Program-made: the position numbers and the translations under genes
The notes under the pieces: generated by a model
What the model was told of the DNA's origin: nothing
What the model saw: only the letters and a program-made list of their open reading frames with translations
The model's database searches: none
Assembly: GCA_964461715.1 (NCBI GenBank)
Contig: CAYWVR010000011.1
Span: 11,289-75,288, forward strand
From: an uncultured Anaerolineales bacterium
Lineage (GTDB): Bacteria; Planctomycetota; Phycisphaerae; FEN-1346
DNA: 64,000 nt
Reading direction: 5' to 3'
In this document: piece after piece, positions 1-64,000 of the stretch
Position numbering within the stretch: position 1 is the first letter of the stretch
Layout: each line of letters starts with the position of its first letter

Positions 1-294
1 GTCATCCTCGAGTGCTGCTACCTGACGGACGAGGAGAAGGCCCGCGCCTGCGAGCTGGCCCTCGAGGGCGGGGCCGACTTCGTCAAGACCTCGACCGGCT
101 TCGGCCCCGGAGGAGCCACGGTCCACGACGTGCGTCTCATGAAGGAAACGGTCGGCGACCGGGCCGGGGTCAAGGCCGCCGGGGGCGTCCGCACGTTCCC
201 CCAGGTCTTCGAGCTGATGCAGGCCGGGGCCTCGCGCATCGGCACCAGCGCCGGCGTCGAGATCATCCACGATTTCCAGAACCGCGAGGATTGA
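1..294 (+). CDS. deoC: deoxyribose-phosphate aldolase, C-terminal part (5' end lies outside window)
   Basis: Frame 1 translates to [66 protein letters not shown]...NRED and stops at TGA 292-294. FVKTSTGF and GVKA(A/S)GG(V/I)RT are DeoC C-terminal signatures. The ORF-track entry 12..464 is a different frame with an Arg-rich nonsense translation. Confidence 0.8.
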
Positions 295-327
295 CGGACC
301 CGGCGCTCGCGGCTCAGGCTCGATCGC

Positions 328-1188
328 ATGCCACCACCGGACGCACGAACGCAGTTGGCCTCGTTGGCGCGGCGTCTCAGATTGCGCCTCGAGGACGCGG
401 GGCGCGCCGGCCTCGCGGCCGTGCCGCCCGCGGCGACCGTCGCGCGCGAGGCGGGGCCGCCTGAGGATGAGGCGGCGGAGGCCTTGCCCGAGGAGGCCCC
501 GGTCCCCGAGGATCGCGTGGTCGCGGCCGTCAAGGAGGACCTGGCGGCCCGGGTCGCCGCCCAGGATGCCCTCGACTTCGGAACCCCGGACTTGGAGGAC
601 GGCGTGAGCCGCGAGCAGGCCCTGTCCCGCATTGCCGCCGAGGTCGCCGAGTGCGACCGGTGTCCGGAACTGGTCGCCAACCGCACGCTCACCGTGCCGG
701 GGCAGGGGAACCCGCACGCGCGACTCGTTTTCTGCGGCGAGGGGCCGGGCCAGGAAGAAGATCGGCAAGGCCTGGCGTTCGTCGGTCGGGCGGGCGAACT
801 GCTGACGAAGATGATCGAGTCGATCGACCTGACGCGCGACGAAGTCTTCATCCTGAACATCGTCAAGTGCCGCCCCCCGGACAACCGCAACCCCGCCCCC
901 CTGGAGGCGTCGAACTGCCGGCCGTACCTGGCGCGGCAGCTGGAGGTCCTCCGGCCGCGCGTCATCGTGGCCCTCGGGGGGGTGGCCGCGAAAAACCTTC
1001 TGGAAACCAACGACGGCATCGGGCGGCTGCGCGGGCGGTTCTACCCGTGGCGCGGGGCCCTCTTGATGCCCACCTATCACCCCGCCTATGTCCTGCGCAA
1101 CTACACCCCCGACACCCGCCGCATGGTCTACGAGGACCTCCTGAAGGTGAAGGAGGAGCTGGACCGGTTCGCCCGCGACGGGGCGTAA
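328..1188 (+). CDS. uracil-DNA glycosylase, family 4, with ~95-aa Ala/Glu/Pro-rich N-terminal extension
   Basis: Family-4 UDG motifs are present: CxRC...GEGPGxxEDxxGLAFVGRAGxLL and NIVKCRPPDNRNP. RBS-less ATG at 328; stop at 1188. Confidence 0.85.
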   Translation: MPPPDARTQLASLARRLRLRLEDAGRAGLAAVPPAATVAREAGPPEDEAAEALPEEAPVPEDRVVAAVKEDLAARVAAQDALDFGTPDLEDGVSREQALSRIAAEVAECDRCPELVANRTLTVPGQGNPHARLVFCGEGPGQEEDRQGLAFVGRAGELLTKMIESIDLTRDEVFILNIVKCRPPDNRNPAPLEASNCRPYLARQLEVLRPRVIVALGGVAAKNLLETNDGIGRLRGRFYPWRGALLMPTYHPAYVLRNYTPDTRRMVYEDLLKVKEELDRFARDGA

Positions 1189-1215
1189 GCGGCTTTCTTT
1201 GCGGCAGTTATGCGC

Positions 1216-1259
1216 AAAAAAAGTGGGCGTCGCCACCATGGGGATGAGTAGCGACGCCC
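1216..1259 (-). terminator. intrinsic terminator for the minus-strand lipoprotein gene pair
   Basis: 9-bp perfect stem GGGCGTCGC (1225-1233) / GCGACGCCC (1251-1259) with a 17-nt loop. On the minus strand it is followed by a T7 run (A-run 1216-1222 on plus). It lies ~160 nt downstream of the minus-strand stop at 1422. Confidence 0.6.
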
Positions 1260-1421
1260 CAGGGCCAAAGGGCGGTCCGGGTAGGACCGCTGTGGCCGGG
1301 CAGAAGAGAAGGGGCGGTAGCGCCCAGCCACCATCCACTGAAACGCCGGGGGGGCCGGGGAAGTTCCGAGAAAAAATCCCGACGTTTCCAAAAGGGCTCG
1401 CAGCCCGACACGCCCCGAGCG

Positions 1422-2345
1422 TTACCCCTTCGGCTCCGGTCGACGTTTCGCTGGCTCGCCGAGGGCGGACGGCAGGTCCGCGAGGCCCAGCCGCCGTCGC
1501 ATCTCCGGCTCGCGCGCCCGGGCCTCGCGCATCTCGGAAGCGTAATCGAACCGCTCCGTCAGCGACCCGCCCACCGTCACCCGCGCCGGACCTTTCAGGC
1601 CGTAGACCCGCTCGTTGATGAAGCGGCTCGCCCCCGGCCCGCCCATCAGGTCGTAGCCCTGGCGGACGGCTTCCTCCATGAACGCATCATCGTAGACGAG
1701 CTCGTTCATCGCCTCGAGCATCTTCGGGCCCTCGAAGTCGAGCGTGACGGTCGATCCCTCGCCCCGCGTGAAGTTGTCGAGGTCGCGGACTCGGCCCGGG
1801 AGGTCGAAGGCGAGGTGAATGTCGAGGGCCCGGACCATGCCGCCCGTCAGGCGGAGGCTATCGGTCCACTTCTTGCGCTGGGCCTCGACCAGCGCCTCGA
1901 CGCGGGCCGGGCTCGTGCCGGGGGGCAGGGGGCGGATGATCTTGGACTGGGCGCCGGGTTGGCGCATCTGGAGGGCCATCCCGCCGCGCCCGTCGGGACG
2001 CCACGTGAAAATGCCGCCCTTCATCATGTGGAGCTTGAGCTTCTCGACGTCGGGGTAGTAGGCCGTGCCGCGAAAGAAGATCCGCCCGTCCTGCCGCAGC
2101 TCGTACGCGACGTCCGTCCACGCCTCCACGCCGCGCGATTCCTCCAGAATCTTGAGGATCGCCCGCCGCACGGCGATGTTCGGGTCCTCGGCCGCCGGGC
2201 CGACACCGACCGCCGTGGAGATGAAGACGACCTCGTAGACGACCTTCCCCGATCCGTCCGGGTTGAGGGTGTACGCCTGGTCGGTCTCGAGACAGCCTGC
2301 CGCAATGGCCCAGGCCAGCAAGGGGATGATCGCTCGGATACGCAT
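1422..2345 (-). CDS. lipoprotein, paralog A (unknown family)
   Basis: Internal start MRIRAIIPLLAWAIAAGC gives a signal peptide plus lipobox Cys; CAT at 2343-2345. N-terminal ~110 aa are homologous to the next gene (TLNPDGSGKV..EAWTDV..DGRIFFRGTAYY). The ORF-track N-terminal extension to 2402 is rejected. Confidence 0.6.
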   Translation of the reverse strand: MRIRAIIPLLAWAIAAGCLETDQAYTLNPDGSGKVVYEVVFISTAVGVGPAAEDPNIAVRRAILKILEESRGVEAWTDVAYELRQDGRIFFRGTAYYPDVEKLKLHMMKGGIFTWRPDGRGGMALQMRQPGAQSKIIRPLPPGTSPARVEALVEAQRKKWTDSLRLTGGMVRALDIHLAFDLPGRVRDLDNFTRGEGSTVTLDFEGPKMLEAMNELVYDDAFMEEAVRQGYDLMGGPGASRFINERVYGLKGPARVTVGGSLTERFDYASEMREARAREPEMRRRLGLADLPSALGEPAKRRPEPKG

Positions 2346-2408
2346 ACGGGTTACTTTAGGGCGAGTCGAGGGTGAAGACAAGGCCCGACGGCGAAGCCGC
2401 ACGCGGGG

Positions 2409-4010
2409 TCACTTCCCCGGCCGCTTCGGCAGGGGCACGTTCTCGATCTTCCAGGGCACCTCGTAGCGCTTCAGGTCCTTGTGAAGTTCCAGGACGATGC
2501 GACCCTTCGCGGGGAAGCCCCCCGCGTGCGTCAGGTCGATCGTGACGGTCTCGTTCATGGTCATGCGGCCGGTCTCGTCCGTCTCGATCGGGGTCCCCTT
2601 GGCGTCCTGGAGCCGGACGGCCTTCAGGCCCGCCGGGGCCCGGTCGAGTTTGACGACGAGGGTCTGCTTGCCTTGCTGCCGCTCGCTCGGGCCGATCTCG
2701 ACGATGCTCACGCCGTAGGCGCCGCCGAGGGCGCCGACCTTCAGGTCCACCAGGCCCAGGTCCTCGACCTTGGTTCCGGCGGCAACCTGGTACTCCAGGA
2801 CCCCTTCGACCGCTTGGATGGCCTTCGCGCCCGTGGGCGGCATCGCCAGCTCCGCCTCGAAGGCCACGGTCCGGCCGTCCTCGCCGAGGCGGGGGAAATG
2901 GATTTTGCGATCCCAGTCGCTCTCGGGGAGGAGGCTCTGGCCGGTATCCGTGGTGGCCCTCGTGACGCGGCCCTCCTGAACCTCGAGGATCGACCCCGGC
3001 AGCCGCCCCACGAGGGCCACCGTGAAGCCGGGGTCTTCGCCGAAGGGCCGGACCCGGCCGGTGCCCTTGATCCAGACGAGCCGCAGGCCGCCCACCTCAA
3101 GTCGCTCGAAGCCCTGACCCTTGGCGGGCGGGGCGGGGACGACGTCGGCGAGGCCCGCCTCCCGGAGCATGGTCGGGAAGTTCTTCTTCGCCTCGGCGAC
3201 CTCGGCCTCCCAGTCGAACCGGGGCGCGAGGCCCGTGACGACGGCCCGCACGGGCCCGGCGGTGCCGAAGAGCTTCTCGTAGGCCTCGGGGGGAAAGGTG
3301 CCGCCCGGCTCGCCGCCGCCGGGCTTCTTCTTCGCGAGCACGGCCTTGCGCACGAACGTGTCGTCCTGCATGAGGGCGTCCATGGCCGAGAGGAGCTGCG
3401 CGCCGGTCAGGCCGAGGGTGACCGCGCCGGCTTCGTCGGTCTTCTTGAAGTTGACGACCTCCTCCGCCTTTCCCGGCAGGTGGAACGTGACCGTGTCGCT
3501 GGCGGCCCCCAGGACGACGCCCATCATGGCCTTGGCGGTCTGGAACTGGAGCCGCTCCTTGGCGATGGCGGCCTGGATTTCCTCCTCGGTCATCTCGGGT
3601 TTGTCCCCGGTCGTCTCGGGCGGCTCGGCGGTGGTCAGGATGCCACGCCCGTCCTCGCTCCGAATCCATTCGAACTCCAGGAGCTGCATGTTCTGGAGCT
3701 TCAGACCGTCGAGGCTTCGGAAGTAGGCGGTACCTTGGAAATGGATTTGCCCATCGGGGAGCGTCTCGACCTTCACGTTTTTCCAGGCATCGACGCCCTC
3801 CGATTTCTTGAGGATATCGCGGACGGCGTCGCGGGCGGCCTTCTCGCGCGACGCGGCCTCGCCGAGCCCGAGGTCGGGGACGGTGAGTTTCGAGTCGATG
3901 GTGACCTTGCCGGCGCCGTCGGGGTTGAGGGTGATGTCGCGTTTCGTCTCGAAGCATCCGGCGACGAAGGCGGCGGCCAGGGCGAGGGCGAGGCCGAGGG
4001 CGCGGGGCAT
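2409..4010 (-). CDS. lipoprotein, paralog B (unknown family)
   Basis: Start MPRALGLALALAAAFVAGC (lipobox); CAT 4008-4010 is preceded by AAAGGAG on the minus strand. It shares TLNPDGAGKV..DAWKNV..DGQIHFQGTAYF with paralog A. Confidence 0.6.
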   Translation of the reverse strand: MPRALGLALALAAAFVAGCFETKRDITLNPDGAGKVTIDSKLTVPDLGLGEAASREKAARDAVRDILKKSEGVDAWKNVKVETLPDGQIHFQGTAYFRSLDGLKLQNMQLLEFEWIRSEDGRGILTTAEPPETTGDKPEMTEEEIQAAIAKERLQFQTAKAMMGVVLGAASDTVTFHLPGKAEEVVNFKKTDEAGAVTLGLTGAQLLSAMDALMQDDTFVRKAVLAKKKPGGGEPGGTFPPEAYEKLFGTAGPVRAVVTGLAPRFDWEAEVAEAKKNFPTMLREAGLADVVPAPPAKGQGFERLEVGGLRLVWIKGTGRVRPFGEDPGFTVALVGRLPGSILEVQEGRVTRATTDTGQSLLPESDWDRKIHFPRLGEDGRTVAFEAELAMPPTGAKAIQAVEGVLEYQVAAGTKVEDLGLVDLKVGALGGAYGVSIVEIGPSERQQGKQTLVVKLDRAPAGLKAVRLQDAKGTPIETDETGRMTMNETVTIDLTHAGGFPAKGRIVLELHKDLKRYEVPWKIENVPLPKRPGK

Positions 4011-4620
4011 GGCGTCTCCTTTCCGGGGTTCGGTTCTCCTTACTATTACCGTGGGAGGAGGTCCGGATTCACGAGAAAAGATCGCCAAGACCGGCCGGAC
4101 GCGAAAAAAGAGGCGTCCCGGCGGCTGGGGACGCCGGGACGCGGGTAGGACTCACCGGCCGCCCGGGCGGAGGGGAGAGGGGGGAAACTCCAGCCGGAGG
4201 CGACCGGCGCTGCATCCGTGTTCACTTGTCGGCCCCGCGGGGGGGCGGGCGCGTCGGCCGCCGAGGGGGGGCGACGACCGACGCGCCAAAGGGGGCGAAG
4301 CATGCACGTGAGCCACAGGAGACTATAGAGACGAACGGCCCGGCGCCAAATCGGGGCCCGGGGAAGGATTTCGCGAAGACCCGCGGGTCTCAGGTAAGTG
4401 CTTTTTCTGGAAGGACTTATGACAAGGCCGCTGGCTCTCGGGAGGGTCGCAGGGGAGGCGGCCTCCGGTGCGCGCAGCTCGGCAAACCGCGAGAAAAAGC
4501 TCGCGAGGGTTCCCGGCAGGGCCTGTCAGAACTTTGGAACCGCCTCCCGGCGGGCGGCGTCCAAGACCGAAGAACGCGGACCTGCATCCGCATGGCAGCC
4601 CAGCGCAAAGGAGGCTTCGG

Positions 4621-5814
4621 ATGAACGCGAAACGGACCCCGGGGATCGCGGTCGTGGCGGCCGTCATGGTCGCGACGCTTGCCGCGCCCGCCGCCGCACG
4701 CATCAAGCTGGCCACCCTCCCGGCCCGGGAGCGGGTCGAGATCCAGCTCGACAACGAGAATGCCACCCTCGTCGAGGAGGAGCGGATCGTGACGCTCCTG
4801 AAGGGGACGAACCACATCGACTTTTCGTGGTCGAATACCGAGATCGACAAGTCCACGATCCTCTTCCGGCCCATCGGCGTCGGCGACGCGGTCCGCGTCA
4901 TCCACGTCGCCTATCCGCCCGGCGAGAACGCCCTCGTCTGGCAGGTCTTCGCCGACAAGGCCGGGCCGGTGAAGGTGCGGATCTCGTACCTGATCGGGAA
5001 CCTGCGGCGGACGTTCTCGTACCGGGCCACGGCCGAGCACGACGAGAAGACCCTCACCCTGCGCAACTACATGCGCGTCTGGAACTTCTCCGGCGAGGAG
5101 TTCGGGTCGAACGCAGGCGTCTGGGCGGGCTTCGGCGAGTACTTCCGCAAGGAGATCGGCCTCCAGGAGTCGAAGGAGATGCTCCTGGCGAAGTTCGTCA
5201 GGGTGCCCATCCGGAAGCGGTTCCTCTTCAACTGGCTGACCGCCCCGCCCGTCCCCGACGAGCCCTACCAGAAGTACGTCCGGATGTACTACGTCCTTCA
5301 GAACGATAAGGAGCACGGCCTTGGCGAGTTTCCCCTGCCCTTCGGCAAGGCCCGCATCTTCTTGAAGGACGGACGCGGCGGCGAGGCCTTCATGGGCGAG
5401 GACTGGGGCCCGTTCACCCCCATCGACGACGAGATGAAGCTGTACCTGGGCCTGGCGCGCGACGTCAAGGTCGAGCGGACCGTCAAGAAGAACCAGCGCC
5501 ACAAAGTCCACGGCAACCTCTTCCACCAGGAGGTCATCGTCCAGTACAAGATGCAGAACTTCAAGGACGAGCCCGTCCAGCTCGACATCGAGGAGAACAT
5601 GAACCGGCTCCGCGACGAGTTCTGCGGGGGGCAGAAGAGTCGCGAGGCGCAGTGGGAGCTGGCCGGCGAGACGACCGACAAGGCGGCCGTCGAGCGCTTA
5701 AGCGCCCAGGACGTCGAGGTCCACGTCTCGCTGCCCGCCGCCCCCGAGGCCGCGGACAAGAAGCCCGACGAGGTCACGTTCCTCCTCCACGTCTTCTTCC
5801 GGAACGAATGGTAA
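4621..5814 (+). CDS. secreted ~400-aa protein, tandem paralog 1 (possibly DUF4139/DUF4140, MuiA-like; unverified)
   Basis: ATG 4621 follows AAAGGAGG. Signal peptide MNAKRTPGIAVVAAVMVATLAAPAAA. Shares the motif LATLP.RE.V.L...E...LV.E.R.I....G.N...FSW with the next two genes. Confidence 0.65.
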   Translation: MNAKRTPGIAVVAAVMVATLAAPAAARIKLATLPARERVEIQLDNENATLVEEERIVTLLKGTNHIDFSWSNTEIDKSTILFRPIGVGDAVRVIHVAYPPGENALVWQVFADKAGPVKVRISYLIGNLRRTFSYRATAEHDEKTLTLRNYMRVWNFSGEEFGSNAGVWAGFGEYFRKEIGLQESKEMLLAKFVRVPIRKRFLFNWLTAPPVPDEPYQKYVRMYYVLQNDKEHGLGEFPLPFGKARIFLKDGRGGEAFMGEDWGPFTPIDDEMKLYLGLARDVKVERTVKKNQRHKVHGNLFHQEVIVQYKMQNFKDEPVQLDIEENMNRLRDEFCGGQKSREAQWELAGETTDKAAVERLSAQDVEVHVSLPAAPEAADKKPDEVTFLLHVFFRNEW

Positions 5815-5836
5815 GTCCCTACGAAAGGAGCCGGCC

Positions 5837-7198
5837 ATGACCGTTCGCACGCTCATCGCGACCGTGGCGGGGCTCGTCCTCGCGGGGACCGCCGCCGCCC
5901 GAAACGTCGACCTGGTGACCCTCCCACCCCGGGAAAAGGTGCAGCTGACGATCTACAACTCCGAGGACCTGACGCTCGTCAAGGAAACCCGGTCGATCAC
6001 CTTCAAGAAGGGCGTCAACCGCCTCCAGTTCTCGTGGGCCGGGACGCTGATCGACCCGACGAGCGTCTACTTCCGCCCCCTCGGCGACGCGGCCGATCAG
6101 ATCGAGGTCCTGGACGCGACCTTCCCCCAGGACCGCCCCCGGGTGCTCATCTGGAACATCGAATCGCAGATCGAGGGGCAGGTGAAGGTCGAGGTGTCCT
6201 ACTTCACCTCCGGCATCTCCTGGGCCGCCGATTACGTTATGATCACCGACGCGGCCGAGACCCGGGCCAGCTTCGACGGGCACGTCACCGTCACGAACCA
6301 TTCCGGCGAGGATTATGAGGGGGCCGAGGTGCGGCTCGTGGTGGGGGTGGTGAACCTGGTGGAGAAGATCCGCCGGCTCGCCGGGGGGATGCCCCCCCCG
6401 GCGCCCCGTTTGCCCGGCGGCGAGGCGGTCCACACCCGCGACGACAAGATGCTCGCGGCCCGCGGGGCCATCGACTTAGCCGAGCGGGCCAAGGCCGACC
6501 GTCCCGCCGAGGACCGTCCCGCCGAGGTCGTCAAGGAAGGGCTCAGCGAGTACTTCATCTTCACGGTCGAGGGCACGCAGACCGTCCCGAACGGCTGGTC
6601 GCGGCGGATGGTCTCGTTCAAGGCGGCTCCGGTCCCCTTCGACATCCTCTACCGCTACCGCCCGCACCAGTACGGCGATCGTCCCGTGCGGTTCTTCCTG
6701 CTGGCCAATGACGCCGAGCACAAGATGGGAGAGTCTCCCCTCCCGGACGGCGTCATCCGCGTCTTCCGCCGGGGCGAGCGCGACGGCTTGGCCTACTACA
6801 CCACGCAATCGACGAAGTACATCCCCGTCAAGGAGAAGATCGAGCTCAACGTGGGCACGGACGACCAGATCGTCTATCAGCGGGTCGTGCTGGACGTTGC
6901 CCGCTCGCGGTTCATCTTCGACCACTCCCCGCCGCGCGTCGTCGGTTGGGACGAGCGCCAGACGTGGGAGGAGGAGGTCCGCAACTACCGCGCGGGGCCC
7001 ATCCGGATGGAAATCCGCCACCTCATCGGCGGCCACGTTGAGTTTACCCTGGAGGATTCGCCCAAGCTCTTCGACTTCCACACGGTCGAGTACACCGTGA
7101 CCATCGGCGCCGGCCGGACGCACACGTGGACGAGCGAAGGCCTCTTCCACCACGGCCGCAACAAGAGCCAGGAGCACATCGAGCTCGTCCGCCCGTGA
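5837..7198 (+). CDS. secreted ~450-aa protein, tandem paralog 2
   Basis: ATG 5837 follows GAAAGGAG. Signal peptide MTVRTLIATVAGLVLAGTAAA. N-terminal block NVDLVTLPPREKVQLTIYNSEDLTLVKETRSITFKKG is near-identical to paralog 3. Confidence 0.7.
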   Translation: MTVRTLIATVAGLVLAGTAAARNVDLVTLPPREKVQLTIYNSEDLTLVKETRSITFKKGVNRLQFSWAGTLIDPTSVYFRPLGDAADQIEVLDATFPQDRPRVLIWNIESQIEGQVKVEVSYFTSGISWAADYVMITDAAETRASFDGHVTVTNHSGEDYEGAEVRLVVGVVNLVEKIRRLAGGMPPPAPRLPGGEAVHTRDDKMLAARGAIDLAERAKADRPAEDRPAEVVKEGLSEYFIFTVEGTQTVPNGWSRRMVSFKAAPVPFDILYRYRPHQYGDRPVRFFLLANDAEHKMGESPLPDGVIRVFRRGERDGLAYYTTQSTKYIPVKEKIELNVGTDDQIVYQRVVLDVARSRFIFDHSPPRVVGWDERQTWEEEVRNYRAGPIRMEIRHLIGGHVEFTLEDSPKLFDFHTVEYTVTIGAGRTHTWTSEGLFHHGRNKSQEHIELVRP

Positions 7199-7208
7199 AA
7201 GGATCGCG

Positions 7209-8573
7209 ATGACACGCGCGCTCGCTCTCTTCGTGGTGGTCCTGGCCGCCACCGCCGCCGAGGCCCGGAACGTCGACCTCGTCACCCTCCCGCCCAGGGA
7301 GGCCGTGCAGCTGACGATCTACAACTCCGAGGACCTGACGCTCGTCAAGGAAACCCGGTCGATCACCTTCAAAAAGGGTGCGAACCGCCTCCAGTTCTCC
7401 TGGGACGGGACGCTGATCGACCCGACGAGCGTCCACTTCCGGCCCGTCGGGGACGCCGCCGAGCGGGTCGAGGTCCTCGACACCACGTTCCCCGCCGACC
7501 GCCCGCAGGTCCTCATCTGGAACGTCGAGTCGAAGGTCGAGGGGCAGGTGGAGGTCGAGGTCAGCTACTTTACGAGCGGCATCTCCTGGGCCGCCGACTA
7601 TATCATGATCACCGACGCCGCCGAGACCGAGGCGAGCTTCGACGGCTACGTGACGGTCACGAATCGCTCCGGCGAGGATTACGAGGAGGCCGAGGTGCGG
7701 CTCGTGGTGGGTGTCGTGAACCTCGTCGAGCCCATCGCCCAACTGGCCCGGCCCGAGGACGCTAAGAATCGGGCGGGTCTTGATCGGGGCCGGAAGGAGG
7801 ACATGCTCCGCCGAAAGTGCGAACTGGCCGAGCCCACCCAGGTCTACGGTCTGCCGGAGAGCTTGTTCTGTGAAGCAGACGCCGCGCCGCCGAAGATCGT
7901 CAAGGAAGGGCTCTCCGAATACTTCATCTTCACCGTCGAGGGCACCCAGACCGTTCCCAACGGCTGGTCACAGCGGATGGTCTCGTTCAAGGCGGCTCCG
8001 GTCCCCTTCGACATCCTCTACCGCTACCGCCCGCACCAGTACGGCGACCGGCCCGTCCGGTTCCTCCTCCTCGCCAACGACGAGGAGCACAAGATGGGCG
8101 AGTCTCCCCTTCCGGACGGGGTGATCCGCGTCTTCCGCCAGGGCGAGCGCGACGGCTTGGCGTACTACACCACGCAATCGACGAAGTACATCCCTATCCG
8201 CGAGAAGATCGAGCTGAATGTGGGCACGGACGACCAAATCGTCTACGAGCGGGTCATCCTGGACGTGGCGCGCTCGACGTTCCTCTTCAACGACCAGGCG
8301 CGCGTGCCGCAGGTCATCGGATGGGACGAGCTTCGCACCTGGCGGGAGGAGGTCCGCAACTACCGCGCGGGGCCCATCCGGATGGAAATCCGCCACCTCA
8401 TCGGCGGGGACGTCGAGTTCACCCTCGAGGATTCGCCCACGCTCTTCGACTTCCGGACGGTCGAGTACACGGTGACCGTCGACGCCGGGAAGAGCCGAAC
8501 GTGGACGAGCACGGGCCTCATCCACCACGGGGTGAGCCAGAAGCAGAACCGGGTCCGGCTCGTCGGCCGCTGA
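7209..8573 (+). CDS. secreted ~450-aa protein, tandem paralog 3
   Basis: ATG 7209 follows GAAAGGA. Signal peptide MTRALALFVVVLAATAAEA. Long stretches are ~90% nucleotide-identical to paralog 2 (for example 6607-6680 vs 7977-8050, identical). Confidence 0.7.
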   Translation: MTRALALFVVVLAATAAEARNVDLVTLPPREAVQLTIYNSEDLTLVKETRSITFKKGANRLQFSWDGTLIDPTSVHFRPVGDAAERVEVLDTTFPADRPQVLIWNVESKVEGQVEVEVSYFTSGISWAADYIMITDAAETEASFDGYVTVTNRSGEDYEEAEVRLVVGVVNLVEPIAQLARPEDAKNRAGLDRGRKEDMLRRKCELAEPTQVYGLPESLFCEADAAPPKIVKEGLSEYFIFTVEGTQTVPNGWSQRMVSFKAAPVPFDILYRYRPHQYGDRPVRFLLLANDEEHKMGESPLPDGVIRVFRQGERDGLAYYTTQSTKYIPIREKIELNVGTDDQIVYERVILDVARSTFLFNDQARVPQVIGWDELRTWREEVRNYRAGPIRMEIRHLIGGDVEFTLEDSPTLFDFRTVEYTVTVDAGKSRTWTSTGLIHHGVSQKQNRVRLVGR

Positions 8574-8597
8574 CGCGGCATCCCCGGACTTTCGGCC

Positions 8598-8625
8598 TTG
8601 CACGTTCCCCCTCCCCCGCTATACT
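8598..8625 (+). promoter_or_regulatory. putative sigma70-type promoter of fba
   Basis: TTGCAC (8598-8603), 16-nt spacer, TATACT (8620-8625), ~70 nt upstream of the fba ATG; the ATG is preceded by GAAAGGAG. Confidence 0.4.
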
Positions 8626-8698
8626 GTCTCGGCTCCGGCGGGGCGGGCTCCCGTCCGGGCAACCCGGAACCCGAACAGGACCGAAAGGAGCCGCATCC

Positions 8699-9715
8699 AT
8701 GCCGCTTACGCCCATGCGACAGATCCTCGACGAGGCCCGCGCCGGCGGGTACGGCGTCGGGGCGTACAACGTCAATAACATGGAGCAGATCCAGGCCATC
8801 CTCCAGGCCGCCGCCGAGACCCGCTCGCCCCTGATTATCCAGGCCAGCCGCGGGGCCCTCCAGTACACCAACCTCGTCTACCTCAAGAAGCTCATGGAGG
8901 CCGCCGTCGAGGACAACCCGGACCTGCCCGTCGCTCTCCACCTCGACCATGGGCCGAACCTCGACCTCTGCAAGGAGGCCATCGCCCTCGGCTTCACGAG
9001 CGTCATGATCGACGGCTCCATCGACTACGACACGAAGACCGAGTCCGGCAAGCACCCGGCCCGCAGCCTCGAGGACAACATCCGCGTCACCAAGGAGGTC
9101 GTCGATTACGCCCACGCCCACGGCGTCAGCGTCGAGGGCGAGCTGGGGACCCTGGGCGGCATCGAGGAGGACACCCAGACCGACAAGGTCCTCCTGACCG
9201 AGCCCGACGAGGTCGAGCAGTTCTGCACCGAGACGGGCGTCGACGCCCTGGCCCTGGCCATCGGCACCAGCCACGGGGCCTACAAGTTCAAGCACGAGCC
9301 CGTCCTCGCCCTCGACCTCATCTCCGAGTGCCGCACGCGCATCTCGGACGTCGCCTTCGTCATGCACGGCTCCAGCAGCGTTCCGAAGGAGCTCGTCGAC
9401 GAGGTCAACAACTACGGCGGCGAGTTGCCGGGCGCAATGGGCGTGCCCATCCCGTCGATCCAGGAGGCGATCAAGCGCGGCATCCAGAAGATCAACGTGG
9501 ACACCGACGGCCGCCTCGTCGTCACGGCGGCCATCCGCAAGGTCTTCGTCGAGAAGCCCGGCGAGTTCGACCCGCGCAAGTACCTCGGGCCTGCCCGCGA
9601 GGCCCTCGCCGAGCTCATCGCCTCGAAGATGCGCGACTTCGGCACCGCCGGCCACGCCGGCGACTACACGCCCAAGTCCCTCGAGGACATGAAGAAGGCC
9701 TACGGTACGGCGTGA
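8699..9715 (+). CDS. fba: fructose-bisphosphate aldolase, class II
   Basis: MPLTPMRQILDEARAGGYGVGAYNVNNMEQ...HLDHG...GTSHGAYKF is the class II FBA (FbaA) signature. ATG 8699 follows GAAAGGAG. The ORF-track 5' extension to 8321 is rejected. Confidence 0.9.
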   Translation: MPLTPMRQILDEARAGGYGVGAYNVNNMEQIQAILQAAAETRSPLIIQASRGALQYTNLVYLKKLMEAAVEDNPDLPVALHLDHGPNLDLCKEAIALGFTSVMIDGSIDYDTKTESGKHPARSLEDNIRVTKEVVDYAHAHGVSVEGELGTLGGIEEDTQTDKVLLTEPDEVEQFCTETGVDALALAIGTSHGAYKFKHEPVLALDLISECRTRISDVAFVMHGSSSVPKELVDEVNNYGGELPGAMGVPIPSIQEAIKRGIQKINVDTDGRLVVTAAIRKVFVEKPGEFDPRKYLGPAREALAELIASKMRDFGTAGHAGDYTPKSLEDMKKAYGTA

Positions 9716-9767
9716 GAGGCGTCCTCGGGCCGACGACAAGGCGCGCACGGGCAAGCGAGAGGCGCCC

Positions 9768-11378
9768 ATGACCCCGCGCAAACTCCTCGTCGTCGGCCTC
9801 GCTCTCTTCGCCGCCGGGAGCGTCGTGGGCGCGCTGGCGGCCCGAAGCGGGCGGCAGATCAAGCCGTCGCCCTTCGCCTATGCCGTCACTTTCTTCGCCC
9901 CGCCCGCGGGCTGGGGCCAGGAGCCCGAGGCGCCGGAAGAACCGGCCGAAGAGGCGCCCCCCGAGCCCGAGACGCCCCCCGAGGCCGCGCCGGACGTGAC
10001 TCCCGAGCCCGAGGAAGGGGCCGAGACCGACGCCACCGGCGATGCCGAGGCGGAGCTTCCCCTCGAGCCGCTCGATCTCAAGGAACTCTACGGCATCCTT
10101 ACCCCTGACGACGTCGAGGCCATCGCCCGGGTCGCGGCCCCGGCCGGGCTGCCGCTTGGGCTGATGCAGGTGGTGACCCACGTGCCCGCGTCCTCCTGGG
10201 CCGTGCCCGAGCGGATCGCCGTCGCCCTCGTCGGCGACGGCCAGGCGGACGCGTTCCTCGACCCGCTTGTGGCGCCCGAGGCGCGCGGGGTCGACGTCTA
10301 CCTCGGTTCCCCGGGGTCCCTCGAGGCGATTCTCGCCCCCTATGAGACGTTCCCGCCGGACGCCGCCGCCTCGACGGCAGCCCATCTTCCGCCCTCGGCC
10401 CGGAGCCTGCGGGGGCTGATGCTCGTCCGGGCCTCGGCCGCCGAAGCCTTCGGCCTCGACCCCGGGGGCCCGCGGCCCAACGCCCTCGTCGTGCCGCTCG
10501 ACCCGCAGGGAAGGACTCGCCCGGGAGATGAGTCCCGCTTCCGCCGGCCCAACCTCGAGGAGGTTGTCGCGGCGGCCCTGCCGCTCTACGCCGAGCGCGG
10601 CATCTCGTTTCGGGCCCAGGATCTGCGGCTTACGGCGGCGCGGCCGGAGCGATGGGCAGGAACGGCGGCCCTGGCCCTGATGCTGGCGGGCGGGGCGGCG
10701 ATCGTGGCGGCGGGTCTGGCGCACTTGGCCGCCATGGAGGAGGCCCGGGGACTTATCCTCGAGAGCCTCGTCCGCGGAGCCCGCGTCACCCGCGAGGCAG
10801 GCGCGACGACCCTTGGCGTCCTCGCGGTCCTCTGGGCCGTCACCGTGGCGGGGGCGGCATGGGGCGGGCCGGTCATGCTCGACCTGCTGGTCCGCGCCTC
10901 GCCCAACACCGTCTATCCGACGCTCGATCAGATCGGCCTGCCCGGCAGCGAGCCGACCCTCAGCCCCCTCGTCTCGGCCTTCGTCGCCTCGCTGATGGGA
11001 GTCCTGGTGCTCCGGGCCATCGTGGCGGTGGGCATCCCGAGCCTCGTGCCGGGCCTCGGCCTGGTGACGGCGGCGGCCGTGGCCCTCCTCTGGGGAGCGA
11101 TGCTCGCGCCGGTGGCCCTGACGTCCCTCGACCGGCTGCCCTGGACCGGGGCGGTGGCGGCAATCGAGCTGGCGGTCGTCGCGACCGTGGCGCTCGGGGC
11201 GTGGCACGTGCTGGAAGGGGTCCTTCGACCCGCCGCCTTCGGCCAGGAGACCCGCCGCCAGGGCTACGCCGCCGCCGTCGAGCGTCTCTATATGCTGCTG
11301 CCCCTGGTCGCCGCCCTCGCCCTCGCCGCCGCCCTCCTCAGGACGCTGTTGCTGGCGGGGCTGGGGTGGTTGGGGTAG
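9768..11378 (+). CDS. hypothetical membrane protein with acidic Pro/Glu-rich N-terminal region
   Basis: N-terminal TM/signal segment (LLVVGLALFAAGSVVGALAA), a PE-rich linker, then several hydrophobic helices in the C-terminal half. GC3-biased codon usage. No recognised family. Confidence 0.5.
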   Translation: MTPRKLLVVGLALFAAGSVVGALAARSGRQIKPSPFAYAVTFFAPPAGWGQEPEAPEEPAEEAPPEPETPPEAAPDVTPEPEEGAETDATGDAEAELPLEPLDLKELYGILTPDDVEAIARVAAPAGLPLGLMQVVTHVPASSWAVPERIAVALVGDGQADAFLDPLVAPEARGVDVYLGSPGSLEAILAPYETFPPDAAASTAAHLPPSARSLRGLMLVRASAAEAFGLDPGGPRPNALVVPLDPQGRTRPGDESRFRRPNLEEVVAAALPLYAERGISFRAQDLRLTAARPERWAGTAALALMLAGGAAIVAAGLAHLAAMEEARGLILESLVRGARVTREAGATTLGVLAVLWAVTVAGAAWGGPVMLDLLVRASPNTVYPTLDQIGLPGSEPTLSPLVSAFVASLMGVLVLRAIVAVGIPSLVPGLGLVTAAAVALLWGAMLAPVALTSLDRLPWTGAVAAIELAVVATVALGAWHVLEGVLRPAAFGQETRRQGYAAAVERLYMLLPLVAALALAAALLRTLLLAGLGWLG

Positions 11379-11791
11379 GATAGTGGTCCTGGTCCCCCCC
11401 TTGCCTCCATGTCCGATTTGGCGCGGGTCGAGTCCTTCTCGTTGGAGGGTCTCCGATGCTGGTTCTATTCTTTGGACCCTCCGCCGCCGCATTTCCATGC
11501 GAAGAAGCGGCTGGAATGGCACGCTCTGCGACTTGGCGGCGTTGTATCGCGAGGCGTGGCTCAAGGAACGGGAGACGATGGTGAGATTGACGCCGCCACA
11601 GGTCGGGCGCATCGAACGCGGCGAGTGCCGCGCCACGCATGCGGCCCTTTCGAAGCCGGCGAAGGCTCACGAGACAAGCACGTCCGACTTCATGGCTCGG
11701 CTTGCCGCCTGACTCTCATGCCCCCCCAGCATGAACTCCCGGCGCAGGGTGGCCTGATTCATCATCCGGTTCTACCATAGCCCGCCGCCCC

Positions 11792-12526
11792 TCACTCCAC
11801 GTGATTCGCCCCGCAGCGGGCCACGAGCTGGTTCGCCTCGATCCAGGCATCAATCGATTCGCCCGCGTCGGCCCACCAGCCCTCGATCGTCTCGGCGGTC
11901 ATGGTGCCGGCGTCGACGTAATGGTTGTTGACGTCCGTGATCTCCAGTTCGCCGCGGGCCGAGGGCTCGAGCGTGGGGATGACGTCAAAGACGTCCGGGC
12001 CATACATGTAGACGCCGATGACGGCCAGGTCGGAGGCGGGCTCCCTGGGCTTCTCGATGATGCGAGAGATTCGGTCGTCCTCCATCTCGGCGATGCCGTA
12101 CGCCTCCGGGTTCTCGACGGCCTTGAGGAGGACCTTGGCCCCCTCGCTCTGGCTCTCGAAGGCCTCGGCGGCGCTGCGGATGCACTTTTCGAGGATGTTG
12201 TCGCCGAGGATGACGCAGACCTTCTCGCCCTCGGTGAACTCCTCCGCCAGACCCAGGGCCTCGGCGATGCCACCCTCGCCCTTCTGGTAGGCGTAGTGGA
12301 GCCGCCGCAGGCCGAACTCCTCGCCGTTCTCGAGGAGGCGAATGAAGTCGCCGGCCGAGCTGCCGCCCGTCACGATCATGATGTCCGTGATCCCCGCCTT
12401 CACGAGGCACTCGATGGGGTAGTAGATCATCGGCTTGGAGTACACGGGCAGCAGGTGCTTGTTCGTGATCTTCGTCAGCGGATACAGCCGCGTGCCCAGG
12501 CCGCCTGCCAGCACGACGCCTTTCAT
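11792..12526 (-). CDS. sugar-phosphate nucleotidyltransferase (short RfbA/glucose-1-phosphate thymidylyltransferase-like)
   Basis: MKGVVLAGGLGTRLYPLT...HLLPV is the nucleotidyltransferase G-loop. CAT 12524-12526 is preceded on the minus strand by AGGAGGG. The ORF-track extension to 13084 is rejected. Confidence 0.8.
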   Translation of the reverse strand: MKGVVLAGGLGTRLYPLTKITNKHLLPVYSKPMIYYPIECLVKAGITDIMIVTGGSSAGDFIRLLENGEEFGLRRLHYAYQKGEGGIAEALGLAEEFTEGEKVCVILGDNILEKCIRSAAEAFESQSEGAKVLLKAVENPEAYGIAEMEDDRISRIIEKPREPASDLAVIGVYMYGPDVFDVIPTLEPSARGELEITDVNNHYVDAGTMTAETIEGWWADAGESIDAWIEANQLVARCGANHVE

Positions 12527-12683
12527 GGACGCACCCTCCTTCGACTGCGGGGACGGGAATGGGGCCAATGTAGCGGCTGGACCTCGTCGGGTCAATCGCC
12601 GGATGATAGAATGAGATGAACAGGAGGCCCGGTCGCCCGCCCAAGAGACGGGTCTGCGGCCCGGACCCGAAGGGAGGCCGCCC

Positions 12684-14399
12684 ATGCTCCGTCGCACGTC
12701 TTGCCTCGTCGCCTGCGTCGTTCTCGCCGGAACCCTCGCCGCCTCAACCGCCTCGCCCGAGATCGAGGAGAAGGCCCGGCGCCTGGCCGTCGAGGCCAAG
12801 TTTCTCCTGCGCGAGGATCGTCTCTCGGAAGCCGTCCAGAAGCTGGAGCTGGCCCTGGAGCTGGTCCCCGACCACGCAGCCGCGAAGGCGCTCCTGTCCG
12901 ACGCCCGGTCGCGCCTCGTCCGCGTCGACGATCTCCTGGCCGAGGCCGAGGAACATCGTGCCGCCGCCGCCTGGGACGAGGCCCTCGCCCCCGTCACGGC
13001 CGCCCGCGAGATCTTCCCGAAGCATCCCTCCGCCGCCGCCCTCGAGACCCGTATTCGCCGCGAGGCCGCCGAGGCCGTCGTCAAGGACGCGGCCCTGGCG
13101 GGGGACTGGGACGATCCGGGCCGGGCCGAGGCCCTCTACCGGCGGGCCCTGGAGTTCGACCATGAGTCTGCGCCCGCGCGCGAGGGGCTCTGTGAGGTGT
13201 ACGTGGCACGGGGCGAGGCGGCCCTTGCCGACGGGCGTCCGGGGGCGGCCTTGGCGTGGTTCGAGGCGGCCGCGGACGTTTGGTCCGATGGTCCCGGCCC
13301 CGCGCGGGCTTCGGCCGCCCGCGCGACCGTCGAGGGACGAATCCGATTTAAGCTGGCCCACGACGACTCCGTCGCCCCGGCGACGCGGCCCCTGGTGCTT
13401 GCGGTGCGGGATCGGCTGGTCGCTGCCGCGCCGCGCTTCGTCGACCTCTCGCCGCCCCTGCCGCGCGTCGCCGCCCGCGGGTACGCCTGGCGCGTCGAGA
13501 CCGACGGGGTCCGCCTCGACGACGCCGTCCGCCGCGAGGAGCGCGTCCATACCTATACCGTCGGTCGCGAGGCGCCCAACCCCGAGGTCGACCGCGTCCG
13601 GGCCCTCCTCGACACGGCCCTCGAGCGGCTCCGCATCATGCAGCAGGACTACGACCGGGATTGCCCCTTCTGCCACGGCGACGGGTGGGTCCTGTGTCGC
13701 GTCTGTCGTGGCACGGGCCGCGACCCGGCCCATCCGGCGGACCCGTGTCCGGCGTGCACAGGCGGCCGGCATCTGCGGCCGGGCTTCCGCCGGTGCGGAC
13801 GGTGCCGCGGGACGGGGCGGTACGGCAGCACGTCGCTCCGCGATCTTCGGACCCAGGAGGCCCTCGTCGACCGTCTCCAGGCCCGGCTGGCGGCGACGCC
13901 GCTGACGGTCATCCGCGAGGAGCCCGCCACGTGGCCCTACACGATCGAGCACCACGAGCGGACCGGCCGCCTCCAGGCCTCCGCCGAGGTCCTCGACCTG
14001 GAGACGGGCCGGCGCCGCCCGGCGGGGAGCGCCTCGCCCCGCCTCCGCGAGGCCGACACGGCGGTCCAGCGGTCGAATCCCGGCATCGGCATCCCACCCG
14101 ACTCGCTGGACCTGCCGGCCGCCGAGGAGATGGAGCGAGTTCTCCTGGACCGGGCCGCCGAGACCCTGGCCGAGGCGATCCTGGGCGCGGCCCTCGCCGA
14201 CCGCAAGGCCGCCCTCGACGCCGAGGCCGAGGCGCTGCGGGCCCGGGGCGAGGTGTTCGAAGCCCTCGAGCGTCGGGCCGACGCGGCCCTGCCGGCCCGG
14301 GCCCTCGACCCGCAGGCCGACCCGTTCGAGGCGATCCGGGAGGCGCTCAGGACGGTGGAGGCGTCGGGTCCGGCGCGGGGAGCGTCTCGTCGAAGGTGA
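12684..14399 (+). CDS. secreted TPR-like protein with a DnaJ-type zinc finger (4 x CxxCxGxG)
   Basis: ATG 12684 follows GAAGGGAGG. Signal peptide MLRRTSCLVACVVLAGTLAAS. The central segment CPFCHGDG...CRVCRGTG...CPACTGGR...CGRCRGTG matches the DnaJ cysteine-rich domain pattern. The rest is Ala/Arg/Glu-rich and helical. Confidence 0.55.
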   Translation: MLRRTSCLVACVVLAGTLAASTASPEIEEKARRLAVEAKFLLREDRLSEAVQKLELALELVPDHAAAKALLSDARSRLVRVDDLLAEAEEHRAAAAWDEALAPVTAAREIFPKHPSAAALETRIRREAAEAVVKDAALAGDWDDPGRAEALYRRALEFDHESAPAREGLCEVYVARGEAALADGRPGAALAWFEAAADVWSDGPGPARASAARATVEGRIRFKLAHDDSVAPATRPLVLAVRDRLVAAAPRFVDLSPPLPRVAARGYAWRVETDGVRLDDAVRREERVHTYTVGREAPNPEVDRVRALLDTALERLRIMQQDYDRDCPFCHGDGWVLCRVCRGTGRDPAHPADPCPACTGGRHLRPGFRRCGRCRGTGRYGSTSLRDLRTQEALVDRLQARLAATPLTVIREEPATWPYTIEHHERTGRLQASAEVLDLETGRRRPAGSASPRLREADTAVQRSNPGIGIPPDSLDLPAAEEMERVLLDRAAETLAEAILGAALADRKAALDAEAEALRARGEVFEALERRADAALPARALDPQADPFEAIREALRTVEASGPARGASRRR

Positions 14400-15420
14400 T
14401 GACGACCTTGCCGGTTCGTCCCGCGTCGAAGGTCTCGAAGGCCTCGCGGGCGTCGTCGAGAGTGAACCGGTGCGTGGCGATTGCCTCGGGGTGCAGGTCC
14501 CACCGGACGAGCCGCTCGGCGAGGTCCTCCATCTGCGGGAGGCTCGAGACCCACGAGCCGTAGAGGGCGAGCTGCTTGTGGATGAGCAGGGGGCTCGGCT
14601 CGAACGCCACCGTCCCGCCCTCACCGACGTAGACGACGCGGCCCCACTCCCGCGCTGCTTCCAGGCAAAGGTGCCGCGCGCCGGCGTTGCCGGAGCAGTC
14701 AATCGCCACCTCCACGCCGCGCCCGCCGGTCGCCTCGCGGATCTTCGCCTCCACGTCGCCGGCGGCATCGAGGACGAGGTCGGGGCCGAGCGTCTCGGCG
14801 GCATCGCGGCGCTGCTCGACCGGCTCGACGCCGAGGACGCGGGCCCCGAGGGCCTTCGCGAGCATTACCTGCCCCAGGCCCACCGGCCCGAGCCCCGTCA
14901 CGAGGACCGTGTCCTCGCCCGAGATGCGCGCCCGCCGCGACGCCGCGTAGTTCGTCCCGAAACCGCACGCGATGAGGGCCCCGTCGACGTACGTGAGGTG
15001 GTCGGGCAGGGCCACAAGCGTCCGTTCCTCGACGAGGATGAACTCCGCCAGCCCCCCGTCCCGCTGCCATCCGTACGCCCCGCGCTCGGGCGAGGTGCAC
15101 GAGATCATCCAGCCGCCGCGGCAATCCCGGCATCGGCCGCACCCCGCGATGTGGTAGATGATGACGCGGTCGCCCTCGGCGAAGCGGCGGCACGCCGGGC
15201 CGACCTTCTCGACTTGGCCGCACGGCTCATGCCCGGCGATGACGCCGCGGTAGGCCTCGGGCCCGTGGCCCTGGTCGGTCGGGCGGTAGATGGCCCGCAG
15301 GTCGCTCCCGCACAGGCCGCACGCCTTCATTCGCACGAGCGCCTGTCCCGGTCCCGGCTCCGGGACGGGGAACTCTCGCATCTCGAACTGCCGATTGCCG
15401 GGCAACACCACGCCGCGCAT
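14347..15420 (-). CDS. zinc-binding alcohol dehydrogenase (MDR superfamily)
   Basis: GHEPCGQVEKVG is the catalytic Zn site; CGRCRDCRGG is the structural Zn site; GLGPVGLG is the Rossmann motif. Its 3' end overlaps the convergent upstream gene by ~50 nt. Confidence 0.8.
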   Translation of the reverse strand: MRGVVLPGNRQFEMREFPVPEPGPGQALVRMKACGLCGSDLRAIYRPTDQGHGPEAYRGVIAGHEPCGQVEKVGPACRRFAEGDRVIIYHIAGCGRCRDCRGGWMISCTSPERGAYGWQRDGGLAEFILVEERTLVALPDHLTYVDGALIACGFGTNYAASRRARISGEDTVLVTGLGPVGLGQVMLAKALGARVLGVEPVEQRRDAAETLGPDLVLDAAGDVEAKIREATGGRGVEVAIDCSGNAGARHLCLEAAREWGRVVYVGEGGTVAFEPSPLLIHKQLALYGSWVSSLPQMEDLAERLVRWDLHPEAIATHRFTLDDAREAFETFDAGRTGKVVITFDETLPAPDPTPPPS

Positions 15421-15437
15421 AGCCGACCTCCAGGGAC

Positions 15438-17177
15438 CTACTCGTCCTCGCCGTCCACGAGATGCACCTCATGCTCCTCCGGCGGCCCATGGGTGGCGTG
15501 ATGGTGCTCGACGTCCTTGCCGCGGATGGCGATGGCGATGCACAGGCCCAGCCCGCCGAAGAGGATCACCAGGGCCATCGACGCCAGGATCGCCGCCGGC
15601 AACCCCAGGCCGAACGCCTTCGTGAAAAGGACCGTCGCTATCACGCCGCCCAGCAGGATGCCCAGCAGGTGCCATCGCCGCGACAGGAGGAACGCCACCG
15701 CGAAGAAGGCGATGAAAATGCCCGGCCCGGCCCGCAGCATCCACGGCGGCCAGCCGTCAGCCGTCCCGTAGAGCGGCTCGGCGATCTCCGAGACCAAGGT
15801 CGCCCCGAGGAAGACCGTCAGCGAGAGCGGCGTGATGAGCCGCACGCACAACTCCCACCATCCGCCCAGGTGAATCTCGGAGACGGCGTTGACGTAGTCG
15901 GTCAGCCGACGCGTCCGGTAAAAGTGGCCGACGACGAGGCACTGAATGAGCCCGACGAAGACGAACCCGTAGTTGGCCCAGTGGTCGGCGATGTCGAGCC
16001 ATCCCAGGCCGCCCTTCGTCGCGAAGAAGAAGATGCCCACCCCGAACCCCGTCGTGCACACGAGGGCCGAAGCCAGGGTGTGGCTCATCCACGCGAACCG
16101 GTCCTCCAGGCCCGAGCACACCGCCTCGACGATCGAGAACTCCGAGTCGATGCCCAGCGACAGGAGCGTCAGGAAGAACAGCACCGCCACGATCGGCGGC
16201 CAGTACGTCCCGAGGTCCGCCAGCTTCGAGATGGCCGTCGGATACGTGATGAACGCCAGTCCCAACCCGCCCCGCACCACCTTGTCCACCGGCTGACCCG
16301 TCTTGAAGGCCAGGAACCCGAGGACCGAAAAGACGACAAACCCGGCGAGGAAGCTGGTCGCGCAGTTCGCGAAGCTCGTGATGAAGGCGTTGTTCGTGAT
16401 ATCGCCGCGCCGGCGGTTGTAGCTCGCGTAGGCGATCATGACTCCGAAGCCGACCGAGAGGCTGAAGAAGATCTGACCGTATGCCTCGACCCAGACGCGC
16501 ATGTCCTTAAGCTTCGCAAAATCCGGCGTCAGGTAGTACTTGATGCCCTCGAGGGCCCCGTCGAGCGTCACCCCCCGGATTCCCAGGATCAGCAGGAGCA
16601 GGATGGGCAGGGGCACCGTGATCAGCACGACGCGGCCGACGCGGTGGACGCCCTTGTAGATGATGAGGAACACCAGGGCCCACGTCAGCGCCAAGCCCGC
16701 CACCAGGTGCCACTGGATCTGCCAGAGGCTGGCGTCAGGGTCGTCCTGGCCCAGGACCTGCTCGAAGTAGGCCCCGGCCCCCTCCGCCGACCAGGGGAGC
16801 ACCGTGCGAAACGAGCCGAAAAGGTAGTTCCACGCGTAACCCATGACAATCGCGTAGTAGAACGCGATGACCGCCGCCACTGCCAGGGCGAACCACCCCA
16901 CCCACTCGAAGCTCTTGTTCAGCCGCCGCAGGGCCTTCGGGGCTGAGCCCTGGAACATCTGGCCGATGCCCATCTCGAGGATCATCAACGGGATGCCCGC
17001 CGTCACCAGGGCCACAAGATACGGAATGAAGAACGCCCCGCCGCCCCCTTCGTAGACTTTGGCCGGGAACCGCCAGACGTTGCCGAGTCCGACCGCGCTG
17101 CCGACCGCCGCCATCACGAACGCGAGCCGGCTGTCCCAGCGGTCGCGCGGGCGACGGGGGCCGGGAAGGTCGCTCAT
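15438..17177 (-). CDS. sodium-dependent transporter, SNF (neurotransmitter:sodium symporter) family
   Basis: AAVGSAVGLGNVWRFP is the hallmark NSS motif, followed by ~12 predicted TM segments. CAT 17175-17177 is preceded on the minus strand by GAGGAG. Confidence 0.9.
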   Translation of the reverse strand: MSDLPGPRRPRDRWDSRLAFVMAAVGSAVGLGNVWRFPAKVYEGGGGAFFIPYLVALVTAGIPLMILEMGIGQMFQGSAPKALRRLNKSFEWVGWFALAVAAVIAFYYAIVMGYAWNYLFGSFRTVLPWSAEGAGAYFEQVLGQDDPDASLWQIQWHLVAGLALTWALVFLIIYKGVHRVGRVVLITVPLPILLLLILGIRGVTLDGALEGIKYYLTPDFAKLKDMRVWVEAYGQIFFSLSVGFGVMIAYASYNRRRGDITNNAFITSFANCATSFLAGFVVFSVLGFLAFKTGQPVDKVVRGGLGLAFITYPTAISKLADLGTYWPPIVAVLFFLTLLSLGIDSEFSIVEAVCSGLEDRFAWMSHTLASALVCTTGFGVGIFFFATKGGLGWLDIADHWANYGFVFVGLIQCLVVGHFYRTRRLTDYVNAVSEIHLGGWWELCVRLITPLSLTVFLGATLVSEIAEPLYGTADGWPPWMLRAGPGIFIAFFAVAFLLSRRWHLLGILLGGVIATVLFTKAFGLGLPAAILASMALVILFGGLGLCIAIAIRGKDVEHHHATHGPPEEHEVHLVDGEDE

Positions 17178-17335
17178 GGGCCGATCTCCTCACGGGTCCG
17201 CACGAAGGGGGCCGAAGATGAGCGCGATTCTAGCGCCCGGCCCGCGCCATCGTCAAGCAAAAGCGCGCGGCGCCTTGCCCCCGGCCCCCGGCCTTGCTAC
17301 CGTACCCGGCCCTCACGAACCGGAGACGACCGACC

Positions 17336-18007
17336 ATGCCCACCCGCGCCGTGATCTTTGACATGGACGGCGTCCTGATCGATTCCTACCGGGCCCATTT
17401 CCGGGCTTGGCAGGCCGTCGGCGAACGCCTCGGACGCACCCTCACCGAGGAGGAGTTTGCCGCCACCTTCGGCCGCCGCAACCGCGAAATCTTCCGGACC
17501 CTCTGGGGCGAGGCCATCTCCGACACCGAGGCCGAGAGGCTCGGCGAGTGGAAGGAGAACGTCTACCGCGACCTGCTGCGCGAGGACTTCCCCAAGATGG
17601 ACGGGGCCGAGGACCTCGTGGACGCCCTCGCCGCGGCGGGATTTCGCCTGGCCATCGGCTCCTCCGGGCCGCCCGGGAACATCGAGGTGGCCGTCGAGGG
17701 GCTGGGCCGCCCCGGCGCCTTCGACGCCACCGTCTCCGGGGCCGACGTGACCCACGGCAAGCCGGACCCGGAAGTGTTCCTGACGGCCGCGGAGAAACTG
17801 GGGGTCGAGCCGGCCGCCTGCGCCGTCGTCGAGGACGCCCCCGCCGGCATCGAGGCCGCCCGCCGCGCGGGGATGACGCCCGTCGCCGTCACCGGCACGG
17901 CCCCGCGCAAGGCGCTCGAGGCGGCGGGGGCGGCCCGGGTGGTCGAGTCGCTGCGGGAGCTTTCGCCGGAGGGGCTGGCGGCGCTGATCGATGCGCGGCC
18001 GGCATGA
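17336..18007 (+). CDS. HAD-superfamily hydrolase (beta-phosphoglucomutase-like subfamily IA)
   Basis: AVIFDMDGVLIDS is HAD motif I; GSSG is motif II; HGKPDPEVF is the lysine motif; VEDAPAGIEAARRAG is motif IV. ATG 17336 follows GGAG. Confidence 0.8.
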   Translation: MPTRAVIFDMDGVLIDSYRAHFRAWQAVGERLGRTLTEEEFAATFGRRNREIFRTLWGEAISDTEAERLGEWKENVYRDLLREDFPKMDGAEDLVDALAAAGFRLAIGSSGPPGNIEVAVEGLGRPGAFDATVSGADVTHGKPDPEVFLTAAEKLGVEPAACAVVEDAPAGIEAARRAGMTPVAVTGTAPRKALEAAGAARVVESLRELSPEGLAALIDARPA

Positions 18008-18104
18008 CCCCTCGCCTTGGGTGGGGTGGGTCTCTGGACCCATCGCGGCATCTCGGCAGGTCCGCCGCGCCATCGGTCGGTGTCGGGTTCGCGGCTCGGG
18101 GAAC

Positions 18105-19124
18105 CTACATGACGCGCACCTTCACCCGCCGGCCCGTCCGGCTCGACTGCATCGCCGCGAACACCATCGCCAGGCTCTTGATGTTGTCGTGGCACTCGCA
18201 CTGGGGCATGCGGCCGCGGCGGAGGTAGGCGAGCATCTCGCGCAGGGCCCCGTGCATCCCCCCGCATTTCATCTGAACGGAGGCGAGCTTGACGGACCGC
18301 CGGGGTCGCTCGAACCCTTCGTCCCGGGTGACGACCTCGCCCCAGGGGTCGTGGTCCGACTCGTAGAGGAGGGCCCCGCGGGTGCCCTGGACCCGCCAGT
18401 CGCCGTTCCAACTCGTGCGCGGCCCCTCGGCGCACCACGAGCCGCGGTAGGCGAACCGCACGCCGCCGGTCATCTCGAAGACGGCGTTGGCCGCGACGTC
18501 GCCGGCGTACCACGAGCCCTCCGGGTTGAACTCCTCGCACCAGACGGCCACGGGGTCGACGTCGCCGATCATGCGGGCCATGTCGAAGTGGTGAATGGCC
18601 ATATCCAGAATGAGCGGACTCTCCATTTCCGCCCGGAAGCCCCCGAAGTGGGCCGCGAGGAAGAAGTCGCAGTTCAGCGTCGTCGGCGTCCCGATCGTCC
18701 CGCGCCGCACCGTGCGGGCGAGCGACTCGTGCATCGCGTTCCAGCGGCGACTCTGGCTGACCATGTAGAGGCGGTCGGCCGCCTCGCTCGCCTTGACCAT
18801 CCGCCGCCCCTTGGCCATCGACGAGGCCATCGGCTTCTCGCCGATGACGTGAAGGCCCGCCTTCAGACACGCGCAGGTGACCCGGGCGTGGGCCTCGGGC
18901 GTCGTCAGGTCGACGGCAAAGTCGGCCTCGGCGTCCCGGAGGGTCTTCGCGAGATCCTCCGAGGCGACCGTCCCGGCCAGCTCGTATGTCTCGACGGCCG
19001 CCTCGGCCTTCTCGAGGTCCAGGTCGACGACGGCGGCGATCTCGACCTTCTCCTTCTTCAGCGGCGGGAACCAGGCCCGGCTGATCCCTCCCGCCCCCAC
19101 GACGACGGCGCGCGGCTTGGGCAT
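18105..19124 (-). CDS. Gfo/Idh/MocA-family NAD(P)-dependent oxidoreductase
   Basis: MPKPRAVVVGAGGISRAW is an N-terminal Rossmann motif; EKPMA is the family motif; 339 aa. CAT 19122-19124 is preceded on the minus strand by GGGAGGAAG. The ORF-track extension to 19967 is rejected (Arg/Asp nonsense). Confidence 0.8.
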   Translation of the reverse strand: MPKPRAVVVGAGGISRAWFPPLKKEKVEIAAVVDLDLEKAEAAVETYELAGTVASEDLAKTLRDAEADFAVDLTTPEAHARVTCACLKAGLHVIGEKPMASSMAKGRRMVKASEAADRLYMVSQSRRWNAMHESLARTVRRGTIGTPTTLNCDFFLAAHFGGFRAEMESPLILDMAIHHFDMARMIGDVDPVAVWCEEFNPEGSWYAGDVAANAVFEMTGGVRFAYRGSWCAEGPRTSWNGDWRVQGTRGALLYESDHDPWGEVVTRDEGFERPRRSVKLASVQMKCGGMHGALREMLAYLRRGRMPQCECHDNIKSLAMVFAAMQSSRTGRRVKVRVM

Positions 19125-19241
19125 GCGATCTTCCTCCCTATGGCGAGCAGGCGCCGTGATACGCCCCCCGTGTGGGCCGAGCAAGCTTTTTCGGACCTTT
19201 CGGCTTGTCGGCGGGCCCGGGGCGGGATTAGGATGGGGCCC

Positions 19242-20003
19242 ATGACCGAGACCGCTCAACCCTTCCGGCTCGACGGACGCGTCGCCCTGGTCACCGGGGC
19301 GGGGCGGGGGATCGGGCGAGGCGCGGCCGAGGCGCTCGCGCGGGCGGGGGCCGACGTCGCCCTCGTTGCCCGTACCGAGGCCGAGCTCGAGGAGGTCGCC
19401 GCCGCGCTTCCCACGCGCGGCCTCGTCCTGCCGGCCGACGTCACGGACCTCGCCTGCCACGAAGGGCTCGTCGAGCGGACCGTCCGCGAGCTGGGCGGCC
19501 TGGACGTCGTCGTCGCCTGCGCGGGGACGACCCTGCGCGTCCCGGCCGAAGAGATGACCCCCGAGGACTTCGCGCGCGTGATGGACCTCAACGTCACGGG
19601 CCTCGTGTTCCTGGTGCAGAAGGCCGCCCGGGTGATGCTCGATCGTGGCCGGGGGCGCGTCATCCTCATCGCCAGCCTCCTCTCGGAGATCGGGCGCGGC
19701 GAGAACGCCCCGTACGCGGCGTCGAAGGGGGCCGTCCGGCAGCTCGTCAAGCAGCTCGCGGTCGAATGGTCGCCGCGCGGCGTGACCGTCAACGGCATCG
19801 GCCCGGGGTACATCGACACGCAGCTCGTCGCGCGGCTGCGGGACGACCCCGAGTTCAACCGGTGGCTCATGGACCGCGTCGCCGTCGGCCGCTGGGGCAC
19901 GCCGCACGACGTCGGGGCGGCGGCGGTCTACCTCGCCGGCGACGAGGCCTCGTACGTGACCGGCCACATCCTGTACGTCGATGGGGGGTTCCTGGCGAAG
20001 TAG
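19242..20003 (+). CDS. short-chain dehydrogenase/reductase (SDR, KduD/FabG-like)
   Basis: VALVTGAGRGIGRG is the TGxxxGxG motif; NAPYAASKGAV is the YxxxK motif; PGYIDT is also present. An alternative start at 19233 is possible. Confidence 0.85.
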   Translation: MTETAQPFRLDGRVALVTGAGRGIGRGAAEALARAGADVALVARTEAELEEVAAALPTRGLVLPADVTDLACHEGLVERTVRELGGLDVVVACAGTTLRVPAEEMTPEDFARVMDLNVTGLVFLVQKAARVMLDRGRGRVILIASLLSEIGRGENAPYAASKGAVRQLVKQLAVEWSPRGVTVNGIGPGYIDTQLVARLRDDPEFNRWLMDRVAVGRWGTPHDVGAAAVYLAGDEASYVTGHILYVDGGFLAK

Positions 20004-20084
20004 CTCGTGCGCGTTTTTGGTGGCAGCGCCCGGTCGCGGCGCGTATCATGGCCGGCCCGAAGCGACAGGCGCAAGGAGCGGATC

Positions 20085-20321
20085 ATGGGCATCCCCGGCT
20101 ATGTCGAGTACCCGCGGCGGGAGTACTGCAAGGACATCCGCTGCCCGATCCAGCACCAGCTCGAGAAGCACGCGCCGGGGTCGCAGGAGCACGAGGGGGT
20201 CCGCTCCATCTGCAAGACCGAGTGCATCCACACCACCTACGAGTTCCATCACTGGCTCATCGATCACGGCTACGAGATCGTGCGGCCCGCCGAGACGGCG
20301 CCGGCCGGGCCCGACGCGTAA
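20085..20321 (+). CDS. small (78-aa) cysteine-containing protein, hypothetical
   Basis: ATG 20085 follows AAGGAGCGGATC. GC3-biased codons. Translation MGIPGYVEYPRREYCKDIRCPIQ...ICKTECIHTTYEFHHWLIDHGYEIV has a CxxxxC...CxxxC...HH arrangement. It sits between the SDR and aldolase genes on the same strand. Confidence 0.5.
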   Translation: MGIPGYVEYPRREYCKDIRCPIQHQLEKHAPGSQEHEGVRSICKTECIHTTYEFHHWLIDHGYEIVRPAETAPAGPDA

Positions 20322-20332
20322 AGGAACCCCTC

Positions 20333-21214
20333 ATGCCCGAAGCGAGCGGAAACGAGGGCGCCAAGAACTTCGCCCCCGACGTGCCCCAGACCCAGGACCT
20401 CTTCTTCCTGAAGGGGTCGAACAATCTTGATTGGGGAATGAAGGACCGCCTCGCGCGGATCTTCAACCCGGACTCCGGCCACGCGGTCATGCTCGCCTTC
20501 GACCACGGCTACATCCTCGGGCCCACGTCGGGGCTGGAGCGGATGGACCTGACGATCCGCCCCCTCATCCCCCACGCCGACTGCCTCATGTGCACGCGGG
20601 GGGCCCTGCGGCAGATCGTGCCGGCCACGGCGGGCAAGCCCGTCTCGCTCCGCGTCTCCGCCGGCTCGACGGTGCTGACGGACCTCAACGACGAGATCAT
20701 CATGGACATCGAGGAGGCCGTGCGCCTGAACGCCTCCATCATGGCCGTCATGGTCGCCGTGGGTTCCGTGAAGCACGAGGCGACGACCGTGCGGAACCTG
20801 ACGCGCCTCGTCGACGCCGGCACCCGAGTGGGTATCCCCACGCTCGGCGTGACGGCCGTCGGGAAGGAACTGGTGCGCGACGCCCGGTACCTGGCGATGG
20901 CCTCGCGGGTCTGCGCCGAAAACGGCGCCCACGTCGTCAAGACCTACTTCTGCGAGCCGGGCTTCGAGCAGGTCACCGCCGCGTGCCCCGTGCCCATCGT
21001 CATCGCGGGCGGCAAGAAGGTGCCGGAGAAGGATGCCCTGGGCATCGCCGAGCGGGCCCTGAAGCAGGGGGCCGCCGGCGTCGACATGGGCCGCAATATC
21101 TTCCAGGCCGAGGACCCCGTCGCCATGCTCCGGGCCGTCCGGGCCGTCGTCCACGAGGGACGCTCCGGCGACGAGGCGTTCGAGATGTACCGGGACACCA
21201 AGGGCCGCGCCTAG
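20333..21214 (+). CDS. DhnA-type class I aldolase, LsrF family (DeoC/LacD aldolase superfamily)
   Basis: ATG 20333 follows AAGGAA. Motifs VMLAFDHGY, CLMCTRG, VVKTYF, PVPIVIAGGKK and GVDMGRNIFQ are shared with E. coli LsrF and DhnA-type FBA (identity judged from memory of those sequences). Confidence 0.85.
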   Translation: MPEASGNEGAKNFAPDVPQTQDLFFLKGSNNLDWGMKDRLARIFNPDSGHAVMLAFDHGYILGPTSGLERMDLTIRPLIPHADCLMCTRGALRQIVPATAGKPVSLRVSAGSTVLTDLNDEIIMDIEEAVRLNASIMAVMVAVGSVKHEATTVRNLTRLVDAGTRVGIPTLGVTAVGKELVRDARYLAMASRVCAENGAHVVKTYFCEPGFEQVTAACPVPIVIAGGKKVPEKDALGIAERALKQGAAGVDMGRNIFQAEDPVAMLRAVRAVVHEGRSGDEAFEMYRDTKGRA

Positions 21215-21232
21215 CGCGGCCGCGAGGGACGC

Positions 21233-22288
21233 ATGGCCGCCTCCTTCCCCCTCCCCAAGACCCAGCGGGCCGCCGTCTACTACCGCAACGACGACGTGCG
21301 CATCGAGCACCGCCCCGTTCCCGAGATCGGTCCCGGGGAGGTCCTGGTTCGCATCGGCGCCTCGGGCATCTGCGGCTCGGACGTCCTCGAGTGGTACCGC
21401 ATCAAGAAGGCCCCCATCGTCCTCGGCCATGAGGTGGCGGGGGAGATCGTCCGCGTCGGCGAGGGCGTCACGAAGTTCGCGATCGGCGATCGCGTCGCCG
21501 TCAACCATCACGTCCCGTGCAACACGTGCCGCTACTGCCGGGCGGGCCATCACACGGCCTGCGAGACGCTGCACACGACGGCGTTCGACCCCGGCGGGTT
21601 CTGCGAGTATGTCCGGGTGCCCCCGCTCCAGACGGATCGCGGCGTGTATCCGCTGGCGGCGGGGGTCTCGTTCGAGGAAGGCTCGTTCGCCGAGCCGCTG
21701 GGGTGCGTGCTGCGCGGGCAGCAGAGCGTGGACCGGAAGGCCGGGCAGACGGTGGCGGTGCTCGGGGCGGGGGTCTCGGGCATCCTGCACGTGGCGCTGG
21801 CGAAGGCGCTCGGGGCGGGGCGCATCCTCGCGACGGACATCGACGCGTGGCACCTGGAGCAGGCCCGGCGCTTCGGCGCCGACGAGGCGTTCGACGCGAG
21901 GGAGGGCGACGTGGCGGCGCTTCTTCGGGAGGCCAACGGGGGGCGGGGCCTGGACCTCGTGGTCGTCTGTTGCGGGGCGCTCTCGGCGTTCGAGCAGGGC
22001 CTCGCGGCGGTCGATCGCGGCGGGACGGTCCTATGCTTTGCGACCACCGACCCCGGCGTCGCCCTCGAAGTGCCGCTGAACGATTTCTGGCGAAACGACG
22101 TGACCTTGAAACCGAGCTACGGCAATGCGCCCGCCGACGCCGTCACGGCCCTCGACCTTATCGCCGCCGGCCGCGTCCCCGTCGCCGAGATGATCACCCA
22201 CCGCCTGCCCCTGGAAGAGGCCCGGGAAGGTTTCCGCCTCATGGCCACCCCCGGCGGCCCCTCCCTCAAGGTCGTCCTCGAGCCGTAG
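21233..22288 (+). CDS. zinc-dependent alcohol/polyol dehydrogenase (MDR, threonine/sorbitol dehydrogenase-like)
   Basis: GASGICGSD...GHEVAGEIV is the catalytic Zn site; CNTCRYCRAG is the structural Zn site; VLGAGVSG is the Rossmann motif. Confidence 0.85.
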   Translation: MAASFPLPKTQRAAVYYRNDDVRIEHRPVPEIGPGEVLVRIGASGICGSDVLEWYRIKKAPIVLGHEVAGEIVRVGEGVTKFAIGDRVAVNHHVPCNTCRYCRAGHHTACETLHTTAFDPGGFCEYVRVPPLQTDRGVYPLAAGVSFEEGSFAEPLGCVLRGQQSVDRKAGQTVAVLGAGVSGILHVALAKALGAGRILATDIDAWHLEQARRFGADEAFDAREGDVAALLREANGGRGLDLVVVCCGALSAFEQGLAAVDRGGTVLCFATTDPGVALEVPLNDFWRNDVTLKPSYGNAPADAVTALDLIAAGRVPVAEMITHRLPLEEAREGFRLMATPGGPSLKVVLEP

Positions 22289-22302
22289 CGGCCGTCCAGG
22301 AC

Positions 22303-23358
22303 CTAGAACACCGACTCCCGATACCCGAACTCCTCCGCCACCGCTCGGGTCTCGTCGAGCGTCGTGGCGGCGCCGGTGCAGGTGGGGTCGGAGAGGCAGA
22401 CGGCGGCGGCGGAGACGCCGAGGCGGAGGCTCTCGTCGAGCGGCCACCGCTCGTGGAGGCCGTAGAGGACGCCCGCGCAGAAGGCGTCCCCCGCCCCGGC
22501 CCCGCCGCGGATGTACCCTTCCGGCAGGGCCAGCGACGGTTGCCAGAGCTCCTCTCCGTCGGCCGTCCGGACGTAGCCGCCCTCGGGCAGATGGATGCAG
22601 ACGAGCTTCCCCACGCCCAGGTCCAGCAGGTCCTTCGCCGCGGCGCGGATGGCCGCCGGGTCGGGCTCGTCGCCGGGCTTCAGGTCGCGGCCGGTGGTCT
22701 TGCCGGCCTCGAACTCGTTGAGGATCGCGTAGTCGGCGTGCTTGAGGGCGGGCCGGACGATCTCGGGGAACCGGTCGCTGTCCTCGCTGACGACGTCGAT
22801 GGACGTTTCGATGCCCGCCGCCTGGCATGCCGCCAGCACCCGCGCGGCCACGGTGCCGAACTCGGGGTCGGCCTCGTCGAAGCGGTCCAGGAGCAGGAGG
22901 TACCCGAGGTGGAGGATGCGGGCCCGGATCGTCTCGACGGGCACGTGCTCGGGGCCGAAGCGGGCGTTGGCGCCGCGATTGTGGAAGAAGGTGCGGCGGC
23001 CGGTGGGCTTGGCGACGATGACGAGGGTGTAGCTGGTGGGAGCGTCGGGGTCGGCGCCGAGGGCCGCCCGGTCGATGCGATGGCGGGCGAGGTCGTCGCG
23101 GATGAACTCGCCGTCGGGATCGGCGCCCGTCAGGCCGATGGCCTCGAGGGGCAGGGCCCGGCCCGGCGTGCCGTCGGGCCCCACGGGAGGCCCGAAGCGC
23201 GCCAAGTCCACCAGGCAGTTGTAGGGCGAGCCGCCGGTGCCCCGGCCCTGGTCGAGGATGTTGGCGAGGGTCTCCTCGCGGGGAAAGAGGTCGCAGATGT
23301 AGACGTGGTCGATGATCCAGTTTCCCGCACACGCGATGCCGCGCCGCGTCTTGCTCAT
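22303..23358 (-). CDS. carbohydrate kinase, PfkB/ribokinase family
   Basis: N-terminal GG motif (NILDQGRGTGGSPYN) and C-terminal GAGDAF ATP/anion-hole motif (GGAGAGDAFCAGVLYG); 351 aa. CAT 23356-23358. The ORF-track extension to 23523 is rejected. Confidence 0.8.
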   Translation of the reverse strand: MSKTRRGIACAGNWIIDHVYICDLFPREETLANILDQGRGTGGSPYNCLVDLARFGPPVGPDGTPGRALPLEAIGLTGADPDGEFIRDDLARHRIDRAALGADPDAPTSYTLVIVAKPTGRRTFFHNRGANARFGPEHVPVETIRARILHLGYLLLLDRFDEADPEFGTVAARVLAACQAAGIETSIDVVSEDSDRFPEIVRPALKHADYAILNEFEAGKTTGRDLKPGDEPDPAAIRAAAKDLLDLGVGKLVCIHLPEGGYVRTADGEELWQPSLALPEGYIRGGAGAGDAFCAGVLYGLHERWPLDESLRLGVSAAAVCLSDPTCTGAATTLDETRAVAEEFGYRESVF

Positions 23359-23513
23359 CGGGGGCCCCCTTTCCGGGCTTCGGGCCAAGGTGGGGGCATG
23401 ATAGCGGCCCCGCCGCCGGGCCGCAAGCGGACCTTCGCAGGGGCCTTTTTTCGTTGACAGGTCGCGGCGCGCGGCCGATAGTGGGCCGCCGAGCGGGGCA
23501 CGTGGGCCTATCC

Positions 23514-24752
23514 ATGTCGGCATGGCCGGGTGAAGCGCGGTTCGAGCAGTACCTCCTGGACCACGGTCTCGCGACCGAGGACGAAATCCGGAAGGCCCGG
23601 GAGGCCCTGAAGACCGCCCCCGACGTCGAGGGCCGCCGCCCCACGCTGCCCGAGGCCCTCGTCGTGACCGGGTCGATCACCAAGAGCCAGGCCCGCCGCA
23701 CCCTCAAGGCCATCCAGACCGAGTCCGCCGCGCCCACCGTCCAGGTGCCGGGCATCCAGATCATGGAGCGTCTCGGGCGCGGCAGCCAGGCGGTCGTCTA
23801 CAAGGGCCGCCAAGTCAGCGTCGATCGGATCGTGGCCGTGAAGATCCTCCTGTCGAAGCAGGCTCGCGACCCGGACAACCGACGCCGCTTCATCCAGGAG
23901 GCCAAGGCCGCCGCCAAGCTCAACCATAATAACATTGTCCAGGCCATCGACGCGGGCGAGAGCGAGGGGTACTCGTACTTCATCATGGAATACATCGACG
24001 GGACGACCGTCGAGGATATCCTGAAGAAACAGGTGGGCCCGATCCAGGAGGAAGAGGCCCTCCGCATCATCATCCAGATCGCCGAGGCCCTGGCCCACGC
24101 CCACAAGCGGGGCTTCATCCATCGCGACGTCAAGCCGGCCAACATCATGCTCACCCACGAGGGCGTGGCGAAGCTCGCGGACATGGGCCTCGCGCGCCAG
24201 ACCGCCGACGCCGCCGCCGCTATGGAGGAGGCCGGCAAGGCCTACGGCACGCCCTACTACATCGCCCCGGAGCAGGTGCGCGGCGACCCGAACATCGATT
24301 TCCGGGCCGACATCTACTCCCTCGGGGCCACCTTCTACGAGATGCTGACCGGCCGCCCGCCCTATCAGGCCGCCACCCCCCAAGAGGTCATGCGCAAGCA
24401 CGTCACCGGCACCCTCGCGCCGCCCGACCACGTCAACCCCGACCTCTCGGCGGGCGTCAGCGAGGTGGTCGAGGTCATGATGAGCAAGCGACCAAAGGAC
24501 CGGTACGCCTCGACCGAGGACCTGCTGGTGGACCTGAAGGGCGTCGCTCGCGGCGAGCCGCCCCGCATCGCCCGCGAGAAGGTCGGCATGCAGGACGAGC
24601 TGATGGAGGGCCTGGCGGCAGGAGAGGAACTGGAGGAGGTCGTTCCCCGCGCCGCCGAGCCCGACCCGTTCGCCTTCAACCAGCTCGCCGTCATCCTCGC
24701 CGTCGCGCTCGCGATCTCGATCCTCGTCAACATCCTGCTGGCTATCTTCTGA
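23514..24752 (+). CDS. Ser/Thr protein kinase with C-terminal membrane anchor
   Basis: GRGSQAVVYKG...VAVKIL is the ATP site; HRDVKPANIML is the catalytic loop; DMGLA is the DFG-equivalent; APEQ is also present. C-terminal hydrophobic helix AVILAVALAISILVNILLAIF. Confidence 0.8.
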   Translation: MSAWPGEARFEQYLLDHGLATEDEIRKAREALKTAPDVEGRRPTLPEALVVTGSITKSQARRTLKAIQTESAAPTVQVPGIQIMERLGRGSQAVVYKGRQVSVDRIVAVKILLSKQARDPDNRRRFIQEAKAAAKLNHNNIVQAIDAGESEGYSYFIMEYIDGTTVEDILKKQVGPIQEEEALRIIIQIAEALAHAHKRGFIHRDVKPANIMLTHEGVAKLADMGLARQTADAAAAMEEAGKAYGTPYYIAPEQVRGDPNIDFRADIYSLGATFYEMLTGRPPYQAATPQEVMRKHVTGTLAPPDHVNPDLSAGVSEVVEVMMSKRPKDRYASTEDLLVDLKGVARGEPPRIAREKVGMQDELMEGLAAGEELEEVVPRAAEPDPFAFNQLAVILAVALAISILVNILLAIF

Positions 24753-24938
24753 GGGGGTGGCCCAGAGCGCCCTCGCATGCCACGTTTCGCCGGCCCCGGG
24801 GCCTCGCTGACGCCCAAGGTGTGCCTCACAGCTCCGGCGCCGCGCGCACACGACCGGCCGGCGTCCCGCGTGAGCGGTGGCACCGGCCGGTCGGTTTGAT
24901 AAGGCCGCGGCCCGGGACCGCGGTCCGTGTGCCTATCC

Positions 24939-25127
24939 TTACGCGACGGAACGATGCCGCGCGTGGCCGAAGAGGCCCAGAATCAGCAGCACGACGAAGA
25001 CGACGAGGAAAATCCAGAACAGGACCTCCGCGACGTCTGCCGCGGCCGCCGAGATGCCTCCGAAGCCGAAAAAGCCGGCGATCAGGGCGACTACGAAGAA
25101 GATCAACGCCCACTTGAGCAAGCCCAT
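24939..25127 (-). CDS. DUF1328/UPF0391-family small membrane protein
   Basis: [46 protein letters not shown] matches the UPF0391 consensus (LKWA.IFL.IALIAG.LGFGGIAGAAAGIAKILFFIFLV). Confidence 0.8.
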
Positions 25128-25341
25128 GGTCTGACCTTTCCACGCTCGGATTCGTTTCCAGTTGCGGCCCCCATTCTACGGGCTCCGAGGCGGCGGCGAA
25201 TGAGGGCCGATGCCCGAATCGGCCCCCGACGCTTGCCGGAATTATAATGGGGGCAGGCCCGAGGTCGGGCAGGGGAATGGCCATAAATGCGGGACCGCGG
25301 TGGCGCCACCGCGGCTCATCACCACCGCTCACGGCGCCGGC

Positions 25342-26163
25342 TCACGCGCGCTGCGTCGAGGCCCGGGTCGTGATGCCGGTGGGTGGTAGAAGGATGGGAC
25401 CCTCGGGCGGCGCCTCCCCCGACATCAAGCGGTCCAGCACCGCCGCCCCCTCGTGGCCTACCTCATCGAGCGGCAACGCGACGCTCGAAAGGGTGGGGCG
25501 GGCCATGCGGCAGAGGAGATCGTCGTCGTCGACGCCGAGGATCGCGACGTCCTGCGGCACCTTTGCGCCGATGCGGCGGCAGGCCTCCAGCACGGACACG
25601 GCGCGCGTGTCGTTGCAGGCCATCACGCCGACGGGCCTGGCGAGCCCTTCGAGCCACCGGGCGATGTCCTGCTGCGCCCCGTCCCAGCTCCAGTCGAGTC
25701 GAATTGCCGGGTCCGGCTCGTAGGCGCTCACCTCGAAGCCCGCCTCCTCGACCCGCCCGGCGTAACCCGCGCCCCGCCGGTCCGAAAAGCCGAACCCCGG
25801 GAACCCGCAGTACGCGAACCGCTCCAGGCCCAGATTCAGGAGGTGCTCGGCCCCCAGGCGCCCCGCGGCCCTCGGGTCCGGGATGACCTGCGGCAAGGGA
25901 GCGTCGGCCAGGGTGCCGGAGACGTTCACCGCCGCCACGCCGCGCTCGGCCATGGCCCGGGCGACGCGTTCGCGGCGGACGTTGGCCAGGATGCCGTCGG
26001 GTTCCCAATCGAGAATCTCGGGGAAGTCGACGCCCGGCTGGAACTGCGTGGAGAAGACCCAGGAGGGCTTATCCTCGGCATAGCGGGCCACACCGGCGGC
26101 AATTCCGCGATGATAGCTCTGGTTAACGGGGATGAGCATCGCCACGCGCACAAGATGGGCCAT
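25342..26163 (-). CDS. XylR-type periplasmic-binding-protein-like sugar-sensor domain protein that lacks the AraC HTH (truncated paralog of the next gene)
   Basis: MAHLVRVAMLIP.. aligns along its whole length with residues 1-270 of the downstream XylR-like regulator (VNVS, RFA.CG, VMACND, LEACRR, VLGVD..., PLSSV). It stops where the paralog's AraC-type HTH begins. CAT 26161-26163 is preceded on the minus strand by GGAGGGG. Confidence 0.7.
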   Translation of the reverse strand: MAHLVRVAMLIPVNQSYHRGIAAGVARYAEDKPSWVFSTQFQPGVDFPEILDWEPDGILANVRRERVARAMAERGVAAVNVSGTLADAPLPQVIPDPRAAGRLGAEHLLNLGLERFAYCGFPGFGFSDRRGAGYAGRVEEAGFEVSAYEPDPAIRLDWSWDGAQQDIARWLEGLARPVGVMACNDTRAVSVLEACRRIGAKVPQDVAILGVDDDDLLCRMARPTLSSVALPLDEVGHEGAAVLDRLMSGEAPPEGPILLPPTGITTRASTQRA

Positions 26164-26257
26164 CGTCGCCCCTCCACGGGAGGCACGTTCGTCACGTCTC
26201 CCATTATAGGGCAAACCGGCCCCCGAGGGGGATCGCGCGTCAGGCGACCGCGACGCG

Positions 26258-27412
26258 CTAACAGACCCGGTTCTGCATCCGGAAATCGGTGGGCGTCATG
26301 CCCGTCTCGCGCTTGAAAATCTGAGAGAGGATCTGGGCGCGGCGGAAGCCGGACCGCTCGGCCACCGCGGGCATGGGAAGGTCCGTCTCCACCAGTATCT
26401 GCCGTGCACGCTCCAGGTGAACCCGCCGGATCTCGTCGCGCGGCGATCGCTGGAGCTTCTCGCGGAACCGTCGCTCCAGGCTCCGACGCGACACGCCCGC
26501 GGCCGTCACCACGTCCGGCACGTCGATGGGGTGGCCGGCGTGCTCGCGGATGTAGCGCAGCGCCTCGACGACCGCCTCGTCCTCGACGGCCATGACGTCG
26601 GTCGACGGGCGGGCGATGACCCCCATCGGGGCGAACGTGACCGGCTTCTTCGGGGCGGCCTTGCCCTTCCACAAGCGGGCCAGCATCGCCGCCGCCTCGT
26701 ACCCGATCTTCTCGAGCGGCTGGACCACGCTCGAGAGGGGCGGCAGGGCCAACTCGCACATGACCGGGTCGTTGTCCACGCCGAGCACCGCCACGTCCTC
26801 CGGCACCTGGAGGTCGGCTCGGCGGCAGGCCTCCAGCACGTCGAAGGCCCGCACGTCGTTGCAGGCCATCAGGGCCACCGGCTTCTGGAGCGACCCGAGC
26901 CACGCCACCAGGCTCTCCTGCTCCTTCTCCAGCGTCCAGTCCGTGCCGGGCACGTGCGGCTCGGCGTAGGACTCGACCGTGCAGCCCAGCTCGCGGATGC
27001 GGGCCTCGAAGCCCTGTTGCCGCCCCGCGGACATGCCCAGGCCCTGGTACCCGCAGAACGCGAAGCGCTCGAAGCCGCGGGCCTTGAAATGGTCGGCGCC
27101 GACCCGGCCGATGGCGTGGCCGTCGCTGATGACCCGCGGAAGCCGCCCGTCCGGGGCGGAGGCCGAGACGTTCACCGCCGGGACGCCCTTCTCGATCGCC
27201 GCGTCGACGACCTCGGCGTGGTGCGTCTGGAGGAGGAACCCGTCGGGGTCCCAGTCGCGAATCCAGCCCAGCCGCGGGCGGTACCCGTGGAGCTGAATAG
27301 ACAGGGCCCAGGGCCCGTGGGTCCGGCTGTACTGAGCGATACCTCGCATCAGGCCCCGCCCGTAGGCGTCGCCGGCGGCAATGAACAGGCCCACGCGCTT
27401 CAGGTCAGCCAT
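26258..27412 (-). CDS. XylR-like transcriptional regulator (sugar-binding domain + AraC-family HTH)
   Basis: N-terminal PBP-like domain; C-terminal AraC HTH (YIREHAGHPIDVPDVVTAAGVSRRSLERRF...ERSGFRRAQILSQIFKRETGMTPTDFR). CAT 27410-27412 is preceded on the minus strand by GGAGG. Confidence 0.8.
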   Translation of the reverse strand: MADLKRVGLFIAAGDAYGRGLMRGIAQYSRTHGPWALSIQLHGYRPRLGWIRDWDPDGFLLQTHHAEVVDAAIEKGVPAVNVSASAPDGRLPRVISDGHAIGRVGADHFKARGFERFAFCGYQGLGMSAGRQQGFEARIRELGCTVESYAEPHVPGTDWTLEKEQESLVAWLGSLQKPVALMACNDVRAFDVLEACRRADLQVPEDVAVLGVDNDPVMCELALPPLSSVVQPLEKIGYEAAAMLARLWKGKAAPKKPVTFAPMGVIARPSTDVMAVEDEAVVEALRYIREHAGHPIDVPDVVTAAGVSRRSLERRFREKLQRSPRDEIRRVHLERARQILVETDLPMPAVAERSGFRRAQILSQIFKRETGMTPTDFRMQNRVC

Positions 27413-27757
27413 GATTTGTGCCTCCATCGAGTGCGCAAGGTCGCATCATACCGCGTGACGGTTTTGCCGCAAAAGAAGAAAACTTCTGCGCATAAACTTA
27501 TTGTCCCCGGCCCGCCCGGGCGTCGACAATAGGGTCGCCCCGATCCCAGCAGCGCAAGGGGCGGAGCGGGCGGTCCATGCGGCCGCCCGCTCGCTTTCCC
27601 GGCCTGTCCCGGGAAGGCCGGGCTATGCAGGGCAAGCCATCGCGGCGGCGAAACGGACCCGGGGGCCTGCGGGCGCTCAAGGGGCCGGTCGGCACTTTCA
27701 TGCGCCGCCCCGGTCGGTATAATGGCCGCTTCACCCGACCGGCCGGGGGAGGATGCG

Positions 27758-28489
27758 ATGACCCGACGCCAAGCCGTCCTGATGCTCGTCCTCGGCGGCG
27801 CCCTTGCCGGCGCCCTGGTTCTCGTGTACGTTCTCGCGCTGCCGGCCGAGGTCGCCTGGTCGACGAACCGGGTCCTCCATCACGCCTGGCAGGCCGTCGT
27901 GGCCCTGGCCGGGGCGGGCGGGGCCGTCTGGAGCCTCTGGCCCCGCGCCAAGGCCCGCCGCCGCGACGTCGAACGCGAGCGGACCCGCCGCCGGGCCATT
28001 GCCTTCGCGGGCGTCGTCGTGGCCGCAGTGCTCTTGGTGATCCTCGTCGAGCCGTGGCGCGACTCGTGGACGCGGGACTTCCTCGATCGGACCGCCTCGA
28101 GCGACCTGGTGACCATCGGCGACGCCCTCCGCCGCTACGGGACCGACCACGAGGACGCCGACCCGCCGACGCTGGCGGCCCTCGTGCCGGCGTACCTGGA
28201 GCGGGAGGCCCTGTACTACGCCTATCGCGAGGGACCGTGGGAGGCCCCGCCGCCGCCGCACGACGCCGCGCTTCGCCCGAGCTACGTCCTGGCCCCGGCC
28301 CTGAAACCCGACCGGGGCGACAAGCCCCGCGAGACGCGCATCCTCGTCTACCTCCGTCCCGGGCAGGCCTGGTCGCCCATGACGATCCTCCTGGACCGCG
28401 ACGGCGCAATCCACCTGCGGGGCGAGGATATCGTGGAGGTGTTCGAGGAGCAGTTGGCGGATCAGGAGCAGGACGGGCCGCCAAAATGA
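27758..28489 (+). CDS. hypothetical membrane protein (2-3 TM helices)
   Basis: ATG 27758 follows GGGGGAGG. A candidate -10 TATAAT at 27716-27721 would place the upstream ATG 27722 before the TSS. Hydrophobic helices (AVLMLVLGGALAGALVLVYVLAL; AIAFAGVVVAAVLLVILV). No known family. Confidence 0.4.
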   Translation: MTRRQAVLMLVLGGALAGALVLVYVLALPAEVAWSTNRVLHHAWQAVVALAGAGGAVWSLWPRAKARRRDVERERTRRRAIAFAGVVVAAVLLVILVEPWRDSWTRDFLDRTASSDLVTIGDALRRYGTDHEDADPPTLAALVPAYLEREALYYAYREGPWEAPPPPHDAALRPSYVLAPALKPDRGDKPRETRILVYLRPGQAWSPMTILLDRDGAIHLRGEDIVEVFEEQLADQEQDGPPK

Positions 28490-28512
28490 CGCGGGCCGGG
28501 CCGAAGCGTTCG

Positions 28513-30339
28513 TTATTCGGGCTTCGTCATGGTTTCGTCATTCGGGTTTCGGGCGTTGTCATTCCGGCCTGAGGGCACGTCGCCGCCCGCCTCGTCTCCC
28601 TCGCCCCGCAGCCGCGCGATCGCCTGGCGGGCCTCCTCGGCGGCCTTCGTGTTCGGGTAGACGTTGAGGACGCCCTGGTAGGCGGTGATCTGGTTGAGGA
28701 TGTCGTCGGTCGCCCCCTCGTAGCGGCGGGCCTCCTCGAGCTTGATCTGCGCGTTCTCCTCCATGAGGTCGCGCGGTGACTCGGTCGGCGTCTCGGGGGG
28801 CCTCTGCGTCGGCGTCTCGGGGGGCTTCTGCGTTGGCGTCTCTGGGGGCCTCTGCGTTGGCGTCTCTGGGGGCCTCTGCGTCGGCGTCTCGGCCGGGGTT
28901 TGCGGCGGGGTTTCGATGGGCGTCTCGGGGGGCGTCTCGGGACCATCGCCGGGCGTGACGACGGCGCTCAATCCGCCCTTTGGGGCCAGGACATAGGCCA
29001 CCACCGCCGCCGCCCCCACCAGCGCCAGCGCCGCCGCCACGATCAGCGCCACGAGCCGCCATCCCGAGAGCCATCGTCGCGGCTTCGCGTCTTCCTCGTT
29101 CGCCTTCGCCGAGGCGGCCGTCAGCCGCACCCGCTGGCTCCGCCGCACGGCCCGGCCCAGGGCCCGCGACAGGTGCGACCCGCGGTCCTCCGGGGCGATG
29201 CGCCCGAGCTGCGAGCTCAGGGCCTGCGGCGTCGGGGTGCCCGACTCGTCCGTGGCGCTGAAATCCAGCCGGTCCAGCATCTCGACAAATTCCTCGGCCG
29301 TCACGTACCGGTCCTCCGGCAGCTTGGCCATGGCCTTCTGGAAGAACCGGAAGACGGCCACGGGCAGCGTCGGCACGTGCCTGCGCGGGTCGGGGACGGG
29401 GGCCTGGACGTGCATCCGCATCATCTGCCGGTCGTTCTCGGCGTCGAACGGGGCCCGCCCCGTCAGCAGCACGTAATACGTCGCGGCCAGGGAGTAGAGG
29501 TCGCTGGCGGCGGTGGGCTCCTCGCCGAGGGCCTGCTCGGGGGCCATGTACCGGGGCGTGCCGAGGCTGTGGCCCGGGCCGACGATGTCGTGGCCCTGCA
29601 GGACGTCGCGGGCCAGGCCGAAGTCGCTGACCTTGACCTGCCCGTCGTTGGTCATCATGATGTTGCCGGGCTTGATATCCCGATGGATCACGCCGCGCTT
29701 GTGCGCGTGGGCCAGGCCCTCCGCCGCCACCCGGATGATCCGCGTCGCCTCCGCCGGGCGGAACCGCTTCTGCACGGCCAGGAACTCGTGCAGGGCCCCC
29801 CCGTCGACCAGCTCCATGACGATGTAGAACGTGTCCTCGTAGGGCACGATCTGGTGGATGGTGACGATGTTCGGGTGCGAGAGCTTCGCGGCGCTTCGGG
29901 CCTCCCGCAGGAACCGGTTGATCAGCCGCTCGCCCTCCTTCGCCAGCTTGGGCGGCAGCATCTTCAGGGCGACCGACCGCTCCAGGCTCACGTCGAACGC
30001 CCGGTACACGACGCCGAACCCGCCCGTTCCGATGCGGCTCTGGATGCGAAAGCCGTTGACGTCCGCCCCCACGAGGGGATCGCTGACGTCCTCGCGCGGC
30101 GTGGGGACGGGACGGACGGGGGCGGGGGGACGCTCGGGAGCGGGGGGGGCCTTCGCACCGGCGGGGGGCGAAGGGGCGGCCTGCGCCGGGGACTTCCGAT
30201 CACGCGCCCGGGCCGGCGTCCAGCGGTGCCCACACGAGCGGCACACCACCTCCGTCTCGGCCAGGTCCTTGTGGATCTTGTACCCGACGTGACACTGCGG
30301 GCACGCCAGCAGCAGATAGCCCGTTTGACCTTCCGCCAT
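28513..30339 (-). CDS. Ser/Thr protein kinase with N-terminal zinc ribbon, TM segment, PT-repeat linker and C-terminal TPR-like domain
   Basis: Start MAEGQTGYLLLACPQCH...CRSCGH is a CxxC...CxxC zinc ribbon; CAT 30337-30339. Kinase motifs GTGGFGVVYRA, HRDIKPGNIMM, DFGLA, APEQ. TM helix LVALIVAAALALVGAAAVVAYVLA. (ETPTQRPP)n repeat, then a C-terminal helical region. The ORF-track extension to 30882 is rejected. Confidence 0.85.
   Translation of the reverse strand: MAEGQTGYLLLACPQCHVGYKIHKDLAETEVVCRSCGHRWTPARARDRKSPAQAAPSPPAGAKAPPAPERPPAPVRPVPTPREDVSDPLVGADVNGFRIQSRIGTGGFGVVYRAFDVSLERSVALKMLPPKLAKEGERLINRFLREARSAAKLSHPNIVTIHQIVPYEDTFYIVMELVDGGALHEFLAVQKRFRPAEATRIIRVAAEGLAHAHKRGVIHRDIKPGNIMMTNDGQVKVSDFGLARDVLQGHDIVGPGHSLGTPRYMAPEQALGEEPTAASDLYSLAATYYVLLTGRAPFDAENDRQMMRMHVQAPVPDPRRHVPTLPVAVFRFFQKAMAKLPEDRYVTAEEFVEMLDRLDFSATDESGTPTPQALSSQLGRIAPEDRGSHLSRALGRAVRRSQRVRLTAASAKANEEDAKPRRWLSGWRLVALIVAAALALVGAAAVVAYVLAPKGGLSAVVTPGDGPETPPETPIETPPQTPAETPTQRPPETPTQRPPETPTQKPPETPTQRPPETPTESPRDLMEENAQIKLEEARRYEGATDDILNQITAYQGVLNVYPNTKAAEEARQAIARLRGEGDEAGGDVPSGRNDNARNPNDETMTKPE
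28787..28906 (-). repeat. in-frame 24-bp tandem repeat (x5) encoding the (P)ETPTQRPP linker of the kinase
   Basis: Plus-strand units cggcgtctcggggggcctctgcgt at 28787, 28811, 28835, 28859 and a degenerate copy at 28883. It is coding, not a CRISPR array. Confidence 0.8.
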
Positions 30340-30610
30340 GCGCGTTCGCCTGGACCGGGGTTCCGTGCGGCCGCGATAGGAGTGGTACAAGCTCGCACCA
30401 GCACCGGCCGCCACCCAGCATTCTACGTGCCTTTGGGGTCCGGTCAAACAGAAACGCTCAAGGCACGGTGAATACACGAACCCCGCCCGCGTACCCGACG
30501 ATGACCGAGCCGCGCGAAAAGGTTTGCAGCCGCGCCGATGGGGGACTAGGATTCTGTCAGGCGCGGGCCGCCCCGCGCTCTCCTCGGTCCCGGAGACGGG
30601 AGACGCTGCC

Positions 30611-31264
30611 ATGCTCGAGTGGTGGAACGCCCTGACCACGGCGAACCAGATGTTCTTCGGCATCGCCGCCTTCTTCTCGGTCCTGTTTGTCTGGCAGTTC
30701 ATCATGACGCTGATTGGCCTGGCCGGCCACGAGGCCGACTTCGAGGCCGAGGCCGCCGACGCCGACCTGGCCGCCGACGTCGACGCGGCCGACGCGGCCG
30801 ACGCGGGAGATTTCGATGCCGCCGACACGGCCATGAGCTTCCGGCTCCTCTCGTTCCGCTCGGTCATCACGGGCGGGCTCATGTTCGGCTGGGCCGGGTC
30901 CCTCTACCTTTACAGCGGGGTGCCCCTGGAGCCGGCCCTCCTCTACGCCATCAGCTGGGCCGTCGCCGGGGCCCTGATCATCGCGGTGCTCCTTTACTTC
31001 ATGCGACGGCTCCAGGAGACCGGCACGCCGCGCCTCGCCACCTGTCTCGGCAAGCCCGCCACGGTCTACATGGACATCCCGAAGGACGGGGCGGGCCGCA
31101 TCCGCACCGTCGTCTCGGGGGCCCTGAGTTTCGTGGCGGCCCGGGGGGCGGGCGGCAAGGCGATCCGGGCCGGGACGCCCGTGCGCGTGCGACGGCTCCT
31201 CGATACCCACACGGTCGAGGTCGACACGGTTCCCGACGACACGAAGGAGACCCCCGATGCATGA
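30611..31264 (+). CDS. NfeD-like membrane protein (short form, flotillin-associated)
   Basis: ATG 30611. Two N-terminal TM helices, an acidic linker and a C-terminal OB-fold-like segment (GKPATVYMDIPKDGAGRIRTVVSGALSFVAARGAGGKAIRAGTPVRVRRL). Its stop overlaps the flotillin start. Confidence 0.7.
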   Translation: MLEWWNALTTANQMFFGIAAFFSVLFVWQFIMTLIGLAGHEADFEAEAADADLAADVDAADAADAGDFDAADTAMSFRLLSFRSVITGGLMFGWAGSLYLYSGVPLEPALLYAISWAVAGALIIAVLLYFMRRLQETGTPRLATCLGKPATVYMDIPKDGAGRIRTVVSGALSFVAARGAGGKAIRAGTPVRVRRLLDTHTVEVDTVPDDTKETPDA

Positions 31265-32744
31265 GCTGCCCGCCGCCCTCGCGATGTCCCCGCCCGGAGA
31301 GAACGAGCTTCCCACCGGCCTCATCCTCGCGATTATCCTGGCCGTCGCCGCCCTGGCGCTGCTGCTCTTCATCGCGCGGATCTACCGCCGGTGCCCGTCG
31401 AACAAGATTCTCGTCATCTACGGAAAGACCGGCCGCGGGGCCGCCAAGTGCATCCACGGCGGCGCGGCGCTCGTGTGGCCCTTGATCCAGGCATGCCAGT
31501 ACCTGGACCTCGAGCCGTTCGTCGTGCCGATCGACCTGAAGAGCGCCCTGTCGCAGGAGAACATCCGCGTCTCGGTGCCGACGACCGTGACGGCGGCGAT
31601 CTCGAACGACGCCGCCCTGATGACCAACGCCGCCGTCCGCCTCCTCTCCATGAGCCGCGCCGAGATCGAGCGCCAAGCCGAGGACATCATCCTCGGGCAG
31701 ATGCGCGCCGTCATCGCCACGATGAAGATCGAGGAGATCAACCGGGACCGCCAGGCCTTCATGGCCAAGGTCAACGACGCGGTCTCGACCGAGCTGGAGA
31801 AGATCGGCCTCGCGGTCATCAACGTCAACATCAAGGACATCACCGACGAGTCCGCTTACATCGAGGCCATCGGCAAGAAGGCGGCCTCCGAGGCCGTCAA
31901 CCAGGCCCTCATCGACGTGGCCGAGCAGGACCGCCGCGGCAAGACGGGCGTGGCCGAGCGCGAGCGCGACCAGCGCAAGGCCGTCGCCGCCGCCAACGCC
32001 GACGCCGAGATCGGCGAGGCCACCGCCGCCCGCGATCGCCGCATCCAGGTCGCCAGCCTCGACGCCGAGGCCGTCGAGCAGGAAACCGAAGCCGAGGGCA
32101 AAAAGGCCAGCTACCGGGCCGGCCAGCGCGTGGCCGAGGAAGAGGCCCGCCAGAAGGGCGAGTCCGCCGCCCGCGGGGCCGACGGCGCCATCCGCGTCGC
32201 CGAACAGAACGCCCAGCGCGAGGCCGAGCGGGCCCGCGCCGCCCGCGAGGAGGCCCGCCTCAAGGCCGAGCGCATCGTCCCCGCCGAGGCCGACCGCCAG
32301 CAGGTCGTCATCGAGTCCGAGGCCGAGAAGGCCAAACGCCGACTCGTCGCCGAGGGCGAGGCCGAGGCCATCCTCGTCAAAATGCAGGCCGAGGCCGAAG
32401 GCACTCAGGCCGTCCTCCAGGCCAAGGCCGACGGATACCGGGCCCTCGTCGAAGGCGCCGCCCGCGACCCGCAGGCCGCCGCGGCCTTGCTCCTCATCGA
32501 AAAATTCGAACAGATCGCCCGGGTCCAGGCCCAGGCCATCCAGAACCTGCCGCTGGAGAAGGTCATCGTCTGGGACGGCGGGGGAAAGGGCGGCGACGGA
32601 GGCCTGGCGGGCCTTGGCAAACGCCTCATGGGCGCCCTCCCGCCCATGCACCAGCTCGCCGGCATGGTCGGCCTCGAACTGCCCGACTACCTCGGCAACA
32701 TCCGCGGCCGCAATGCCGACGAGGATCGGCCGAAACCCGAGTAG
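31257..32744 (+). CDS. flotillin-like SPFH/band-7 protein
   Basis: ATG 31257 follows AAGGAG. TM segment, SPFH domain, then a long Ala/Glu/Arg coiled-coil (EAEGKKASYRAGQRVAEEEARQKGE...) typical of FloT/YuaG. Confidence 0.85.
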   Translation: MHELPAALAMSPPGENELPTGLILAIILAVAALALLLFIARIYRRCPSNKILVIYGKTGRGAAKCIHGGAALVWPLIQACQYLDLEPFVVPIDLKSALSQENIRVSVPTTVTAAISNDAALMTNAAVRLLSMSRAEIERQAEDIILGQMRAVIATMKIEEINRDRQAFMAKVNDAVSTELEKIGLAVINVNIKDITDESAYIEAIGKKAASEAVNQALIDVAEQDRRGKTGVAERERDQRKAVAAANADAEIGEATAARDRRIQVASLDAEAVEQETEAEGKKASYRAGQRVAEEEARQKGESAARGADGAIRVAEQNAQREAERARAAREEARLKAERIVPAEADRQQVVIESEAEKAKRRLVAEGEAEAILVKMQAEAEGTQAVLQAKADGYRALVEGAARDPQAAAALLLIEKFEQIARVQAQAIQNLPLEKVIVWDGGGKGGDGGLAGLGKRLMGALPPMHQLAGMVGLELPDYLGNIRGRNADEDRPKPE

Positions 32745-32809
32745 CCGCTCGGCCCTCCGCGCTACTCCCATCTCGATGAAGGGCGTGAAAGATGCGGGTT
32801 CGCGGGCGC

Positions 32810-33406
32810 CTAAAGGATGCCCTTGGTGCTCGGGGGACCGGAGACGCGGGGGTCGCGGGAAACGGCGACGCGAAGGGCCCGCGCGAGGCCTTTGAAGACC
32901 GCCTCGGCGATGTGGTGATCGTTCGTGCCGTACGGCACGTTGACGTGCAGCGTGAGGCGTCCGTGGCTGGCGAGGGCCTGGAGGAACTCCTCGACGAGCT
33001 CCGTCTCGAACTCGCCGACCCGCTCGCCCGGGAACGTGACCCGATACACCAGGTACGGCCGCCCCGAGAGGTCCACCGTCACCTCCGCCAGGGCCTCGTC
33101 CATGGGCACGGCGACCGAGGCGAACCGCGTGACGCCCGCCTTGCCCCCGAGGGCCTTTTCGAGGGCCTGGCCGAGGCAGATGCCCACGTCCTCGACCGTG
33201 TGATGCAGGTCGACCCGGGTGTCGCCTTCGGCCTCCACCGCCAGGTCGAACCCCGCGTGCCGCGCCAGAAGGTCGAGCATGTGATTGAGAAAGCCCACGG
33301 GAGACGTGATCCGGGCCTCTCCGGTCCCGTCCAGGGCCAGGGAGAGGGCGATGCGGGTCTCGGCGGTCTCGCGTCGGATCTCGGCAGTGCGGGGGGCGTT
33401 GCTCAT
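32810..33406 (-). CDS. hisB: imidazoleglycerol-phosphate dehydratase
   Basis: RTAEIRRETAETRI...DLHHTVEDVGI...DHHIAEAVFKGLARAL are IGPD signature motifs. CAT 33404-33406 is preceded on the minus strand by AAGGAG. Confidence 0.9.
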   Translation of the reverse strand: MSNAPRTAEIRRETAETRIALSLALDGTGEARITSPVGFLNHMLDLLARHAGFDLAVEAEGDTRVDLHHTVEDVGICLGQALEKALGGKAGVTRFASVAVPMDEALAEVTVDLSGRPYLVYRVTFPGERVGEFETELVEEFLQALASHGRLTLHVNVPYGTNDHHIAEAVFKGLARALRVAVSRDPRVSGPPSTKGIL

Positions 33407-34467
33407 GGGGCGGTCTCCTTCGCGCACGCGGCCAGGGCCGCCAGGAGGCGGTCGTTCTCCTCTGGGCGGCCGACGGTGATGCGGAGCTTGTCGTCGAGCC
33501 GGGGCTGGTTCCAGTATCGGACGAGCACCCCGGCCGCCTTCACCCGTTCGTACCAGTCCCGCCCGTCGCCGCCGGGCACGGTGGCCAGGAGGAAGTTGGC
33601 CCGGGAGGGGCTCACCTCCAGGCCGAGGTCCTGCAGGGCGCGCGTCAGCCGCTCCCGCTCCGCCACCACCTTCTCGACCGTCTCCCGCGTGTACGGGTAG
33701 TCCTCAAGGGCCGCGGCGGCCACTTCGATAGTCACGGCGTCGATGTTGTAGGAATCCTTGACCTTCGCAAGGCCCCCGATCAGCTCGCGCGTCCCGACGG
33801 CGTACCCCAGCCGCAGACCCGCCAGGCTGTAGGACTTCGAGAGCGTTCGCAGGACGAGGACGTTCGCCATGCCGCGCACCGCCGCAATGGCCGAGGCGGG
33901 GGCGAAATCGGCGTAGGCCTCGTCCACAACCACCAGCCCCTCGAACCGCCGCGCGACGTCCGCGACCGCCCGAGGCTCCAGCCAGACGCCCGTGGGGGCG
34001 TTCGGGTTGCAGAGGAGCAGGACCTTGGCCCCGCTCTCGAGGAGGGCCTCCCGGGGTATGCGGAAACCCTCCGGGCTCGGGATTTCGACCGTCCGGGCCC
34101 GCTGGATGGCCGCGAGGACGGGGTAGAGCGAGTAGGTGGGCGTGGGGTACGCGACGAGGTCGCCCTCGTCGAGGAAGGCCCGGAAGATCATCGTCAGGAG
34201 CTCATCGGAGCCGTTTCCGCAGAGGACCTCGTCTCGATCGGCGTCCCAGAGCCGGGCCGCCGCGTCGCGGACCTTGTTGGCGTAGGGGTCGGGATAGCGG
34301 CGGAGGCGCGCAACCCAATCCGTCTCTCGTAGGGCCGCCAGAGCCTTCGGGGAGGGCGGATAGGGGTTCTCGTTGGTGTTGAGCTTGATGACGGGCGAAT
34401 CAGGGGGGGGCTGCTCGCCCGGCACGTAAGCCGACAGCCGCTCGACGCTTTTGCGGAGGTAGCTCAT
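33403..34467 (-). CDS. hisC: histidinol-phosphate aminotransferase
   Basis: IKLNTNENPYPPSP and LRTLSKSYSLAGLRLGY (PLP lysine motif); 354 aa. It overlaps hisB by 4 nt, consistent with translational coupling. The ORF-track extension to 35226 is rejected. Confidence 0.9.
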   Translation of the reverse strand: MSYLRKSVERLSAYVPGEQPPPDSPVIKLNTNENPYPPSPKALAALRETDWVARLRRYPDPYANKVRDAAARLWDADRDEVLCGNGSDELLTMIFRAFLDEGDLVAYPTPTYSLYPVLAAIQRARTVEIPSPEGFRIPREALLESGAKVLLLCNPNAPTGVWLEPRAVADVARRFEGLVVVDEAYADFAPASAIAAVRGMANVLVLRTLSKSYSLAGLRLGYAVGTRELIGGLAKVKDSYNIDAVTIEVAAAALEDYPYTRETVEKVVAERERLTRALQDLGLEVSPSRANFLLATVPGGDGRDWYERVKAAGVLVRYWNQPRLDDKLRITVGRPEENDRLLAALAACAKETAP

Positions 34468-35789
34468 CGGTCCGTCTCGAGCCGCTTGCGGACGCTCTCG
34501 GCGTGGGCCGTGAGGCCCTCGACCTCCGCGAGGCGCAGGATGTCCGGGGCGTCGGCCTCCAGGGCCTCGGCGTCGTACTCGATGACGCTCATCGTGCGGA
34601 CGAAGTCGTTCGCCGTCAGCCCGCTCGCCCAGCGTGCCGTGCCGCCCGTCGGAAGGGTGTGGCTGGGCCCGGCGACATAATCGCCGACGGCAACGGGCGT
34701 CCAGGTTCCCAGGAAGACGGCCCCCGCGCATCGGATCTCGCGCAGAAGGCCCTCCGGGTCGGCCGTCACGATCTGGAGGTGCTCCGGGGCGAAGGCGTTC
34801 GTCAGGCGGGCCGCCTCGTCCATGTTCCCCGCCACGACCAGGGCACTGTACTTCTCGAGGGCCTCCCGGGTGGCCTCGGCCCGGTCGAGCCGGTCGACCT
34901 GGGCCTTGATCTCCTCGGCGACCGCGTCGGCGAGGGCGGCGTCGGGGGTGATGAGGACCGCGGAACCGGGGTCGTGCTCGGCCTGGGAGAGCATGTCCGC
35001 CGCCACCAGAAGCGGATCGGCCGTCCCGTCCGCCAAAACCACCACCTCGCTGGGCCCGGCGAGGCTGTCGATGTCGCAGATGCCGTAGACGAGCTTCTTG
35101 GCCAAGGTGACGTAGAGGTTCCCGGGTCCCGCCACCTTGTCGACGGGCCGGACCGTCTCCGTGCCGTAGGCGAACGCCGCGATGCTGGGCGTCCCTCCCA
35201 TGCGATAGACCTCCTCGACGCCGCACACGCGGCAGACGGCGAGGATGCCGGGGTGGATGTCACCGTCGGCCGAGGGGAGCGAGGCCACGGCCACCTCCGG
35301 CACGCCCGCCGCCAGGGCGGGCACAACCGTCATGAGCATTGAGGAGGGGTAGAAGGCCTTCCATCCGGGCGCCCGGCAGCCCACGCGGGCCAGCGGCCGG
35401 ACCACCTGCCGGAGCCGGCGCCCGTCGCACAGGAGCGGCTCGGTGTCGCGGACCAGAATCCGCCGCTGGAACTCCCGGATACGGTCGCGGACCCGCGTGA
35501 CGGTCTCGATGAACTCGGGCGGCTGGTCGCGGTAGGCGGCCTCGATGGTCTCCGGCGGCACCCGGAGGCCCTCGGGCGTCAGATCGGACCCGTCGAAGCG
35601 GTTGGTCCACTCGCAGACCGCGGCGTCGCCTCGCTCGCGGACGTCGTCGAGGACGCGGCGGACGTCGTCCTCGGCGTCGGCGACGCGGCCACCGCCCGAG
35701 ACCATGCCCTGCTCGGCCCCCAAGGCCGCACGCAGAGCCTCCCAGGCCCGGCGGCCGGCGTCGGTGCGAGTGTCGATGCGGCGGATCAT
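34464..35789 (-). CDS. hisD: histidinol dehydrogenase
   Basis: SQAEHD, the GPSHTLPTGGTARW region and other HisD hallmarks. Start MIRRIDTR at CAT 35787-35789. Overlaps hisC by 4 nt. Confidence 0.9.
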   Translation of the reverse strand: MIRRIDTRTDAGRRAWEALRAALGAEQGMVSGGGRVADAEDDVRRVLDDVRERGDAAVCEWTNRFDGSDLTPEGLRVPPETIEAAYRDQPPEFIETVTRVRDRIREFQRRILVRDTEPLLCDGRRLRQVVRPLARVGCRAPGWKAFYPSSMLMTVVPALAAGVPEVAVASLPSADGDIHPGILAVCRVCGVEEVYRMGGTPSIAAFAYGTETVRPVDKVAGPGNLYVTLAKKLVYGICDIDSLAGPSEVVVLADGTADPLLVAADMLSQAEHDPGSAVLITPDAALADAVAEEIKAQVDRLDRAEATREALEKYSALVVAGNMDEAARLTNAFAPEHLQIVTADPEGLLREIRCAGAVFLGTWTPVAVGDYVAGPSHTLPTGGTARWASGLTANDFVRTMSVIEYDAEALEADAPDILRLAEVEGLTAHAESVRKRLETDR

Positions 35790-35869
35790 GGGCCTGTCCC
35801 CGTGCGGCGCATTCCAAGGGGGGATTATAGGCGGGCCGGGGGGCGATGCAACCGGATTCGAGCGGTCGT

Positions 35870-36340
35870 CTAGACGCACTCGCCCGTCGAGAAATCGTAC
35901 CGCCAGGGCCAGTCCGCCGGGCGCCACTCGTGAAGCTCCGCCGGCTCGAAGAAGAGGCCGATCTCGTGCTCGGCCGTCTCGGGCGAATCCGACCCGTGGA
36001 CCAGGTTGAAACGCTTCGAGACGCCGAAATCGCCGCGGATCGTGCCGGGGGCGGCATCGGGGCCGAAGGTGGCCCCCATCATCGTGCGGGTGACGGCGAC
36101 GGCCCCCCTGCCCTCCAGGACTATCAGGATCACGGGGCTGGCGGTCATGAACCGAAGGAGCGGCTCGTAGAAGTCCTTGCCCTTATGCGGGGCGTAGTGC
36201 CGCTCGGCCAGTTCCCGGGCCACGGTGGTCATCTTCAGGGCCACCAGCTTCAGGCCCTTGTCCTCGAACCGGGCCAGGATGCGGCCGACGAGCCCCCGCT
36301 GGACGGCGTCCGGCTTCAGGATCACGAGCGTACGTTCCAC
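35870..36340 (-). CDS. ndk: nucleoside diphosphate kinase
   Basis: MERTLVILKPDAVQRGLVGRI...NLVHGSDS (active-site His). Confidence 0.9.
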   Translation of the reverse strand: MERTLVILKPDAVQRGLVGRILARFEDKGLKLVALKMTTVARELAERHYAPHKGKDFYEPLLRFMTASPVILIVLEGRGAVAVTRTMMGATFGPDAAPGTIRGDFGVSKRFNLVHGSDSPETAEHEIGLFFEPAELHEWRPADWPWRYDFSTGECV

Positions 36341-36355
36341 GAGGCTTCCTTCTCC

Positions 36356-37342
36356 TTAAGGCTCGGCGTCGTATCCCCAGCCGGGATGCTCCCGCTTCCG
36401 CCAGTTGTCGAGGGCCCCGTAGACGGCCTGGAGGTGCTCCTCGGGGGCGTCACAGGGGAAGCTGCACCCCGGGGCCACGATGAAGGGGTGATCGCCGGCC
36501 CGGGCGGCGGCATCGTCGATCTCGGCCCGGATGGCCTCCGCGTCGCCCTCCACGATGGTCCCCACGTGATCCATCCCGGCCATCAGGACCTTGCCCGTCC
36601 GGCTTCGCACCTCGGCGATGGGCGGGCCGTCGGTCCGGTCGGCCCAGTTGACGGCCACGACGGGGTACCGGAGAAACCCGTCGAAATCGGCCGCCCGGTC
36701 GTGGACGTGGACCACGTTGAAGGGCGCGGCCCGGACGCGCTCGAAGATCGTCAGATCATGGGGCCGGCAGAGACGGGCGTAGGTCCCGGGCCCGAGAGCC
36801 TCCTCGACGGCCCGGTCGGAGCAGCTCATGAAGATGCCCGCCGCCCCCGCCGTAATGCACGCGTCGGCGAACTCGGCCAGCGTCTGAGCGATGACGGACA
36901 GGGCGGTATCGGCCGCGTCCTCGTCCTCGGCCAACATCTCGACGGCCCGGCCGCCGGTCAGCTTTCCGAGGACCGAGAGGGGGTTGAAGAGGGTGGTGAT
37001 GAAGAGGGTCTCGTCGCCGAGCTCCGAGGAGATGATTTCGAGGGCGTCGAGCTGGGCCCGGAATTCGGGTTCCTCGGGTCCCTTGACGCGGATCTTCTCC
37101 AGCTCGCCCACGAGGCTCACGCCGCCCTCGGGCCGCGGATACCCGTTATCGTTCATCACCTTCAGGAAGTCGAGATGGTGCCGCCGGTAGTGCTCCAGGT
37201 GGGCCCGGGCGCAGGGCTCCCCCGCAACCTGGTCGTCGGGGAAATGGTACCAGAAGGAGAAGGGGGGCCGGTCGACCCAGATGCCCGCCAAGGCCGCCTG
37301 GACGCGGTCCCGCTTGTCCATTTCGCCGCCCAAATCGGTCAT
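36356..37342 (-). CDS. uroporphyrinogen-decarboxylase (URO-D) family protein (MtaA/CmuA-like methyltransferase fold)
   Basis: Overall URO-D/MtaA-like pattern (GMDHVGTIVEGDAEAIRAEIDDAAARAGDHPFIVAPGCSFP). Family level only. Confidence 0.65.
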   Translation of the reverse strand: MTDLGGEMDKRDRVQAALAGIWVDRPPFSFWYHFPDDQVAGEPCARAHLEHYRRHHLDFLKVMNDNGYPRPEGGVSLVGELEKIRVKGPEEPEFRAQLDALEIISSELGDETLFITTLFNPLSVLGKLTGGRAVEMLAEDEDAADTALSVIAQTLAEFADACITAGAAGIFMSCSDRAVEEALGPGTYARLCRPHDLTIFERVRAAPFNVVHVHDRAADFDGFLRYPVVAVNWADRTDGPPIAEVRSRTGKVLMAGMDHVGTIVEGDAEAIRAEIDDAAARAGDHPFIVAPGCSFPCDAPEEHLQAVYGALDNWRKREHPGWGYDAEP

Positions 37343-37397
37343 GGGAATCCTTCATGGCTGAGCCGCGAGAAGCCGCAAGGGGCGTTGGGCCAAGAGG

Positions 37398-38324
37398 TTA
37401 CAGGCCCTCAAAGAGCCGCGTGCTGATGTATCGCTCCGCGGGGCTGGGGATGATGACGACGAGGGTTTTTCCGGCCATGCCTTCGCGTGCGGCGACCTTC
37501 GCCGCCGCCGCCAGCGCCGCCCCGCTCGAGATGCCGACCATGAGGCCCTCCTCGCATGCGGCGCGGCGGGCCCACTCGAAGGCGGGGTCGTCCTCGACCT
37601 TGGCGACCTCGTCGATGAGTTGGGTGTCGAGGATCGGAGGGATAAACCCCGCCCCGATGCCCTGAATGCCGTGCGGGCCCGGCTCGCCGCCCGAGAGGAC
37701 GGGGCTGGACGCCGGCTCCACGGCGATGGCCTTGAACTCCGGCTTCCGGGCCTTGATCACCCCCGCCACGCCCGTAATCGTGCCGCCCGTCCCCACCCCG
37801 GCCACGAGGACGTCGACCCGCCCGTCGGTATCCCACCAGATTTCCTCGGCGGTCGTGCGGCGGTGGATGTCGACGTTGGCGGGGTTGGCGAACTGGTTGG
37901 GCACCCAGACGTGGTCGGACTCGGCGTCCATCTCGTCGGCCTTCTCGATGGCCCCCTTCATGCCCTGGTCGGCGGGCGTCAGGACCAACTCCGCCCCCAG
38001 GAGCTTCAGGAGCCGCCTCCGCTCCACGCTCATGCTCTCCGGCATCGTCAGGCACAGCCGGTACCCCTTGGCCGCGCACACGAACGCCAGGGCCACGCCC
38101 GTGTTGCCGCTGGTGGGCTCGACGATGAGGGTGTCGGGCTGGATGCGTCCGTCGCGCTCGGCGGCCTCGATCATGGCGACGCCGATGCGGTCCTTGACCG
38201 TATTGGCGGGATTGAAGAACTCGAGCTTCGCCAGCACCTCGGCCTCGGATTGGATGATCCGGTTGATCCGCACCAGGGGGGTGCGGCCGATGGCCCGACT
38301 GGCCGTCTCGAACACCTTCGCCAT
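37398..38324 (-). CDS. cysK: cysteine synthase A (O-acetylserine sulfhydrylase)
   Basis: [28 protein letters not shown] and [10 protein letters not shown] are PLP fold-II CysK motifs. Start MAKVFE at CAT 38322-38324. Confidence 0.85.
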
Positions 38325-38502
38325 GGGTTTTCTCTCGCCTGCGGGACGGAAAGGCAACAGGGGCCAGTCTAGGCGGTGCCCCGGGGCAAGTCAAGCGGCG
38401 GCGCAGATGGCCCCTTGACTTCCTTTCCCGCCCTTCCCGGCTACAGCCGGGGGGCCAATCCGGTCGATAGACCGCGGGAACGCACGCTGAGGTGACGGAA
38501 CC

Positions 38503-38859
38503 ATGATCGACAAACTCGAAGGCTACACGCGTCACCTGGTGGGCAATCGCCGCAACGACCCTCGCCGGCGGGTCCGACTCGAGGCCATCGTCCGGGACGA
38601 GGGCAGCAACCAGATCGTCTTCCGCGGACGCACGCGCGACCTCTCGACGGGCGGCTGCCGCATCCTGGGCCTGCCCGTCGGGCTGGGCGTCACGTTCGGC
38701 CAGCGGGTGCATGTGGAGCTGGTGATTCCGCCGAAAAGCGACTCGGGGCTGACGCGCAAACCCACCCTCAGCGGCTTCATTTGCCGCGTTATCGACGACG
38801 ATGCCGAGTATTTCATCAGCGTGGCGTTCGACGCGAAGCAGAGGGCGCGGAGCAACTGA
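38503..38859 (+). CDS. PilZ-domain protein (putative c-di-GMP receptor)
   Basis: RRRVRLEAIVR is the RxxxR motif; TRDLSTGGCRI is the DxSxGG motif. ATG 38503 follows GAGGTG. Confidence 0.6.
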   Translation: MIDKLEGYTRHLVGNRRNDPRRRVRLEAIVRDEGSNQIVFRGRTRDLSTGGCRILGLPVGLGVTFGQRVHVELVIPPKSDSGLTRKPTLSGFICRVIDDDAEYFISVAFDAKQRARSN

Positions 38860-39040
38860 CGGACCGATCCCCGGCGCCTCCTGCCCGATTCGGGCGCCGG
38901 ACCCATGGGCGTGCGGGCCGCCCCCTGTCCGCACGCCCTTCCTTTTTGCGCCCACCCGGACCACGGTGCGTCTTGAACGGAATCCCGAGGCGGCGTAGAA
39001 TGGCCGAAGAAGGACACCGAGTATCGGGAGACGCCGCGCT

Positions 39041-39898
39041 ATGTGGGATTACACCGAGAAGGTCCGCGATCATTTCCTGAACCCCCGTCACGTGGGCGAA
39101 ATCGCGGACCCCGACCTCGACGCCACCGTCGGCAATATCACCTGCGGCGACGCCCTCCGCCTCATGCTGAAGCTCGACGACGAGGGCCGCATCGCCGACG
39201 CCCGATTCCAGACCTTCGGCTGCGCCTCCGCCATCGCCTCCTCGGACGCCCTCGCCGAGATTCTCGTCGGAAAGACCCTCGACCAGGCCGCCGCCCTCAC
39301 CGACGATGACATCGCCGAGTACCTCGGCGGCCTGCCCGAGGAGAAGATGCACTGCTCCGTCATGGGCATGGAGGCCCTCCAGAAGGCCCTCGCGAACTAT
39401 CGCGGCGAGCCCTTCGAGCTCGAGGAAGAGGGCCGCATCGTCTGCCGATGCTTCGGCGTCACCGACAAGGTCATCGAGCGGGTCGTCCGCGAGCACAACC
39501 TCACAACCGTCGACGAGGTCACCCATTACACGAAGGCGGGAGGCGGGTGCCACGGCTGCGTCCCCGAGATCGAGGCCATCATCCGCAGCGTCCACGGCGG
39601 AAAGGACGAATCCGCCGCCGAACGGGCCCCGGCGCGCCCGATGACCAACCTCCAACGCATCAACCGCATCCAGGAGGTCATCGAGCAGGAAGTCCGCCCC
39701 ATGGTCCAGCAGGACGGCGGCGACGTCGAGCTGATCGACGTCGACGGAAAGCACGTACAGGTGGCCTTCCTGGGCCATTGTGCGTGGTGCCCGGTCAGCG
39801 ACGTCACCCTTAAGGGGGCCGTCGAGGGCAAGCTCCGCGAGCTGGTGGACCCGGACATCGTTGTCGAGGACGTCGGACCCCGCATTCGTAACACGTGA
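39041..39898 (+). CDS. nifU: NifU-type Fe-S cluster scaffold (three-domain: IscU-like, central 2Fe-2S, C-terminal Nfu)
   Basis: GNITCGDALRL...FQTFGCASAIASSDA...HCSVMG is the IscU domain; CRCFGVTD...GGCHGC is the central domain; the C-terminal CAWCPVSDVTLKGAVE is the Nfu CxxC. Confidence 0.85.
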   Translation: MWDYTEKVRDHFLNPRHVGEIADPDLDATVGNITCGDALRLMLKLDDEGRIADARFQTFGCASAIASSDALAEILVGKTLDQAAALTDDDIAEYLGGLPEEKMHCSVMGMEALQKALANYRGEPFELEEEGRIVCRCFGVTDKVIERVVREHNLTTVDEVTHYTKAGGGCHGCVPEIEAIIRSVHGGKDESAAERAPARPMTNLQRINRIQEVIEQEVRPMVQQDGGDVELIDVDGKHVQVAFLGHCAWCPVSDVTLKGAVEGKLRELVDPDIVVEDVGPRIRNT

Positions 39899-39917
39899 TC
39901 CCCGGGGGAGTTCGCAC

Positions 39918-41123
39918 ATGAGCCAGGCCATCTACCTCGACAACAACGCCACCACCGCCGTTGCCCCCGAGGTCCGCGAGGCCATGATGCCCTTCCTCGG
40001 CGAGCTCTACGGCAACCCCTCCTCCATGCACACCTTCGGGGGTCAGGTCGGACGCTACGTCGAGGAAGCCCGCGAGCGGGTCGCCGAACTCCTTGGGGCC
40101 CATCCGACGGAGGTCATTTTCACCTCCTGCGGCACCGAGAGCGACAATACGGCCATCCGCAGCGCCCTGATGACCTATGCCGACCGGCGGCACGTGGTCA
40201 CCAGCCGCGTCGAGCACCCCGCCGTCCTGACCCTGTGCCAGGCCCTCGCCAAGGCCCCCGCGGGCCAGCCGCGGTACCGTGTCTCGGAGCTGGGTGTCGA
40301 CGCCGACGGACGCCTCGACCGCAAGGCCGTCGAGGACGCCCTCGACGACGATACCGCCATCGTCTCCATCATGTGGGCCAACAACGAAACCGGCGTGCTC
40401 TTGCCCGTCGAGGCCATCGGAGAGGCTTGCCGCGAGCGCGGCATCCTCTTCCACACCGACGCGGTCCAGGCCGTGGGCAAGATGCCCATGCGCGTGGCCG
40501 ACCTGCCCATCGACATGCTCAGCCTCTCCGGCCACAAACTCCACGCGCCCAAGGGCGTCGGGGCCCTCTACGTCCGCCGCGGGACCCGTTTCTCGCCTCT
40601 GCTGGTGGGCGGCCACCAGGAACGAAACCGGCGAGGCGGGACGGAGGCCGTGCCGCTTATCGTCGCCCTCGGAAGGGCCGCGGCGCTGGCCCTGGAGCGG
40701 ATGGACGAGGAGAATACGCGGGTGCGGGCGCTGCGGGACCGACTCGAAAAGGGCCTGCTGGAGGCCTGTCCGGGGGCCCGCCTGAACGGCCATCCCACCG
40801 AGCGCCTGCCCAACACCTCAAACATCAGCTTCGAGTTCGTCGAGGGCGAGAGCATCCTGCTGATGCTCGATCAGTACGGGATTTGTGCCTCCAGCGGCTC
40901 GGCATGCACGTCCGGCAGCCTCGAGCCCAGCCACGTGATGCGGGCCATGGGGGTGCCCTACACCGCCGCCCACGGCTCCGTCCGCTTCAGCCTGAGCGTC
41001 TACAATACCGAGGAGGAGATCGACCGCGTCGTCGAGGTCCTGCCGCCCATCATCCGGCGGCTCCGCGAGATCTCGCCGTTCGGACGCGATCAGATCGCCG
41101 AAACCCCCGTTAAACGAACCTGA
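39918..41123 (+). CDS. nifS: cysteine desulfurase
   Basis: MSQAIYLDNNATT..., SGHKLHAPKGVGALY (PLP lysine) and SSGSACTSG (active-site Cys loop). ATG 39918 follows GGGGGAG. Confidence 0.9.
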   Translation: MSQAIYLDNNATTAVAPEVREAMMPFLGELYGNPSSMHTFGGQVGRYVEEARERVAELLGAHPTEVIFTSCGTESDNTAIRSALMTYADRRHVVTSRVEHPAVLTLCQALAKAPAGQPRYRVSELGVDADGRLDRKAVEDALDDDTAIVSIMWANNETGVLLPVEAIGEACRERGILFHTDAVQAVGKMPMRVADLPIDMLSLSGHKLHAPKGVGALYVRRGTRFSPLLVGGHQERNRRGGTEAVPLIVALGRAAALALERMDEENTRVRALRDRLEKGLLEACPGARLNGHPTERLPNTSNISFEFVEGESILLMLDQYGICASSGSACTSGSLEPSHVMRAMGVPYTAAHGSVRFSLSVYNTEEEIDRVVEVLPPIIRRLREISPFGRDQIAETPVKRT

Positions 41124-41172
41124 AGGCCCCAGGAAGGCCGATTTCAACCGTTCCCCGAAAGGAGTCCATCGC

Positions 41173-41679
41173 ATGAGCAAGAAGTTCTTCAACGAGGTCG
41201 AAGCCCTCAAGATCGCTCAGAACATGGAGCGCCATGGCATCGCCTTCTACGAAAAAGCCGCCGCCGCCTCCCCCGATGAAAGCACCCGGAAGGTCCTTCT
41301 GGAGCTCGCCGAGGACGAAAAGAAGCACCTCGCGCGTTTCGAGGAGATCGAGGAGAAGTTCCAGGCCCATCGCCGAGACGGAGGCGGATATGCCGACGAT
41401 GAGGACCTCCGGGCCTACATCGACCGCCTCATCGGGACCCAGGTCTTCGCCGACGAGGGCGATGTGGCACGGCTTGCGGAACAAACCGATTCCGACTACG
41501 AGGCCTTGGGGGTGGGCATGCGGGCCGAACGCGATTCGATCGTCTTCTATCAGGAGATGATCGATTTCGTCGATTCGCCCGAGGCCAAGGAGGCGTTCGG
41601 CCAGATCCTCAACGAGGAACGCCGCCACCTCCAAATCCTCGGCGAACGCTCCGAGCACTGCGAAAACTACGAGGCCTAG
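41173..41679 (+). CDS. ferritin-like diiron protein (rubrerythrin family, no rubredoxin domain)
   Basis: Two ExxH motifs in helical context (LAEDEKKHLARF, LNEERRHLQIL) plus E..Y pairs. ATG 41173 follows AAAGGAG. Confidence 0.65.
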   Translation: MSKKFFNEVEALKIAQNMERHGIAFYEKAAAASPDESTRKVLLELAEDEKKHLARFEEIEEKFQAHRRDGGGYADDEDLRAYIDRLIGTQVFADEGDVARLAEQTDSDYEALGVGMRAERDSIVFYQEMIDFVDSPEAKEAFGQILNEERRHLQILGERSEHCENYEA

Positions 41680-42836
41680 GGCCCCGCGGGCGTTTCATCC
41701 CCAACATCCAGGGCCTCGCGGACCTGCCGCAGGGCTTGCGTTGCGGCGGCCCGGGTGCTCCGCGGATACCCCGGCCGCGCGTGCTTCAGGCGGATCGTGC
41801 TCGTCTCCCGGAGCCGCGCCAGGAGCTCGAGGGCAGGCTTTGCGTCTGCCCGCATCCGTCCGAGAACAAGGACTGCCTCAATCGCCGCAGGGCTGCCGGC
41901 GGCCTCCTGATCCTCGATTTCGGCGGTCACGAGGCCCAGCGTCTCCTCGGCCTGGCCGGTGATCCTGTACATGGCCCAGGCGGCCGCGAGACGCGCATGG
42001 GGGGCCCGGTACAGGGGGCCCTCTTCCTCGTCGGGCTGTGGCCGCCGTGCCGCCTTGCGGAGGCCATCGAGGGCCGGTTCGGCGGCCTTGCCCATGCGTC
42101 CGAGGGCCACGGCGGCGGCCCACCGGCGGGTGACACGAGGGCTCGAAAGGGCCGTTTCCAGGGACGCAAGGGCCGGCCTTGCGTCCGGCCCCATGAGGCC
42201 CAGGGCCCAGACGGCCGCGTCCGCGAGATCTTCGTCCGCTTCCGCCAGCGCCTCCAGAAGGGCCGCGACGCTCGCCTCCTCGACCGGCCGCGCGATCCCG
42301 AGCATCGAGGCGGCAACCTGCCTCAAATCGGCGTTCTTCACAGCGCCAAGCGTGTTTCGAAGGGCCCTCGACGCCTCCGGACCGCCGATCTCGCCGAGCG
42401 CCGTCAGAATCTCGGCCGCCACCTGCGGTTGGGCCCCGTCCAGCCTCTCCACGAGAGGCGGCACGGCCTCCCGGGCGGCCGGACCGATCTTGCCGAGGGC
42501 CCGGGCGGCATCCCCGACCGGAAGCCGACCGGCCTTCATGGCCTCCAGAAGGGGCTTTACGGCCGTTTCGGCGGCCGGGCCGACGGCCGCGAGGGCCCGG
42601 GCGGCGAGGCAGGCGACGGCCGGGTCGGAGAGGGCCTTCGCGAGGGCCCCCACGGCTGGGGCGGCAGCCTTTCCGAGGGTCGAGAGCTCCAGGGCAGCGC
42701 GCCTCCGGACGAGAACCTCCGCGCTCCCTAAGTCCTTTACCAGAAAGGAGATACCTTCCGGGCCCACGTCCCGCGGTCCGGCCGCCCGGGCCGTCGAGGA
42801 AAGGATCAGCGCCGTCGCCAAGGCCGCCCACCGCAT
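41676..42836 (-). CDS. secreted HEAT/PBS-lyase-repeat protein
   Basis: Start MRWAALATALILSSTARAAG (signal peptide); CAT 42834-42836 is preceded on the minus strand by GGGAGGA. Repeated A..ALG.IG...A...L...L.D units. Confidence 0.65.
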   Translation of the reverse strand: MRWAALATALILSSTARAAGPRDVGPEGISFLVKDLGSAEVLVRRRAALELSTLGKAAAPAVGALAKALSDPAVACLAARALAAVGPAAETAVKPLLEAMKAGRLPVGDAARALGKIGPAAREAVPPLVERLDGAQPQVAAEILTALGEIGGPEASRALRNTLGAVKNADLRQVAASMLGIARPVEEASVAALLEALAEADEDLADAAVWALGLMGPDARPALASLETALSSPRVTRRWAAAVALGRMGKAAEPALDGLRKAARRPQPDEEEGPLYRAPHARLAAAWAMYRITGQAEETLGLVTAEIEDQEAAGSPAAIEAVLVLGRMRADAKPALELLARLRETSTIRLKHARPGYPRSTRAAATQALRQVREALDVGDETPAGP

Positions 42837-43020
42837 TCGCGTATCCTCCCGTTGCCCGCTCTTGGACGTCCGGCGCCCCCCGCCGGTTCGCGCTCTTGCC
42901 GGCCCGCGCATCGTCAACACAATCGCCTTCGCGCCCCTCATTGATCGAATGAGAACCCGGACCATCCACCCCCAAGAGGTCGGGGGCCCGTCGGTCGGTC
43001 ACGGCCTCGGCGAGCCGGGC

Positions 43021-44775
43021 CTATGGGTTCAATTCGCACTTGGTGGGGCGGGCGAGGTTGAGGAACGCTTCGACGGCCAAGGCGAGGGCGAGGACCAGGG
43101 TGACGGCGTTGACGACGACGAGGGTCCATTTCTGGGTGGCGGAGAAGGCGTCGGTGACCTCGCGCGTCGCGAAGTCGATCTCGTTGGCGACCATGGCCCA
43201 CACGGTCAGGACGAGCATGAAGAGACACGGGCCGAGGGTCAGCAGGTACCCCCACGTCCCCCGCCGCCTCAGGTACACGCTGATCAGCAGGAGGGCCAGG
43301 GCCGCGAGGAGCTGGTTGACCGCTCCGAACAGGGGCCAGAGGGTCAGCGCCCCCGTGCCGCTCGCCCCCGTGGCGAAGGCCAGGGCCCCGGCCGTCCCCA
43401 CGGCGATGGCCGTGGCGACCCAGCGGTTCGCCAGGACCGGCGCCCGGACGTGCCCTGCGAGCTCGGCGATGACGTATCGCTGGATGCGGGTGGCGGTGTC
43501 GAGGGTCGTGCCGGCGAAGCTGGCGATGAAGACGCCCATGATGATCATGCCGATGGCCTTGGGCACGCCGACGGTGGCCAGCATGTTGGCCGAGCCGTTG
43601 ACGACGGCGGCGACCTTGGACGCGAGGCCCCCGGCGGCGTCCCACGACGCGTAGTGATACCTCCAGGCGGCGAGGCCCGTCAGCTCCGTCCCGTCCGCCG
43701 CCGTGTAGGCCATGCCGATGCCGGCGGCCACCGCGACGACGACCATCACCGCCAGGGCGCCCTCCAGGAGCATCGACCCGTACCCGACGAACTGCGCGTC
43801 CGTCTCCCGCTCGACCTGCTTCGAGGTCGTGCCGCCCGAGACGAGGCAGTGAAACCCGCTGATCGCGCCGCAGGCGATGACGACGCCGAGGAAGGGCCAC
43901 AGGGGCGGGGCGCCCTCGGGGTCCAGGTTCACGGCCGGGGCGACGATCTCCAGGCCACCCCATCCCGCCGAGGCCACCATCCCCACAATCAATAGACCCA
44001 TCGCGATAAAAAGCTGCCATGCGTTGATGTAGTCGCGCGGCTGAAGGAGCGTCGTCACCGGTAGCGTCGAGGCGACGAACGCGTACACCAGCAGCACCAG
44101 TACCCACGCACCCGTCAGCGGCAGCGGGCCCACCTGCCGGGGCAGGTCGGGATGGACCCAGTGCCCGAGCACCACGGTCCCGTACATCGCCAGCACCGCC
44201 GCGGCCGTCGCCGGGACCACGGGGAACTTGAACTTGTAGATCGCCAGGCCGAGCCCCACCGCGATGGGCACCTCGCACCAGATCGGCAGCACCGATTGCG
44301 GGTACATCTTGAAGATCGCCCCGATCACCACGCCGAAGATGGCGATCACGATCAGGAGCTCCAGAAAGACGACCAGAAAAAAGAGCACCCGGGCCCGCGG
44401 GCCGACGTACCGGGCGGCGACCTCCGAAAGGCTCTTCCCCTCGTGCCGCATCGAGACCACCAGGGCCCCGAAATCGTGGACCGCGCCCATGACGATCGAG
44501 CCGACGAGAATCCACACCAACGCCGGCACCCATCCCCAAATGATGCCAATGGCCGGGCCCACGATGGGGCCCGTCCCGGCAATCGATGTATAATGATGCC
44601 CGAAGATGATGCCCCGACGCGTGGGCACGTAGTCCGTGCCGTCGGCCAGGGTTATCGAGGGCGGCCGGGCCTCCGGGTCGAGCTTGAAGATCTTGCGGGC
44701 GAGGAACCGCCCGTACGTGTGGTACGCGACCAGATAGCCGACGAACGAGCCCAGGGCAATCAGAAGGGCGTCCAT
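43021..44775 (-). CDS. cstA: carbon starvation protein A (peptide/pyruvate transporter family)
   Basis: RRGIIFGHHYTSIAGTGPIVGPA, multiple TM segments and conserved CstA blocks. Start MDALLIALG at CAT 44773-44775, preceded on the minus strand by GGAGGAGG. Confidence 0.9.
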   Translation of the reverse strand: MDALLIALGSFVGYLVAYHTYGRFLARKIFKLDPEARPPSITLADGTDYVPTRRGIIFGHHYTSIAGTGPIVGPAIGIIWGWVPALVWILVGSIVMGAVHDFGALVVSMRHEGKSLSEVAARYVGPRARVLFFLVVFLELLIVIAIFGVVIGAIFKMYPQSVLPIWCEVPIAVGLGLAIYKFKFPVVPATAAAVLAMYGTVVLGHWVHPDLPRQVGPLPLTGAWVLVLLVYAFVASTLPVTTLLQPRDYINAWQLFIAMGLLIVGMVASAGWGGLEIVAPAVNLDPEGAPPLWPFLGVVIACGAISGFHCLVSGGTTSKQVERETDAQFVGYGSMLLEGALAVMVVVAVAAGIGMAYTAADGTELTGLAAWRYHYASWDAAGGLASKVAAVVNGSANMLATVGVPKAIGMIIMGVFIASFAGTTLDTATRIQRYVIAELAGHVRAPVLANRWVATAIAVGTAGALAFATGASGTGALTLWPLFGAVNQLLAALALLLISVYLRRRGTWGYLLTLGPCLFMLVLTVWAMVANEIDFATREVTDAFSATQKWTLVVVNAVTLVLALALAVEAFLNLARPTKCELNP

Positions 44776-44909
44776 ACGCCTCCTCCGGCGTCGGCCGGCC
44801 GACCTTCGATTTGGCTGGCACTCGAGCGCCGCCTCGCATACTATCATCCCTGCCGGCGAACGCAAGCGCCGCGGGTACGCGTTCGCCGCCCGCGCACGAA
44901 AGGCCGCCC

Positions 44910-45488
44910 ATGCCCCGGGTCATCCTCATCGGCGATTCCATCCGCATGGCCTACGAGCCCGGCGTCCGCGACCGGCTCGCGGCCCGGGCGGAGGTGTGGG
45001 GGCCGGACGAGAACGGCGGCGACAGCGCGAACGTGCTCGCGAACCTCGACGAGTGGGCGATCGACCGCGACGCCGACGTCCTCCACCTCAACTGCGGCCT
45101 CCACGATATCAAGCGGCCCTTCGGCTCGGACGAGCGCCGGGTGCCCCTCGAGGCGTACCGGGCGAACCTGCGGACGATCTTCCGTCGCCTCGCCGAGGAG
45201 ACCTCCGCGCGGCTCATCTGGGCCGCCACGACGCCCGTCGACCACGAGCGCCACCATCGCAGGAAGGACTTCGACCGGTTCGAGGAGGACGTCGCGGCGG
45301 TCAACGCCGCCTCCCTCGCGCTCGCCGCCGAGTACGGCCTGACGATCAACGACCTGCACGGGGCCGTCGCCCGTGCCGGGCCCGATCGGCTGCTCGCCGA
45401 GGACGGGGTGCACTTTACGGCCGAGGGCGTCGAGGTCCTGGCGGCCGCCGTCGCGGAGAAGATCGCTGACGCGCTAAATCAATCATGA
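44910..45488 (+). CDS. SGNH/GDSL-family hydrolase
   Basis: VILIGDSIR is block I (Ser); LNCGLHD is the GxND-like block III; DGVHFTAEG is block V (DxxH). Confidence 0.7.
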   Translation: MPRVILIGDSIRMAYEPGVRDRLAARAEVWGPDENGGDSANVLANLDEWAIDRDADVLHLNCGLHDIKRPFGSDERRVPLEAYRANLRTIFRRLAEETSARLIWAATTPVDHERHHRRKDFDRFEEDVAAVNAASLALAAEYGLTINDLHGAVARAGPDRLLAEDGVHFTAEGVEVLAAAVAEKIADALNQS

Positions 45489-45574
45489 CCCGTGCGCCAA
45501 TCCCGCGTTAGCCGCGAGCCGAGGGCGAGCGCCTTTCTGTCTCGATGACCGGGGGCGCCGTCCCGGAGGGTCCC

Positions 45575-46360
45575 ATGAAATTCATCGTCGCCACCGATTG
45601 CGACGGGTGTGCCTGCGTCGTCGGGGCGCCGGGGATGACCCTGAGCGATGCCCCGGACTACCGCTTCTCGTGCGCCCAGGCGACGCGAGAGTCGGGGGCG
45701 GCGGTCCGGGCCCTGTTCGACGCCGGGGCCGAGGGGGTCCGGGTGTGGGACAATCACGGCCTCGGGGCGAACCTCGAGTTCGACCGCCTCGACCGCCGAT
45801 GCGAGGTCGCCCTCGGGGCGGGCTTCGGCCGACGCTGGCCCGGCCTCGACGAGACGTTCGCCGGCGTCCTGATGATCGGCTACCACGCCCGCGAGGGCAC
45901 GCCGGGCGGCGTGCTGGCCCACACGTACAGCCCCGACGCGTATCGATGGATCAAGGTCAACGGGCGAGAGGTCGGCGAGATGACCCTCGACGCGGCCGTG
46001 GCCGGCGCCCTGGGCGTGCCCGTCATCTTCGTCTCCAGCGACGCCGCCGGCGTCGAGGAGGCCCGGGCCGAAATGCCCTGGATCGAGACCGTCGTGACGA
46101 AGGAGGGTCACGGGCGCACCTGTGCCCTGGGCCCGCACCCCGCCGTCGCCGCCGACGCCATCTACGACGGGGTCCGCCGAGCGGTCGAGCGGCTCGGCCA
46201 GATGAAGCCGCTGAATCTCGGGCGGGACCTGGAGGTCGAAATCCGCTTCAAACACGTCCTCGGGGCGTGGAAGGCCCGCCTGGGACGCCGGGGCTGGCAC
46301 ATGGCGGGCCTGCGCTCGATCCGCCGCCGCCTCGCAAGCGCCGCCGAATGGAGCGCGTGA
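45575..46360 (+). CDS. DppA-like D-aminopeptidase (peptidase M55 family)
   Basis: MKFIVATDCDG...IGYHAREGTPGGVLAHTYS matches M55. ATG 45575 follows GGAGGG. Confidence 0.65.
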   Translation: MKFIVATDCDGCACVVGAPGMTLSDAPDYRFSCAQATRESGAAVRALFDAGAEGVRVWDNHGLGANLEFDRLDRRCEVALGAGFGRRWPGLDETFAGVLMIGYHAREGTPGGVLAHTYSPDAYRWIKVNGREVGEMTLDAAVAGALGVPVIFVSSDAAGVEEARAEMPWIETVVTKEGHGRTCALGPHPAVAADAIYDGVRRAVERLGQMKPLNLGRDLEVEIRFKHVLGAWKARLGRRGWHMAGLRSIRRRLASAAEWSA

Positions 46361-46547
46361 CCTCCTTCGATGAGCCACGGTCATGGCCGTTGCCCGGCGC
46401 CCGATGCCGGGCGTTTCTGAATGCCTCCCCCGTCTTGCCCGTCCATCCTTCGAGAGACGCTTTTGGCTGGAACCGCGGCCCGCGTGCCGCTACCCTACCG
46501 GCCGTGGCGCACCGTTCCGCCAGCCCTCGCCAAGGAGGTCGAGACCC

Positions 46548-47675
46548 GTGAGGACGCGATTCACGATCGCTTTCGTTGCCGCACTCGCCGCGGCGTCCGT
46601 CTGCCGGGCCGCCGCGCCCGTTCTGCCCCTGCCCGCCGCCCCCGAGGCCGAGCCCGCGCCGGCGGAGCCGGCCGCCCCCGAGGACCCGTTCGAGGCGCAC
46701 TTGGCGTCGGGCAACGAGGCGGCCGAGGCCAAGGACTTTGCGAGGGCCGCCGGTGAGTTCCGCGCCGCGGCCCAGCTCGCCGCCGACGCCGAGGAGCCCC
46801 GCCGCTACGTCGCGGCCATGACGTCGCTGGCCCGGGCGCGGGAGGCGCAGGGCCGTCGCGACGACGCCCAAACCGCCGCCGCCGCCGCCCTCGACGCCGC
46901 CGAGGCCACCTACGGCCGGAACCATCGCGAGGTCGTCCGGTTGCTCGAGCACCTCGGCCGCCTTTCCCGGTCGATGCGGCGGTACGAGGAGGCCCGGGCC
47001 TACTTCGAGCGGGCCCGCCAGGCGATCCTGCGGACGCTCGGGCCCGGCTCGGCCCGCAACGCCGCCCTCCTCTACGAGCTCGCCCGCACCTACCAGCTCG
47101 CCGGGAAGCTGAACACGGCGGACCTTCTGGCGCGGCGGGCGCTGGCCCTCGTGGAGAACAACCGGGTCGCCGACGACCCGGAGGTGGGGCGTGCGGCCAG
47201 CCTCGTTGCCTCCGTCGCCTTGGATATGGAGAAATATGAGGAGGCCGAGGCGTACAACAAGCGGGCCCTCGAGATCGCCGAAAAGGCCTTCGGCGCCGAG
47301 CACGTCAACGTGGCGGTCGTCCTCAACAACCTCGCCAACACCTACCGCGCTCGGGGCCGCCACGACGATGCCGCCCCCCTCTACGAGCGGGCCCTCGCGA
47401 TCCTCGAAGCCGAGTTCGGAAAGGACCACCCGCAGCTCATCCTTGCCCTGGGGAACCTCGCCGCCAACCGCATCGGCCAGGGCCGCCCTGACCAGGCCCG
47501 GGCCCGCCTCGACCGCCTCCTTGCCATCTACGAGGCTCACGCCGCCGAATCCGACGCCGTCGCCGACGTCCTGGACCAGTGCGCCGCCGCTTGGCGCAAG
47601 GCCGGCGAGGAGGCCAAGGCCAAGGCCCTCGAAACGAAGGCGAAGGCGATTCGAGAGGCAGAAGAACAGAAGTAG
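46548..47675 (+). CDS. secreted tetratricopeptide-repeat protein (TPR_10/12-like)
   Basis: Putative GTG start 46548 is preceded by AAGGAGG at 10-nt spacing. Signal peptide RTRFTIAFVAALAAASVCRAAA. Repeated A..Y..AL.I.E...G..HP.VA..LNNLA units. Confidence 0.7.
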   Translation: MRTRFTIAFVAALAAASVCRAAAPVLPLPAAPEAEPAPAEPAAPEDPFEAHLASGNEAAEAKDFARAAGEFRAAAQLAADAEEPRRYVAAMTSLARAREAQGRRDDAQTAAAAALDAAEATYGRNHREVVRLLEHLGRLSRSMRRYEEARAYFERARQAILRTLGPGSARNAALLYELARTYQLAGKLNTADLLARRALALVENNRVADDPEVGRAASLVASVALDMEKYEEAEAYNKRALEIAEKAFGAEHVNVAVVLNNLANTYRARGRHDDAAPLYERALAILEAEFGKDHPQLILALGNLAANRIGQGRPDQARARLDRLLAIYEAHAAESDAVADVLDQCAAAWRKAGEEAKAKALETKAKAIREAEEQK

Positions 47676-47805
47676 GAAACCAGGGGACGGGGGAACCCCC
47701 TGACCGGGTGGCCGGCGAAAGCAGAGGCGCGGCCCGGCCGGCGCGTCGCCTTCGTTGTTTCTTGGCCTGGCCCCTTGGTCCGGTGGTTATCCCCTCCCCG
47801 TGCGT

Positions 47806-49305
47806 TCACCATCTCCGATCCTCCGTCTTCCCATGCCCGAGCAGCAGCCCCGTCACGAGGTACCGGAGCGCATCGATCGGGTGGTCCGAACCGTCCTTGG
47901 CGGGCTTCTCGGACACCTCGCCGCCCCTCCGCCGCCGCCACCGGTACGCCTGCATGGCCCGCACCAGGTGGCGGCACGATGGGTCGATCACGAGGCCCGG
48001 GCCGCCCGGCCGGTCCTTCAGCAGCCTCCGCACGAGCTCGATGCCCTCGTGCACCCCGGACCGCGGCGAGCGGACCCGCATGCCCATCCGCGCGAGCTCC
48101 TGGCACGGGCCGGTGCCCGTCACGTCCGACCGTTGCCACCCCGCCGGGTCGCCGAAGGTGGCGGTCACGGGTCCCGGGTCGAGGGCCTGCATGGCCCGGG
48201 CGTGCTCGGCGATGCGGCGCTCGCGGGCGACGTACTCGGCCAGGACCCGCACCTGGACGTTCGAGAGGTCGGCGTCGACGCCCGTCCCGCCGGGCCGGCC
48301 CTGGACCTGGACCCAGAGGCAGACGAACGGATTGGCATATCCGAAATCGAGGGCCCGGTAGAGCGGCCACTCCGCCTCCCACGCCGCCGGCCCCACGTGC
48401 CGCGCGGGGTCGAACTCCGAGAACACCGCCGCTTCGGTCCGCGGCCGCAGGCACAGCATCTCCGTCTCCCATGCCGCGCGGCTGGCGCGGGCCTGCTGGG
48501 CAAGGGCGTCGTCGATGGGGAGGTACCCGGCGGCCTCGCGGGCCCGCCCGCCGCAGTCCGTCCAGAGCGGACACCGGCTGCACGCCCGGTCCGGCCCGCA
48601 CCGCTCGATGACCTCCCAGAGGCACCACGTGAGCAGCCGCGGCCCGTTTGCCTCGGGCGGCCCGCCGCGGCCGATCCGATCGACGAGCGCGGCCATGGGG
48701 CCGAAGGGGCGGTGCATCGTCGAGAAGGCCTCGATATGGGCCGGGAGCCATTCGCCCTCCGACCCCGGCCCGGACTGCGTCACGAACTGGGCCGCCTGCC
48801 ATACCTCGGGCGTGAACTCGTCCACCTCGTCGCACCGCAGCCGATGGACCCGCACGCCGCGCACCGAGCGCGGCGACTGCGTGAGGACCTCGATTTCCGA
48901 CCCGTTCGCCAGCACCGTCCGCCGGGCCGTGGGCGGTCGTGCCAGGTGCGCCCCCAAGCGCCCCTGCCACTTCCGCCCGAGGGACGCGTACATCTTCCGC
49001 GACTGCTCCAGGCTCCCGCCGAGAATCCGGGTGCGACAGCCCGGGCGGAACATCGAATCGAGATGCGTCGCCACGGAGCCGAGCTCCGTCTTCGCGCCGC
49101 CGCGACACGCCCAGACCACCACGTCGCGCCCCGGAAAAAAGAACGAACGGGCCAGGTACTCCAGCGGCGCCGCGTGCCCCTCGCACACCGCCCGGTCCGG
49201 CACATCCAGCCCGTAGACCGCCCGCACGAACGCCCGGAGCGTGTTCCTGGAGCGCGGCGGGGTCCGAAGGATCGCGTCGACGAGCGGGGTCCAATCGCGG
49301 GTCAT
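47806..49305 (-). CDS. phage terminase large subunit-like protein
   Basis: Walker A-like VWACRGGAKTE; Walker B RLRCDEVDEF; C-terminal RNase-H-like nuclease motifs (ALDFGY..., DHPIDALRY). Start MTRDWTPL at CAT 49303-49305, preceded on the minus strand by AAGGAG. Confidence 0.7.
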   Translation of the reverse strand: MTRDWTPLVDAILRTPPRSRNTLRAFVRAVYGLDVPDRAVCEGHAAPLEYLARSFFFPGRDVVVWACRGGAKTELGSVATHLDSMFRPGCRTRILGGSLEQSRKMYASLGRKWQGRLGAHLARPPTARRTVLANGSEIEVLTQSPRSVRGVRVHRLRCDEVDEFTPEVWQAAQFVTQSGPGSEGEWLPAHIEAFSTMHRPFGPMAALVDRIGRGGPPEANGPRLLTWCLWEVIERCGPDRACSRCPLWTDCGGRAREAAGYLPIDDALAQQARASRAAWETEMLCLRPRTEAAVFSEFDPARHVGPAAWEAEWPLYRALDFGYANPFVCLWVQVQGRPGGTGVDADLSNVQVRVLAEYVARERRIAEHARAMQALDPGPVTATFGDPAGWQRSDVTGTGPCQELARMGMRVRSPRSGVHEGIELVRRLLKDRPGGPGLVIDPSCRHLVRAMQAYRWRRRRGGEVSEKPAKDGSDHPIDALRYLVTGLLLGHGKTEDRRW

Positions 49306-49395
49306 GGCAGGGCTCCTTACCCCGGGGGCTTCTCCTCGGGCATGGAAGGCAACCAGGGGACCGAACAAGCCGGTTGCCGGGTCCCCCTTTTGTCC

Positions 49396-50010
49396 TCACT
49401 CTCTCCCACACGCCTCCAGATACCAGCACGCCAACCGCTCCAGCCGTTCGGCCCGGTCGGGCCGGGTACTCATGGCGGCGCGGGCGATGGCGGCCAGGGC
49501 CTCGGTGACGGCGGCATGCTGCTCGGGCCGCAGGAAGAACGTCATCGGCCGAAACGGCGGCGCGGCATCGGCAGGCGGGCGCAGGTCGGGGGGCGGTTGG
49601 GCGAGGGCCAGCAGACGCTCGATTCCGTCCGGCGGCTCGGGAAGGAACCGGGCCAGGTCCCGCGGGCTTCGCCCTTCCGCCAGCCGGGCCACCAGGGCCG
49701 CGCGCCGAGTCGGGTCGTCGCGTCCCTCCAGCCGGTTCAGCGTCGCGAGCAGGAGCCGGGCTTCCTCGTCCTCGACCTCCCACACGTCGCACCGGGCCTG
49801 CGTGTGGCCGAGGTCCCTGAGGACCCGCGCCCGGTGGTGCCCGTTCAGAATCTGGTACCGCCCGCCGCACGCTGGTCGCACGGTCAGCGGCTCGTATCGC
49901 CCGGTCCGCGCGACGTGCCGTCGAAGCACCTCGAGCGCCCGCGGCGCCATGCGGTTGGCGTTCTCCGGATGGGCGTCGAGCGCGGCGAGGGGGAGGGTTC
50001 GGAGGGTCAT
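49396..50010 (-). CDS. ParB-like nuclease domain protein
   Basis: LDAHPENANRM...YQILNGHHRARVLRDLG is ParB N-terminal (ParB/Srx) domain motif. CAT 50008-50010 is preceded on the minus strand by AAGGAGAAG. Confidence 0.65.
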   Translation of the reverse strand: MTLRTLPLAALDAHPENANRMAPRALEVLRRHVARTGRYEPLTVRPACGGRYQILNGHHRARVLRDLGHTQARCDVWEVEDEEARLLLATLNRLEGRDDPTRRAALVARLAEGRSPRDLARFLPEPPDGIERLLALAQPPPDLRPPADAAPPFRPMTFFLRPEQHAAVTEALAAIARAAMSTRPDRAERLERLACWYLEACGRE

Positions 50011-50127
50011 GGCGTCTTCTCCTTCTGGGCAGAGGAACGGGCCAACAAGGTGACGCGGGGACCAAGCGACCGGGGACGGCAACGACCGCACCGTCGTTTT
50101 CGTCGGTCCCCCGGTCTGCCCGGTCGG

Positions 50128-50559
50128 TTAGTCACCCGCCTTCCCGATGATCTCCAGCATCCGCCCCACGGCCTCGTCGGGGAGCGCGGCCAGGCGTTTC
50201 GCGAGGGGGTCGTCCTCGGGCGTCGTCTTCGGTTCGGGCGGCGGGGCGGGGACGAGCGGCTCGACGCCCAGGCGCAGGACCTCCCGGGCCGCCTGACGCG
50301 CCTCCGACGCCGACTCCGACTCCAGCTCCGCAATGAGCCGCGCCGCGGCCGCCGGCGCCCAGAGCCGAAGCGCCGCCCGGGCCTGGGCCAGCGGCTCCCG
50401 CAGCTTCTCCTCCACCAGGGCCCGGAAGGCGGGGGCCTCCAGCCACCGGCGGAGCGTCTCCGGGCGGACCCCCACCGCCCGGGCCGCCTCGTCCACGCGA
50501 AACGTGTGCCTCATGAGCGACTCGGCGGCCTTGTGATGGCGACAGGTGATCTTCTTCAT
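50128..50559 (-). CDS. HTH DNA-binding protein (possible terminase small subunit)
   Basis: 143 aa with a MerR/excisionase-like HTH (FRVDEAARAVGVRPETLRRWL). CAT 50557-50559 is preceded on the minus strand by GGGAGAC. Position is upstream of the ParB-like and terminase genes. Confidence 0.45.
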   Translation of the reverse strand: MKKITCRHHKAAESLMRHTFRVDEAARAVGVRPETLRRWLEAPAFRALVEEKLREPLAQARAALRLWAPAAAARLIAELESESASEARQAAREVLRLGVEPLVPAPPPEPKTTPEDDPLAKRLAALPDEAVGRMLEIIGKAGD

Positions 50560-51320
50560 GGCGAGGTCTCCCATTCGGGGGGCGTCTCGGGCCGCCGCCA
50601 CAGGTAGTAGACCGGGGCGGCCCCGAGGTGGCGGGCCACGAGGTCCAGCAGCCGGGCGTGCGGCGGGCGCTGGGTCTGATGGTTCTTCGCGCCGAGATAC
50701 GAGCGGGCCCACCGTGCCAGCTCCCGATCGACAAATCGCCGCATCGCGGGCGAAAGGGTCTCGAGCGCCTCGGCCATTGCCGCGGGGCGATGCGCGACGG
50801 AAAGGTCGAGACCGGCGGCGTCCAGGGCGCTTCGCAATCGTTCGGCCTGCGGCGGCGCCGACGGCGGATAGGCCGTCATCCCCGCCCGCTCGAAGAAGGG
50901 ATGGACGCGGCCCATGGCGGCGAGGGCCTCGACGTACGGCGTCCCGACCGCCGGCAGCGTCTCGCGCACCAGCCGCGCCGCCAGGCCCAGCCCCCGCCAG
51001 TTCGGCGCGACGACGACGCGGCTGACGATGCGCAGCTCCCGGTTCACGAGGTCCGCCAGGGCCACGCGCCCCAGCCGCCCGAGCCGGTACCGCCCGCCCG
51101 TCGCGCGGTTCCGGGCGGCCAGGCTCAGCGGGCTGCGGCTGTAGACGAGGACGCCCACCCGGGTCGGCCGGCCGCCGGCCCCGTGGCGCATCGCGAAGAC
51201 GTCCGTGATCGCCCCGGCCCCGTGGCCGCGGTAATGAAGCGGCGCGAGCGCCCGCCAGGCGGCGCGCGTCCCGCGCTCGATCCGGACCTCTTCGGTCAGC
51301 GTGCATGGGCGGCGGGTCAT
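50556..51320 (-). CDS. hypothetical protein, weak GNAT-acetyltransferase-like motif
   Basis: 254 aa; VVVAPNWRGLGLAARLVRE resembles GNAT motif A (R/Q-x-x-G-x-G/A). 4-nt overlap with both neighbours on the minus strand. Confidence 0.4.
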   Translation of the reverse strand: MTRRPCTLTEEVRIERGTRAAWRALAPLHYRGHGAGAITDVFAMRHGAGGRPTRVGVLVYSRSPLSLAARNRATGGRYRLGRLGRVALADLVNRELRIVSRVVVAPNWRGLGLAARLVRETLPAVGTPYVEALAAMGRVHPFFERAGMTAYPPSAPPQAERLRSALDAAGLDLSVAHRPAAMAEALETLSPAMRRFVDRELARWARSYLGAKNHQTQRPPHARLLDLVARHLGAAPVYYLWRRPETPPEWETSP

Positions 51321-52054
51321 CGGGCGCGCTCCCGGCCCGTCTCTCGGTCCGGGTCGGCGTAGTAGACGTCGGCGGCAGTTCCGGCGGCCTTGACGACGAG
51401 GACGTCCGGGGCGAGGTCGTCGAGGATGTCGTCGTGGGCGCAGGCGGCCAGGATCGTCAGGTTCCGCCGGTCCGCCAGCCGCCGCAGCCGATACGCCACC
51501 GCCCGGGCGCAGAGCCGGTCGAGCGTCGAGGCCAGCTCGTCCGCCACCAGAACCCGCCACGCCTCGGGCGGGGCCGCGTCGGCCTCCACGTCCGCCAGGC
51601 CCAGGGCCGCCAGCGCGTGCGCCAGCCGCAGCCGCCACCGCTGCCCCTCGCTCAGCTCCCCCGGCCGCCTCAGCAACACGAACGCGTCCGCCAGCCCGGC
51701 CGTGCTCGCCAGGTACAGCGTCTCGTCGAGCGGCAGGCCGAACCCGTCGACGACGCGCTTGCGCGGCGGGGGCTCGATGTCCGCCAGATTCACGATCCGG
51801 GCCCGCGCCTCCGCCGCCCGCAGGCTCGCGACGAGCCGCCGCAGGCCCGCGCTCTTGCCGCACCCGGACGGGCCCGTCAGGAAGACGACGTCGCCCGGCC
51901 GCACGTCCACCGCGAGCCCGTCGTAGAGGCGGACCTCGTCGCGCTCGTCCAGGCCGAGGCCGAACATCTCGGCCACCGCCTCGACCCGCCGGCTCGGGCG
52001 CCCCCGCGCCCGGCCGCGGGCGGAGAACTTTTCGTTGATCGTATGCAGCGCCAT
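51317..52054 (-). CDS. standalone ABC-type ATPase (nucleotide-binding domain only)
   Basis: GPSGCGKS is Walker A; LSEGQRWRL is the signature; LVADE is Walker B; LAS is the D-loop; AAHD is the H-loop. No adjacent permease. CAT 52052-52054 is preceded on the minus strand by AAGGAG. Confidence 0.65.
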   Translation of the reverse strand: MALHTINEKFSARGRARGRPSRRVEAVAEMFGLGLDERDEVRLYDGLAVDVRPGDVVFLTGPSGCGKSAGLRRLVASLRAAEARARIVNLADIEPPPRKRVVDGFGLPLDETLYLASTAGLADAFVLLRRPGELSEGQRWRLRLAHALAALGLADVEADAAPPEAWRVLVADELASTLDRLCARAVAYRLRRLADRRNLTILAACAHDDILDDLAPDVLVVKAAGTAADVYYADPDRETGRERAR

Positions 52055-52069
52055 CGTTAGTCTCCTTGC

Positions 52070-52372
52070 ATGATCCTGTTGAAGAAGAAGTTCCTGGAGG
52101 CGGTCCGCTCGGGGGCCAAGCGGCAGACGATCCGCGTGTGGCCGAAGCGGCGTCTGAAGGCGGGGCAGGGGGAGTTCATCCCCGGCCTCGGACGCATCCG
52201 CATCACCGCCTTCGAGCCCGTGCGACCGGAGGACCTGACTGAGCAGGACGCGCGCCTGGACGGGTTCGCGTCCCGCGAGGCGCTGCTCGCCGAGCTTCGT
52301 GCCCTGTACGGCGCCGACCTCGCCACCGTCCCGTGCTTCCGCATCCGCTTCGTATGGCCGGCCGAGCCGTAG
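52070..52372 (+). CDS. ASCH-domain protein
   Basis: KKKFLEAVRSGAKRQTIRVW is the ASCH N-terminal motif. Its start is only 15 bp from the divergent ATPase start and has no SD, so the start is uncertain. Confidence 0.55.
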   Translation: MILLKKKFLEAVRSGAKRQTIRVWPKRRLKAGQGEFIPGLGRIRITAFEPVRPEDLTEQDARLDGFASREALLAELRALYGADLATVPCFRIRFVWPAEP

Positions 52373-52384
52373 CGGCGTCCGATC

Positions 52385-52789
52385 TTACTCGTCCCCATCG
52401 CCGCCCCCCTTCCGTCGTTTCCGCCTCGCCTCGGCCCGGGCGACCTTGCGTTCGATGCGATGGATGCGGCGGCGGAGGGCCGTGGCGGAGAGGGCCCGGC
52501 CGTCCTCGGCATAGAGCTCTCGCCGGGCGATCTCCCGTAGCGACACCCGCCCGAGGATGTGGAGCCGCGCGAGCCGCCGCTCCTCGCCCGAGAGGGCCGT
52601 CCAGTTCCGGACCGTCGCGACGAGCCGCGGATCGGTGGCCCGGCGTCGGGCCCGGCGGACGATCTGTCGCACGGCGTCCCGCGTCACCCCGCACGCCGCC
52701 GCCAACTGCCGGTACGACGCCCCGCGAACGTGATAGAGCTCCAGCAGGGCCCGTTCGCGGGGCGTCAGGGTCCGCAAGGCGGCCTTCAT
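52385..52789 (-). CDS. small protein with two tandem sigma-70 region-4-like HTH motifs
   Basis: LTPRERALLELYHVRGASYRQLAAACGVTRDAVRQIVRRARRR and LSGEERRLARLHILGRVSLREIARRE both fit the region-4 pattern (ER.vl.L....G.s..EIA). Start MKAALRTL at CAT 52787-52789. Confidence 0.5.
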   Translation of the reverse strand: MKAALRTLTPRERALLELYHVRGASYRQLAAACGVTRDAVRQIVRRARRRATDPRLVATVRNWTALSGEERRLARLHILGRVSLREIARRELYAEDGRALSATALRRRIHRIERKVARAEARRKRRKGGGDGDE

Positions 52790-52891
52790 GGTGGCGTGAG
52801 GGGCGATCTGACGGGCGTTTTGGTCGGGGCCGGGGCTTGCGTCCTCCGGAGACACGGCGACTCCCTTCCGGGCTCGGGTGTTCGCTAGCAA

Positions 52892-53036
52892 TCGTACTCA
52901 CAGTATAGCTTGTGTTTGCTGGAAGTCAACCCGCAGTTTGAAAAAGCCCCTATTTTTTGTTGACGCGGATTCGCACACGAGTAAACTTCAGGCGACAACG
53001 AGGGGTAAGCGGCCCCATCAAGCCGGGGAGGCAACG
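52892..53036. promoter_or_regulatory. AT-rich divergent promoter/operator region between the region-4 HTH gene and the CI/LexA-like repressor
   Basis: Lowest-GC stretch in the window. TTGACG...TAAACT is a -35/-10 candidate for the repressor. Imperfect palindrome CACAGTATAGCTTGTG. Confidence 0.4.
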
Positions 53037-53936
53037 ATGGGTCTCAAGGACAACCTGAAGGAGTTGGCCCGTCTCCGTCGTGAGCTCGGCATGCTCCGCG
53101 ACACGGACGCCTTCCGCCAGCGCGTGCGCCGGGCCCGCAAGGGGCGCGGCATGACGCTCGAGGAGTTGGCCTCCGCCACGGGTATGGCCAAGAGCTACCT
53201 GTCGCAGATCGAGACCGGCGCCGCCAGCCCGCCCCGCGACGACAAGGTCCGCCGCATCGCCGCCGCCCTCGGCCTCGACGAGGTCGAGCTCGTGAGCCTG
53301 GCCCGCCACGCCCAGTTGCCCGACGAGATGCGCGAGCGGATGGCCCGCCTCGCGACGATCTTCGACATGACCGAGGAGCGGATTCAGAACCTCCTCGAGG
53401 TCCAGGCCCTGCGCGAATCCGCCGACGCCGCCCCCGTCGACCTCGACGCCCTCCACCGAAGCGGCCTCCTGGAGAAGCTCGCCGCCTGGGGCGAACCCGC
53501 CCCGCCCGCCCGCCTCCGGCGCGTCCCCATCATCAACAAGGTCTCCGCCGGGTACTCCGTCGAGTTCACGGACCTCGACTACCCCGTGGGCGTGGCCGAC
53601 GAGTACATCGCCGTGCCCGTCGACCTCGGCGACCCGCATGCCTTTGCCGTCCGCGTCGTCGGCGACTCCATGGAGCCGCGGTACCACGAGGGCGACGTCG
53701 TGATCCTCAGCCCCGCCGAGACCATTCAGAGCGGCGACGACTGCTTCGTCCGCTTCGCCCCGGAGGTGCGCCGGAAGGGCAACGAGGCCACGTTCAAGCG
53801 CGTCTTCTTCGACGCCGAAGACGCTGTGCGGCTCCAGCCGTTGAACGAGAGCTACCCGCCCGACGTCGTGGGGCCCGCGGAGATCGCCGGCATCTACCGG
53901 GCCGTCGCCCGCTACGAGAAGCTCGAGCGCAAGTGA
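53037..53936 (+). CDS. CI/LexA-like repressor (XRE-family HTH + S24 peptidase domain)
   Basis: ATG 53037 follows GGGAGG. HTH LEELASATGMAKSYLSQIETG. C-terminal S24 domain with GDSMEP (Ser nucleophile) and a downstream basic residue region (FKRV). Confidence 0.8.
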   Translation: MGLKDNLKELARLRRELGMLRDTDAFRQRVRRARKGRGMTLEELASATGMAKSYLSQIETGAASPPRDDKVRRIAAALGLDEVELVSLARHAQLPDEMRERMARLATIFDMTEERIQNLLEVQALRESADAAPVDLDALHRSGLLEKLAAWGEPAPPARLRRVPIINKVSAGYSVEFTDLDYPVGVADEYIAVPVDLGDPHAFAVRVVGDSMEPRYHEGDVVILSPAETIQSGDDCFVRFAPEVRRKGNEATFKRVFFDAEDAVRLQPLNESYPPDVVGPAEIAGIYRAVARYEKLERK

Positions 53937-53944
53937 GGCTCGCC

Positions 53945-54970
53945 ATGGACGACGACGTCATCCTGATGGCCGACGGCGGGGGCGGCGAGCGGATGCTGGA
54001 GCTCATCCGGCGCGAGATTCTCGCCCGCTTCGCACCGGGCGGCCGGGGGCAACTCGCGCGCCTCTTTGACGCGGCCGTCCTCGATCCCGGCCCCGGCCCG
54101 ATCGCCTTTACGACCGACAGCTACGTCGTGCGGCCGCTCGAGTTTCCGGGCGGCAACATCGGCCGCCTTGCCGTCGCGGGCACCGTCAACGACCTGGCGT
54201 GCGCCGGGGCGCGGCCGGTGGCCCTGTCGCTGGCGCTGATTCTGGAGGAGGGCCTGCCGCTCGCCACCCTTCGGCGGGTGCTCGACGCCGCGGCCAAGGC
54301 GGCCCGCGAGACGGGGGCGGCGGTGGTGTGCGGCGACACGAAGGTCGTCGAGCATGGAAGCGCCGACGGGATGTACATCAATACCGCCGGCATCGGACGC
54401 ATCGAGACCGCCCGGGCCCTGGGACCCGAGACGATCCGCCCCGGCGACCGCGTCCTCGTCTCCGGCACCCTCGGCGACCACGGCGTGGCCGTGATGAGCC
54501 GCCGCGAGGGCCTCGAATTCGAGGCGGCGGTCGCAAGCGACGCCGCCCCCCTCTGGCCCCTCGCCGAGGCGCTCATGAACGCATGTCCGAACCTTCGGGC
54601 CCTCAAGGACCCGACGCGCGGCGGGCTGGCGGCGGCGGTGAACGAGATGGCCGAGGCGGCCGGCGTCGGCATCGAGATCGAGGAAGCCGCCGTCCCCGTG
54701 CGCCCGGCGGTGGCCGGGGCCTGTGAGGCCCTGGGGCTCGACGTCCTCACGGTCGCGAACGAGGGAAAGTTCGTCGTCGTCGCCCCGCCCGACGAAGCCG
54801 AGGCCGCCCTGGCCGCCATGCACGCCCACCCCCTCGGCCGCGCCGCCCGCTCCATCGGCGCCGTCCACGACGCAGGCCCCCCCGGCCCCCGCGTCACGTT
54901 GATCACCTCGATCGGCGGTCGCCGCGTCCTCGAAATGCCCTACGGCGAAGATCTGCCGCGCATCTGCTGA
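53945..54970 (+). CDS. hypE: [NiFe] hydrogenase maturation protein HypE (carbamoyl dehydratase)
   Basis: Near-complete collinear similarity to E. coli HypE, including FTTDSYVV.PLFFPGGNIG.LA..GT.ND.A..GA.P, VSGTLGDHG and the C-terminal PRIC. Begins 9 nt after the repressor stop. Confidence 0.9.
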   Translation: MDDDVILMADGGGGERMLELIRREILARFAPGGRGQLARLFDAAVLDPGPGPIAFTTDSYVVRPLEFPGGNIGRLAVAGTVNDLACAGARPVALSLALILEEGLPLATLRRVLDAAAKAARETGAAVVCGDTKVVEHGSADGMYINTAGIGRIETARALGPETIRPGDRVLVSGTLGDHGVAVMSRREGLEFEAAVASDAAPLWPLAEALMNACPNLRALKDPTRGGLAAAVNEMAEAAGVGIEIEEAAVPVRPAVAGACEALGLDVLTVANEGKFVVVAPPDEAEAALAAMHAHPLGRAARSIGAVHDAGPPGPRVTLITSIGGRRVLEMPYGEDLPRIC

Positions 54971-55861
54971 ACGGCAAGGCGCCGGGCATCGGGCGACGGC
55001 AAACGGCGAACGTGACCTCCGGACGGGTGGGGATGCCGGCATAGGTAAGGCTTCGAGATTGCCAAGAGCGTCAACGTTCAGTCCGTTCGCGACGAAGTTC
55101 AGGGCGGCGCTTCCCTTGGGGCGGCCGTGGACGGGCCCGGGTCCTGTCTGACGAATCGGATCGGGCTTCGAGCGGCCGCATTCGCCCCTGGCGGCGTCTG
55201 CCTGGAAACTCATGCACACGTCTGAGGCGCGCGGGTTTCGCTCCGCGCCGCGCGCTCGATGCCTTGGCCCCGGGGCCGGCATACGACGCATGGCCACGTG
55301 TGGCCGTGTATTCCGCGGTCCGCGTTCCGAGCTCCGCGTTCAGTCCCCGCCCCTGCCGCAAAAACGCAAATGCCCACATTTTTGCGTCAGGTTCTCCGGG
55401 GCAATGGCCAAGGCCGGCGGGGGGGCGGCAAGAAGGGGTCAACTTCGTGCAAAAAGGGGGGCAAAAGGGGCGAGTTCCCCCCGGGTACCCCCCGAAAAGG
55501 TGCGAAAAGTGTGTCGCGGAGGGATAAATCGTTTCACGAATCCCGCCAAACGGGGGTTGGGGGCTGCGCGGCTTGCCCAGCTTGCGCAGGTTGCCATCGG
55601 GGCAAATGATTAGGGCCGGATTGGGGGTCGGGGCGGTCGCCTGGCGGAGGACGGGAGGGCCGGAGTGTTGCGGCGAATCAGCGATGGGCGGACGGATGAC
55701 GATGGACGCGGAGGCAGGGAGTCGGGGGGAGAAAGAGCGTGGGGTGGATCGGGCGGGGAAGGGGGTTGCATCGGGATGGGGGAGGGGTATAATACGACTC
55801 TTTGACGCCCGGTCCAAACGGGCCGGGAAGGCCGAATTCGCAAGAATACGGGGCAAGGGCC
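54971..55861. other. ~890-bp non-coding region with a purine/G-run-rich tract and the rpmE promoter
   Basis: No ORF with a credible translation. Strong G>>C skew on the plus strand from ~55400 to 55790, with many GGGG runs. Inverted repeat ACGCAAATG..CATTTTTGCGT near 55365-55395. Confidence 0.5.
55764..55793 (+). promoter_or_regulatory. putative sigma70 promoter of rpmE
   Basis: TTGCAT, 16-nt spacer, TATAAT, ~70 nt upstream of ATG 55862. Confidence 0.45.
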
Positions 55862-56452
55862 ATGAAAAGCGACATCCATCCCGAGTACGTCGAGTGCAAG
55901 GTGACCTGCGGGTGCGGCAACAGCTTCACGACGCGGGCCACGGTGGGGGAGCTGGCGGTCGAGGTCTGTTCGGCCTGCCACCCCTTCTACACGGGCCAGC
56001 AGCGGTTTGTGGACACGGCGGGACGGGTCGAGAAGTTCCAGAAGAAGTTCAAATGGAACGCCGCCCAGGCGGTCCAGGAGGCCGATGAGGCGGCCAAGAA
56101 GGCCCGCGAAAAGGCCGCGAAGAAGAAGGCGGCCGAGGCCCCGAAGAAGGCCCCCGCGAAGGCGAAATCCGCGGAGGGCAAGAAGCCCGAAAAGGCCGCC
56201 GGCGAGGCCAAGAAGGCCGATGAGGCGAAGGCCGAGTCGAAAAAGCCGGACGAGGCGAAGGCGGGCGCGGGGGGCAAGTCGACGGCGCCCGGGGTGGGGG
56301 AGGAATCGAAGCGGAAGCGTAACCCCCCGTCGAAGGCCAAGAAGGAGTCTCTGACGCCCAAAACGGGCAGCGCGCCCGCCCCGGAGGCCCCCGGCCAGCC
56401 GGCGGCGGCCGCGGACGAGGAGAAGGGGTCGCAGGGGGCGTCAGAGGGCTGA
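55862..56452 (+). CDS. rpmE: ribosomal protein L31 (zinc-ribbon type) fused to a ~125-aa Lys/Ala-rich histone-H1-like C-terminal tail
   Basis: [63 protein letters not shown] is full-length L31 with a CxC...CxxC motif. It continues in frame as [26 protein letters not shown]... to the stop at 56452. Confidence 0.8.
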
Positions 56453-56527
56453 ATTCGGCGATTTGAACGCACGACGGAGCCGGTCGGCCGGAGCGGTCGG
56501 CCGGCTTCTCTATTGGGCCCGGACCCC

Positions 56528-57193
56528 CTACGGATAGTACCAGTAGCCGTACCCGTACCCCATCCGCCAGTATCCGCCGGGCCCGTAGTGGTAGGGGTGT
56601 CGGTAGCGGTAGGGGCTGTAGGCGTAGGGGGGGTAATAGGGGTCGTAGTAGTAGGGGCTCTGGTAGACGACTTCCTCGACCTTGATGAACTTGGTTTCGA
56701 GCGTATGGGCTTTCTCGCCCACTCGATAGGGCCAAACGAGGCGAAAGGAGCCGAGGGTGTCGAAGCGGATTTCGGGGGGCAGCTTGAAAATCAGGTCGGC
56801 GTCGATTTTTCCCTCGGGGGGCACGACGACGGCATCGGTGGTGACATTCTCTCCGGCGAAGTTGGGTTCGGTGACGGTGCGGCCCTCGTCGTCGACGATG
56901 TGGGCCTGGTCGGCCTGAAGCGTAAACGCTTGTGGGGACGTGTTTTGGATCTCGAAGCGGACGCGGATCCGCTGGAGGTCGATCTGGTCCTCACGCTCGG
57001 TGATGGTTCCGCGCGCGGCGACCTCGACGGTGATATTCTGCTCGGGGTCGGGGAGGGCGTATTGGGCCTTGGCGCCCCATCCGCCACCGGCGGCGCGGGG
57101 GGCCTGGGCGGGTCGGAAGTAGACGTCGCTCTTAGCGCAACCCGAGGCGACAGCCAGGGTTACGAGGCCCACAAGGATTACGGTGCGTGTCAT
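56528..57193 (-). CDS. lipoprotein with extreme Tyr/Pro/Gly-rich C-terminal tail
   Basis: Signal plus lipobox MTRTVILVGLVTLAVASGC. CAT 57191-57193 is preceded on the minus strand by GGAGAGGAG. C-terminal YQSPYYYDPYYPPYAYSPYRYRHPYHYGPGGYWRMGYGYGYWYYP. Confidence 0.6.
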   Translation of the reverse strand: MTRTVILVGLVTLAVASGCAKSDVYFRPAQAPRAAGGGWGAKAQYALPDPEQNITVEVAARGTITEREDQIDLQRIRVRFEIQNTSPQAFTLQADQAHIVDDEGRTVTEPNFAGENVTTDAVVVPPEGKIDADLIFKLPPEIRFDTLGSFRLVWPYRVGEKAHTLETKFIKVEEVVYQSPYYYDPYYPPYAYSPYRYRHPYHYGPGGYWRMGYGYGYWYYP

Positions 57194-57356
57194 GGTTTGT
57201 CTCCTCTCCTAGACTATTGTACGGGCGCGGGGGCCGCGGTCCAAGCATCTCGGAAGTCAAGAATTCGCGGGGGTTGGTCGGCGGGTCGGCTGGGGCATTG
57301 AATTGGGGCGGCGGGGGGCGTACACTCGGCACTCTAACTCCAGGCGGAGCGGGGCT

Positions 57357-58526
57357 TTGGCGAACGTTGCCATCCTGGGATCGACCGGATCCATCGGCCG
57401 CATGACCCTCGAGGTGCTCGCCTCGCTCGGTGAGCCGTATCGGGCGGTGTCGCTGGCGGCCGAGACGCAGACGGACCGGCTGGCTGCGCAGGTCGCCGCG
57501 ACGGGCGTCAGCCGGGTGTCGGTGGGGAGTGAAAAGGCCGCTCGGAGCCTCCGGGAGGCGCTTCCGAGGGCGAGTGAGGTCGAGATTCTCGTGGGTCCGG
57601 CGGGCCTCGAGGCGCTGGCCTCGGACCCGGAAGCGGACATCGTCCTCTCGGCGGTGGTGGGCGGAGCGGGCCTGCCGGCGGCCCTGGCGGCGGTCCGGGC
57701 CGGGAAGCGGCTGGCCCTGGCGAACAAGGAAAGCCTGGTCATGGCCGGGGCCCTGGTGATGGGCGCCGCGGCCGAGTCGGGGGCCGAGGTCGTGCCGGTC
57801 GACAGCGAGCACTCGGCCATCTTCCAGGCGATGGCGTGCGGGCGGCGCCAGGAGGTCCGAACGGTCGTTCTGACGGCCTCCGGGGGGCCGTTTTACCGGA
57901 AGACGCCGGACGCGCTGGAGAGCGTGACTGCCGCCGATGCGCTTAACCATCCGACGTGGTCGATGGGCCCGAAGATCACGATCGACTCGGCTACGCTCAT
58001 GAACAAGGCCCTGGAGGTGATCGAGGCCCATCACCTGTTCGGTGTGGCGGCGGGCGAGATTCGGGTGCTGGTGCATCCACAATCGACGGTCCATTCGCTG
58101 GTGGAGTTCGTGGACGGGTCGGTGATGGCCCAGCTCGGGCCGCCCGACATGCGGATGCCCATTCAGTACGCCCTGACGTACCCCCGGCGCCGCGGGGCCC
58201 CGTGGCCGCGCCTGGACCTGGCGTCGCTGGGGACGCTGGAGTTCGAGACACCGGATACGGCCCGTTTCCCGGCCCTGGATCTCGGATTCGAGGTCGTGAG
58301 GCGGGGCGGGACGATGGGGGCCGCCCTGGTGGGGGCCGACGAGACGGTCGTCGAGGCGTTTCTCGAGGGCCGCATCCGGTTTACGGACATGGTGCCGCTG
58401 GTGCGACAGGTGGTCGAGGCCCACGCGTTCCGGGCCGACCCGTCGCCGGACGAGATTCGGGACGTGGATCGCTGGGCCAGGAAGGAAGCCGCGCGTTGCC
58501 TAACCTCCTCTACATCTTCGAGATAG
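57357..58526 (+). CDS. dxr: 1-deoxy-D-xylulose 5-phosphate reductoisomerase
   Basis: VAILGSTGSIGR (NADPH motif), LANKESLV, DSEHSAIFQ and NHPTWSMG are Dxr signatures. Start inferred as TTG 57357 (L-A-N-V-A-I-L-G) after GGAG. The ATG/TTG at 57303 is a less likely alternative. Confidence 0.8.
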   Translation: MANVAILGSTGSIGRMTLEVLASLGEPYRAVSLAAETQTDRLAAQVAATGVSRVSVGSEKAARSLREALPRASEVEILVGPAGLEALASDPEADIVLSAVVGGAGLPAALAAVRAGKRLALANKESLVMAGALVMGAAAESGAEVVPVDSEHSAIFQAMACGRRQEVRTVVLTASGGPFYRKTPDALESVTAADALNHPTWSMGPKITIDSATLMNKALEVIEAHHLFGVAAGEIRVLVHPQSTVHSLVEFVDGSVMAQLGPPDMRMPIQYALTYPRRRGAPWPRLDLASLGTLEFETPDTARFPALDLGFEVVRRGGTMGAALVGADETVVEAFLEGRIRFTDMVPLVRQVVEAHAFRADPSPDEIRDVDRWARKEAARCLTSSTSSR

Positions 58527-60406
58527 CGATCGCCTTCGGCGTGGTGATTTTCGTCCACGAGCTGGGCCATTTCTGGGCGGCGAAGCACTTCGGCGCCCGG
58601 GTCCGCAAGTTCGCCATCGGCATGGGCCCGGCCATCGTGTCATGGACGCGGGGCGAGACGGAGTATTCGCTCCGGTGGCTTCCCCTGGGCGGGTTCGTGG
58701 ACATCGTCGGCGAGCACCCCGGGGCCGAAGGCGGCGACGAGGCGCGGGCCCTGTGCAACATGGCGGCGTGGAAACGCATCGTCGTGTTTGCGGCCGGGGT
58801 GACGATGAACGCCCTGCTGGCGATCGCGCTCTTTACGGCGGCCTCGCTGGTGGGGTTCAAGGCCCCCTCGCCGGTCGTCGGCCGCGTGACCCCCCATCTG
58901 GCCGCCGATTATGCCGTCGCGACGGTCGACGGGACCGAGTACGAGATCGAGCCGGGCGACCGCATCCTGGCCGTCGGGCACGGGCGCGTCGATCCCGCCA
59001 CGGACGAGGTGACCGAGACCGACTGGGAGAAGGTTGAATCGTTCGAGGACGTGATGAGCGTCATCTCGGGCGAGGACAGCGGCACCCGGTTCGCCCTGCG
59101 GATGGCGAAGGACGTCCCGGGCCGCGAGGAGCCGCTGGAGCTGGTGTTCGAGGGCCTGGAGAGCCGCAAGGAGGCGGGGGACCTTTTTCCGCGGCTGGGT
59201 CTGGAGCCTGCCTCGGCCCCCGTGCTGGACAAGATCATCCCGGGAAGCCCCGAGGATCAGGCGGGCTTGAAGGCCGGCGACCGCATCCTCGCGGTCGGGG
59301 AGACGCCCATTGAGCGCTGGTGGCAACTGGCCCGCGTCCTCCAGGAGGGCCCCAAGGGGCCCGTGGCGCTCGCGATCGAGCGCGACGGCGAGCGTCAGAC
59401 CCTCGAGATCGAGCCCTCCAAGATCTCCGAAGTCGAACTGGGCATGAGCCCGCCCGTCGGCATCCAGCGGGTCATGCCCGAGAGCCCGGCCGAGGAGGCG
59501 GGTCTTGAGGCGGGAGACATTGTTCGCCGCATGGGCGACGTGACGTGGCCCGACCTCGAGCAGGTCCAGGAGACCGTCCGGGGGGCGGCAGGGGGGACGG
59601 TCGAGATCGAGGTTCTCCGCGACGACAAGGTCAAGACCCTGGCCGCCCGCGTGCCGCCCCCCGAGGGCCCGACCCCGCCGCGCATCGGCATTGCCATGGG
59701 GCTGGGCTTCGCGCGGCCCGTCCGGGTGGGCGAGGTGGAGCCGGGCGGGCCGGCGGATGCCGCAGGCCTTCAGCCCGGGGACCTCGTCCTTGAAGTCGGG
59801 GAGGGGGACGACGCCGTCACGCCGGGGGCTTGGACGGATATCCTGGCCGTGGCGGGCAAGAACCTGGGGGAGCCCATCCGGCTGCTGATCGAGCGGGACG
59901 ACCAGAGGGTCGAGCTTCGGCTCCATCCGGACACCGAGCCGATGGAGCGATTCGTCCTGGGCGGGAGCCGGCCCTCCGGGCCGCTCTACGAGCCGATGCC
60001 CCGCATCTACAACCCGCTCAAGGCGACGGCCCGGGGCCTGAAGCGGACGTGGACGTGGCTCCAGCGGGTCTACGCGACGATCATCCAGCTCATCAAGGGG
60101 CAGGTCAGCACGGAGGCCCTGGGGGGACCGGTCCTCATCTTCAGCGCCAGCTACAAAGTGGCCAGCTACGGTCTGGGCACGTTCATCGACTTCTGGGCCA
60201 AGCTGGCGGTGATGCTGGCGGTGCTGAACTTCCTGCCCATCCCCCCGTTCGACGGCGGCCATGCGGTGTTCGTGCTGATCGAGAAGGTCAAGGGCGGGCC
60301 GGTGGGCCTGAAGGTCCGCACGTGGATCTGGCTCGCCGCCTGGATTCTGGTCGGCGTGTTCTTCCTTTTCATCCTCTGGCAGGACATCATGCGGCTGGTC
60401 GGGTGA
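58496..60406 (+). CDS. rseP: RIP metalloprotease RseP (site-2 protease, M50 family, multiple PDZ domains)
   Basis: FVHELGHFWAAK is the HExxH motif; the C-terminal LNFLPIPPFDGGH is the LDG motif; several PDZ-like segments lie between them. Start inferred as TTG 58496 (no in-frame ATG upstream of HExxH). Overlaps the dxr 3' end. Confidence 0.8.
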   Translation: MPNLLYIFEIAIAFGVVIFVHELGHFWAAKHFGARVRKFAIGMGPAIVSWTRGETEYSLRWLPLGGFVDIVGEHPGAEGGDEARALCNMAAWKRIVVFAAGVTMNALLAIALFTAASLVGFKAPSPVVGRVTPHLAADYAVATVDGTEYEIEPGDRILAVGHGRVDPATDEVTETDWEKVESFEDVMSVISGEDSGTRFALRMAKDVPGREEPLELVFEGLESRKEAGDLFPRLGLEPASAPVLDKIIPGSPEDQAGLKAGDRILAVGETPIERWWQLARVLQEGPKGPVALAIERDGERQTLEIEPSKISEVELGMSPPVGIQRVMPESPAEEAGLEAGDIVRRMGDVTWPDLEQVQETVRGAAGGTVEIEVLRDDKVKTLAARVPPPEGPTPPRIGIAMGLGFARPVRVGEVEPGGPADAAGLQPGDLVLEVGEGDDAVTPGAWTDILAVAGKNLGEPIRLLIERDDQRVELRLHPDTEPMERFVLGGSRPSGPLYEPMPRIYNPLKATARGLKRTWTWLQRVYATIIQLIKGQVSTEALGGPVLIFSASYKVASYGLGTFIDFWAKLAVMLAVLNFLPIPPFDGGHAVFVLIEKVKGGPVGLKVRTWIWLAAWILVGVFFLFILWQDIMRLVG

Positions 60407-60493
60407 CGTTACCCGTGGAGCCGCCGTCGGGAGACGGCAATTCCGCTCGAAGAGGCTCGCGTGCCCGCCGCCTGCGCGTTTTCCCGGCTCATG

Positions 60494-60529
60494 TGCAAAA
60501 AGAAACGCGGCGGGTCGGGGACCCGCCGC
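60494..60529 (-). terminator. intrinsic terminator (bidirectional candidate) between rseP and the hydrogenase operon
   Basis: 10-bp stem GCGGCGGGTC (60507-60516) / GACCCGCCGC (60520-60529) with a 3-nt loop. On the minus strand it is followed by GTTTCTTTTTG; on the plus strand by GCTAAGAGTTTT. Confidence 0.55.
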
Positions 60530-60553
60530 GCTAAGAGTTTTCACACGCCCTGC

Positions 60554-61864
60554 TTATAGCTCCTCCAGCTCCACCAGGTGGGCCGAGCAGGAGATGCAGG
60601 GGTCGTAGGCCCGGACGAGCATCTCGAGCTGGAACCGGATCTCTTCCTGCGTCTTGCCCTCGCTCATCAGCTGCGGGACGTAGGCCCGGAAGTCGGCGTC
60701 GATGTTCGCGAGGTTCTGGTTCGTCGGGATCACCAGGTTCGCGTTCTGGACGATGCCCTCGGCGTCGTACTCGTAGGCGTGCACCAGGGTGCCGCGCGGC
60801 ACCTCGACGACGCCGACGCCCCATCCCTCGGCGCCGTTCCATTCCATGGGCGGGGTCTCGTCCTGGATGCCGTTTTCGATCAGCTCATCCAGGAGCCGCA
60901 GCACCTCGTAGAAGCAGTGGACGCCCTCGACGACCTGAGCCGTGTTGTTGTGGAACGGGTTGGTGCAGGGAGCGGCGAGGCCGAGCTTCTCGGCGGCGGC
61001 CTTGCCCTCGGCGTTCAGTTGGGTGTGGTTGTTGTTGAAGCGGGCCAGGGCCCCGACCATGAGGCTCTCGCGGCGGTTCTTCACGTGCTTGGCGGAGGAG
61101 TGCCGAACGACCTCCTCGTGGATGATCTCTTTGTATTCGTGGTAATCGACCTTGTCGCCGTCGGTGGTGACGAGGTCGCCCTTGTAGAAGGCGTACTCCT
61201 CGGGACAGGTGATGGCCTCGTACTCGGTCTCCCGCTCGAACTGCGGGACGTCGAGGCCGGCAAAGAGGTCGACCGAATCCTGCGTGTCCTTCTCGTGCTT
61301 CGCGACGTGGTTCCGCAGCTCCTTCAGCTTTCGGACGGTCGGGAGCTGCATGTAGCCGCCCGGCACCATGGAGACCGGGTGCACGTGCCGCCCCACGAGG
61401 ACGCGACAGATGTGGTTCGCGAGGCCCTTCAATCGCATGGCGCGCAGGACCACGTCCGTGTGGGTCTTGGCCATGGGAATGACGCTCGGGGCGCCGAAGA
61501 AGTCGGGAGCGACGAGGAAGTAGGTGTGGAGCCAGTGGCTCTCGAGCTGCTCGGCATGGAGGACGATGCGGCGGAGGCGCTCCGTCTGCTCGGAGAGCTC
61601 CAGGCCCATGGCGTCCTCGGTGGCGTTCAGACTCGCCGTCCCGTGCCCGCACGCGCAGATGCCGCAGATGCGGGTCGTGAGGAACATCGCGTCGGTCCAG
61701 GACCGTCCGCGGAGCATCGCTTCGAAGAAGCGGGGGCTCTCGGTGATCTCGAGCTTCGTCTCGACCAGCTCGCCGTCGCGGACCTTGGCGACGATGTTGC
61801 CGTGGCCCTCGACGCGCGTGACGTAATCGACCCGGACGTCCAGGTTCTTCGTGGCTTCAGCCAT
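60554..61864 (-). CDS. [NiFe] hydrogenase large (alpha) subunit, group 3 (sulfhydrogenase/bidirectional type)
   Basis: N-terminal RICGICACGH (L1 Ni-binding motif) and C-terminal DPCISCSAH (L2 motif); only 7 residues follow the terminal His. CAT 61862-61864. Confidence 0.9.
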   Translation of the reverse strand: MAEATKNLDVRVDYVTRVEGHGNIVAKVRDGELVETKLEITESPRFFEAMLRGRSWTDAMFLTTRICGICACGHGTASLNATEDAMGLELSEQTERLRRIVLHAEQLESHWLHTYFLVAPDFFGAPSVIPMAKTHTDVVLRAMRLKGLANHICRVLVGRHVHPVSMVPGGYMQLPTVRKLKELRNHVAKHEKDTQDSVDLFAGLDVPQFERETEYEAITCPEEYAFYKGDLVTTDGDKVDYHEYKEIIHEEVVRHSSAKHVKNRRESLMVGALARFNNNHTQLNAEGKAAAEKLGLAAPCTNPFHNNTAQVVEGVHCFYEVLRLLDELIENGIQDETPPMEWNGAEGWGVGVVEVPRGTLVHAYEYDAEGIVQNANLVIPTNQNLANIDADFRAYVPQLMSEGKTQEEIRFQLEMLVRAYDPCISCSAHLVELEEL

Positions 61865-61937
61865 GGTCTATCCTGCTCCCGTCTCTTGGGATTGCCCCAT
61901 CGCGCCGGGTCGGAAACCCGCCGCGCCCATCGCTCGT

Positions 61938-62693
61938 TCAGACCTCTTCGGCGACTTCCTTGTAGTAGCCCTGCATCAGGCGGAACTCGCGGAGGATATC
62001 GTCCACGGTCAGGCCGAACTCGGCCATGACCTCTTTGGCGGCGTCGGTGTTGGGATTGTCGACGAGGCCGCGGCAGCCGATGCACTTGTGCCCGGCGCTC
62101 GGGCACAGGTACGGGCGGCATCCGGCCCGCGTCACCACCCCCAGGCACGGCACGCCCTTGTGCCACAGGCACACGTTGCCGGCCAGCTTGCAATCGACGC
62201 ACACGGGGTAATTGGGGGCCTTGTAGGGCTTGCCCATGAGGACGCACTTGGCCGCCTCCAGGAACTCCTCCGGATTCAGCGGACAGCCCCGCAGCTCCAG
62301 TTCTACCGGCACCTCGGCCTTCAGCGGCCGGGCCGCGATGTGCGGGAACCAGTCCTTCTTGTCCCCGTACACGTACTCGGCCACGTCGTCCGGATCCTGG
62401 AAGTTCTTGATCATGTTAACGCTGCCGGAGGCGGCACACTCGCCGAGGGCGACGAGGACGTCGGTCTTGGCGCGGATCTCCTGGATCCGCTCGATGTCGT
62501 GGGCGGTGACGATGGACCCCTCGACGAAGGTGATGTCGTAGTGGTCGGCGTCGCCGGTGTGGGCCTCGCGGAACCGGACGATGTCGGCCCGCTCCAGGAT
62601 CGGCAGCAGCCGGTCCTCGCAGTTCAGGACCTGGAGCTGGCAGCCTTCGCAGCAGGCCAGCGAGAAGAAGGCGAGCTTGGGTTTCTCGGCCAT
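61938..62693 (-). CDS. [NiFe] hydrogenase small (delta) subunit, group 3
   Basis: FFSLACCEGCQ is the proximal cluster motif; further Cys clusters (CPLNPEEF, CVDCKLAGNVC, CLGVVTRAGC, CPSAGHKCIGC). CAT 62691-62693 is preceded on the minus strand by GAAGGA. Confidence 0.9.
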   Translation of the reverse strand: MAEKPKLAFFSLACCEGCQLQVLNCEDRLLPILERADIVRFREAHTGDADHYDITFVEGSIVTAHDIERIQEIRAKTDVLVALGECAASGSVNMIKNFQDPDDVAEYVYGDKKDWFPHIAARPLKAEVPVELELRGCPLNPEEFLEAAKCVLMGKPYKAPNYPVCVDCKLAGNVCLWHKGVPCLGVVTRAGCRPYLCPSAGHKCIGCRGLVDNPNTDAAKEVMAEFGLTVDDILREFRLMQGYYKEVAEEV

Positions 62694-62732
62694 GGGTTGT
62701 CCTTCAGTAACCTCGGATCGCGTCGCGCGTGC

Positions 62733-63587
62733 TTAAATGCCCTCACGCAGGTGCTTGACCTGTTCGTAGGTGAAGACCGGTCCCTCGCGGCAGACGTAAA
62801 TGCCGCGAATCTGGCAGTGGCCGCACTTGCCGATGCCGCACTTCATGTGCCGCTCCAGCGAGCACAGGATGCGGTGCTCCGGCACGCCCTCGGCCAGGGC
62901 CTCCAGGACCGTGAACTTGAACATGACGGGCGGCCCGACGATGACGGCCCAGGTCTTGGCGGCGTCCATCTCGATCTCGCGGAAGAGGCGTGTGATGACG
63001 CCCGTCTTGCCCTTCCAGCTCTTGTCGGGCCGGTCGACGGTGACGAGGGCCTCGACGTCGTCACGGTCCTGCCAGGCGGCCAGCTCGTCGGTAAAGAGCA
63101 GCAGGTTCGGCTCGCGGGCCCCGACGAGGATGGTGACTTTGCCGTAGTCCTGGCGCTTGTCCAGGACGTAGTTAATGAGGCTCCGCGTGGGCGCAAGACC
63201 CAGCCCGCCCGCGACGAAAAGCATGTCCGCGCCCTTCGTCTCCTCGTACGGGAAATGGTTCCCGAAGGGGCCGCGGACGCCCAGGCGGTCGCCCTCGCCG
63301 TAGCCCTTGAGGGCGTCCGTGACGGTGCCGACGCTTCGGACCGTCAGCTCGAACGCCTCGCCCTGGGTCGGGCTGGAGCAGATGGAGATGGGCGCCTCGC
63401 CCAGCCCGAAGACCGTGACGCCGACGAACTGGCCGGGCTCGTAGACGAGCGGCTCGTCCTCCATCTCGAGGCGGAAGAACCGCTCCGTCTCGGTCATCTG
63501 CTCGGCGTGGGTGATGCGCGCCATGCGCGGCACATAGGGGCTCGCGGCCCGGGCGCCCTTCTGGAGACTCGCGTCGGTCTGGGTCAC
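62733..63587 (-). CDS. hydrogenase gamma subunit (FAD/NAD(P)-binding oxidoreductase with C-terminal 2Fe-2S)
   Basis: FNR-like fold (GQFVGVTVFG...PISICSSP; MLFVAGGLGLAP) and C-terminal CGIGKCGHCQ...C. GTG start at 63585-63587, two nt after the beta-subunit stop; an alternative ATG at 63524 would make it shorter. Confidence 0.75.
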   Translation of the reverse strand: MTQTDASLQKGARAASPYVPRMARITHAEQMTETERFFRLEMEDEPLVYEPGQFVGVTVFGLGEAPISICSSPTQGEAFELTVRSVGTVTDALKGYGEGDRLGVRGPFGNHFPYEETKGADMLFVAGGLGLAPTRSLINYVLDKRQDYGKVTILVGAREPNLLLFTDELAAWQDRDDVEALVTVDRPDKSWKGKTGVITRLFREIEMDAAKTWAVIVGPPVMFKFTVLEALAEGVPEHRILCSLERHMKCGIGKCGHCQIRGIYVCREGPVFTYEQVKHLREGI

Positions 63588-63589
63588 GG

Positions 63590-64000
63590 TTATCGGCTCC
63601 CTGCGATCTGAATGTAGGTATCGCGAATGCTGATGTTGGCGATGCACGCCCGTTCGCACCGGCCGCACCCCACGCAGCCGACCTGGCCGGTCCGTTCGAG
63701 GATGAACTTGCCCTTGCGGAACATGCGGTGGCGGAGGCGGCTCCAGCGCTCCTCGCGGAAGTTCTCGCCCCCCGCGACCTCGGCGAACGGGTCGAGCTGG
63801 CACGAATCGTACCGCCGCACCCGCGTCCCGCCCGAGAGGTCGTCGGCGATCTCGTCGACCACGTCGAAGCAGTAGCACGTGGGGCAGGTCGTGTTGCACG
63901 AGCCGCACGAGAAGCAGCGGCGGGCGATGGCCTCCCACACGAGGCTGTCGTAGGAGGCGTCCAGCACCTCCGGCAGGTACTTGAGCTCGAAGGGCAGCTT
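63590..64000 (-). CDS. hydrogenase beta subunit (4Fe-4S protein; anaerobic sulfite reductase subunit A-like), 3' part, 5' end outside window
   Basis: CFSCGSCNTTCPTCYCF and CVGCGRCERAC ferredoxin-type motifs. The reading frame stays open to the window edge (KLPFELKYLPEVLDASYD...). Confidence 0.8.
   Translation of the reverse strand, partial: KLPFELKYLPEVLDASYDSLVWEAIARRCFSCGSCNTTCPTCYCFDVVDEIADDLSGGTRVRRYDSCQLDPFAEVAGGENFREERWSRLRHRMFRKGKFILERTGQVGCVGCGRCERACIANISIRDTYIQIAGSR

What the first reader, a model, noticed from the sequence alone, without database searches (positions are those of the whole stretch)
4621..8573. Three tandem paralogs of a secreted ~400-450-aa protein; paralogs 2 and 3 carry gene-conversion-like identical blocks
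All three ORFs have signal peptides and good RBSs, and share an N-terminal block (LATLPxRExVQLxIxNxxxxLVxExRxIxxxKGxNxxxFSW). Paralogs 2 and 3 are ~90% identical at the nucleotide level over long stretches, with perfectly identical runs (for example 6607-6680 = 7977-8050). Their central regions differ: paralog 2 has an Ala/Asp/Arg-rich insert (6400-6520) and paralog 3 a different insert (7720-7890).

This pattern is typical of rapidly diversifying surface or secreted families. The family may correspond to DUF4139/DUF4140 (MuiA-like), but I cannot verify that without an HMM search.
Basis: partly seen in the sequence, partly recalled or inferred. Interest (0 to 1): 0.6.

Follow-up and report, generated by a model that had tools for sequence, protein, structure and literature searches.

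The report
Conserved secreted DUF4139-like A/B operon
Three neighbouring genes in a Phycisphaerae (Planctomycetota) genome encode exported all-beta proteins of an uncharacterised family; they form a widely conserved "one A gene plus one to four B genes" operon whose B copies are kept alike by gene conversion, except for a short variable middle segment.

Summary
Three co-directional ORFs (4621-5814, 5837-7198, 7209-8573) encode Sec-signal proteins. g1 is a distant paralog (25% identity).

The reading as a "rapidly diversifying surface family" is not supported. The protein bodies are under strong purifying selection (dN/dS about 0.1) and are 65-81% identical across Phycisphaerae. Only a roughly 52-aa central linker varies.

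The genes form a conserved operon. A single A-type gene (g1) is followed by a B-type gene in 68 of 68 related loci, with 1-4 B copies. B bodies group by genome while linkers keep older relationships, and mosaic tracts are plain in a relative. This indicates concerted evolution by gene conversion.

All belong to the DUF4139 superfamily but fall far below the MuiA (TIGR02231) cutoff. AF2 models are confident and all-beta, and no solved structure matches well. Ost1/ribophorin I tops Foldseek, without sequence-profile support.

In other Planctomycetota a B-like domain is fused to an anti-sigma factor next to an ECF sigma. That suggests a periplasmic, envelope-related role, which remains inferred.

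The parts
4621..5814 (+). g1, the A-type gene: a 397-aa exported all-beta protein. It is single-copy and has no central linker.
   Evidence: ORF and RBS. It is 25% identical to g2, E 2e-28. Orthologs are 65-81% identical and 385-419 aa long. The AF2 model has pLDDT 90.6 and pTM 0.75. Pfam DUF4139 gives only 21.5 bits.
4621..4698 (+). Predicted Sec signal peptide of g1 (MNAKRTPGIAVVAAVMVATLAAPAAA|R).
   Evidence: Read from the translation. AF2 gives a helix at residues 6-20 with low pLDDT. No signal-peptide predictor was available.
5837..7198 (+). g2, B-type copy 1, 453 aa.
   Evidence: DUF4139 scores 30.2 bits. It is 76% identical to g3.
7209..8573 (+). g3, B-type copy 2, 454 aa.
   Evidence: DUF4139 scores 35.4 bits, above the gathering score. 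The AF2 model has pLDDT 89.1 and pTM 0.78.
6371..6526 (+). Variable central linker cassette of g2 (aa 179-230, RRLAGGMPPPAP...).
   Evidence: Identity to g3 drops to 28-55% here. Its best matches are the linkers of first-position B copies in other genomes (L003, L002, L006; z 5.4-6.7), not g3.
7737..7895 (+). Variable central linker cassette of g3 (aa 177-229). It has a helix followed by a disordered stretch and contains two Cys.
   Evidence: AF2 predicts a helix at 183-206 (pLDDT about 70-80), and pLDDT is below 50 at 210-235. The segment is hypervariable in every copy of every genome.
5939..6006 (+). Exact 68-nt run shared with 7305-7372.
   Evidence: permutation test.
6604..6678 (+). Exact 75-nt run shared with 7973-8047.
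   Evidence: permutation test.
6970..7032 (+). Exact 63-nt run shared with 8345-8407.
   Evidence: permutation test.

Best explanation
The three genes form one operon, A-B-B, that is conserved across Phycisphaerae and other Planctomycetota. It encodes Sec-exported, multi-beta-sandwich proteins of the uncharacterised DUF4139 superfamily.

Shown:
- A single A-type gene is always followed by one to four B-type genes.
- Both types are under strong purifying selection.
- The B copies evolve in concert. Gene conversion homogenises the two structured halves within each genome. The roughly 52-aa helix-plus-disordered linker between them escapes conversion, drifts under relaxed constraint, and keeps older, position-specific relationships.

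Inferred:
- A and B act together outside the cytoplasmic membrane, in the periplasm or envelope, as non-enzymatic binding or scaffold subunits, probably as a hetero-oligomer.
- The repeated B genes mainly supply dosage, and the variable linker is a flexible excursion.
- The role is tied to cell-envelope state. In another Planctomycetota lineage a B-like domain is the periplasmic part of an anti-sigma factor encoded next to an ECF sigma factor and the A gene. The name-giving relative MuiA of Pseudomonas aeruginosa is a target of an envelope-stress ECF sigma.
For: Operon anatomy: gaps of 22 and 10 nt, each gene with its own RBS.

Conservation: there are 5503 B-type and 1855 A-type homologs at E <= 1e-3, and the best are 64-81% identical. 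In the library of 50%-identity cluster representatives, 3483 proteins match at E <= 1e-3.

Architecture: A is followed by B within 400 nt in 68 of 68 loci with room to check. Complete arrays hold 1 (9 loci), 2 (18), 3 (2) or 4 (4) B copies.

Concerted evolution:
- Within-genome B copies cluster together in NJ trees.
- The nearest neighbour of the B body lies in the same locus for 54 of 79 copies. Median within-locus identity is 0.90 against 0.54 between loci.
- The four copies in L004 are mosaic. B1 and B3 share a 292-nt exact run while their linkers are about 35% identical; B3 and B4 are 99% identical at the 5' end; B1 and B4 share the linker.
- In L002 and L006 the paralog body dS (0.27-0.37) is no greater than the ortholog dS (0.32-0.45), while the paralog linker dS is saturated.
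- The g2 linker matches B1 linkers of another clade better than it matches g3.
- In the window, long identical runs exceed the shuffles (p = 0.0024) while between-genome controls do not.

Selection: body dN/dS is 0.11-0.13 and linker dN/dS is 0.24-1.0.

Envelope and ECF link: all four C-type loci (L010-L013) read ThuA-like, ECF sigma, C-type; the three that extend further (L010-L012) continue with A, and L010 with two B. Seven of ten long family representatives carry a weak N-terminal zf-HC2 match. For MuiA, SbrI/SbrR control and induction by envelope stress are described in PMC10418997.
Against: - No experimental datum exists for any member of this subfamily.
- The window and its close relatives have no ECF sigma or anti-sigma gene beside the operon. 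The signalling link is therefore by homology to a different lineage.
- Physical interaction between A and B is inferred only from invariant adjacency.
- Repeated lineage-specific duplication could produce part of the within-genome clustering.
- In the window the two copies are among the most diverged (body dS 0.39), so conversion here is old. A 4-fold-site run test was not significant.
- One lineage (L040/L042) keeps B copies only 59-64% identical, so homogenisation is not universal.
Confidence: 0.55

Rival explanations
1. Birth-and-death without conversion. Each lineage duplicated its B gene independently and recently. The identical blocks in the window then reflect only protein constraint plus extreme GC3 codon bias.
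For: GC3 is 0.92-0.96, which lowers synonymous divergence. The 4-fold-site run test gives p = 0.45. Copy number varies from 1 to 4 among relatives. The close relative GCA_964397995.1 has one B at the locus and one on another contig.
Against: L004 shows mosaic tracts with different partners along the gene. Linker dS is saturated while body dS between paralogs is no greater than ortholog dS. The g2 linker resembles first-position linkers of another clade. Within-genome pairs show an excess of long runs that between-genome controls lack.
Confidence: 0.15
2. One reading: a rapidly diversifying surface or secreted antigen or adhesin family, whose central inserts are under diversifying selection.
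For: The proteins have signal peptides. The central segment is hypervariable in every copy. Linker dN/dS reaches about 1 in some pairs.
Against: Body dN/dS is about 0.1, and identity is 64-81% across a bacterial class. Linker dN/dS never clearly exceeds 1. The linker is predicted to be a helix plus a disordered stretch, not a folded binding surface.
Confidence: 0.08
3. A bacterial structural relative of the eukaryotic OST subunit Ost1/ribophorin I. On this view it is an extracytoplasmic beta-sandwich scaffold that holds glycan or polypeptide substrates for a membrane enzyme.
Against: TM-scores are only 0.14-0.19 with rmsd above 20 A. hhalign of the family profiles against a ribophorin I profile gives probability 0.5-2.4%. 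No Ribophorin_I Pfam hit appears in 76 members. A profile search of PDB sequences finds nothing at E <= 1. There is no C-terminal membrane anchor and no glycosyltransferase neighbour.
Confidence: 0.1
4. An assembly artefact: a collapsed or duplicated repeat.
For: None beyond the presence of identical runs.
Against: The copies differ at 19% of bases and have different linkers. The same tandem layout is found in many independent assemblies.
Confidence: 0.01

Closest known systems
Pfam DUF4139 (PF13598) superfamily, uncharacterised
   Same: All 76 sampled relatives match the model, and g3 passes the gathering score. They share the conserved N-x-S-G-E-[DE]-[YF] motif and the 'LIDP-S' motif.
   Different: The matches are partial (model positions 1-151 of 205) and weak. 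The A type mostly has no Pfam hit at all. The two-type A/B operon and the multi-copy B array are not part of the family description.
MuiA family (NCBIfam TIGR02231; P. aeruginosa mucoidy inhibitor A)
   Same: Both are exported proteins of the same superfamily. Both have a link to ECF sigma/anti-sigma systems: SbrI drives muiA (PMC10418997), and here relatives carry an ECF sigma plus an anti-sigma fused to a B-like domain.
   Different: Scores are 26-28 bits against a cutoff of 112.6. The proteins are shorter. The middle region is a short variable linker, or absent in A. No ECF genes lie beside the window operon.
Ost1/ribophorin I luminal domain (PF04597)
   Same: It is the best Foldseek match for both models and is co-linear over the full length.
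   Different: There is no profile-level sequence similarity. TM-scores are low, there is no transmembrane anchor, and no OST-like partner is present.
Concerted evolution of tandem bacterial paralogs by gene conversion, as in tuf genes or rRNA operons (named from general knowledge)
   Same: Paralogs are more alike within a genome than orthologs are between genomes, and mosaic tracts are visible.
   Different: Here an internal cassette, the linker, consistently escapes homogenisation, and the array size varies from 1 to 4.

Membership tests
Pfam DUF4139 (PF13598) | Whole-protein score at or above the gathering score of 31.8 bits | tested here: met
   g3 scores 35.4 bits. g2 scores 30.2 and g1 21.5, both below the cutoff but with E 4e-7 and 2e-4. 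76 of 76 relatives match, best E 5e-15.
Pfam DUF4140 (PF13600) N-terminal domain | Score at or above 27 bits | tested here: not met
   The three window proteins give no hit. 11 of 76 relatives give weak hits, best E 0.003. An L010 A-type protein scores 17.2 bits.
NCBIfam TIGR02231 (MuiA family) | Score at or above the curated cutoff of 112.6 bits | tested here: not met
   Scores are 26.3, 27.7 and 25.7 bits.
MuiA-like ECF-controlled envelope-stress protein | Expression driven by an ECF sigma/anti-sigma pair | not testable with these tools
   No ECF gene lies beside the window operon. ECF sigma plus an anti-sigma fused to a B-like domain precede the A gene in L010-L012 (L013 ends within the C-type gene), which belong to a different lineage. 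No expression data were available.
Ribophorin I / Ost1 (PF04597) | Sequence-profile similarity to the family | tested here: not met
   hhalign probability is 0.5% and 2.4%. No Pfam hit and no PDB sequence hit.
Ribophorin I / Ost1 (PF04597) | The same fold for both luminal beta-sandwich domains | tested here: inconclusive
Ribophorin I / Ost1 (PF04597) | C-terminal transmembrane anchor | tested here: not met
   AF2 predicts beta strands up to the C-terminus, and no hydrophobic tail is visible in the translations.
Paralogs under gene conversion (concerted evolution) | Paralogs within a genome are closer than orthologs between genomes | tested here: met
   Trees; nearest-neighbour count of 54 of 79; dS comparison for L002/L006.
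Paralogs under gene conversion (concerted evolution) | Mosaic tracts, meaning an excess of long identical runs | tested here: met
   L004 has exact runs of 292, 182 and 134 nt with changing partners. In the window, p = 0.0024 for the longest run, and 0 of 5000 shuffles give three runs of 60 nt or more. The 4-fold-site test was not significant.
Anti-sigma factor (zf-HC2 type) | N-terminal H-x3-C-x2-C domain plus a transmembrane helix | tested here: not met
   The feature is absent from g1-g3, which have cleavable signal peptides instead. It is present only in the C-type relatives.

The most novel reading that the evidence does not exclude
A and B may be subunits of an abundant, Planctomycetota-wide extracytoplasmic assembly. 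It would be built from a fold distantly related to the Ost1/ribophorin I and PIG-T scaffolds of eukaryotic ER glycosylation machines, and the anti-sigma-fused paralog would monitor its state. On this reading the B array is a dosage device kept uniform by gene conversion, while each copy displays a different flexible linker.
Probability: 0.1. Interest if true: 0.75.

Novelty: new variant of a known kind. Interest (0 to 1): 0.4.

Why it matters
DUF4139 is a large family found in all domains of life, and its function has not been tested beyond one Pseudomonas phenotype. This locus defines a clean two-subunit A/B subfamily with invariant gene order in Planctomycetota. It provides confident structural models and a genomic link to ECF sigma/anti-sigma signalling. 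Those points give concrete experiments for an envelope component in a phylum whose envelope biology is still debated. The B array is also a tidy natural example of concerted evolution in which an internal cassette escapes homogenisation. The result is not a surprise at the level of mechanism: tandem paralogs and gene conversion are ordinary.

Tried and rejected
- Rfam and tRNA scans of the window found nothing.
- The promoter and terminator scan of 4000-9000 found no + strand promoter upstream of g1 and no convincing terminator after g3.
- PADLOC defence models gave no hit.
- A profile search of PDB sequences gave no hit at E <= 1.
- The AlphaFold-database Foldseek library was unavailable.
- The Ost1/ribophorin I lead was tested with a verified yeast Ost1 sequence and a 34-sequence family profile. 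hhalign probability was 0.5-2.4%, so homology is not claimed.
- Literature searches for DUF4139, DUF4140, TIGR02231 and PF13598 returned only incidental mentions.
- The closest homolog P0003 could not be located on a contig.
- The longer GTG start at 4468 for g1 was rejected on ortholog length and RBS position.
Full report
**What is there**

The region holds three co-directional ORFs on the + strand.
- g1 runs from 4621 to 5814 (397 aa). I take ATG 4621 as the start because AAAGGAGG lies at 4607-4614 and orthologs are 385-419 aa, mostly 394-397. The mechanically longer GTG 4468 start is unlikely.
- g2 runs from 5837 to 7198 (453 aa) and g3 from 7209 to 8573 (454 aa).
- The gaps between genes are 22 and 10 nt, and each gene is preceded by AAAGGA(G). 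The three genes read as one operon.
- Each product starts with a basic n-region, a hydrophobic stretch of 12-15 residues and an A-x-A site. This was read from the sequence; no predictor was available. There is no lipobox cysteine.
- The window is about 70% G+C, and GC3 of these genes is 0.92-0.96.

**Check of the observation**

- g2 and g3 are 76% identical in protein. In DNA they are 81% identical overall and 85-97% in the conserved stretches.
The exact runs are 6604-6678 = 7973-8047 (75 nt), 5939-6006 = 7305-7372 (68 nt) and 6970-7032 = 8345-8407 (63 nt).
- The divergent central segments are g2 aa 179-230 (nt 6371-6526) and g3 aa 177-229 (nt 7737-7895).
- g1 is a genuine but distant paralog: 25% identity, E 2e-28. 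It lacks the central segment.
- The copies differ at 19% of bases, so an assembly duplication is excluded.

**Family**

- Pfam finds only DUF4139: g3 scores 35.4 bits (gathering score 31.8), g2 30.2 and g1 21.5.
- All 76 sampled relatives hit DUF4139, and 11 hit DUF4140 weakly.
- The MuiA model TIGR02231 scores 26-28 bits against a cutoff of 112.6. These proteins are therefore superfamily members, not MuiA-family members.
- There are no hits to defence models or to any PDB sequence.

**Distribution and conservation**

- The B-type query (g3) finds 5503 proteins at E <= 1e-3. The best 120 are 64-76% identical, come largely from Phycisphaerae or Planctomycetota MAGs, and several share a contig.
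- The A-type query (g1) finds 1855 proteins, up to 81% identical, mostly without any Pfam annotation.
- In the library of 50%-identity cluster representatives, 3483 proteins match at E <= 1e-3 and 295 at 1e-30.
- This level of conservation does not fit a rapidly diversifying family.

**Locus architecture**

- I examined 15 loci fetched by protein identity or from species-representative genomes and 80 metagenomic loci anchored on the A gene.
- The A gene is followed by a B gene within 400 nt in 68 of 68 loci that have room to check.
- Complete arrays hold one (9 loci), two (18), three (2) or four (4) B copies. A is always single.
- The closest syntenic relative is GCA_964397995.1. Its locus reads UDG, a small gene, A, B, fba, a roughly 550-aa protein, then NTP-transferase, as in the window. 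It has one B at the locus and a second B on another contig.
- The class II fructose-bisphosphate aldolase downstream (8699-9715) recurs in several relatives. It appears to have its own promoter-like sequence, so I treat it as a neighbour and not as a part of the operon.

**Concerted evolution of the B copies**

- NJ trees place the copies of one genome together in the window, L001, L004, L007, L009, L010 and the GCA_964397995.1 pair. Only the very close genomes L002 and L006 show positional orthologs.
- Over 107 B genes, the nearest neighbour of the structured body lies in the same locus for 54 of 79 copies from multi-copy loci. The exceptions are mostly near-identical sister genomes.
- One lineage (L040/L042) is a real exception: its copies are only 59-64% identical.
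- Median body identity is 0.90 within loci and 0.54 between loci.
- Direct evidence for conversion comes from the four copies of L004. B1 and B3 share a 292-nt exact run while their linkers are about 35% identical. B3 and B4 are 99% identical at the 5' end. B1 and B4 share the linker.
- In L002 and L006 the paralog bodies have dS of 0.27-0.37, no greater than the ortholog dS of 0.32-0.45, while the paralog linkers are saturated.
- The g2 linker (GGMPPPAP...) matches the linkers of first-position copies in L003, L002 and L006 (z 5.4-6.7) better than it matches g3.
- Together these results indicate an old duplication. The two structured halves are repeatedly homogenised, and the linker escapes.
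- In the window itself the copies are among the most diverged (body dS 0.386, dN 0.106). Even so, shuffling synonymous-difference patterns reaches a 75-nt run in only 0.24% of trials and never yields three runs of 60 nt or more. Between-genome controls give p = 0.22-0.24.
- A weaker test on 4-fold sites alone was not significant (p = 0.45). I therefore rate conversion in the window as likely but old.

**Selection**

Ortholog body dN/dS is 0.11-0.13. Linker dN/dS is 0.24-1.0. This is relaxed constraint, not demonstrated positive selection.

**Structure**

- The AF2 model of g3 has pLDDT 89.1 and pTM 0.78. The model of g1 has pLDDT 90.6 and pTM 0.75. Both are all-beta.
- In B the linker is a helix (183-206, moderate confidence) followed by a disordered stretch (210-235, pLDDT below 50). 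In A the linker is replaced by short strands.
- Foldseek against the PDB ranks Ost1/ribophorin I first for both models, with E down to 1.3e-5. TM is only 0.14-0.19.
- I tested this lead. A yeast Ost1 sequence, verified against the PDB, seeded a 34-sequence ribophorin I alignment. hhalign against the family profiles gave probabilities of 0.5% and 2.4%.
- The resemblance is therefore an untested structural lead, not homology.

**Functional context**

- In four loci from other Planctomycetota (L010-L013) the order is ThuA-like gene, ECF sigma factor, then a 626-648-aa 'C-type' protein (cut by the contig end in L013). In L010-L012 the A gene follows, and in L010 two B genes as well.
- The C-type protein has an N-terminal H-x3-C-x2-C anti-sigma-like motif, one transmembrane helix, a Pro/Ala-rich spacer and a B-like body.
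- Seven of ten long family representatives show the same weak zf-HC2 match.
- In P. aeruginosa, muiA is transcribed by the ECF sigma SbrI under the anti-sigma SbrR and is induced by envelope stress (PMC10418997).
- I infer that the fold works outside the cytoplasmic membrane and is connected to envelope state. The window operon itself has no ECF genes beside it, so this step is by analogy.

**Most likely mechanism**

I put this at 0.55 overall. It is high for the evolutionary and architectural statements and about 0.3 for the functional ones.
- A and B are exported, non-enzymatic beta-sandwich subunits that act together in the periplasm or envelope.
- The B array supplies dosage and is kept uniform by gene conversion.
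- The linker is a flexible excursion under little constraint.

Rivals are birth-and-death duplication without conversion (0.15), the Ost1-like scaffold reading (0.10), a diversifying surface antigen (0.08), and an assembly artefact (0.01).

**Novelty and interest**

This is a distinct, previously undescribed A/B subfamily and operon within a known but uncharacterised superfamily. The evolutionary behaviour is a good example of a known process. I rate interest as moderate, at 0.4.

Noticed in passing
window 1422-2402 (-) and 2409-4088 (-): There is a second tandem paralog pair just upstream, on the opposite strand. The two proteins look like lipoproteins (a Cys after the hydrophobic leader, shared TLNPDG[SA]GKV start), are 35% identical (E 1e-41), and have no Pfam or NCBIfam family. 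The longer one carries an extra C-terminal half of about 230 aa.
   Followed up: partly
L010 4227-6684; L011 6677-9335; L012 6821-9332; L013 3486-5430: This is a conserved cassette: ThuA-like gene, ECF sigma factor, then an anti-sigma-like protein whose periplasmic part is a B-like DUF4139 domain, followed by the A gene in L010-L012 (L013 ends within the C-type gene). It appears to be an undescribed anti-sigma sensor-domain class.
   Followed up: partly
window 8597-8632: TTGCAC, a 17-nt spacer, then TATACT lies between the g3 stop and the aldolase gene (8699-9715). This suggests that fba has its own promoter. It was read by eye and not found by the scan's stricter rules.
   Followed up: no
models of window 7209-8573 and 4621-5814: Both AF2 models give Ost1/ribophorin I (the eukaryotic OST subunit) as the top Foldseek PDB hits, followed by the N-terminal beta domain of M1 aminopeptidases. 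There is no sequence-profile support.
   Followed up: yes
L040 and L042 (three B copies each): This is one lineage in which the B copies of a locus are only 59-64% identical. It is an exception to the within-genome homogenisation seen elsewhere.
   Followed up: no
protein P0161 (822 aa, C-type relative): It carries an insertion of about 190 aa inside the first beta domain, between 'QLTIYNTSD' and 'TLTLVRERR'. No Pfam match covers the inserted stretch.
   Followed up: no
window 7737-7895 (g3 linker): The g3 linker contains two cysteines (RRKCELAE...SLFCEAD) that could form a disulfide in the periplasm. The g2 linker has none.
   Followed up: no
window 9768-11378 (+): This 536-aa protein has no Pfam family. 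It is conserved in position after fba in relatives (522-558 aa in L001 and L015).
   Followed up: no

Follow-up and report, generated by a model that had tools for sequence, protein, structure and literature searches.

A tightly packed operon of three genes (20085-22288, plus strand) is the conserved unit within a row of six adjacent genes in the window, that is, the whole 64-kb stretch of DNA analysed here. It encodes a small four-cysteine protein (Cys protein), an LsrF-family enzyme with a class I aldolase fold and a zinc-dependent dehydrogenase (Zn-ADH). Many lineages, most of them uncultured, carry this triad, and the operon is its local form. What was observed directly is the order of the genes, the families to which they belong, the conservation of the active site and the co-occurrence of the genes. 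Our tentative reading, to which we give a probability of roughly 0.4, is that the operon serves to remove a small deoxy-ketose phosphate by a two-step route, an oxidation followed by cleavage to DHAP and a C2 unit.

The three-gene unit and its distribution

The six ORFs, interpreted in a preliminary description as a single sugar or polyol catabolic cluster, do lie side by side, and third-position GC frame analysis, translation, Pfam and NCBIfam agree on their coordinates and families (Table 1). Each of the six products matches a deposited NCBI protein sequence exactly over its full length. Spacers between neighbouring genes measure 11-117 nt; within the triad, the start codon of the LsrF-family gene lies 11 nt past the Cys gene, the second gap is 18 nt, and all three genes share one strand. 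A sigma-70-like match upstream weakly suggests that the triad may have its own start, as a consensus match in a group, the planctomycetes, whose promoters are poorly known. Among the surrounding genes described earlier, the class II fba was confirmed. A sodium symporter is present, but it belongs to the SNF family and not to a sugar-transporter family, and only one of the two XylR-type regulators is full length.

Table 1. Features of the window discussed in the text
Feature	Coordinates	Strand	Evidence and remarks
Class II fba	8699-9715		326 bits
SNF-family sodium symporter (neurotransmitter/amino-acid)	15438-17177		
Gfo/Idh/MocA oxidoreductase	18105-19124	-	Pfam; neighbour, membership in unit unsupported
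SDR, KduD/gluconate-5-dehydrogenase-like	19242-20003	+	Pfam adh_short_C2, 218 bits; neighbour, membership unsupported
Sigma-70-like promoter match, SDR-Cys78 spacer	20020-20049	+	GTGGCA-18-TATCAT, 9/12 matches
78-aa four-cysteine protein, 'Cys70' family, triad gene 1	20085-20321	+	GC3 0.96; deposited-protein match
LsrF-family class I aldolase-fold enzyme, triad gene 2	20333-21214	+	DeoC/DhnA fold (Pfam); NF006081 LsrF equivalog
Zn-dependent medium-chain dehydrogenase, polyol/threonine-dehydrogenase type, triad gene 3	21233-22288	+	ADH_N + ADH_zinc_N
PfkB-family kinase, convergent neighbour	22303-23358	-	Pfam PfkB, 106 bits; membership in unit unsupported
XylR-type regulator, ligand-binding domain alone, HTH absent	25342-26091		
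XylR-type regulator, full length	26258-27412		

When about 160 related loci were compared, the six-gene cluster fell apart and the three-gene unit remained. Sampled through homologues of the Cys protein, the order Cys protein, LsrF-family enzyme, Zn-ADH was found in six out of six independent lineages outside the window clade, with different flanks each time: L150; L151-153 (Scalindua); L154 (an Asgard/Promethearchaeota-labelled MAG); L155/156 (Aminicenantes); L157/158; and L159/160. The aldolases of these lineages pass the LsrF model with 336-390 bits, and Zn-ADH orthologues occur in all triad loci at 51-85% identity. Homologues of the Cys protein, about 70 aa long and 59-81% identical across phyla, are accompanied by Zn-ADH at every locus not cut by a contig end. 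Loci in Desulfobacterales (L008) and Aminicenantes (L065) lack the Cys gene and likewise have Zn-ADH directly after the LsrF-like gene. The window aldolase belongs to a long clade and the triads elsewhere to a short one, with 45-47% identity between them, and the enzymes of the two clades might differ in function. The preliminary description is partly supported: the aldolase does belong, together with one dehydrogenase, to an uncharacterised unit that is conserved, whereas the view of the six genes as a single functional cluster is mostly not upheld.

The LsrF-family enzyme and its partners

On its sequence, the window enzyme is assigned to the LsrF type and not to the generic DhnA or FbaB enzymes. 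It scores 430 bits against the NCBIfam LsrF equivalog NF006081 (cut-off 297) and aligns with the E. coli LsrF structures 3gkf and 4p2v (E 5e-103) over residues 9-289, with one short gap per side. The nine residues named in the paper on the E. coli LsrF structure (D57, H58, K203, G226, G227, D251, M252, G253 and R254) are all kept, with the E. coli numbering unchanged; Asp251 is described there as differing from close homologues (PMC2728841). Four other identities were rejected: archaeal class I FBP aldolase (105 bits, cut-off 430), PRK09250 (20 bits, cut-off 277), ADH synthase (151, cut-off 299) and BagB (93, cut-off 500). The first two scores argue against a housekeeping FbaB, and the earlier proposal that the aldolase is not glycolytic stands. 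Ketose-1-phosphate aldol cleavage is not to be assumed, because the sole characterised member of the LsrF family is a CoA-dependent thiolase (PMC12263705). Retro-Claisen (thiolase) and retro-aldol cleavage on the LsrF scaffold are indistinguishable at the sequence level.

The Zn-ADH is of a type that acts on secondary alcohols, with sorbitol and threonine dehydrogenases as its nearest relatives. The closest solved structures are those of sorbitol dehydrogenase (160 bits) and L-threonine 3-dehydrogenase (153 bits), and NCBIfam TDH models score 185-194 bits, with the TDH equivalog cut-off missed (194 vs 380). Zinc and cofactor motifs can be read in its sequence (C47, H66, E67, E154; C96, C99, C102, C110; G178xGxxG; D202), and the second Rossmann strand ends in Asp202, which we take to suggest a preference for NAD. 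The Cys protein had no family in Pfam and NCBIfam searches, and its AF2 model (pLDDT 84) found no structural match in the PDB. Residues invariant among its homologues include C15, C20, C43, C47, H55 and W57. We infer that it most likely binds metal as an accessory to the Zn-ADH.

By sequence, the window enzyme falls in the long, Dak-associated LsrF clade. Genes for Dak1-Dak2, a two-subunit dihydroxyacetone-type kinase, lie immediately upstream in about 55 out of 81 LsrF-like loci from several phyla; it is Dak1/Dak2, and not PfkB, that usually accompanies this clade as its kinase. Dak1 and Dak2 have been lost from the locus in the window lineage. The sister locus L082 retains the order Cys, u229, u104, Dak1, Dak2, LsrF, Zn-ADH; L084 has the same order, with Dak1 missing and Dak2 reduced to an 83-aa fragment; L083 and the window read Cys, LsrF, Zn-ADH; and L094, L095, L097 and L147-149 keep Cys, Zn-ADH and PfkB with no aldolase at the locus. 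The 64-kb window contains no kinase candidate for the proposed substrate besides PfkB.

Proposed route and competing explanations

In the first step of the proposed route, Zn-ADH would oxidise the C4 hydroxyl of a ketose-1-phosphate to a 2,4-diketone phosphate; were the substrate 5-deoxypentulose-1-phosphate, the product would be exactly P-HPD, the substrate of LsrF. The LsrF-type enzyme would then bind the DHAP half to Lys203 through a Schiff base and hand the acyl half over to CoA, yielding DHAP and acetyl-CoA. In most genomes, the Dak1/Dak2 kinase encoded just upstream would supply the substrate of the enzyme clade. The triad's substrate, the order of the two steps and the dependence on CoA are those we infer. 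A lead to the substrate comes from a single organism, L157, where the triad lies between a class II aldolase-family gene and the genes for MtnA (378 bits, cut-off 271) and MtnP (325 bits, cut-off 306), both absent near the triad in the window and at every other locus. These two enzymes make 5-deoxy- and 5-methylthio-ribulose-1-phosphate (PMC6079011). The aldolase-free loci that keep Cys, Zn-ADH and PfkB sit awkwardly with a Zn-ADH that makes a reactive diketone for a thiolase, barring a second aldolase copy elsewhere in the genome.

Those loci would be explained if the steps ran in the reverse order, with the LsrF-like protein a true class I aldolase splitting a ketose-1-phosphate into DHAP and a short aldehyde, which Zn-ADH would then reduce or oxidise, detoxifying it; Zn-ADH and the Cys protein could then outlive the aldolase (L094-97, L147-149). 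The fold and the Schiff-base lysine of a class I aldolase are present, and an alcohol dehydrogenase comes next in the DHAP shunt of some bacteria. Known 5-deoxyribose and DHAP-shunt routes finish as DHAP and acetaldehyde (PMC6079011). We nevertheless regard this order as doubtful: the authors of the structure paper could not demonstrate aldolase activity of LsrF (PMC2728841), the sole characterised family member is a thiolase, the LsrF-specific Asp251 is retained, and the closest relatives of Zn-ADH are polyol and threonine dehydrogenases that act on secondary alcohols rather than primary-alcohol or aldehyde reductases. A genuine LsrF, degrading phosphorylated autoinducer-2 imported from other bacteria, would account for the equivalog score, the E value and the identical active site. 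It is, however, very improbable, with an lsrK-type FGGY kinase, an LsrG-type isomerase, the LsrACDB transporter and LsrR all missing among the 46 window ORFs scanned, and with partners across genomes that are Dak1/Dak2, VOC-like, cupin-like, Zn-ADH and Cys proteins, not Lsr proteins. The stepwise losses among the sister loci could also mean that the LsrF-like gene is a remnant of a decaying Dak operon with little function now, and that Zn-ADH and the Cys protein serve a purpose of their own; the window copy has the most lineage-specific substitutions (13, vs 4-8 in sisters). This is improbable, given the intact frame, a GC3 of 0.95, untouched catalytic and phosphate-binding residues, only conservative changes (M to I, I to L) at otherwise invariant columns, and the Dak-free three-gene arrangement that is the norm in other phyla.

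A six-gene pathway for a polyol or deoxysugar, with PfkB making a ketose phosphate, the aldolase cleaving it and Gfo, SDR and Zn-ADH preparing the substrate, has in its favour the tight packing and a PfkB/Zn-ADH convergent pair found in at least 14 related contigs, even with toxin-antitoxin or transposase genes inserted between. PfkB adjoins Zn-ADH in close relatives only (L082, L087, L090-97, L099 and L147-149), its N-terminal part weakly resembles ketohexokinase, and it could stand in for the lost Dak kinase. We find this pathway hard to credit, since none of 80 loci from a genome scan has a PfkB homologue within 10 kb of its aldolase, and PfkB and Zn-ADH survive together at aldolase-free loci; the kinase-plus-aldolase logic proposed earlier does not hold. 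No NCBIfam model reaches its cut-off for PfkB. Its homologues at about 52% identity have unrelated gene neighbours, which, read by eye, are elongation factor P and other housekeeping-type genes. Of the three dehydrogenases, only Zn-ADH recurs: a Gfo orthologue (71% identity) is retained at the same position in one lineage, L147-149, and is missing from all other related loci, while the SDR has no orthologue in the approximately 160 loci (best match 33% identity). Unrelated synteny (SNF-HAD, sigma/anti-sigma, HypF) is also kept in the same genomes, so that shared descent is enough to explain the adjacency; we take Gfo, SDR and PfkB to owe their place beside the triad to common ancestry.

Relation to characterised systems

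The window enzyme shares fold and superfamily with archaeal ADH synthase (AroA'), FbaB and GriI/BagB, and, among solved structures, M. jannaschii MJ0400 ranks second to LsrF itself (115 bits). However, it falls below every curated cut-off for ADH synthase and DhnA-type class I aldolases, and it is accompanied by no DHQ synthase II partner. The proposed route shares its two-step logic with threonine dehydrogenase and 2-amino-3-ketobutyrate CoA ligase (Tdh-Kbl), which also employs a related Zn-ADH: oxidation of a secondary alcohol gives a beta-dicarbonyl, from which cleavage with CoA then releases acetyl-CoA. Unlike Kbl, the cleaving enzyme of the triad is not PLP-dependent, and its substrate must bear a phosphate, because phosphate-binding residues are conserved. 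The 5-deoxyribose disposal pathway or DHAP shunt (MtnP or DrdK, MtnA/DrdI and the class II aldolase DrdA/Ald2) follows the logic proposed for the triad, converting a phosphorylated 5-deoxy-ketopentose to DHAP and a C2 unit, and in L157 the triad is embedded in a cluster of MtnP, MtnA and class II aldolase genes. The cleaving enzyme of the known pathway has a metal-dependent class II fold, whereas that of the triad is of the LsrF type, with a class I (Schiff base) fold; the triad has a dehydrogenase as obligatory partner, its proposed C2 product is acetyl-CoA instead of acetaldehyde, and the window operon has neither MtnA nor MtnP nearby.

With E. coli/Salmonella LsrF (3-hydroxy-5-phosphonooxypentane-2,4-dione thiolase, EC 2.3.1.245), the window enzyme shares an NCBIfam equivalog family, an N-terminal extension and probably the chemistry, in which the DHAP half of a phosphorylated C5-type ketone forms a Schiff base. 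The lsr operon is missing at the window locus, where the partners are instead Zn-ADH and the orphan Cys protein, to which relatives add Dak1/Dak2, VOC-like and cupin-like proteins. Since these partners differ from the lsr operon, the physiological substrate of the window enzyme is probably not the AI-2 phosphate made by LsrK and LsrG. The quorum-sensing label that genes of this kind now carry is probably wrong.

The six genes and the rest of the window

The window has a G+C content of ~70%, and raw ORF lists are therefore full of shadow frames. From 17.2 to 25 kb, third-position GC singled out one frame throughout, and the frames picked are exactly the six ORFs of the preliminary description, most of which are preceded by plausible ribosome-binding sites. 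The six translated products are identical to protein sequences deposited at NCBI (exact-sequence look-up). Together with Pfam and NCBIfam searches, these results confirm the coordinates and families first given for the six genes.

Features of the six-gene stretch and of other parts of the window discussed in the text
Feature	Position	Strand	Source of family assignment
Three DUF4139-like paralogues	4621-8573	+	
Class II Fba	8699-9715		
NTP_transferase	11792-13084	-	
571-aa ORF, no family	12684-14399	+	
Gfo/Idh/MocA oxidoreductase	18105-19124	-	Pfam, NCBIfam
SDR	19242-20003	+	Pfam, NCBIfam
78-aa protein (Cys protein), no family	20085-20321	+	Pfam, NCBIfam
DeoC/DhnA-fold enzyme	20333-21214	+	Pfam, NCBIfam
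Zn-ADH	21233-22288	+	Pfam, NCBIfam
PfkB	22303-23358	-	Pfam, NCBIfam
XylR-like ORF, short	25342-26091	-	
XylR-like neighbour, full-length	26258-27412		
NiFe-hydrogenase region	60554-63587	-	

The remaining window is ordinary chromosome. It encodes a class II Fba, three DUF4139-like paralogues, an SNF-type sodium symporter, a HAD phosphatase, Ser/Thr kinases, XylR-like regulators, hisBCD, ndk, nifUS, cstA, dxr, rseP and a NiFe hydrogenase, and the closest named homologues come from Phycisphaerae MAGs, suggesting that the window stems from this group. The DUF4139-like paralogues, whose matches to that family are weak, lie in tandem just upstream of class II fba, a layout also found in the close relative L083. 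The NTP_transferase ORF was called at 430 aa, its orthologues in relatives having 243-244 aa, and it overlaps the opposite-strand 571-aa ORF by ~400 nt; one of the two starts is therefore miscalled. The short XylR-like ORF contains only the periplasmic-binding-protein-like domain, without the AraC-type HTH that its full-length neighbour has, and may be a truncated paralogue or pseudogene. The NiFe-hydrogenase large-subunit gene is found near one for a subunit that binds FAD/NAD and has a DHODB-type Fe-S domain, which points to a cytoplasmic enzyme of the bidirectional or sulfhydrogenase type.

Identity and gene contexts of the LsrF-type enzyme

The DeoC/DhnA-fold enzyme scored 430 bits against the NCBIfam LsrF equivalog model (NF006081, EC 2.3.1.245; cut-off 297), the match spanning 1-290 of the model's 291 positions. 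E. coli LsrF structures were its top solved matches (E 5e-103), with residues 9-289 aligned and a single short gap on either side. For E. coli LsrF, the residues named as catalytic or phosphate-binding are Asp57, His58, Lys203, Gly226, Gly227, Asp251, Met252, Gly253 and Arg254 (PMC2728841). All nine are kept in the window enzyme at the same numbering, as checked position by position in the alignment; they include the Schiff-base Lys203, the general base Asp57, the LsrF-specific Asp251, and His58, Gly226, Gly227, Gly253 and Arg254 for phosphate binding. According to Marques et al. (2014; cited through PMC12263705), LsrF is a CoA-dependent thiolase with which the processing of phospho-AI-2 ends.

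The enzyme missed the cut-offs of the FBP-aldolase models (NF040816, 104.6 bits vs 430; PRK09250.1-1, 19.5 vs 277), of ADH synthase (AroA', TIGR01949; 151 vs 299) and of BagB, and the dehydroquinate-synthase family (DHQ synthase II partner) had no match among the scanned genes flanking the operon. Because it passes the LsrF model, misses these other cut-offs and keeps the active-site residues, it is an LsrF-type enzyme and no housekeeping FbaB. The preliminary description had judged a glycolytic role unlikely, pointing to a class II Fba elsewhere in the window; that Fba is present and the FBP-aldolase cut-offs are missed, so the enzyme does not show the affinity to housekeeping FbaB that was named there among the results that would refute the proposal. 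Among the 46 scanned window ORFs, none encodes an FGGY kinase (LsrK), an ABM-type isomerase (LsrG), a sugar ABC transporter (LsrACDB) or an LsrR-type (SorC-family) repressor. The enzyme belongs to the LsrF family by sequence and active site, and by context it stands outside any Lsr system.

A genome scan using one genome per species retrieved 80 loci with enzymes 58-76% identical to that of the window, in Planctomycetota, Verrucomicrobiota, Lentisphaerota, Kiritimatiellia, Bacteroidales, Acidobacteriota, Desulfobacterota and other taxa. No homologues of the window Gfo, Cys protein, PfkB or SNF symporter were found within 10 kb in these loci, and a HAD homologue was likewise absent save for one weak exception. 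A Zn-ADH gene was present, directly downstream, in just two of them (L008 from Desulfobacterales, 39% identity; L065 from Aminicenantes, 42%). When L001 is added to the scanned loci, Dak1 and Dak2 genes lie immediately upstream on the same strand in ~55 out of 81. These Dak1-Dak2-LsrF operons are often headed by genes for a ~105-aa VOC-like and a ~230-aa cupin-like signal-peptide protein, neither of which matches a Pfam or NCBIfam family. The cupin-like/VOC-like/Dak1/Dak2/LsrF-like operon is widespread, with loci in Planctomycetota, Verrucomicrobiota, Lentisphaerota, Kiritimatiellia, Bacteroidales and other taxa (for example, L082 1100-4960, and upstream of position 10001 in L014 and L052) and is apparently as yet uncharacterised.

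Other contexts were also observed. In L008 (9055-9450) and L065 (11936-12310), the LsrF-like and Zn-ADH genes are followed by one for a small glyoxalase/VOC-like protein (124-131 aa), a second VOC-type partner of LsrF-like enzymes that is unrelated to the first. L010 combines the LsrF-like gene with RuBisCO-like, GntR and SDR genes (12506-13804), and in L070 (10904-13009) and L071 it is followed by a 701-aa class II aldolase/SDR fusion; both contexts are suggestive of deoxy-sugar or salvage chemistry.

The conserved triad and the history of its locus

Homologues of the 78-aa Cys protein, ~70 aa long and 59-81% identical, occur in Phycisphaerae, Scalindua, Aminicenantes, Sumerlaeota, Chitinivibrionales, Glassbacteria and a MAG labelled Promethearchaeota. 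We looked up six lineages with such a homologue (L150-L160), and all six have the same gene order, Cys protein, DeoC-family gene (261-280 aa) and Zn-ADH (334-355 aa), hereafter the triad, between flanks that are unrelated in each lineage. Identity to the window proteins is 61-72% for the Cys protein, 45-47% for the aldolase and 51-63% for the Zn-ADH. The window triad lies on one strand with spacers of 11 and 18 nt, and the 81-nt spacer after the SDR gene holds a weak promoter-like match. In an alignment of 51 members with the window protein as reference, the invariant Cys-protein residues C15, C20, C43, C47, R11, R12, E13, H55, W57 and others are all present in the window protein. This 70-residue family is highly conserved, has no annotation and does not resemble solved structures. 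Neither the triad nor the Cys-protein family nor the Dak-LsrF operon was found described in the searchable literature, which also yielded no paper that meaningfully links LsrF with dihydroxyacetone kinase, or that links it with Planctomycetes, 5-deoxyribose or the DHAP shunt. The component families are known, unlike the triad arrangement and the accessory Cys protein.

The aldolases of the other triads lack the first 31 residues, yet pass the LsrF model at 336-390 bits. In a neighbour-joining tree, these short forms make up a clade of their own, whereas the window enzyme (293 aa, with the N-terminal extension) groups with the long, Dak-associated forms; E. coli LsrF is likewise placed among the long forms. 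The window's lineage has thus a long-clade LsrF gene at the aldolase position of the triad, accompanied in L082 by the whole Dak module. That both forms occupy this position hints, without proving it, that they do similar work.

Close-relative contigs (L082-L086) encode enzymes 77-79% identical to the window's. The order in L082 is Cys protein, cupin-like, VOC-like, Dak1, Dak2, LsrF and Zn-ADH, with PfkB convergent; L084-L086 have this order minus Dak1 and with Dak2 as an 83-aa fragment, and L083, like the window, has Cys protein, LsrF and Zn-ADH. Searching the window by tblastn with Dak1 and Dak2 of L082 found nothing (best E 0.04), and the cupin-like and VOC-like partner genes were not found there either. 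A metagenome scan with the PfkB query gave 14 contigs at an identity of at least 68%, in 10 of which Zn-ADH is convergent to PfkB. Three of them (L094, L095, L097) have a small lipoprotein-like ORF alone between the Cys gene and Zn-ADH, the aldolase being absent; it is also absent from L147-L149, which contain SNF, HAD, Gfo, a xylose-isomerase-like TIM-barrel gene, Cys, Zn-ADH and PfkB. PfkB homologues of ~52% identity adjoin a 185-aa gene taken on visual inspection for elongation factor P, along with others taken in the same way for housekeeping genes.

We searched all window proteins by tblastn and HMM against the 80 LsrF-like loci, 60 PfkB loci and another 20. As a conserved unit, the six genes were rejected for SDR and Gfo and unsupported for PfkB: no SDR orthologue was found in any related locus searched, a Gfo orthologue occurs in one lineage only, and PfkB is a neighbour solely within a clade whose general synteny is kept anyway. 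What stands of the six-gene 'sugar cluster' is a three-gene operon of Cys protein, LsrF-type enzyme and Zn-ADH, and its neighbours are unproven or unrelated.

A candidate reaction and its alternatives

The Zn-ADH carries both the catalytic and the structural zinc ligands, and its GxGxxG motif is followed by Asp202, read as a preference for NAD. Among solved structures, sorbitol, threonine, xylitol and arabinitol dehydrogenases come closest to it, and its closest curated models, all under cut-off, are threonine 3-dehydrogenase, scyllo-inosose 3-dehydrogenase and galactitol-1-phosphate 5-dehydrogenase. Because its nearest structures and models are such dehydrogenases, it looks like an oxidiser of secondary alcohols.

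The LsrF substrate P-HPD (3-hydroxy-5-phosphonooxypentane-2,4-dione) is CH3-CO-CHOH-CO-CH2-OP, and comparing structures we infer that 5-deoxyribulose-1-phosphate oxidised at the C4 hydroxyl is exactly this compound. Zn-ADH would accordingly act at that hydroxyl of a deoxy-ketose-1-phosphate, such as 5-deoxyribulose-1-phosphate, to give P-HPD, and the LsrF-type enzyme would then cleave the oxidised product with CoA into DHAP and acetyl-CoA. We assign this order of events, oxidation and then cleavage with CoA, a probability of roughly 40%. A parallel is the Tdh-Kbl pair. Dak-type kinases phosphorylate the CH2OH beside a keto group, as the formation of a ketose-1-phosphate needs. Both 5-deoxy- and 5-methylthio-ribulose-1-phosphate are made by MtnP and MtnA (PMC6079011). 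In locus L157, the triad is flanked by a class II aldolase-family gene on one side and by genes for GNAT, MtnA (378 bits vs 271) and MtnP (325 vs 306) on the other. Oxidation before cleavage is favoured because the kinase chemistry, the MtnP/MtnA products and the L157 context all fit it. L157 is a single organism, and no MtnA or MtnP was found in the window or near any other triad; the set known from the DHAP shunt and 5-deoxyribose salvage, MtnP or MtnK plus MtnA with a cleaving enzyme, occurs only in L157 and not in the window. An APH-family kinase beside the triad of the Promethearchaeota-labelled MAG was considered as MtnK and dropped, having no NCBIfam match.

Several lineages keep Zn-ADH without the aldolase, which speaks against oxidation before cleavage. 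The reverse order, in which the LsrF scaffold performs an aldol cleavage and the dehydrogenase then acts on the aldehyde, is possible although doubtful. The pathway originally proposed, a PfkB kinase and an aldolase with three dehydrogenases, appears quite improbable: the kinase and the aldolase are not co-conserved, PfkB lying within 10 kb in 0 out of 80 LsrF-like loci and occurring without the aldolase in L094, L095, L097 and L147-L149. There is a similarly slim chance that the LsrF-like gene is a leftover of a decaying Dak operon, a reading countered by its substitutions, of which there is a mild lineage-specific excess, with none at functional sites. A genuine LsrF that degrades phosphorylated AI-2 is very improbable; the window enzyme shares the equivalog model and the nine active-site residues with E. 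coli LsrF, whereas the lsr operon genes are absent among the scanned window ORFs.

Thousands of genes are named 'LsrF' or 'AI-2 aldolase' in organisms without an lsr operon, and the orphan 'lsrF' of Syntrophobacter fumaroxidans (Sfum_2464) has been read as an AI-2 receptor on annotation alone (PMC10787695). The gene contexts described here suggest a role in ordinary carbon or by-product metabolism rather than in quorum sensing. A broader and rather unlikely proposal is that the triad and, in PVC bacteria (Planctomycetota, Verrucomicrobiota and allies) and Bacteroidales, the Dak1-Dak2-LsrF operons encode between them an 'oxidative thiolytic' route for deoxy-ketose phosphates that has so far gone undescribed. 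Its substrate could be, for example, 5-deoxyribulose-1-phosphate from the radical-SAM by-product 5'-deoxyadenosine, which would be oxidised to P-HPD and cleaved with CoA to DHAP and acetyl-CoA, aided by a new small metal-binding protein; enterobacteria would then have recruited a metabolic enzyme of older origin to AI-2 degradation at a late stage. If true, the route would offer an alternative to the DHAP shunt that conserves energy and avoids the aldehyde. The practical result for the window is smaller: a three-gene operon to be annotated with unrelated or unproven neighbours. The 70-residue Cys protein merits characterisation, and the triad and the Dak operon provide two concrete, assayable enzyme sets that could reveal how LsrF chemistry is used outside enterobacteria.

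Follow-up and report, generated by a model that had tools for sequence, protein, structure and literature searches.

Two XylR-type genes at the locus

This study concerns two adjacent genes in a 64-kb window (the whole stretch of DNA that was analysed, 64,000 nucleotides). The genes and the features around them, in coordinates of the window, are as follows:

25128..25341, minus strand: spacer of 214 bp where the HTH-coding region of the short gene would lie; no remnant is present
25342..26163, minus strand: HTH-less paralog of 273 aa, a stand-alone XylR-type sensor/dimerisation domain (from the ORF, profiles and predicted fold)
26164..26257, minus strand: spacer of 94 bp between the two genes (read from the sequence)
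26258..27412, minus strand: full-length XylR-family regulator of 384 aa (from the ORF, domain profiles and XylR alignment)
about 26258-26596, minus strand: linker and AraC-type double HTH of the full-length gene
about 26597-27412, minus strand: sensor (PBP) domain of the full-length gene
27413..27531, no strand assigned: AT-rich stretch ahead of the full-length gene, putatively its control region (from GC content and repeats)
27445-27450, minus strand: TATGAT, a -10-like hexamer of putative function
27462-27474: palindrome TTTTGCCGCAAAA, candidate operator
27474-27487: palindrome AGAAGAAAACTTCT, candidate operator
27499-27531: inverted repeat TATTGTC-N19-GACAATA, of putative function

The ORF at 26258-27412 encodes a PBP-like domain plus an AraC HTH, as the preliminary description had stated. 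Its product matched the Pfam domain profiles Peripla_BP_3 (1.4e-39) and HTH_18 (1.5e-19), carries the C-terminal AraC-type double HTH of the XylR family, and aligned end to end with Escherichia coli XylR (PDB 4FE4; residues 7-387, E 4e-51). E. coli XylR (PDB 4FE4/4FE7), the founding member of these AraC-type regulators whose sensor domain is of the LacI/GalR type, shares the two-domain architecture over its whole length. The GC3 of the full-length gene is 0.94, and a GGAGG motif is found at 27421-27425, 8 nt ahead of its ATG.

The region upstream of this gene was previously proposed to be AT-rich and to carry small inverted repeats that may be operators. The composition was confirmed (GC of 0.50 at 27400-27499 versus 0.70 in the window) and both palindromes are present; as operators they are statistically unremarkable. 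TTTTGCCGCAAAA does not exceed chance, with 19 of 100 shuffles giving at least one match at no more than 2 mismatches, and neither TTTTGCCGCAAAA nor AGAAGAAAACTTCT has a second copy in the window. The TATTGTC/GACAATA pair is unique and was matched in 0 of 100 shuffles. Matches of 11-mers to other intergenic regions were also considered; these look like chance and were rejected.

The short protein matched Peripla_BP_3 (9.7e-38), and no HTH was detected in it by Pfam profiles. It aligned with residues 7-278 of E. coli XylR 4FE4 (E 5e-30). In E. coli XylR, the sensor domain covers residues 1-274 and is joined by a linker (275-284) to the DNA-binding domain, which spans 285-389 (PMC3561964). Because the alignment stops at residue 278, the short protein ends inside the inter-domain linker, which bears out the earlier statement that the gene stops where the HTH would begin. 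The end of the ORF is clean, with a tail of just 3 residues. The N-terminal LacI/GalR-type PBP fold was found in both proteins by profiles and 4FE4 alignments, and for the short one also by its model; the C-terminal HTH of the family is absent from the short gene, whose product is a derivative of the XylR family and not a member by architecture. AlphaFold predicted the fold of the short protein with a pLDDT of 93.1 and a pTM of 0.90, and the top PDB match of the model was apo XylR 4FE4 (TM 0.83). Judged from this model, the short protein is a complete, foldable sensor domain. Structure matches of both proteins included 1TLF, the structure of the Lac repressor core.

The short gene lies 94 bp downstream of the full-length gene, on the same strand and in another frame, and each gene has its own stop codon. 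No HTH is encoded downstream of the short gene: three-frame translations of the 214-bp spacer revealed no remnant, and a tblastn search of a 700-bp target with the linker and HTH of the neighbour yielded nothing better than E 1.2. The previous view that the short gene is not a frameshifted continuation is upheld. The ORF contains no internal frameshifts or stops, and its GC3 of 0.88 falls inside the range of the neighbouring genes. Neither these lesions of a pseudogene nor out-of-frame HTH remnants were found; a very recent clean deletion is still compatible with this picture. The window contains no other XylR-like genes, and no long inverted repeats, a sign of a mobile cassette, surround the short gene.

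The short gene possesses its own expression signals. The predicted ribosome-binding site GGAGGGG at 26169-26175, 5 nt before its ATG, matches the SD that had been assigned to it. A promoter-like TATAAT-GGGA element is located in the spacer between the genes (26199-26208); TATAAT occurs 7 times in the 64 kb, and 5 of the 7 copies are intergenic. TATAATGGG, noted for the promoter-like signal of the spacer, occurs 2 times versus 0.03 expected. A sigma-70 scan yielded no canonical promoter, a terminator scan found no terminator-like site in the spacer, and RNA folding of the spacer gave z = -2.3.

Frameshift errors do occur in metagenome-derived assemblies, as in the related locus L078, and an assembly or sequencing error may have split or shortened one gene at the present locus. 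Alternatively, the gene call may be wrong, and the product may be the secreted solute-binding component of a transporter. Taken together, such artefacts are highly improbable. The independent Logan assembly SRR7048227 matched the locus at 99.96% and encodes an identical short protein; across both genes, 2737 bp in all, the two assemblies differ by a single mismatch, which is at 26870 and does not fall in the short gene. In addition, the full-length gene is complete by itself, and HTH-coding sequence is missing downstream of the short gene in any frame. The short protein begins directly at strand beta1 (model residues 5-10; aligned to XylR residue 7). Neither a signal peptide or lipobox nor an adjacent permease and ATPase was found, and no ABC transporter genes occur within 10 kb. 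The neighbouring genes encode HAD, Gfo/Idh/MocA, Zn-ADH, PfkB, kinases, and DUF1328; xylA, xylB, and xylFGH are all missing from the neighbourhood.

Kinship and distribution of the two genes

The two proteins share 44% identity over 273 residues (E 2e-78), which, with the Peripla_BP_3 match and the missing HTH, agrees with the earlier reading of 25342-26163 as a paralogous PBP-like domain. In counts of exclusively shared residues, the pairing of short and full-length protein was favoured over that of the short protein with a third member in 226 of 231 triplets. The preference survived when A, G, R, and P were left out of the counts, and no such affinity was seen for four other members whose content of these residues is similar. 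The triplet counts place both genes in one subfamily together with the full-length relative P0002. Both proteins are equally far from the family (mean identity 0.40), and a neighbour-joining tree made them sisters in just 5 of 100 bootstraps. By these comparisons, the two genes are old paralogs of one subfamily. A recent tandem duplication was rejected.

Database searches were performed to investigate the distribution of both genes. No orthologs of either were found in 1.84 billion protein representatives, in 80 genome loci, or in metagenomes, and none of the short gene in a set of 5.8 billion proteins; the best matches reached about 45-47% identity. Word-indexed searches with both proteins returned, besides themselves, relatives at no more than 47% identity. 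All of these are full length except the contig-end partial P0060 and the entries P0017 and P0114, which have the full 384 aa and an HTH region that is disrupted or poorly aligned. An exhaustive HMMER search of the 1.84 billion representatives left the short protein as a singleton, and the best match in a metagenome scan was 38%. The best partial match, P0244, shares 53% identity with the short protein over residues 98-271 and continues into a 112-aa tail. Custom PBP and HTH HMMs were used to survey 80 related GTDB loci, the source genome not being among them. Of these loci, 78 were normal, one ran off its contig, and one (L078) was frameshifted; the tandem pair occurred in 0 of 80, and none showed synteny with the window. 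The closest full-length relative, P0380, adjoins a GH10 xylanase, and its surroundings are likewise not syntenic with the window. To judge by the organisms in which the nearest homologs occur, the source lineage is planctomycete-like.

The preliminary description had raised conservation of the pair across genomes, and the survey did not find it. It had also held that full-length orthologs of the short gene would imply a simple recent truncation or a pseudogene; such orthologs were not found, and the closest relatives, which are full length, are at best 45-47% identical. No HTH-less clade emerged from the searches. Other HTH-less XylR-like forms are sporadic singletons, frameshifts, or contig-end fragments, and, of the representatives, those that are short either stand alone on short contigs as singletons, have frameshift-like tails, or have a full-length cluster mate. 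Since the lineage is unsampled, the absence of headless relatives is uninformative.

These results bear on the possibility that the short gene is a non-functional relic. It would have been a full-length paralog until a recent deletion of ~350-400 bp took away the end of the linker together with the HTH domain and the former stop codon. What is left of the ORF would have gathered no disabling mutations so far, and its product would be inert or mildly interfering. We regard this explanation as a serious contender, somewhat short of even. The short protein is a singleton without conserved HTH-less relatives, its closest relatives, P0244 included, are all full length, and truncated or frameshifted XylR-like genes appear sporadically in the family (L078; P0302, with its 384-aa cluster mate P0379; P0279, P0317, and P0337). 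Moreover, promoter, ribosome-binding site, pocket, and fold could all be inherited from an intact ancestor. However, the ORF ends cleanly in the linker with its 3-residue tail, and stops in another frame are rare at 70% GC. The lack of any HTH trace, the uninterrupted ORF, and a GC3 that still stands at 0.88 also argue against a relic.

Ligand pocket and dimer surface

Equivalents of Tyr18, Arg139, and Asp219 of E. coli XylR are kept in both proteins; in the short protein, these near-invariant pocket residues are Y17, R130, and D212. The variable pocket positions are R63/F126/L230 in the short protein versus H64/M127/Q231 in the full-length protein, and those of the short protein resemble the full-length P0002 clade. 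For the whole xylose-contact set (Tyr18, Asp65, Trp135, Arg139, Asp219, and Gln237), the residues are Y, R, F, R, D, and L in the short protein versus Y, H, M, R, D, and Q in the full-length one. Both proteins thus differ from E. coli XylR in the xylose-specific positions Asp65 and Trp135, neither of which is kept, and Gln237 is missing from the short protein as well. E. coli XylR further differs in that no xyl genes are nearby here and that the end of the linker and all of the DNA-binding domain are missing from the short protein; the likeness of the short protein to it is in the sensor fold. Neither the full set of contact residues nor the xyl linkage of D-xylose-responsive XylR orthologs is present at this locus.

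Dimerisation of XylR is mainly via its PBP domain (PMC3561964), and mixed dimers with a headless copy are therefore conceivable. The earlier proposal of a dominant-negative or co-sensor partner that heterodimerises is partly supported. The identity between the two proteins in the interface segments is 62% in alpha7, 33% in beta10, and 39% in alpha1. The short protein retains 88% of the 41 most conserved columns versus a family median of 98%, which puts it in the lowest tail of the family. This reduced retention could reflect relaxed constraint and speaks for a relic. In the elements that dock the DNA-binding domain of the partner in E. coli XylR, family-conserved residues are changed about twice as often; helix alpha10 is the most extreme, since 5 of its 10 conserved columns are changed, a number that none of 231 relatives reaches. 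This enrichment is post hoc, and Fisher tests were not significant (p about 0.11-0.25). The alpha10 changes are a weak indication that the DNA-binding domain may have been lost some time ago, with the ORF of the sensor domain kept intact since; as such, they would count weakly against a very recent loss.

The pocket also bears on the idea that the short protein is a stand-alone cytoplasmic ligand-binding protein without action on its neighbour, either as a homodimeric ligand buffer or as a sensor for another partner, in the way that AmiC sequesters AmiR. The pocket is intact and its variable residues are not those of the neighbour, and at 44% identity the two proteins may be too dissimilar to form mixed dimers. 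With a promoter-like element of its own, the short gene need not be expressed together with its neighbour. Two Ser/Thr kinase genes and genes for sugar or polyol enzymes lie nearby. However, no partner is identifiable, the gene neighbourhood is not conserved, and no family of such proteins was found, which makes this role improbable.

A possible modulator of the neighbouring regulator

Our tentative preference is that the short gene is a lineage-specific derivative that lost its DNA-binding domain and acts on its neighbour, most likely through mixed dimers, a reading to which we give less than an even chance. A XylR-family paralog would have lost the AraC-type DNA-binding domain by deletion, with the sensor/dimerisation domain left intact and the promoter-like and ribosome-binding signals kept. 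The short protein would then be made and act without DNA contact through an antiparallel PBP-PBP dimer surface of the XylR type. Most likely, it would form mixed dimers with the full-length protein that carry one DNA-binding domain in place of two. In the XylR-type dimer, the two DNA-binding domains lie at opposite ends, and both are needed to bridge two operator sites; a mixed dimer would therefore be crippled. The short protein may serve as an anti-activator or as a co-sensor for a second input, with a ligand other than that of its neighbour. It is rather unlikely, if conceivable, that it is a naturally evolved ligand-gated anti-activator whose one-headed mixed dimers add a second sugar input to a XylR-type regulator.

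Several observations count against modulation by mixed dimers. At 44% identity, with interface segments 33-62% identical, such dimers would not be assured. All signs of intactness are also expected after a recent deletion, and, as far as the sequences tell, the short form is a singleton and the other HTH-less XylR-like entries fit sporadic decay. A relic of recent deletion is nearly as likely as a modulator, and the two cannot be told apart.

Comparable arrangements have been described in other families. In Agrobacterium, TrlR is a TraR paralog without a DNA-binding domain that blocks TraR via inactive mixed complexes (PMC3907764), and in Cereibacter the headless CerM paralog CerN blocks CerM in the same way, in a ligand-dependent manner (PMC11655674). 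As in these pairs, a ligand-binding/dimerisation paralog without a DNA-binding domain is encoded here near its partner, 94 bp downstream and at 44% identity. In contrast, TrlR/TraR and CerN/CerM have a LuxR fold instead of PBP and AraC domains, and their interaction is demonstrated, that of the present pair hypothetical. TrlR is reportedly much more similar to TraR than the 44% of the present pair. In Bacillus subtilis, sinI and sinR are adjacent genes; SinI resembles the oligomerisation part of the HTH repressor SinR and antagonises it by forming heteromers. The likeness lies in adjacent genes, with a small protein homologous to part of its HTH neighbour. However, SinI is short and peptide-like, has no ligand pocket, and is conserved across Bacillus, whereas a whole sensor domain is kept here, in a pair found in one genome only. 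By analogy with TrlR, CerN, and SinI, heterodimeric modulation by the short protein is plausible. The I-d alleles of lacI provide another parallel: a Lac repressor core without a working headpiece can still oligomerise, and the mixed oligomers are poisoned by it. These classical negative-dominant alleles show that the principle works, but they arose in the laboratory by mutation of one gene (100% identity), and their dimers are parallel and the headpiece N-terminal; the present locus has a natural separate gene at 44% identity, a C-terminal DNA-binding domain, and an expected antiparallel dimer.

Headless paralogs that gate or poison full-length factors are known in LuxR-type and SinR-type systems and among plant microProteins. 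To our knowledge, there is no natural case in the very large PBP-fold LacI/GalR/XylR superfamily, and a literature search found none. Since the short gene is known from a single lineage and is indistinguishable from a recent deletion, its value is that of a cheap, well-defined experimental lead and not of a discovery. If the modulator reading is true, the pair would be, as far as we know, the first example in the PBP-fold LacI/XylR superfamily of a headless paralog that works in the TrlR/SinI-like way. Engineers of sugar-responsive circuits would gain a ready-made part, and the pair would illustrate how two-input sugar logic may evolve by simple domain loss after tandem duplication.

A XylR-type regulator and its headless sensor paralog

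The preliminary description placed an HTH-less sensor paralog beside a full-length XylR-like regulator. This arrangement is confirmed by domain matches, by alignments with XylR, and by 44% identity between the two proteins over 273 residues. The full-length gene lies upstream and the short gene downstream on the same strand.

Genes of the pair and the adjoining gene (window positions)
26258-27412 (-): full-length gene, 384 aa; Peripla_BP_3 (1.4e-39), HTH_18 (1.5e-19)
25342-26163 (-): short gene, 273 aa; Peripla_BP_3 (9.7e-38), weak PBP1_XylR match, no HTH
24939-25127: DUF1328 membrane protein gene, 62 aa; next gene past the stop of the short gene

The full-length protein aligned with residues 7-387 of E. 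coli XylR (4FE4; E 4e-51), and the short protein with residues 7-278 (E 5e-30). E. coli XylR consists of a sensor domain (1-274), a linker (275-284), and a DNA-binding domain (285-389) (PMC3561964). Because the alignment reaches residue 278, the short protein terminates within the linker; its C-terminus lies 3 residues past a conserved Ser-Thr at the end of the sensor domain. An AlphaFold model built from an input alignment of 16 sequences showed the full two-lobed fold (pLDDT 93.1, pTM 0.90), and its top PDB match was apo XylR (TM 0.83). The short protein has no signal peptide, and the first element of its chain is strand beta1.

The short gene had also been described as no frameshifted continuation, and this holds: the two ORFs are in different reading frames separated by 94 bp, the upstream gene is complete on its own, and no HTH follows downstream. 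Translation of the 214-bp stretch that separates the stop of the short gene from the DUF1328 gene showed nothing HTH-like in any frame, and tblastn with the neighbour's linker and HTH against a 700-bp target gave a best E of only 1.2. The Logan assembly of run SRR7048227 also contains this 2.7-kb stretch, with a single mismatch (26870, within the full-length gene), and codes for an identical short protein. The GC3 of the short gene (0.88) falls within the range of other window genes (0.82-0.96). The separate frames, the complete upstream gene, and the second assembly rule out a broken continuation, and an artefact is considered extremely improbable on the same grounds.

Kinship and distribution of the pair

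When 234 sensor domains were placed in a neighbour-joining tree, the two genes were sisters in only 5/100 bootstraps. Exclusively shared residues were more numerous between the short and full-length proteins than between the short protein and 226 of 231 relatives, or between the full-length protein and 217 of 231. This signal persisted after Ala, Gly, Arg, and Pro were dropped; P0016, P0191, P0108, and P0207, XylR-like proteins of similar Ala/Gly/Arg/Pro content, showed no comparable affinity. Only the clade of the full-length relative P0002 grouped with both genes. Mean identity to the family was 0.40 for both proteins. Because the shared-residue counts unite the genes while their family distance is equal, they are old paralogs of one subfamily, and an ancient tandem duplication is compatible with this. 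Recent copying of one gene from the other was rejected.

Among 5.8 billion clustered proteins, the sole close match of each protein was itself. The next best were 45-47% identical; all bear an HTH except the contig-end partial P0060, and P0017 and P0114, full-length proteins (384 aa) whose HTH region is disrupted or aligns poorly. When 1.84 billion representatives were searched exhaustively with HMMER, the short protein was again a singleton, and its neighbour was essentially tied for the best single-domain score (239.5 vs 240.6 bits). A metagenome scan gave no match above 38%. Purpose-built PBP and HTH HMMs were used to scan 80 loci from GTDB species genomes. Each locus had one XylR-type gene, which had the HTH in the same ORF (78/80), ran off its contig (1/80), or was frameshifted (1/80); the tandem pair and the window's flanking genes were each found in 0/80. 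P0380, the closest full-length relative on a long contig, lies beside a GH10 xylanase gene and shows no synteny with the window.

About a dozen short entries examined among the 150 best representatives were contig-end fragments, carried frameshift-like tails, or had a full-length mate in their 90% cluster; of five looked up by cluster, four were singletons and P0302 had such a mate. P0302 (314 aa) shares its 90% cluster with P0379 (384 aa), and at locus L078 (5650-7133), from a long-read MAG, a frameshift divides a XylR-like gene where the sensor meets the HTH; both are examples of sporadic HTH loss through error or decay. Judged from these searches, headless XylR domains form no recognisable conserved class. 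On conservation of the pair, a point raised in the preliminary description, no headless ortholog was found in support of the idea, and no full-length ortholog of the short gene that would refute it. The highest-scoring match to the short protein, P0234/P0382 (786-800 aa; 5 cluster members, on contigs of up to 24 kb), naturally joins two entire XylR-type units, both with sensor domain and AraC HTH, in a single polypeptide; XylR tandem duplication therefore exists elsewhere in another form.

Ligand pocket and docking surface

Six residues of E. coli XylR contact xylose (PMC3561964). The equivalents of Tyr18, Arg139, and Asp219, nearly invariant across the 231 relatives (Tyr in 85% at position 18), are retained in both proteins. 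The three variable positions are R63, F126, and L230 in the short protein and H64, M127, and Q231 in its neighbour, the former set resembling the full-length P0002 clade. Neither protein looks xylose-specific, and the two probably bind different ligands. With these residues in place, the short protein might be a stand-alone sensor acting elsewhere, which we consider improbable. Its Arg and Phe are also present in the P0380 cluster, its closest full-length relatives (45% identity), whose genes are transcribed divergently from a GH10 xylanase gene (locus L082, 6469-9146); this hints at a xylan-derived ligand.

Conservation in at least 90% of relatives defines 41 columns, of which 88% are kept in the short protein, 98% in its neighbour, and 73% in E. 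coli XylR (family median 98%); at the 80% threshold (69 columns), the short protein retains 80% and the neighbour 87%. In E. coli XylR, the DNA-binding domain docks on beta1, alpha1, beta2, and alpha10 of the partner, and Tyr244 contacts Glu355'. Departures in the short protein are about twice as frequent in these elements, a difference that is not significant (Fisher p 0.11-0.25). In a post hoc comparison, 5/10 conserved columns of its alpha10 are altered, including the Tyr244 equivalent, exceeding each of the 231 relatives. The concentration of departures in the docking elements, chiefly alpha10, hints weakly that the domain has long lacked a DNA-binding partner domain in its own chain. The main rival to a functional role is that the gene is what a recent clean deletion left behind; this predicts nearly identical sequence features and is almost as probable.

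Expression signals, surroundings, and possible action

The short gene has GGAGGGG 5 nt ahead of its ATG, and TATAAT followed by GGGA 36-44 nt upstream, within the 94-bp spacer. TATAAT occurs 7 times in 64 kb, 5 of them intergenic (intergenic sequence is 24%), and may mark promoters in the source organism. No terminator-like site was found between the two genes. Because of this and its own promoter-like signal, the short gene could be transcribed both independently and by read-through from its neighbour. The 94-nt spacer RNA (26164-26257, -) is predicted to be stabler than shuffles (-61.6 kcal/mol, z = -2.3), with a stem pairing the GGAGGGG ribosome-binding site. TATAATGGG has exactly 2 copies in 64 kb (0.03 expected), at 25243-25251 (+) and 26200-26208 (-), flanking the short gene in inverted orientation; the left copy belongs to the palindrome ATTATAAT and therefore could serve the DUF1328 gene or an antisense transcript. 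At 27718-27760, the first ATG (27722) of a 255-aa hypothetical gene falls inside TATAATG; this gene more likely starts about 36 nt further on, at Met13 (~27758), and this TATAAT would then be its -10 element.

Repeats upstream of the full-length gene
27462-27474: palindrome TTTTGCCGCAAAA; matched by 19/100 shuffles, no rarer than chance
27474-27487: palindrome AGAAGAAAACTTCT
27499-27531: inverted repeat TATTGTC-N19-GACAATA, perfect 7-bp arms; unique in the window, matched by 0/100 shuffles

The AT-rich region (GC 0.50 at 27400-27499 vs 70% in the window) and small inverted repeats noted earlier are both present, but their suggested operator role is unsupported: TTTTGCCGCAAAA is at chance level, and neither palindrome has a second copy in the window. 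TATTGTC-N19-GACAATA, which lies between the divergent genes for the full-length regulator and a hypothetical membrane protein, is a better operator candidate; still, no palindrome or repeat here can be called an operator.

Genes at 17234-23361, 2-8 kb from the pair, may form a catabolic cluster for sugars or polyols and are a candidate regulon; they encode a HAD hydrolase, an oxidoreductase of the Gfo/Idh/MocA type (its N-terminal extension of ~300 aa lacks a Pfam match), a Zn-dependent alcohol dehydrogenase, and a sugar kinase of the PfkB type. Ser/Thr protein kinase genes lie on both sides of the pair (23454-24752, +; 28513-30882, -), and in the larger one the kinase domain is followed by a tandem repeat rich in Pro and Thr (ETPTQRPP and similar).

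Headless partners that disable a full-length factor in mixed complexes are familiar from SinI/SinR and from negative-dominant lacI alleles. The XylR dimer is held mainly by antiparallel sensor-sensor contacts, its DNA-binding domains lie at opposite ends, each also docked on the partner's sensor domain, and the interface is remodelled upon ligand binding (PMC3561964). If the short protein still pairs with its neighbour, the resulting mixed dimers would be one-headed and unable to bridge two sites. This one-headed-dimer logic, shown for TrlR/TraR (PMC3907764) and CerN/CerM (PMC11655674), is proposed here by analogy, and as a specific mechanism it is rather unlikely. The dominant-negative or co-sensor interpretation offered in the preliminary description is a reasonable hypothesis by the same analogy. 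We tentatively, and by a narrow margin over the deletion relic, favour the broader reading that the headless short protein is functional and modulates its neighbour by one means or another. The pair is a new architectural variant of the known XylR family, from a single unsampled lineage.
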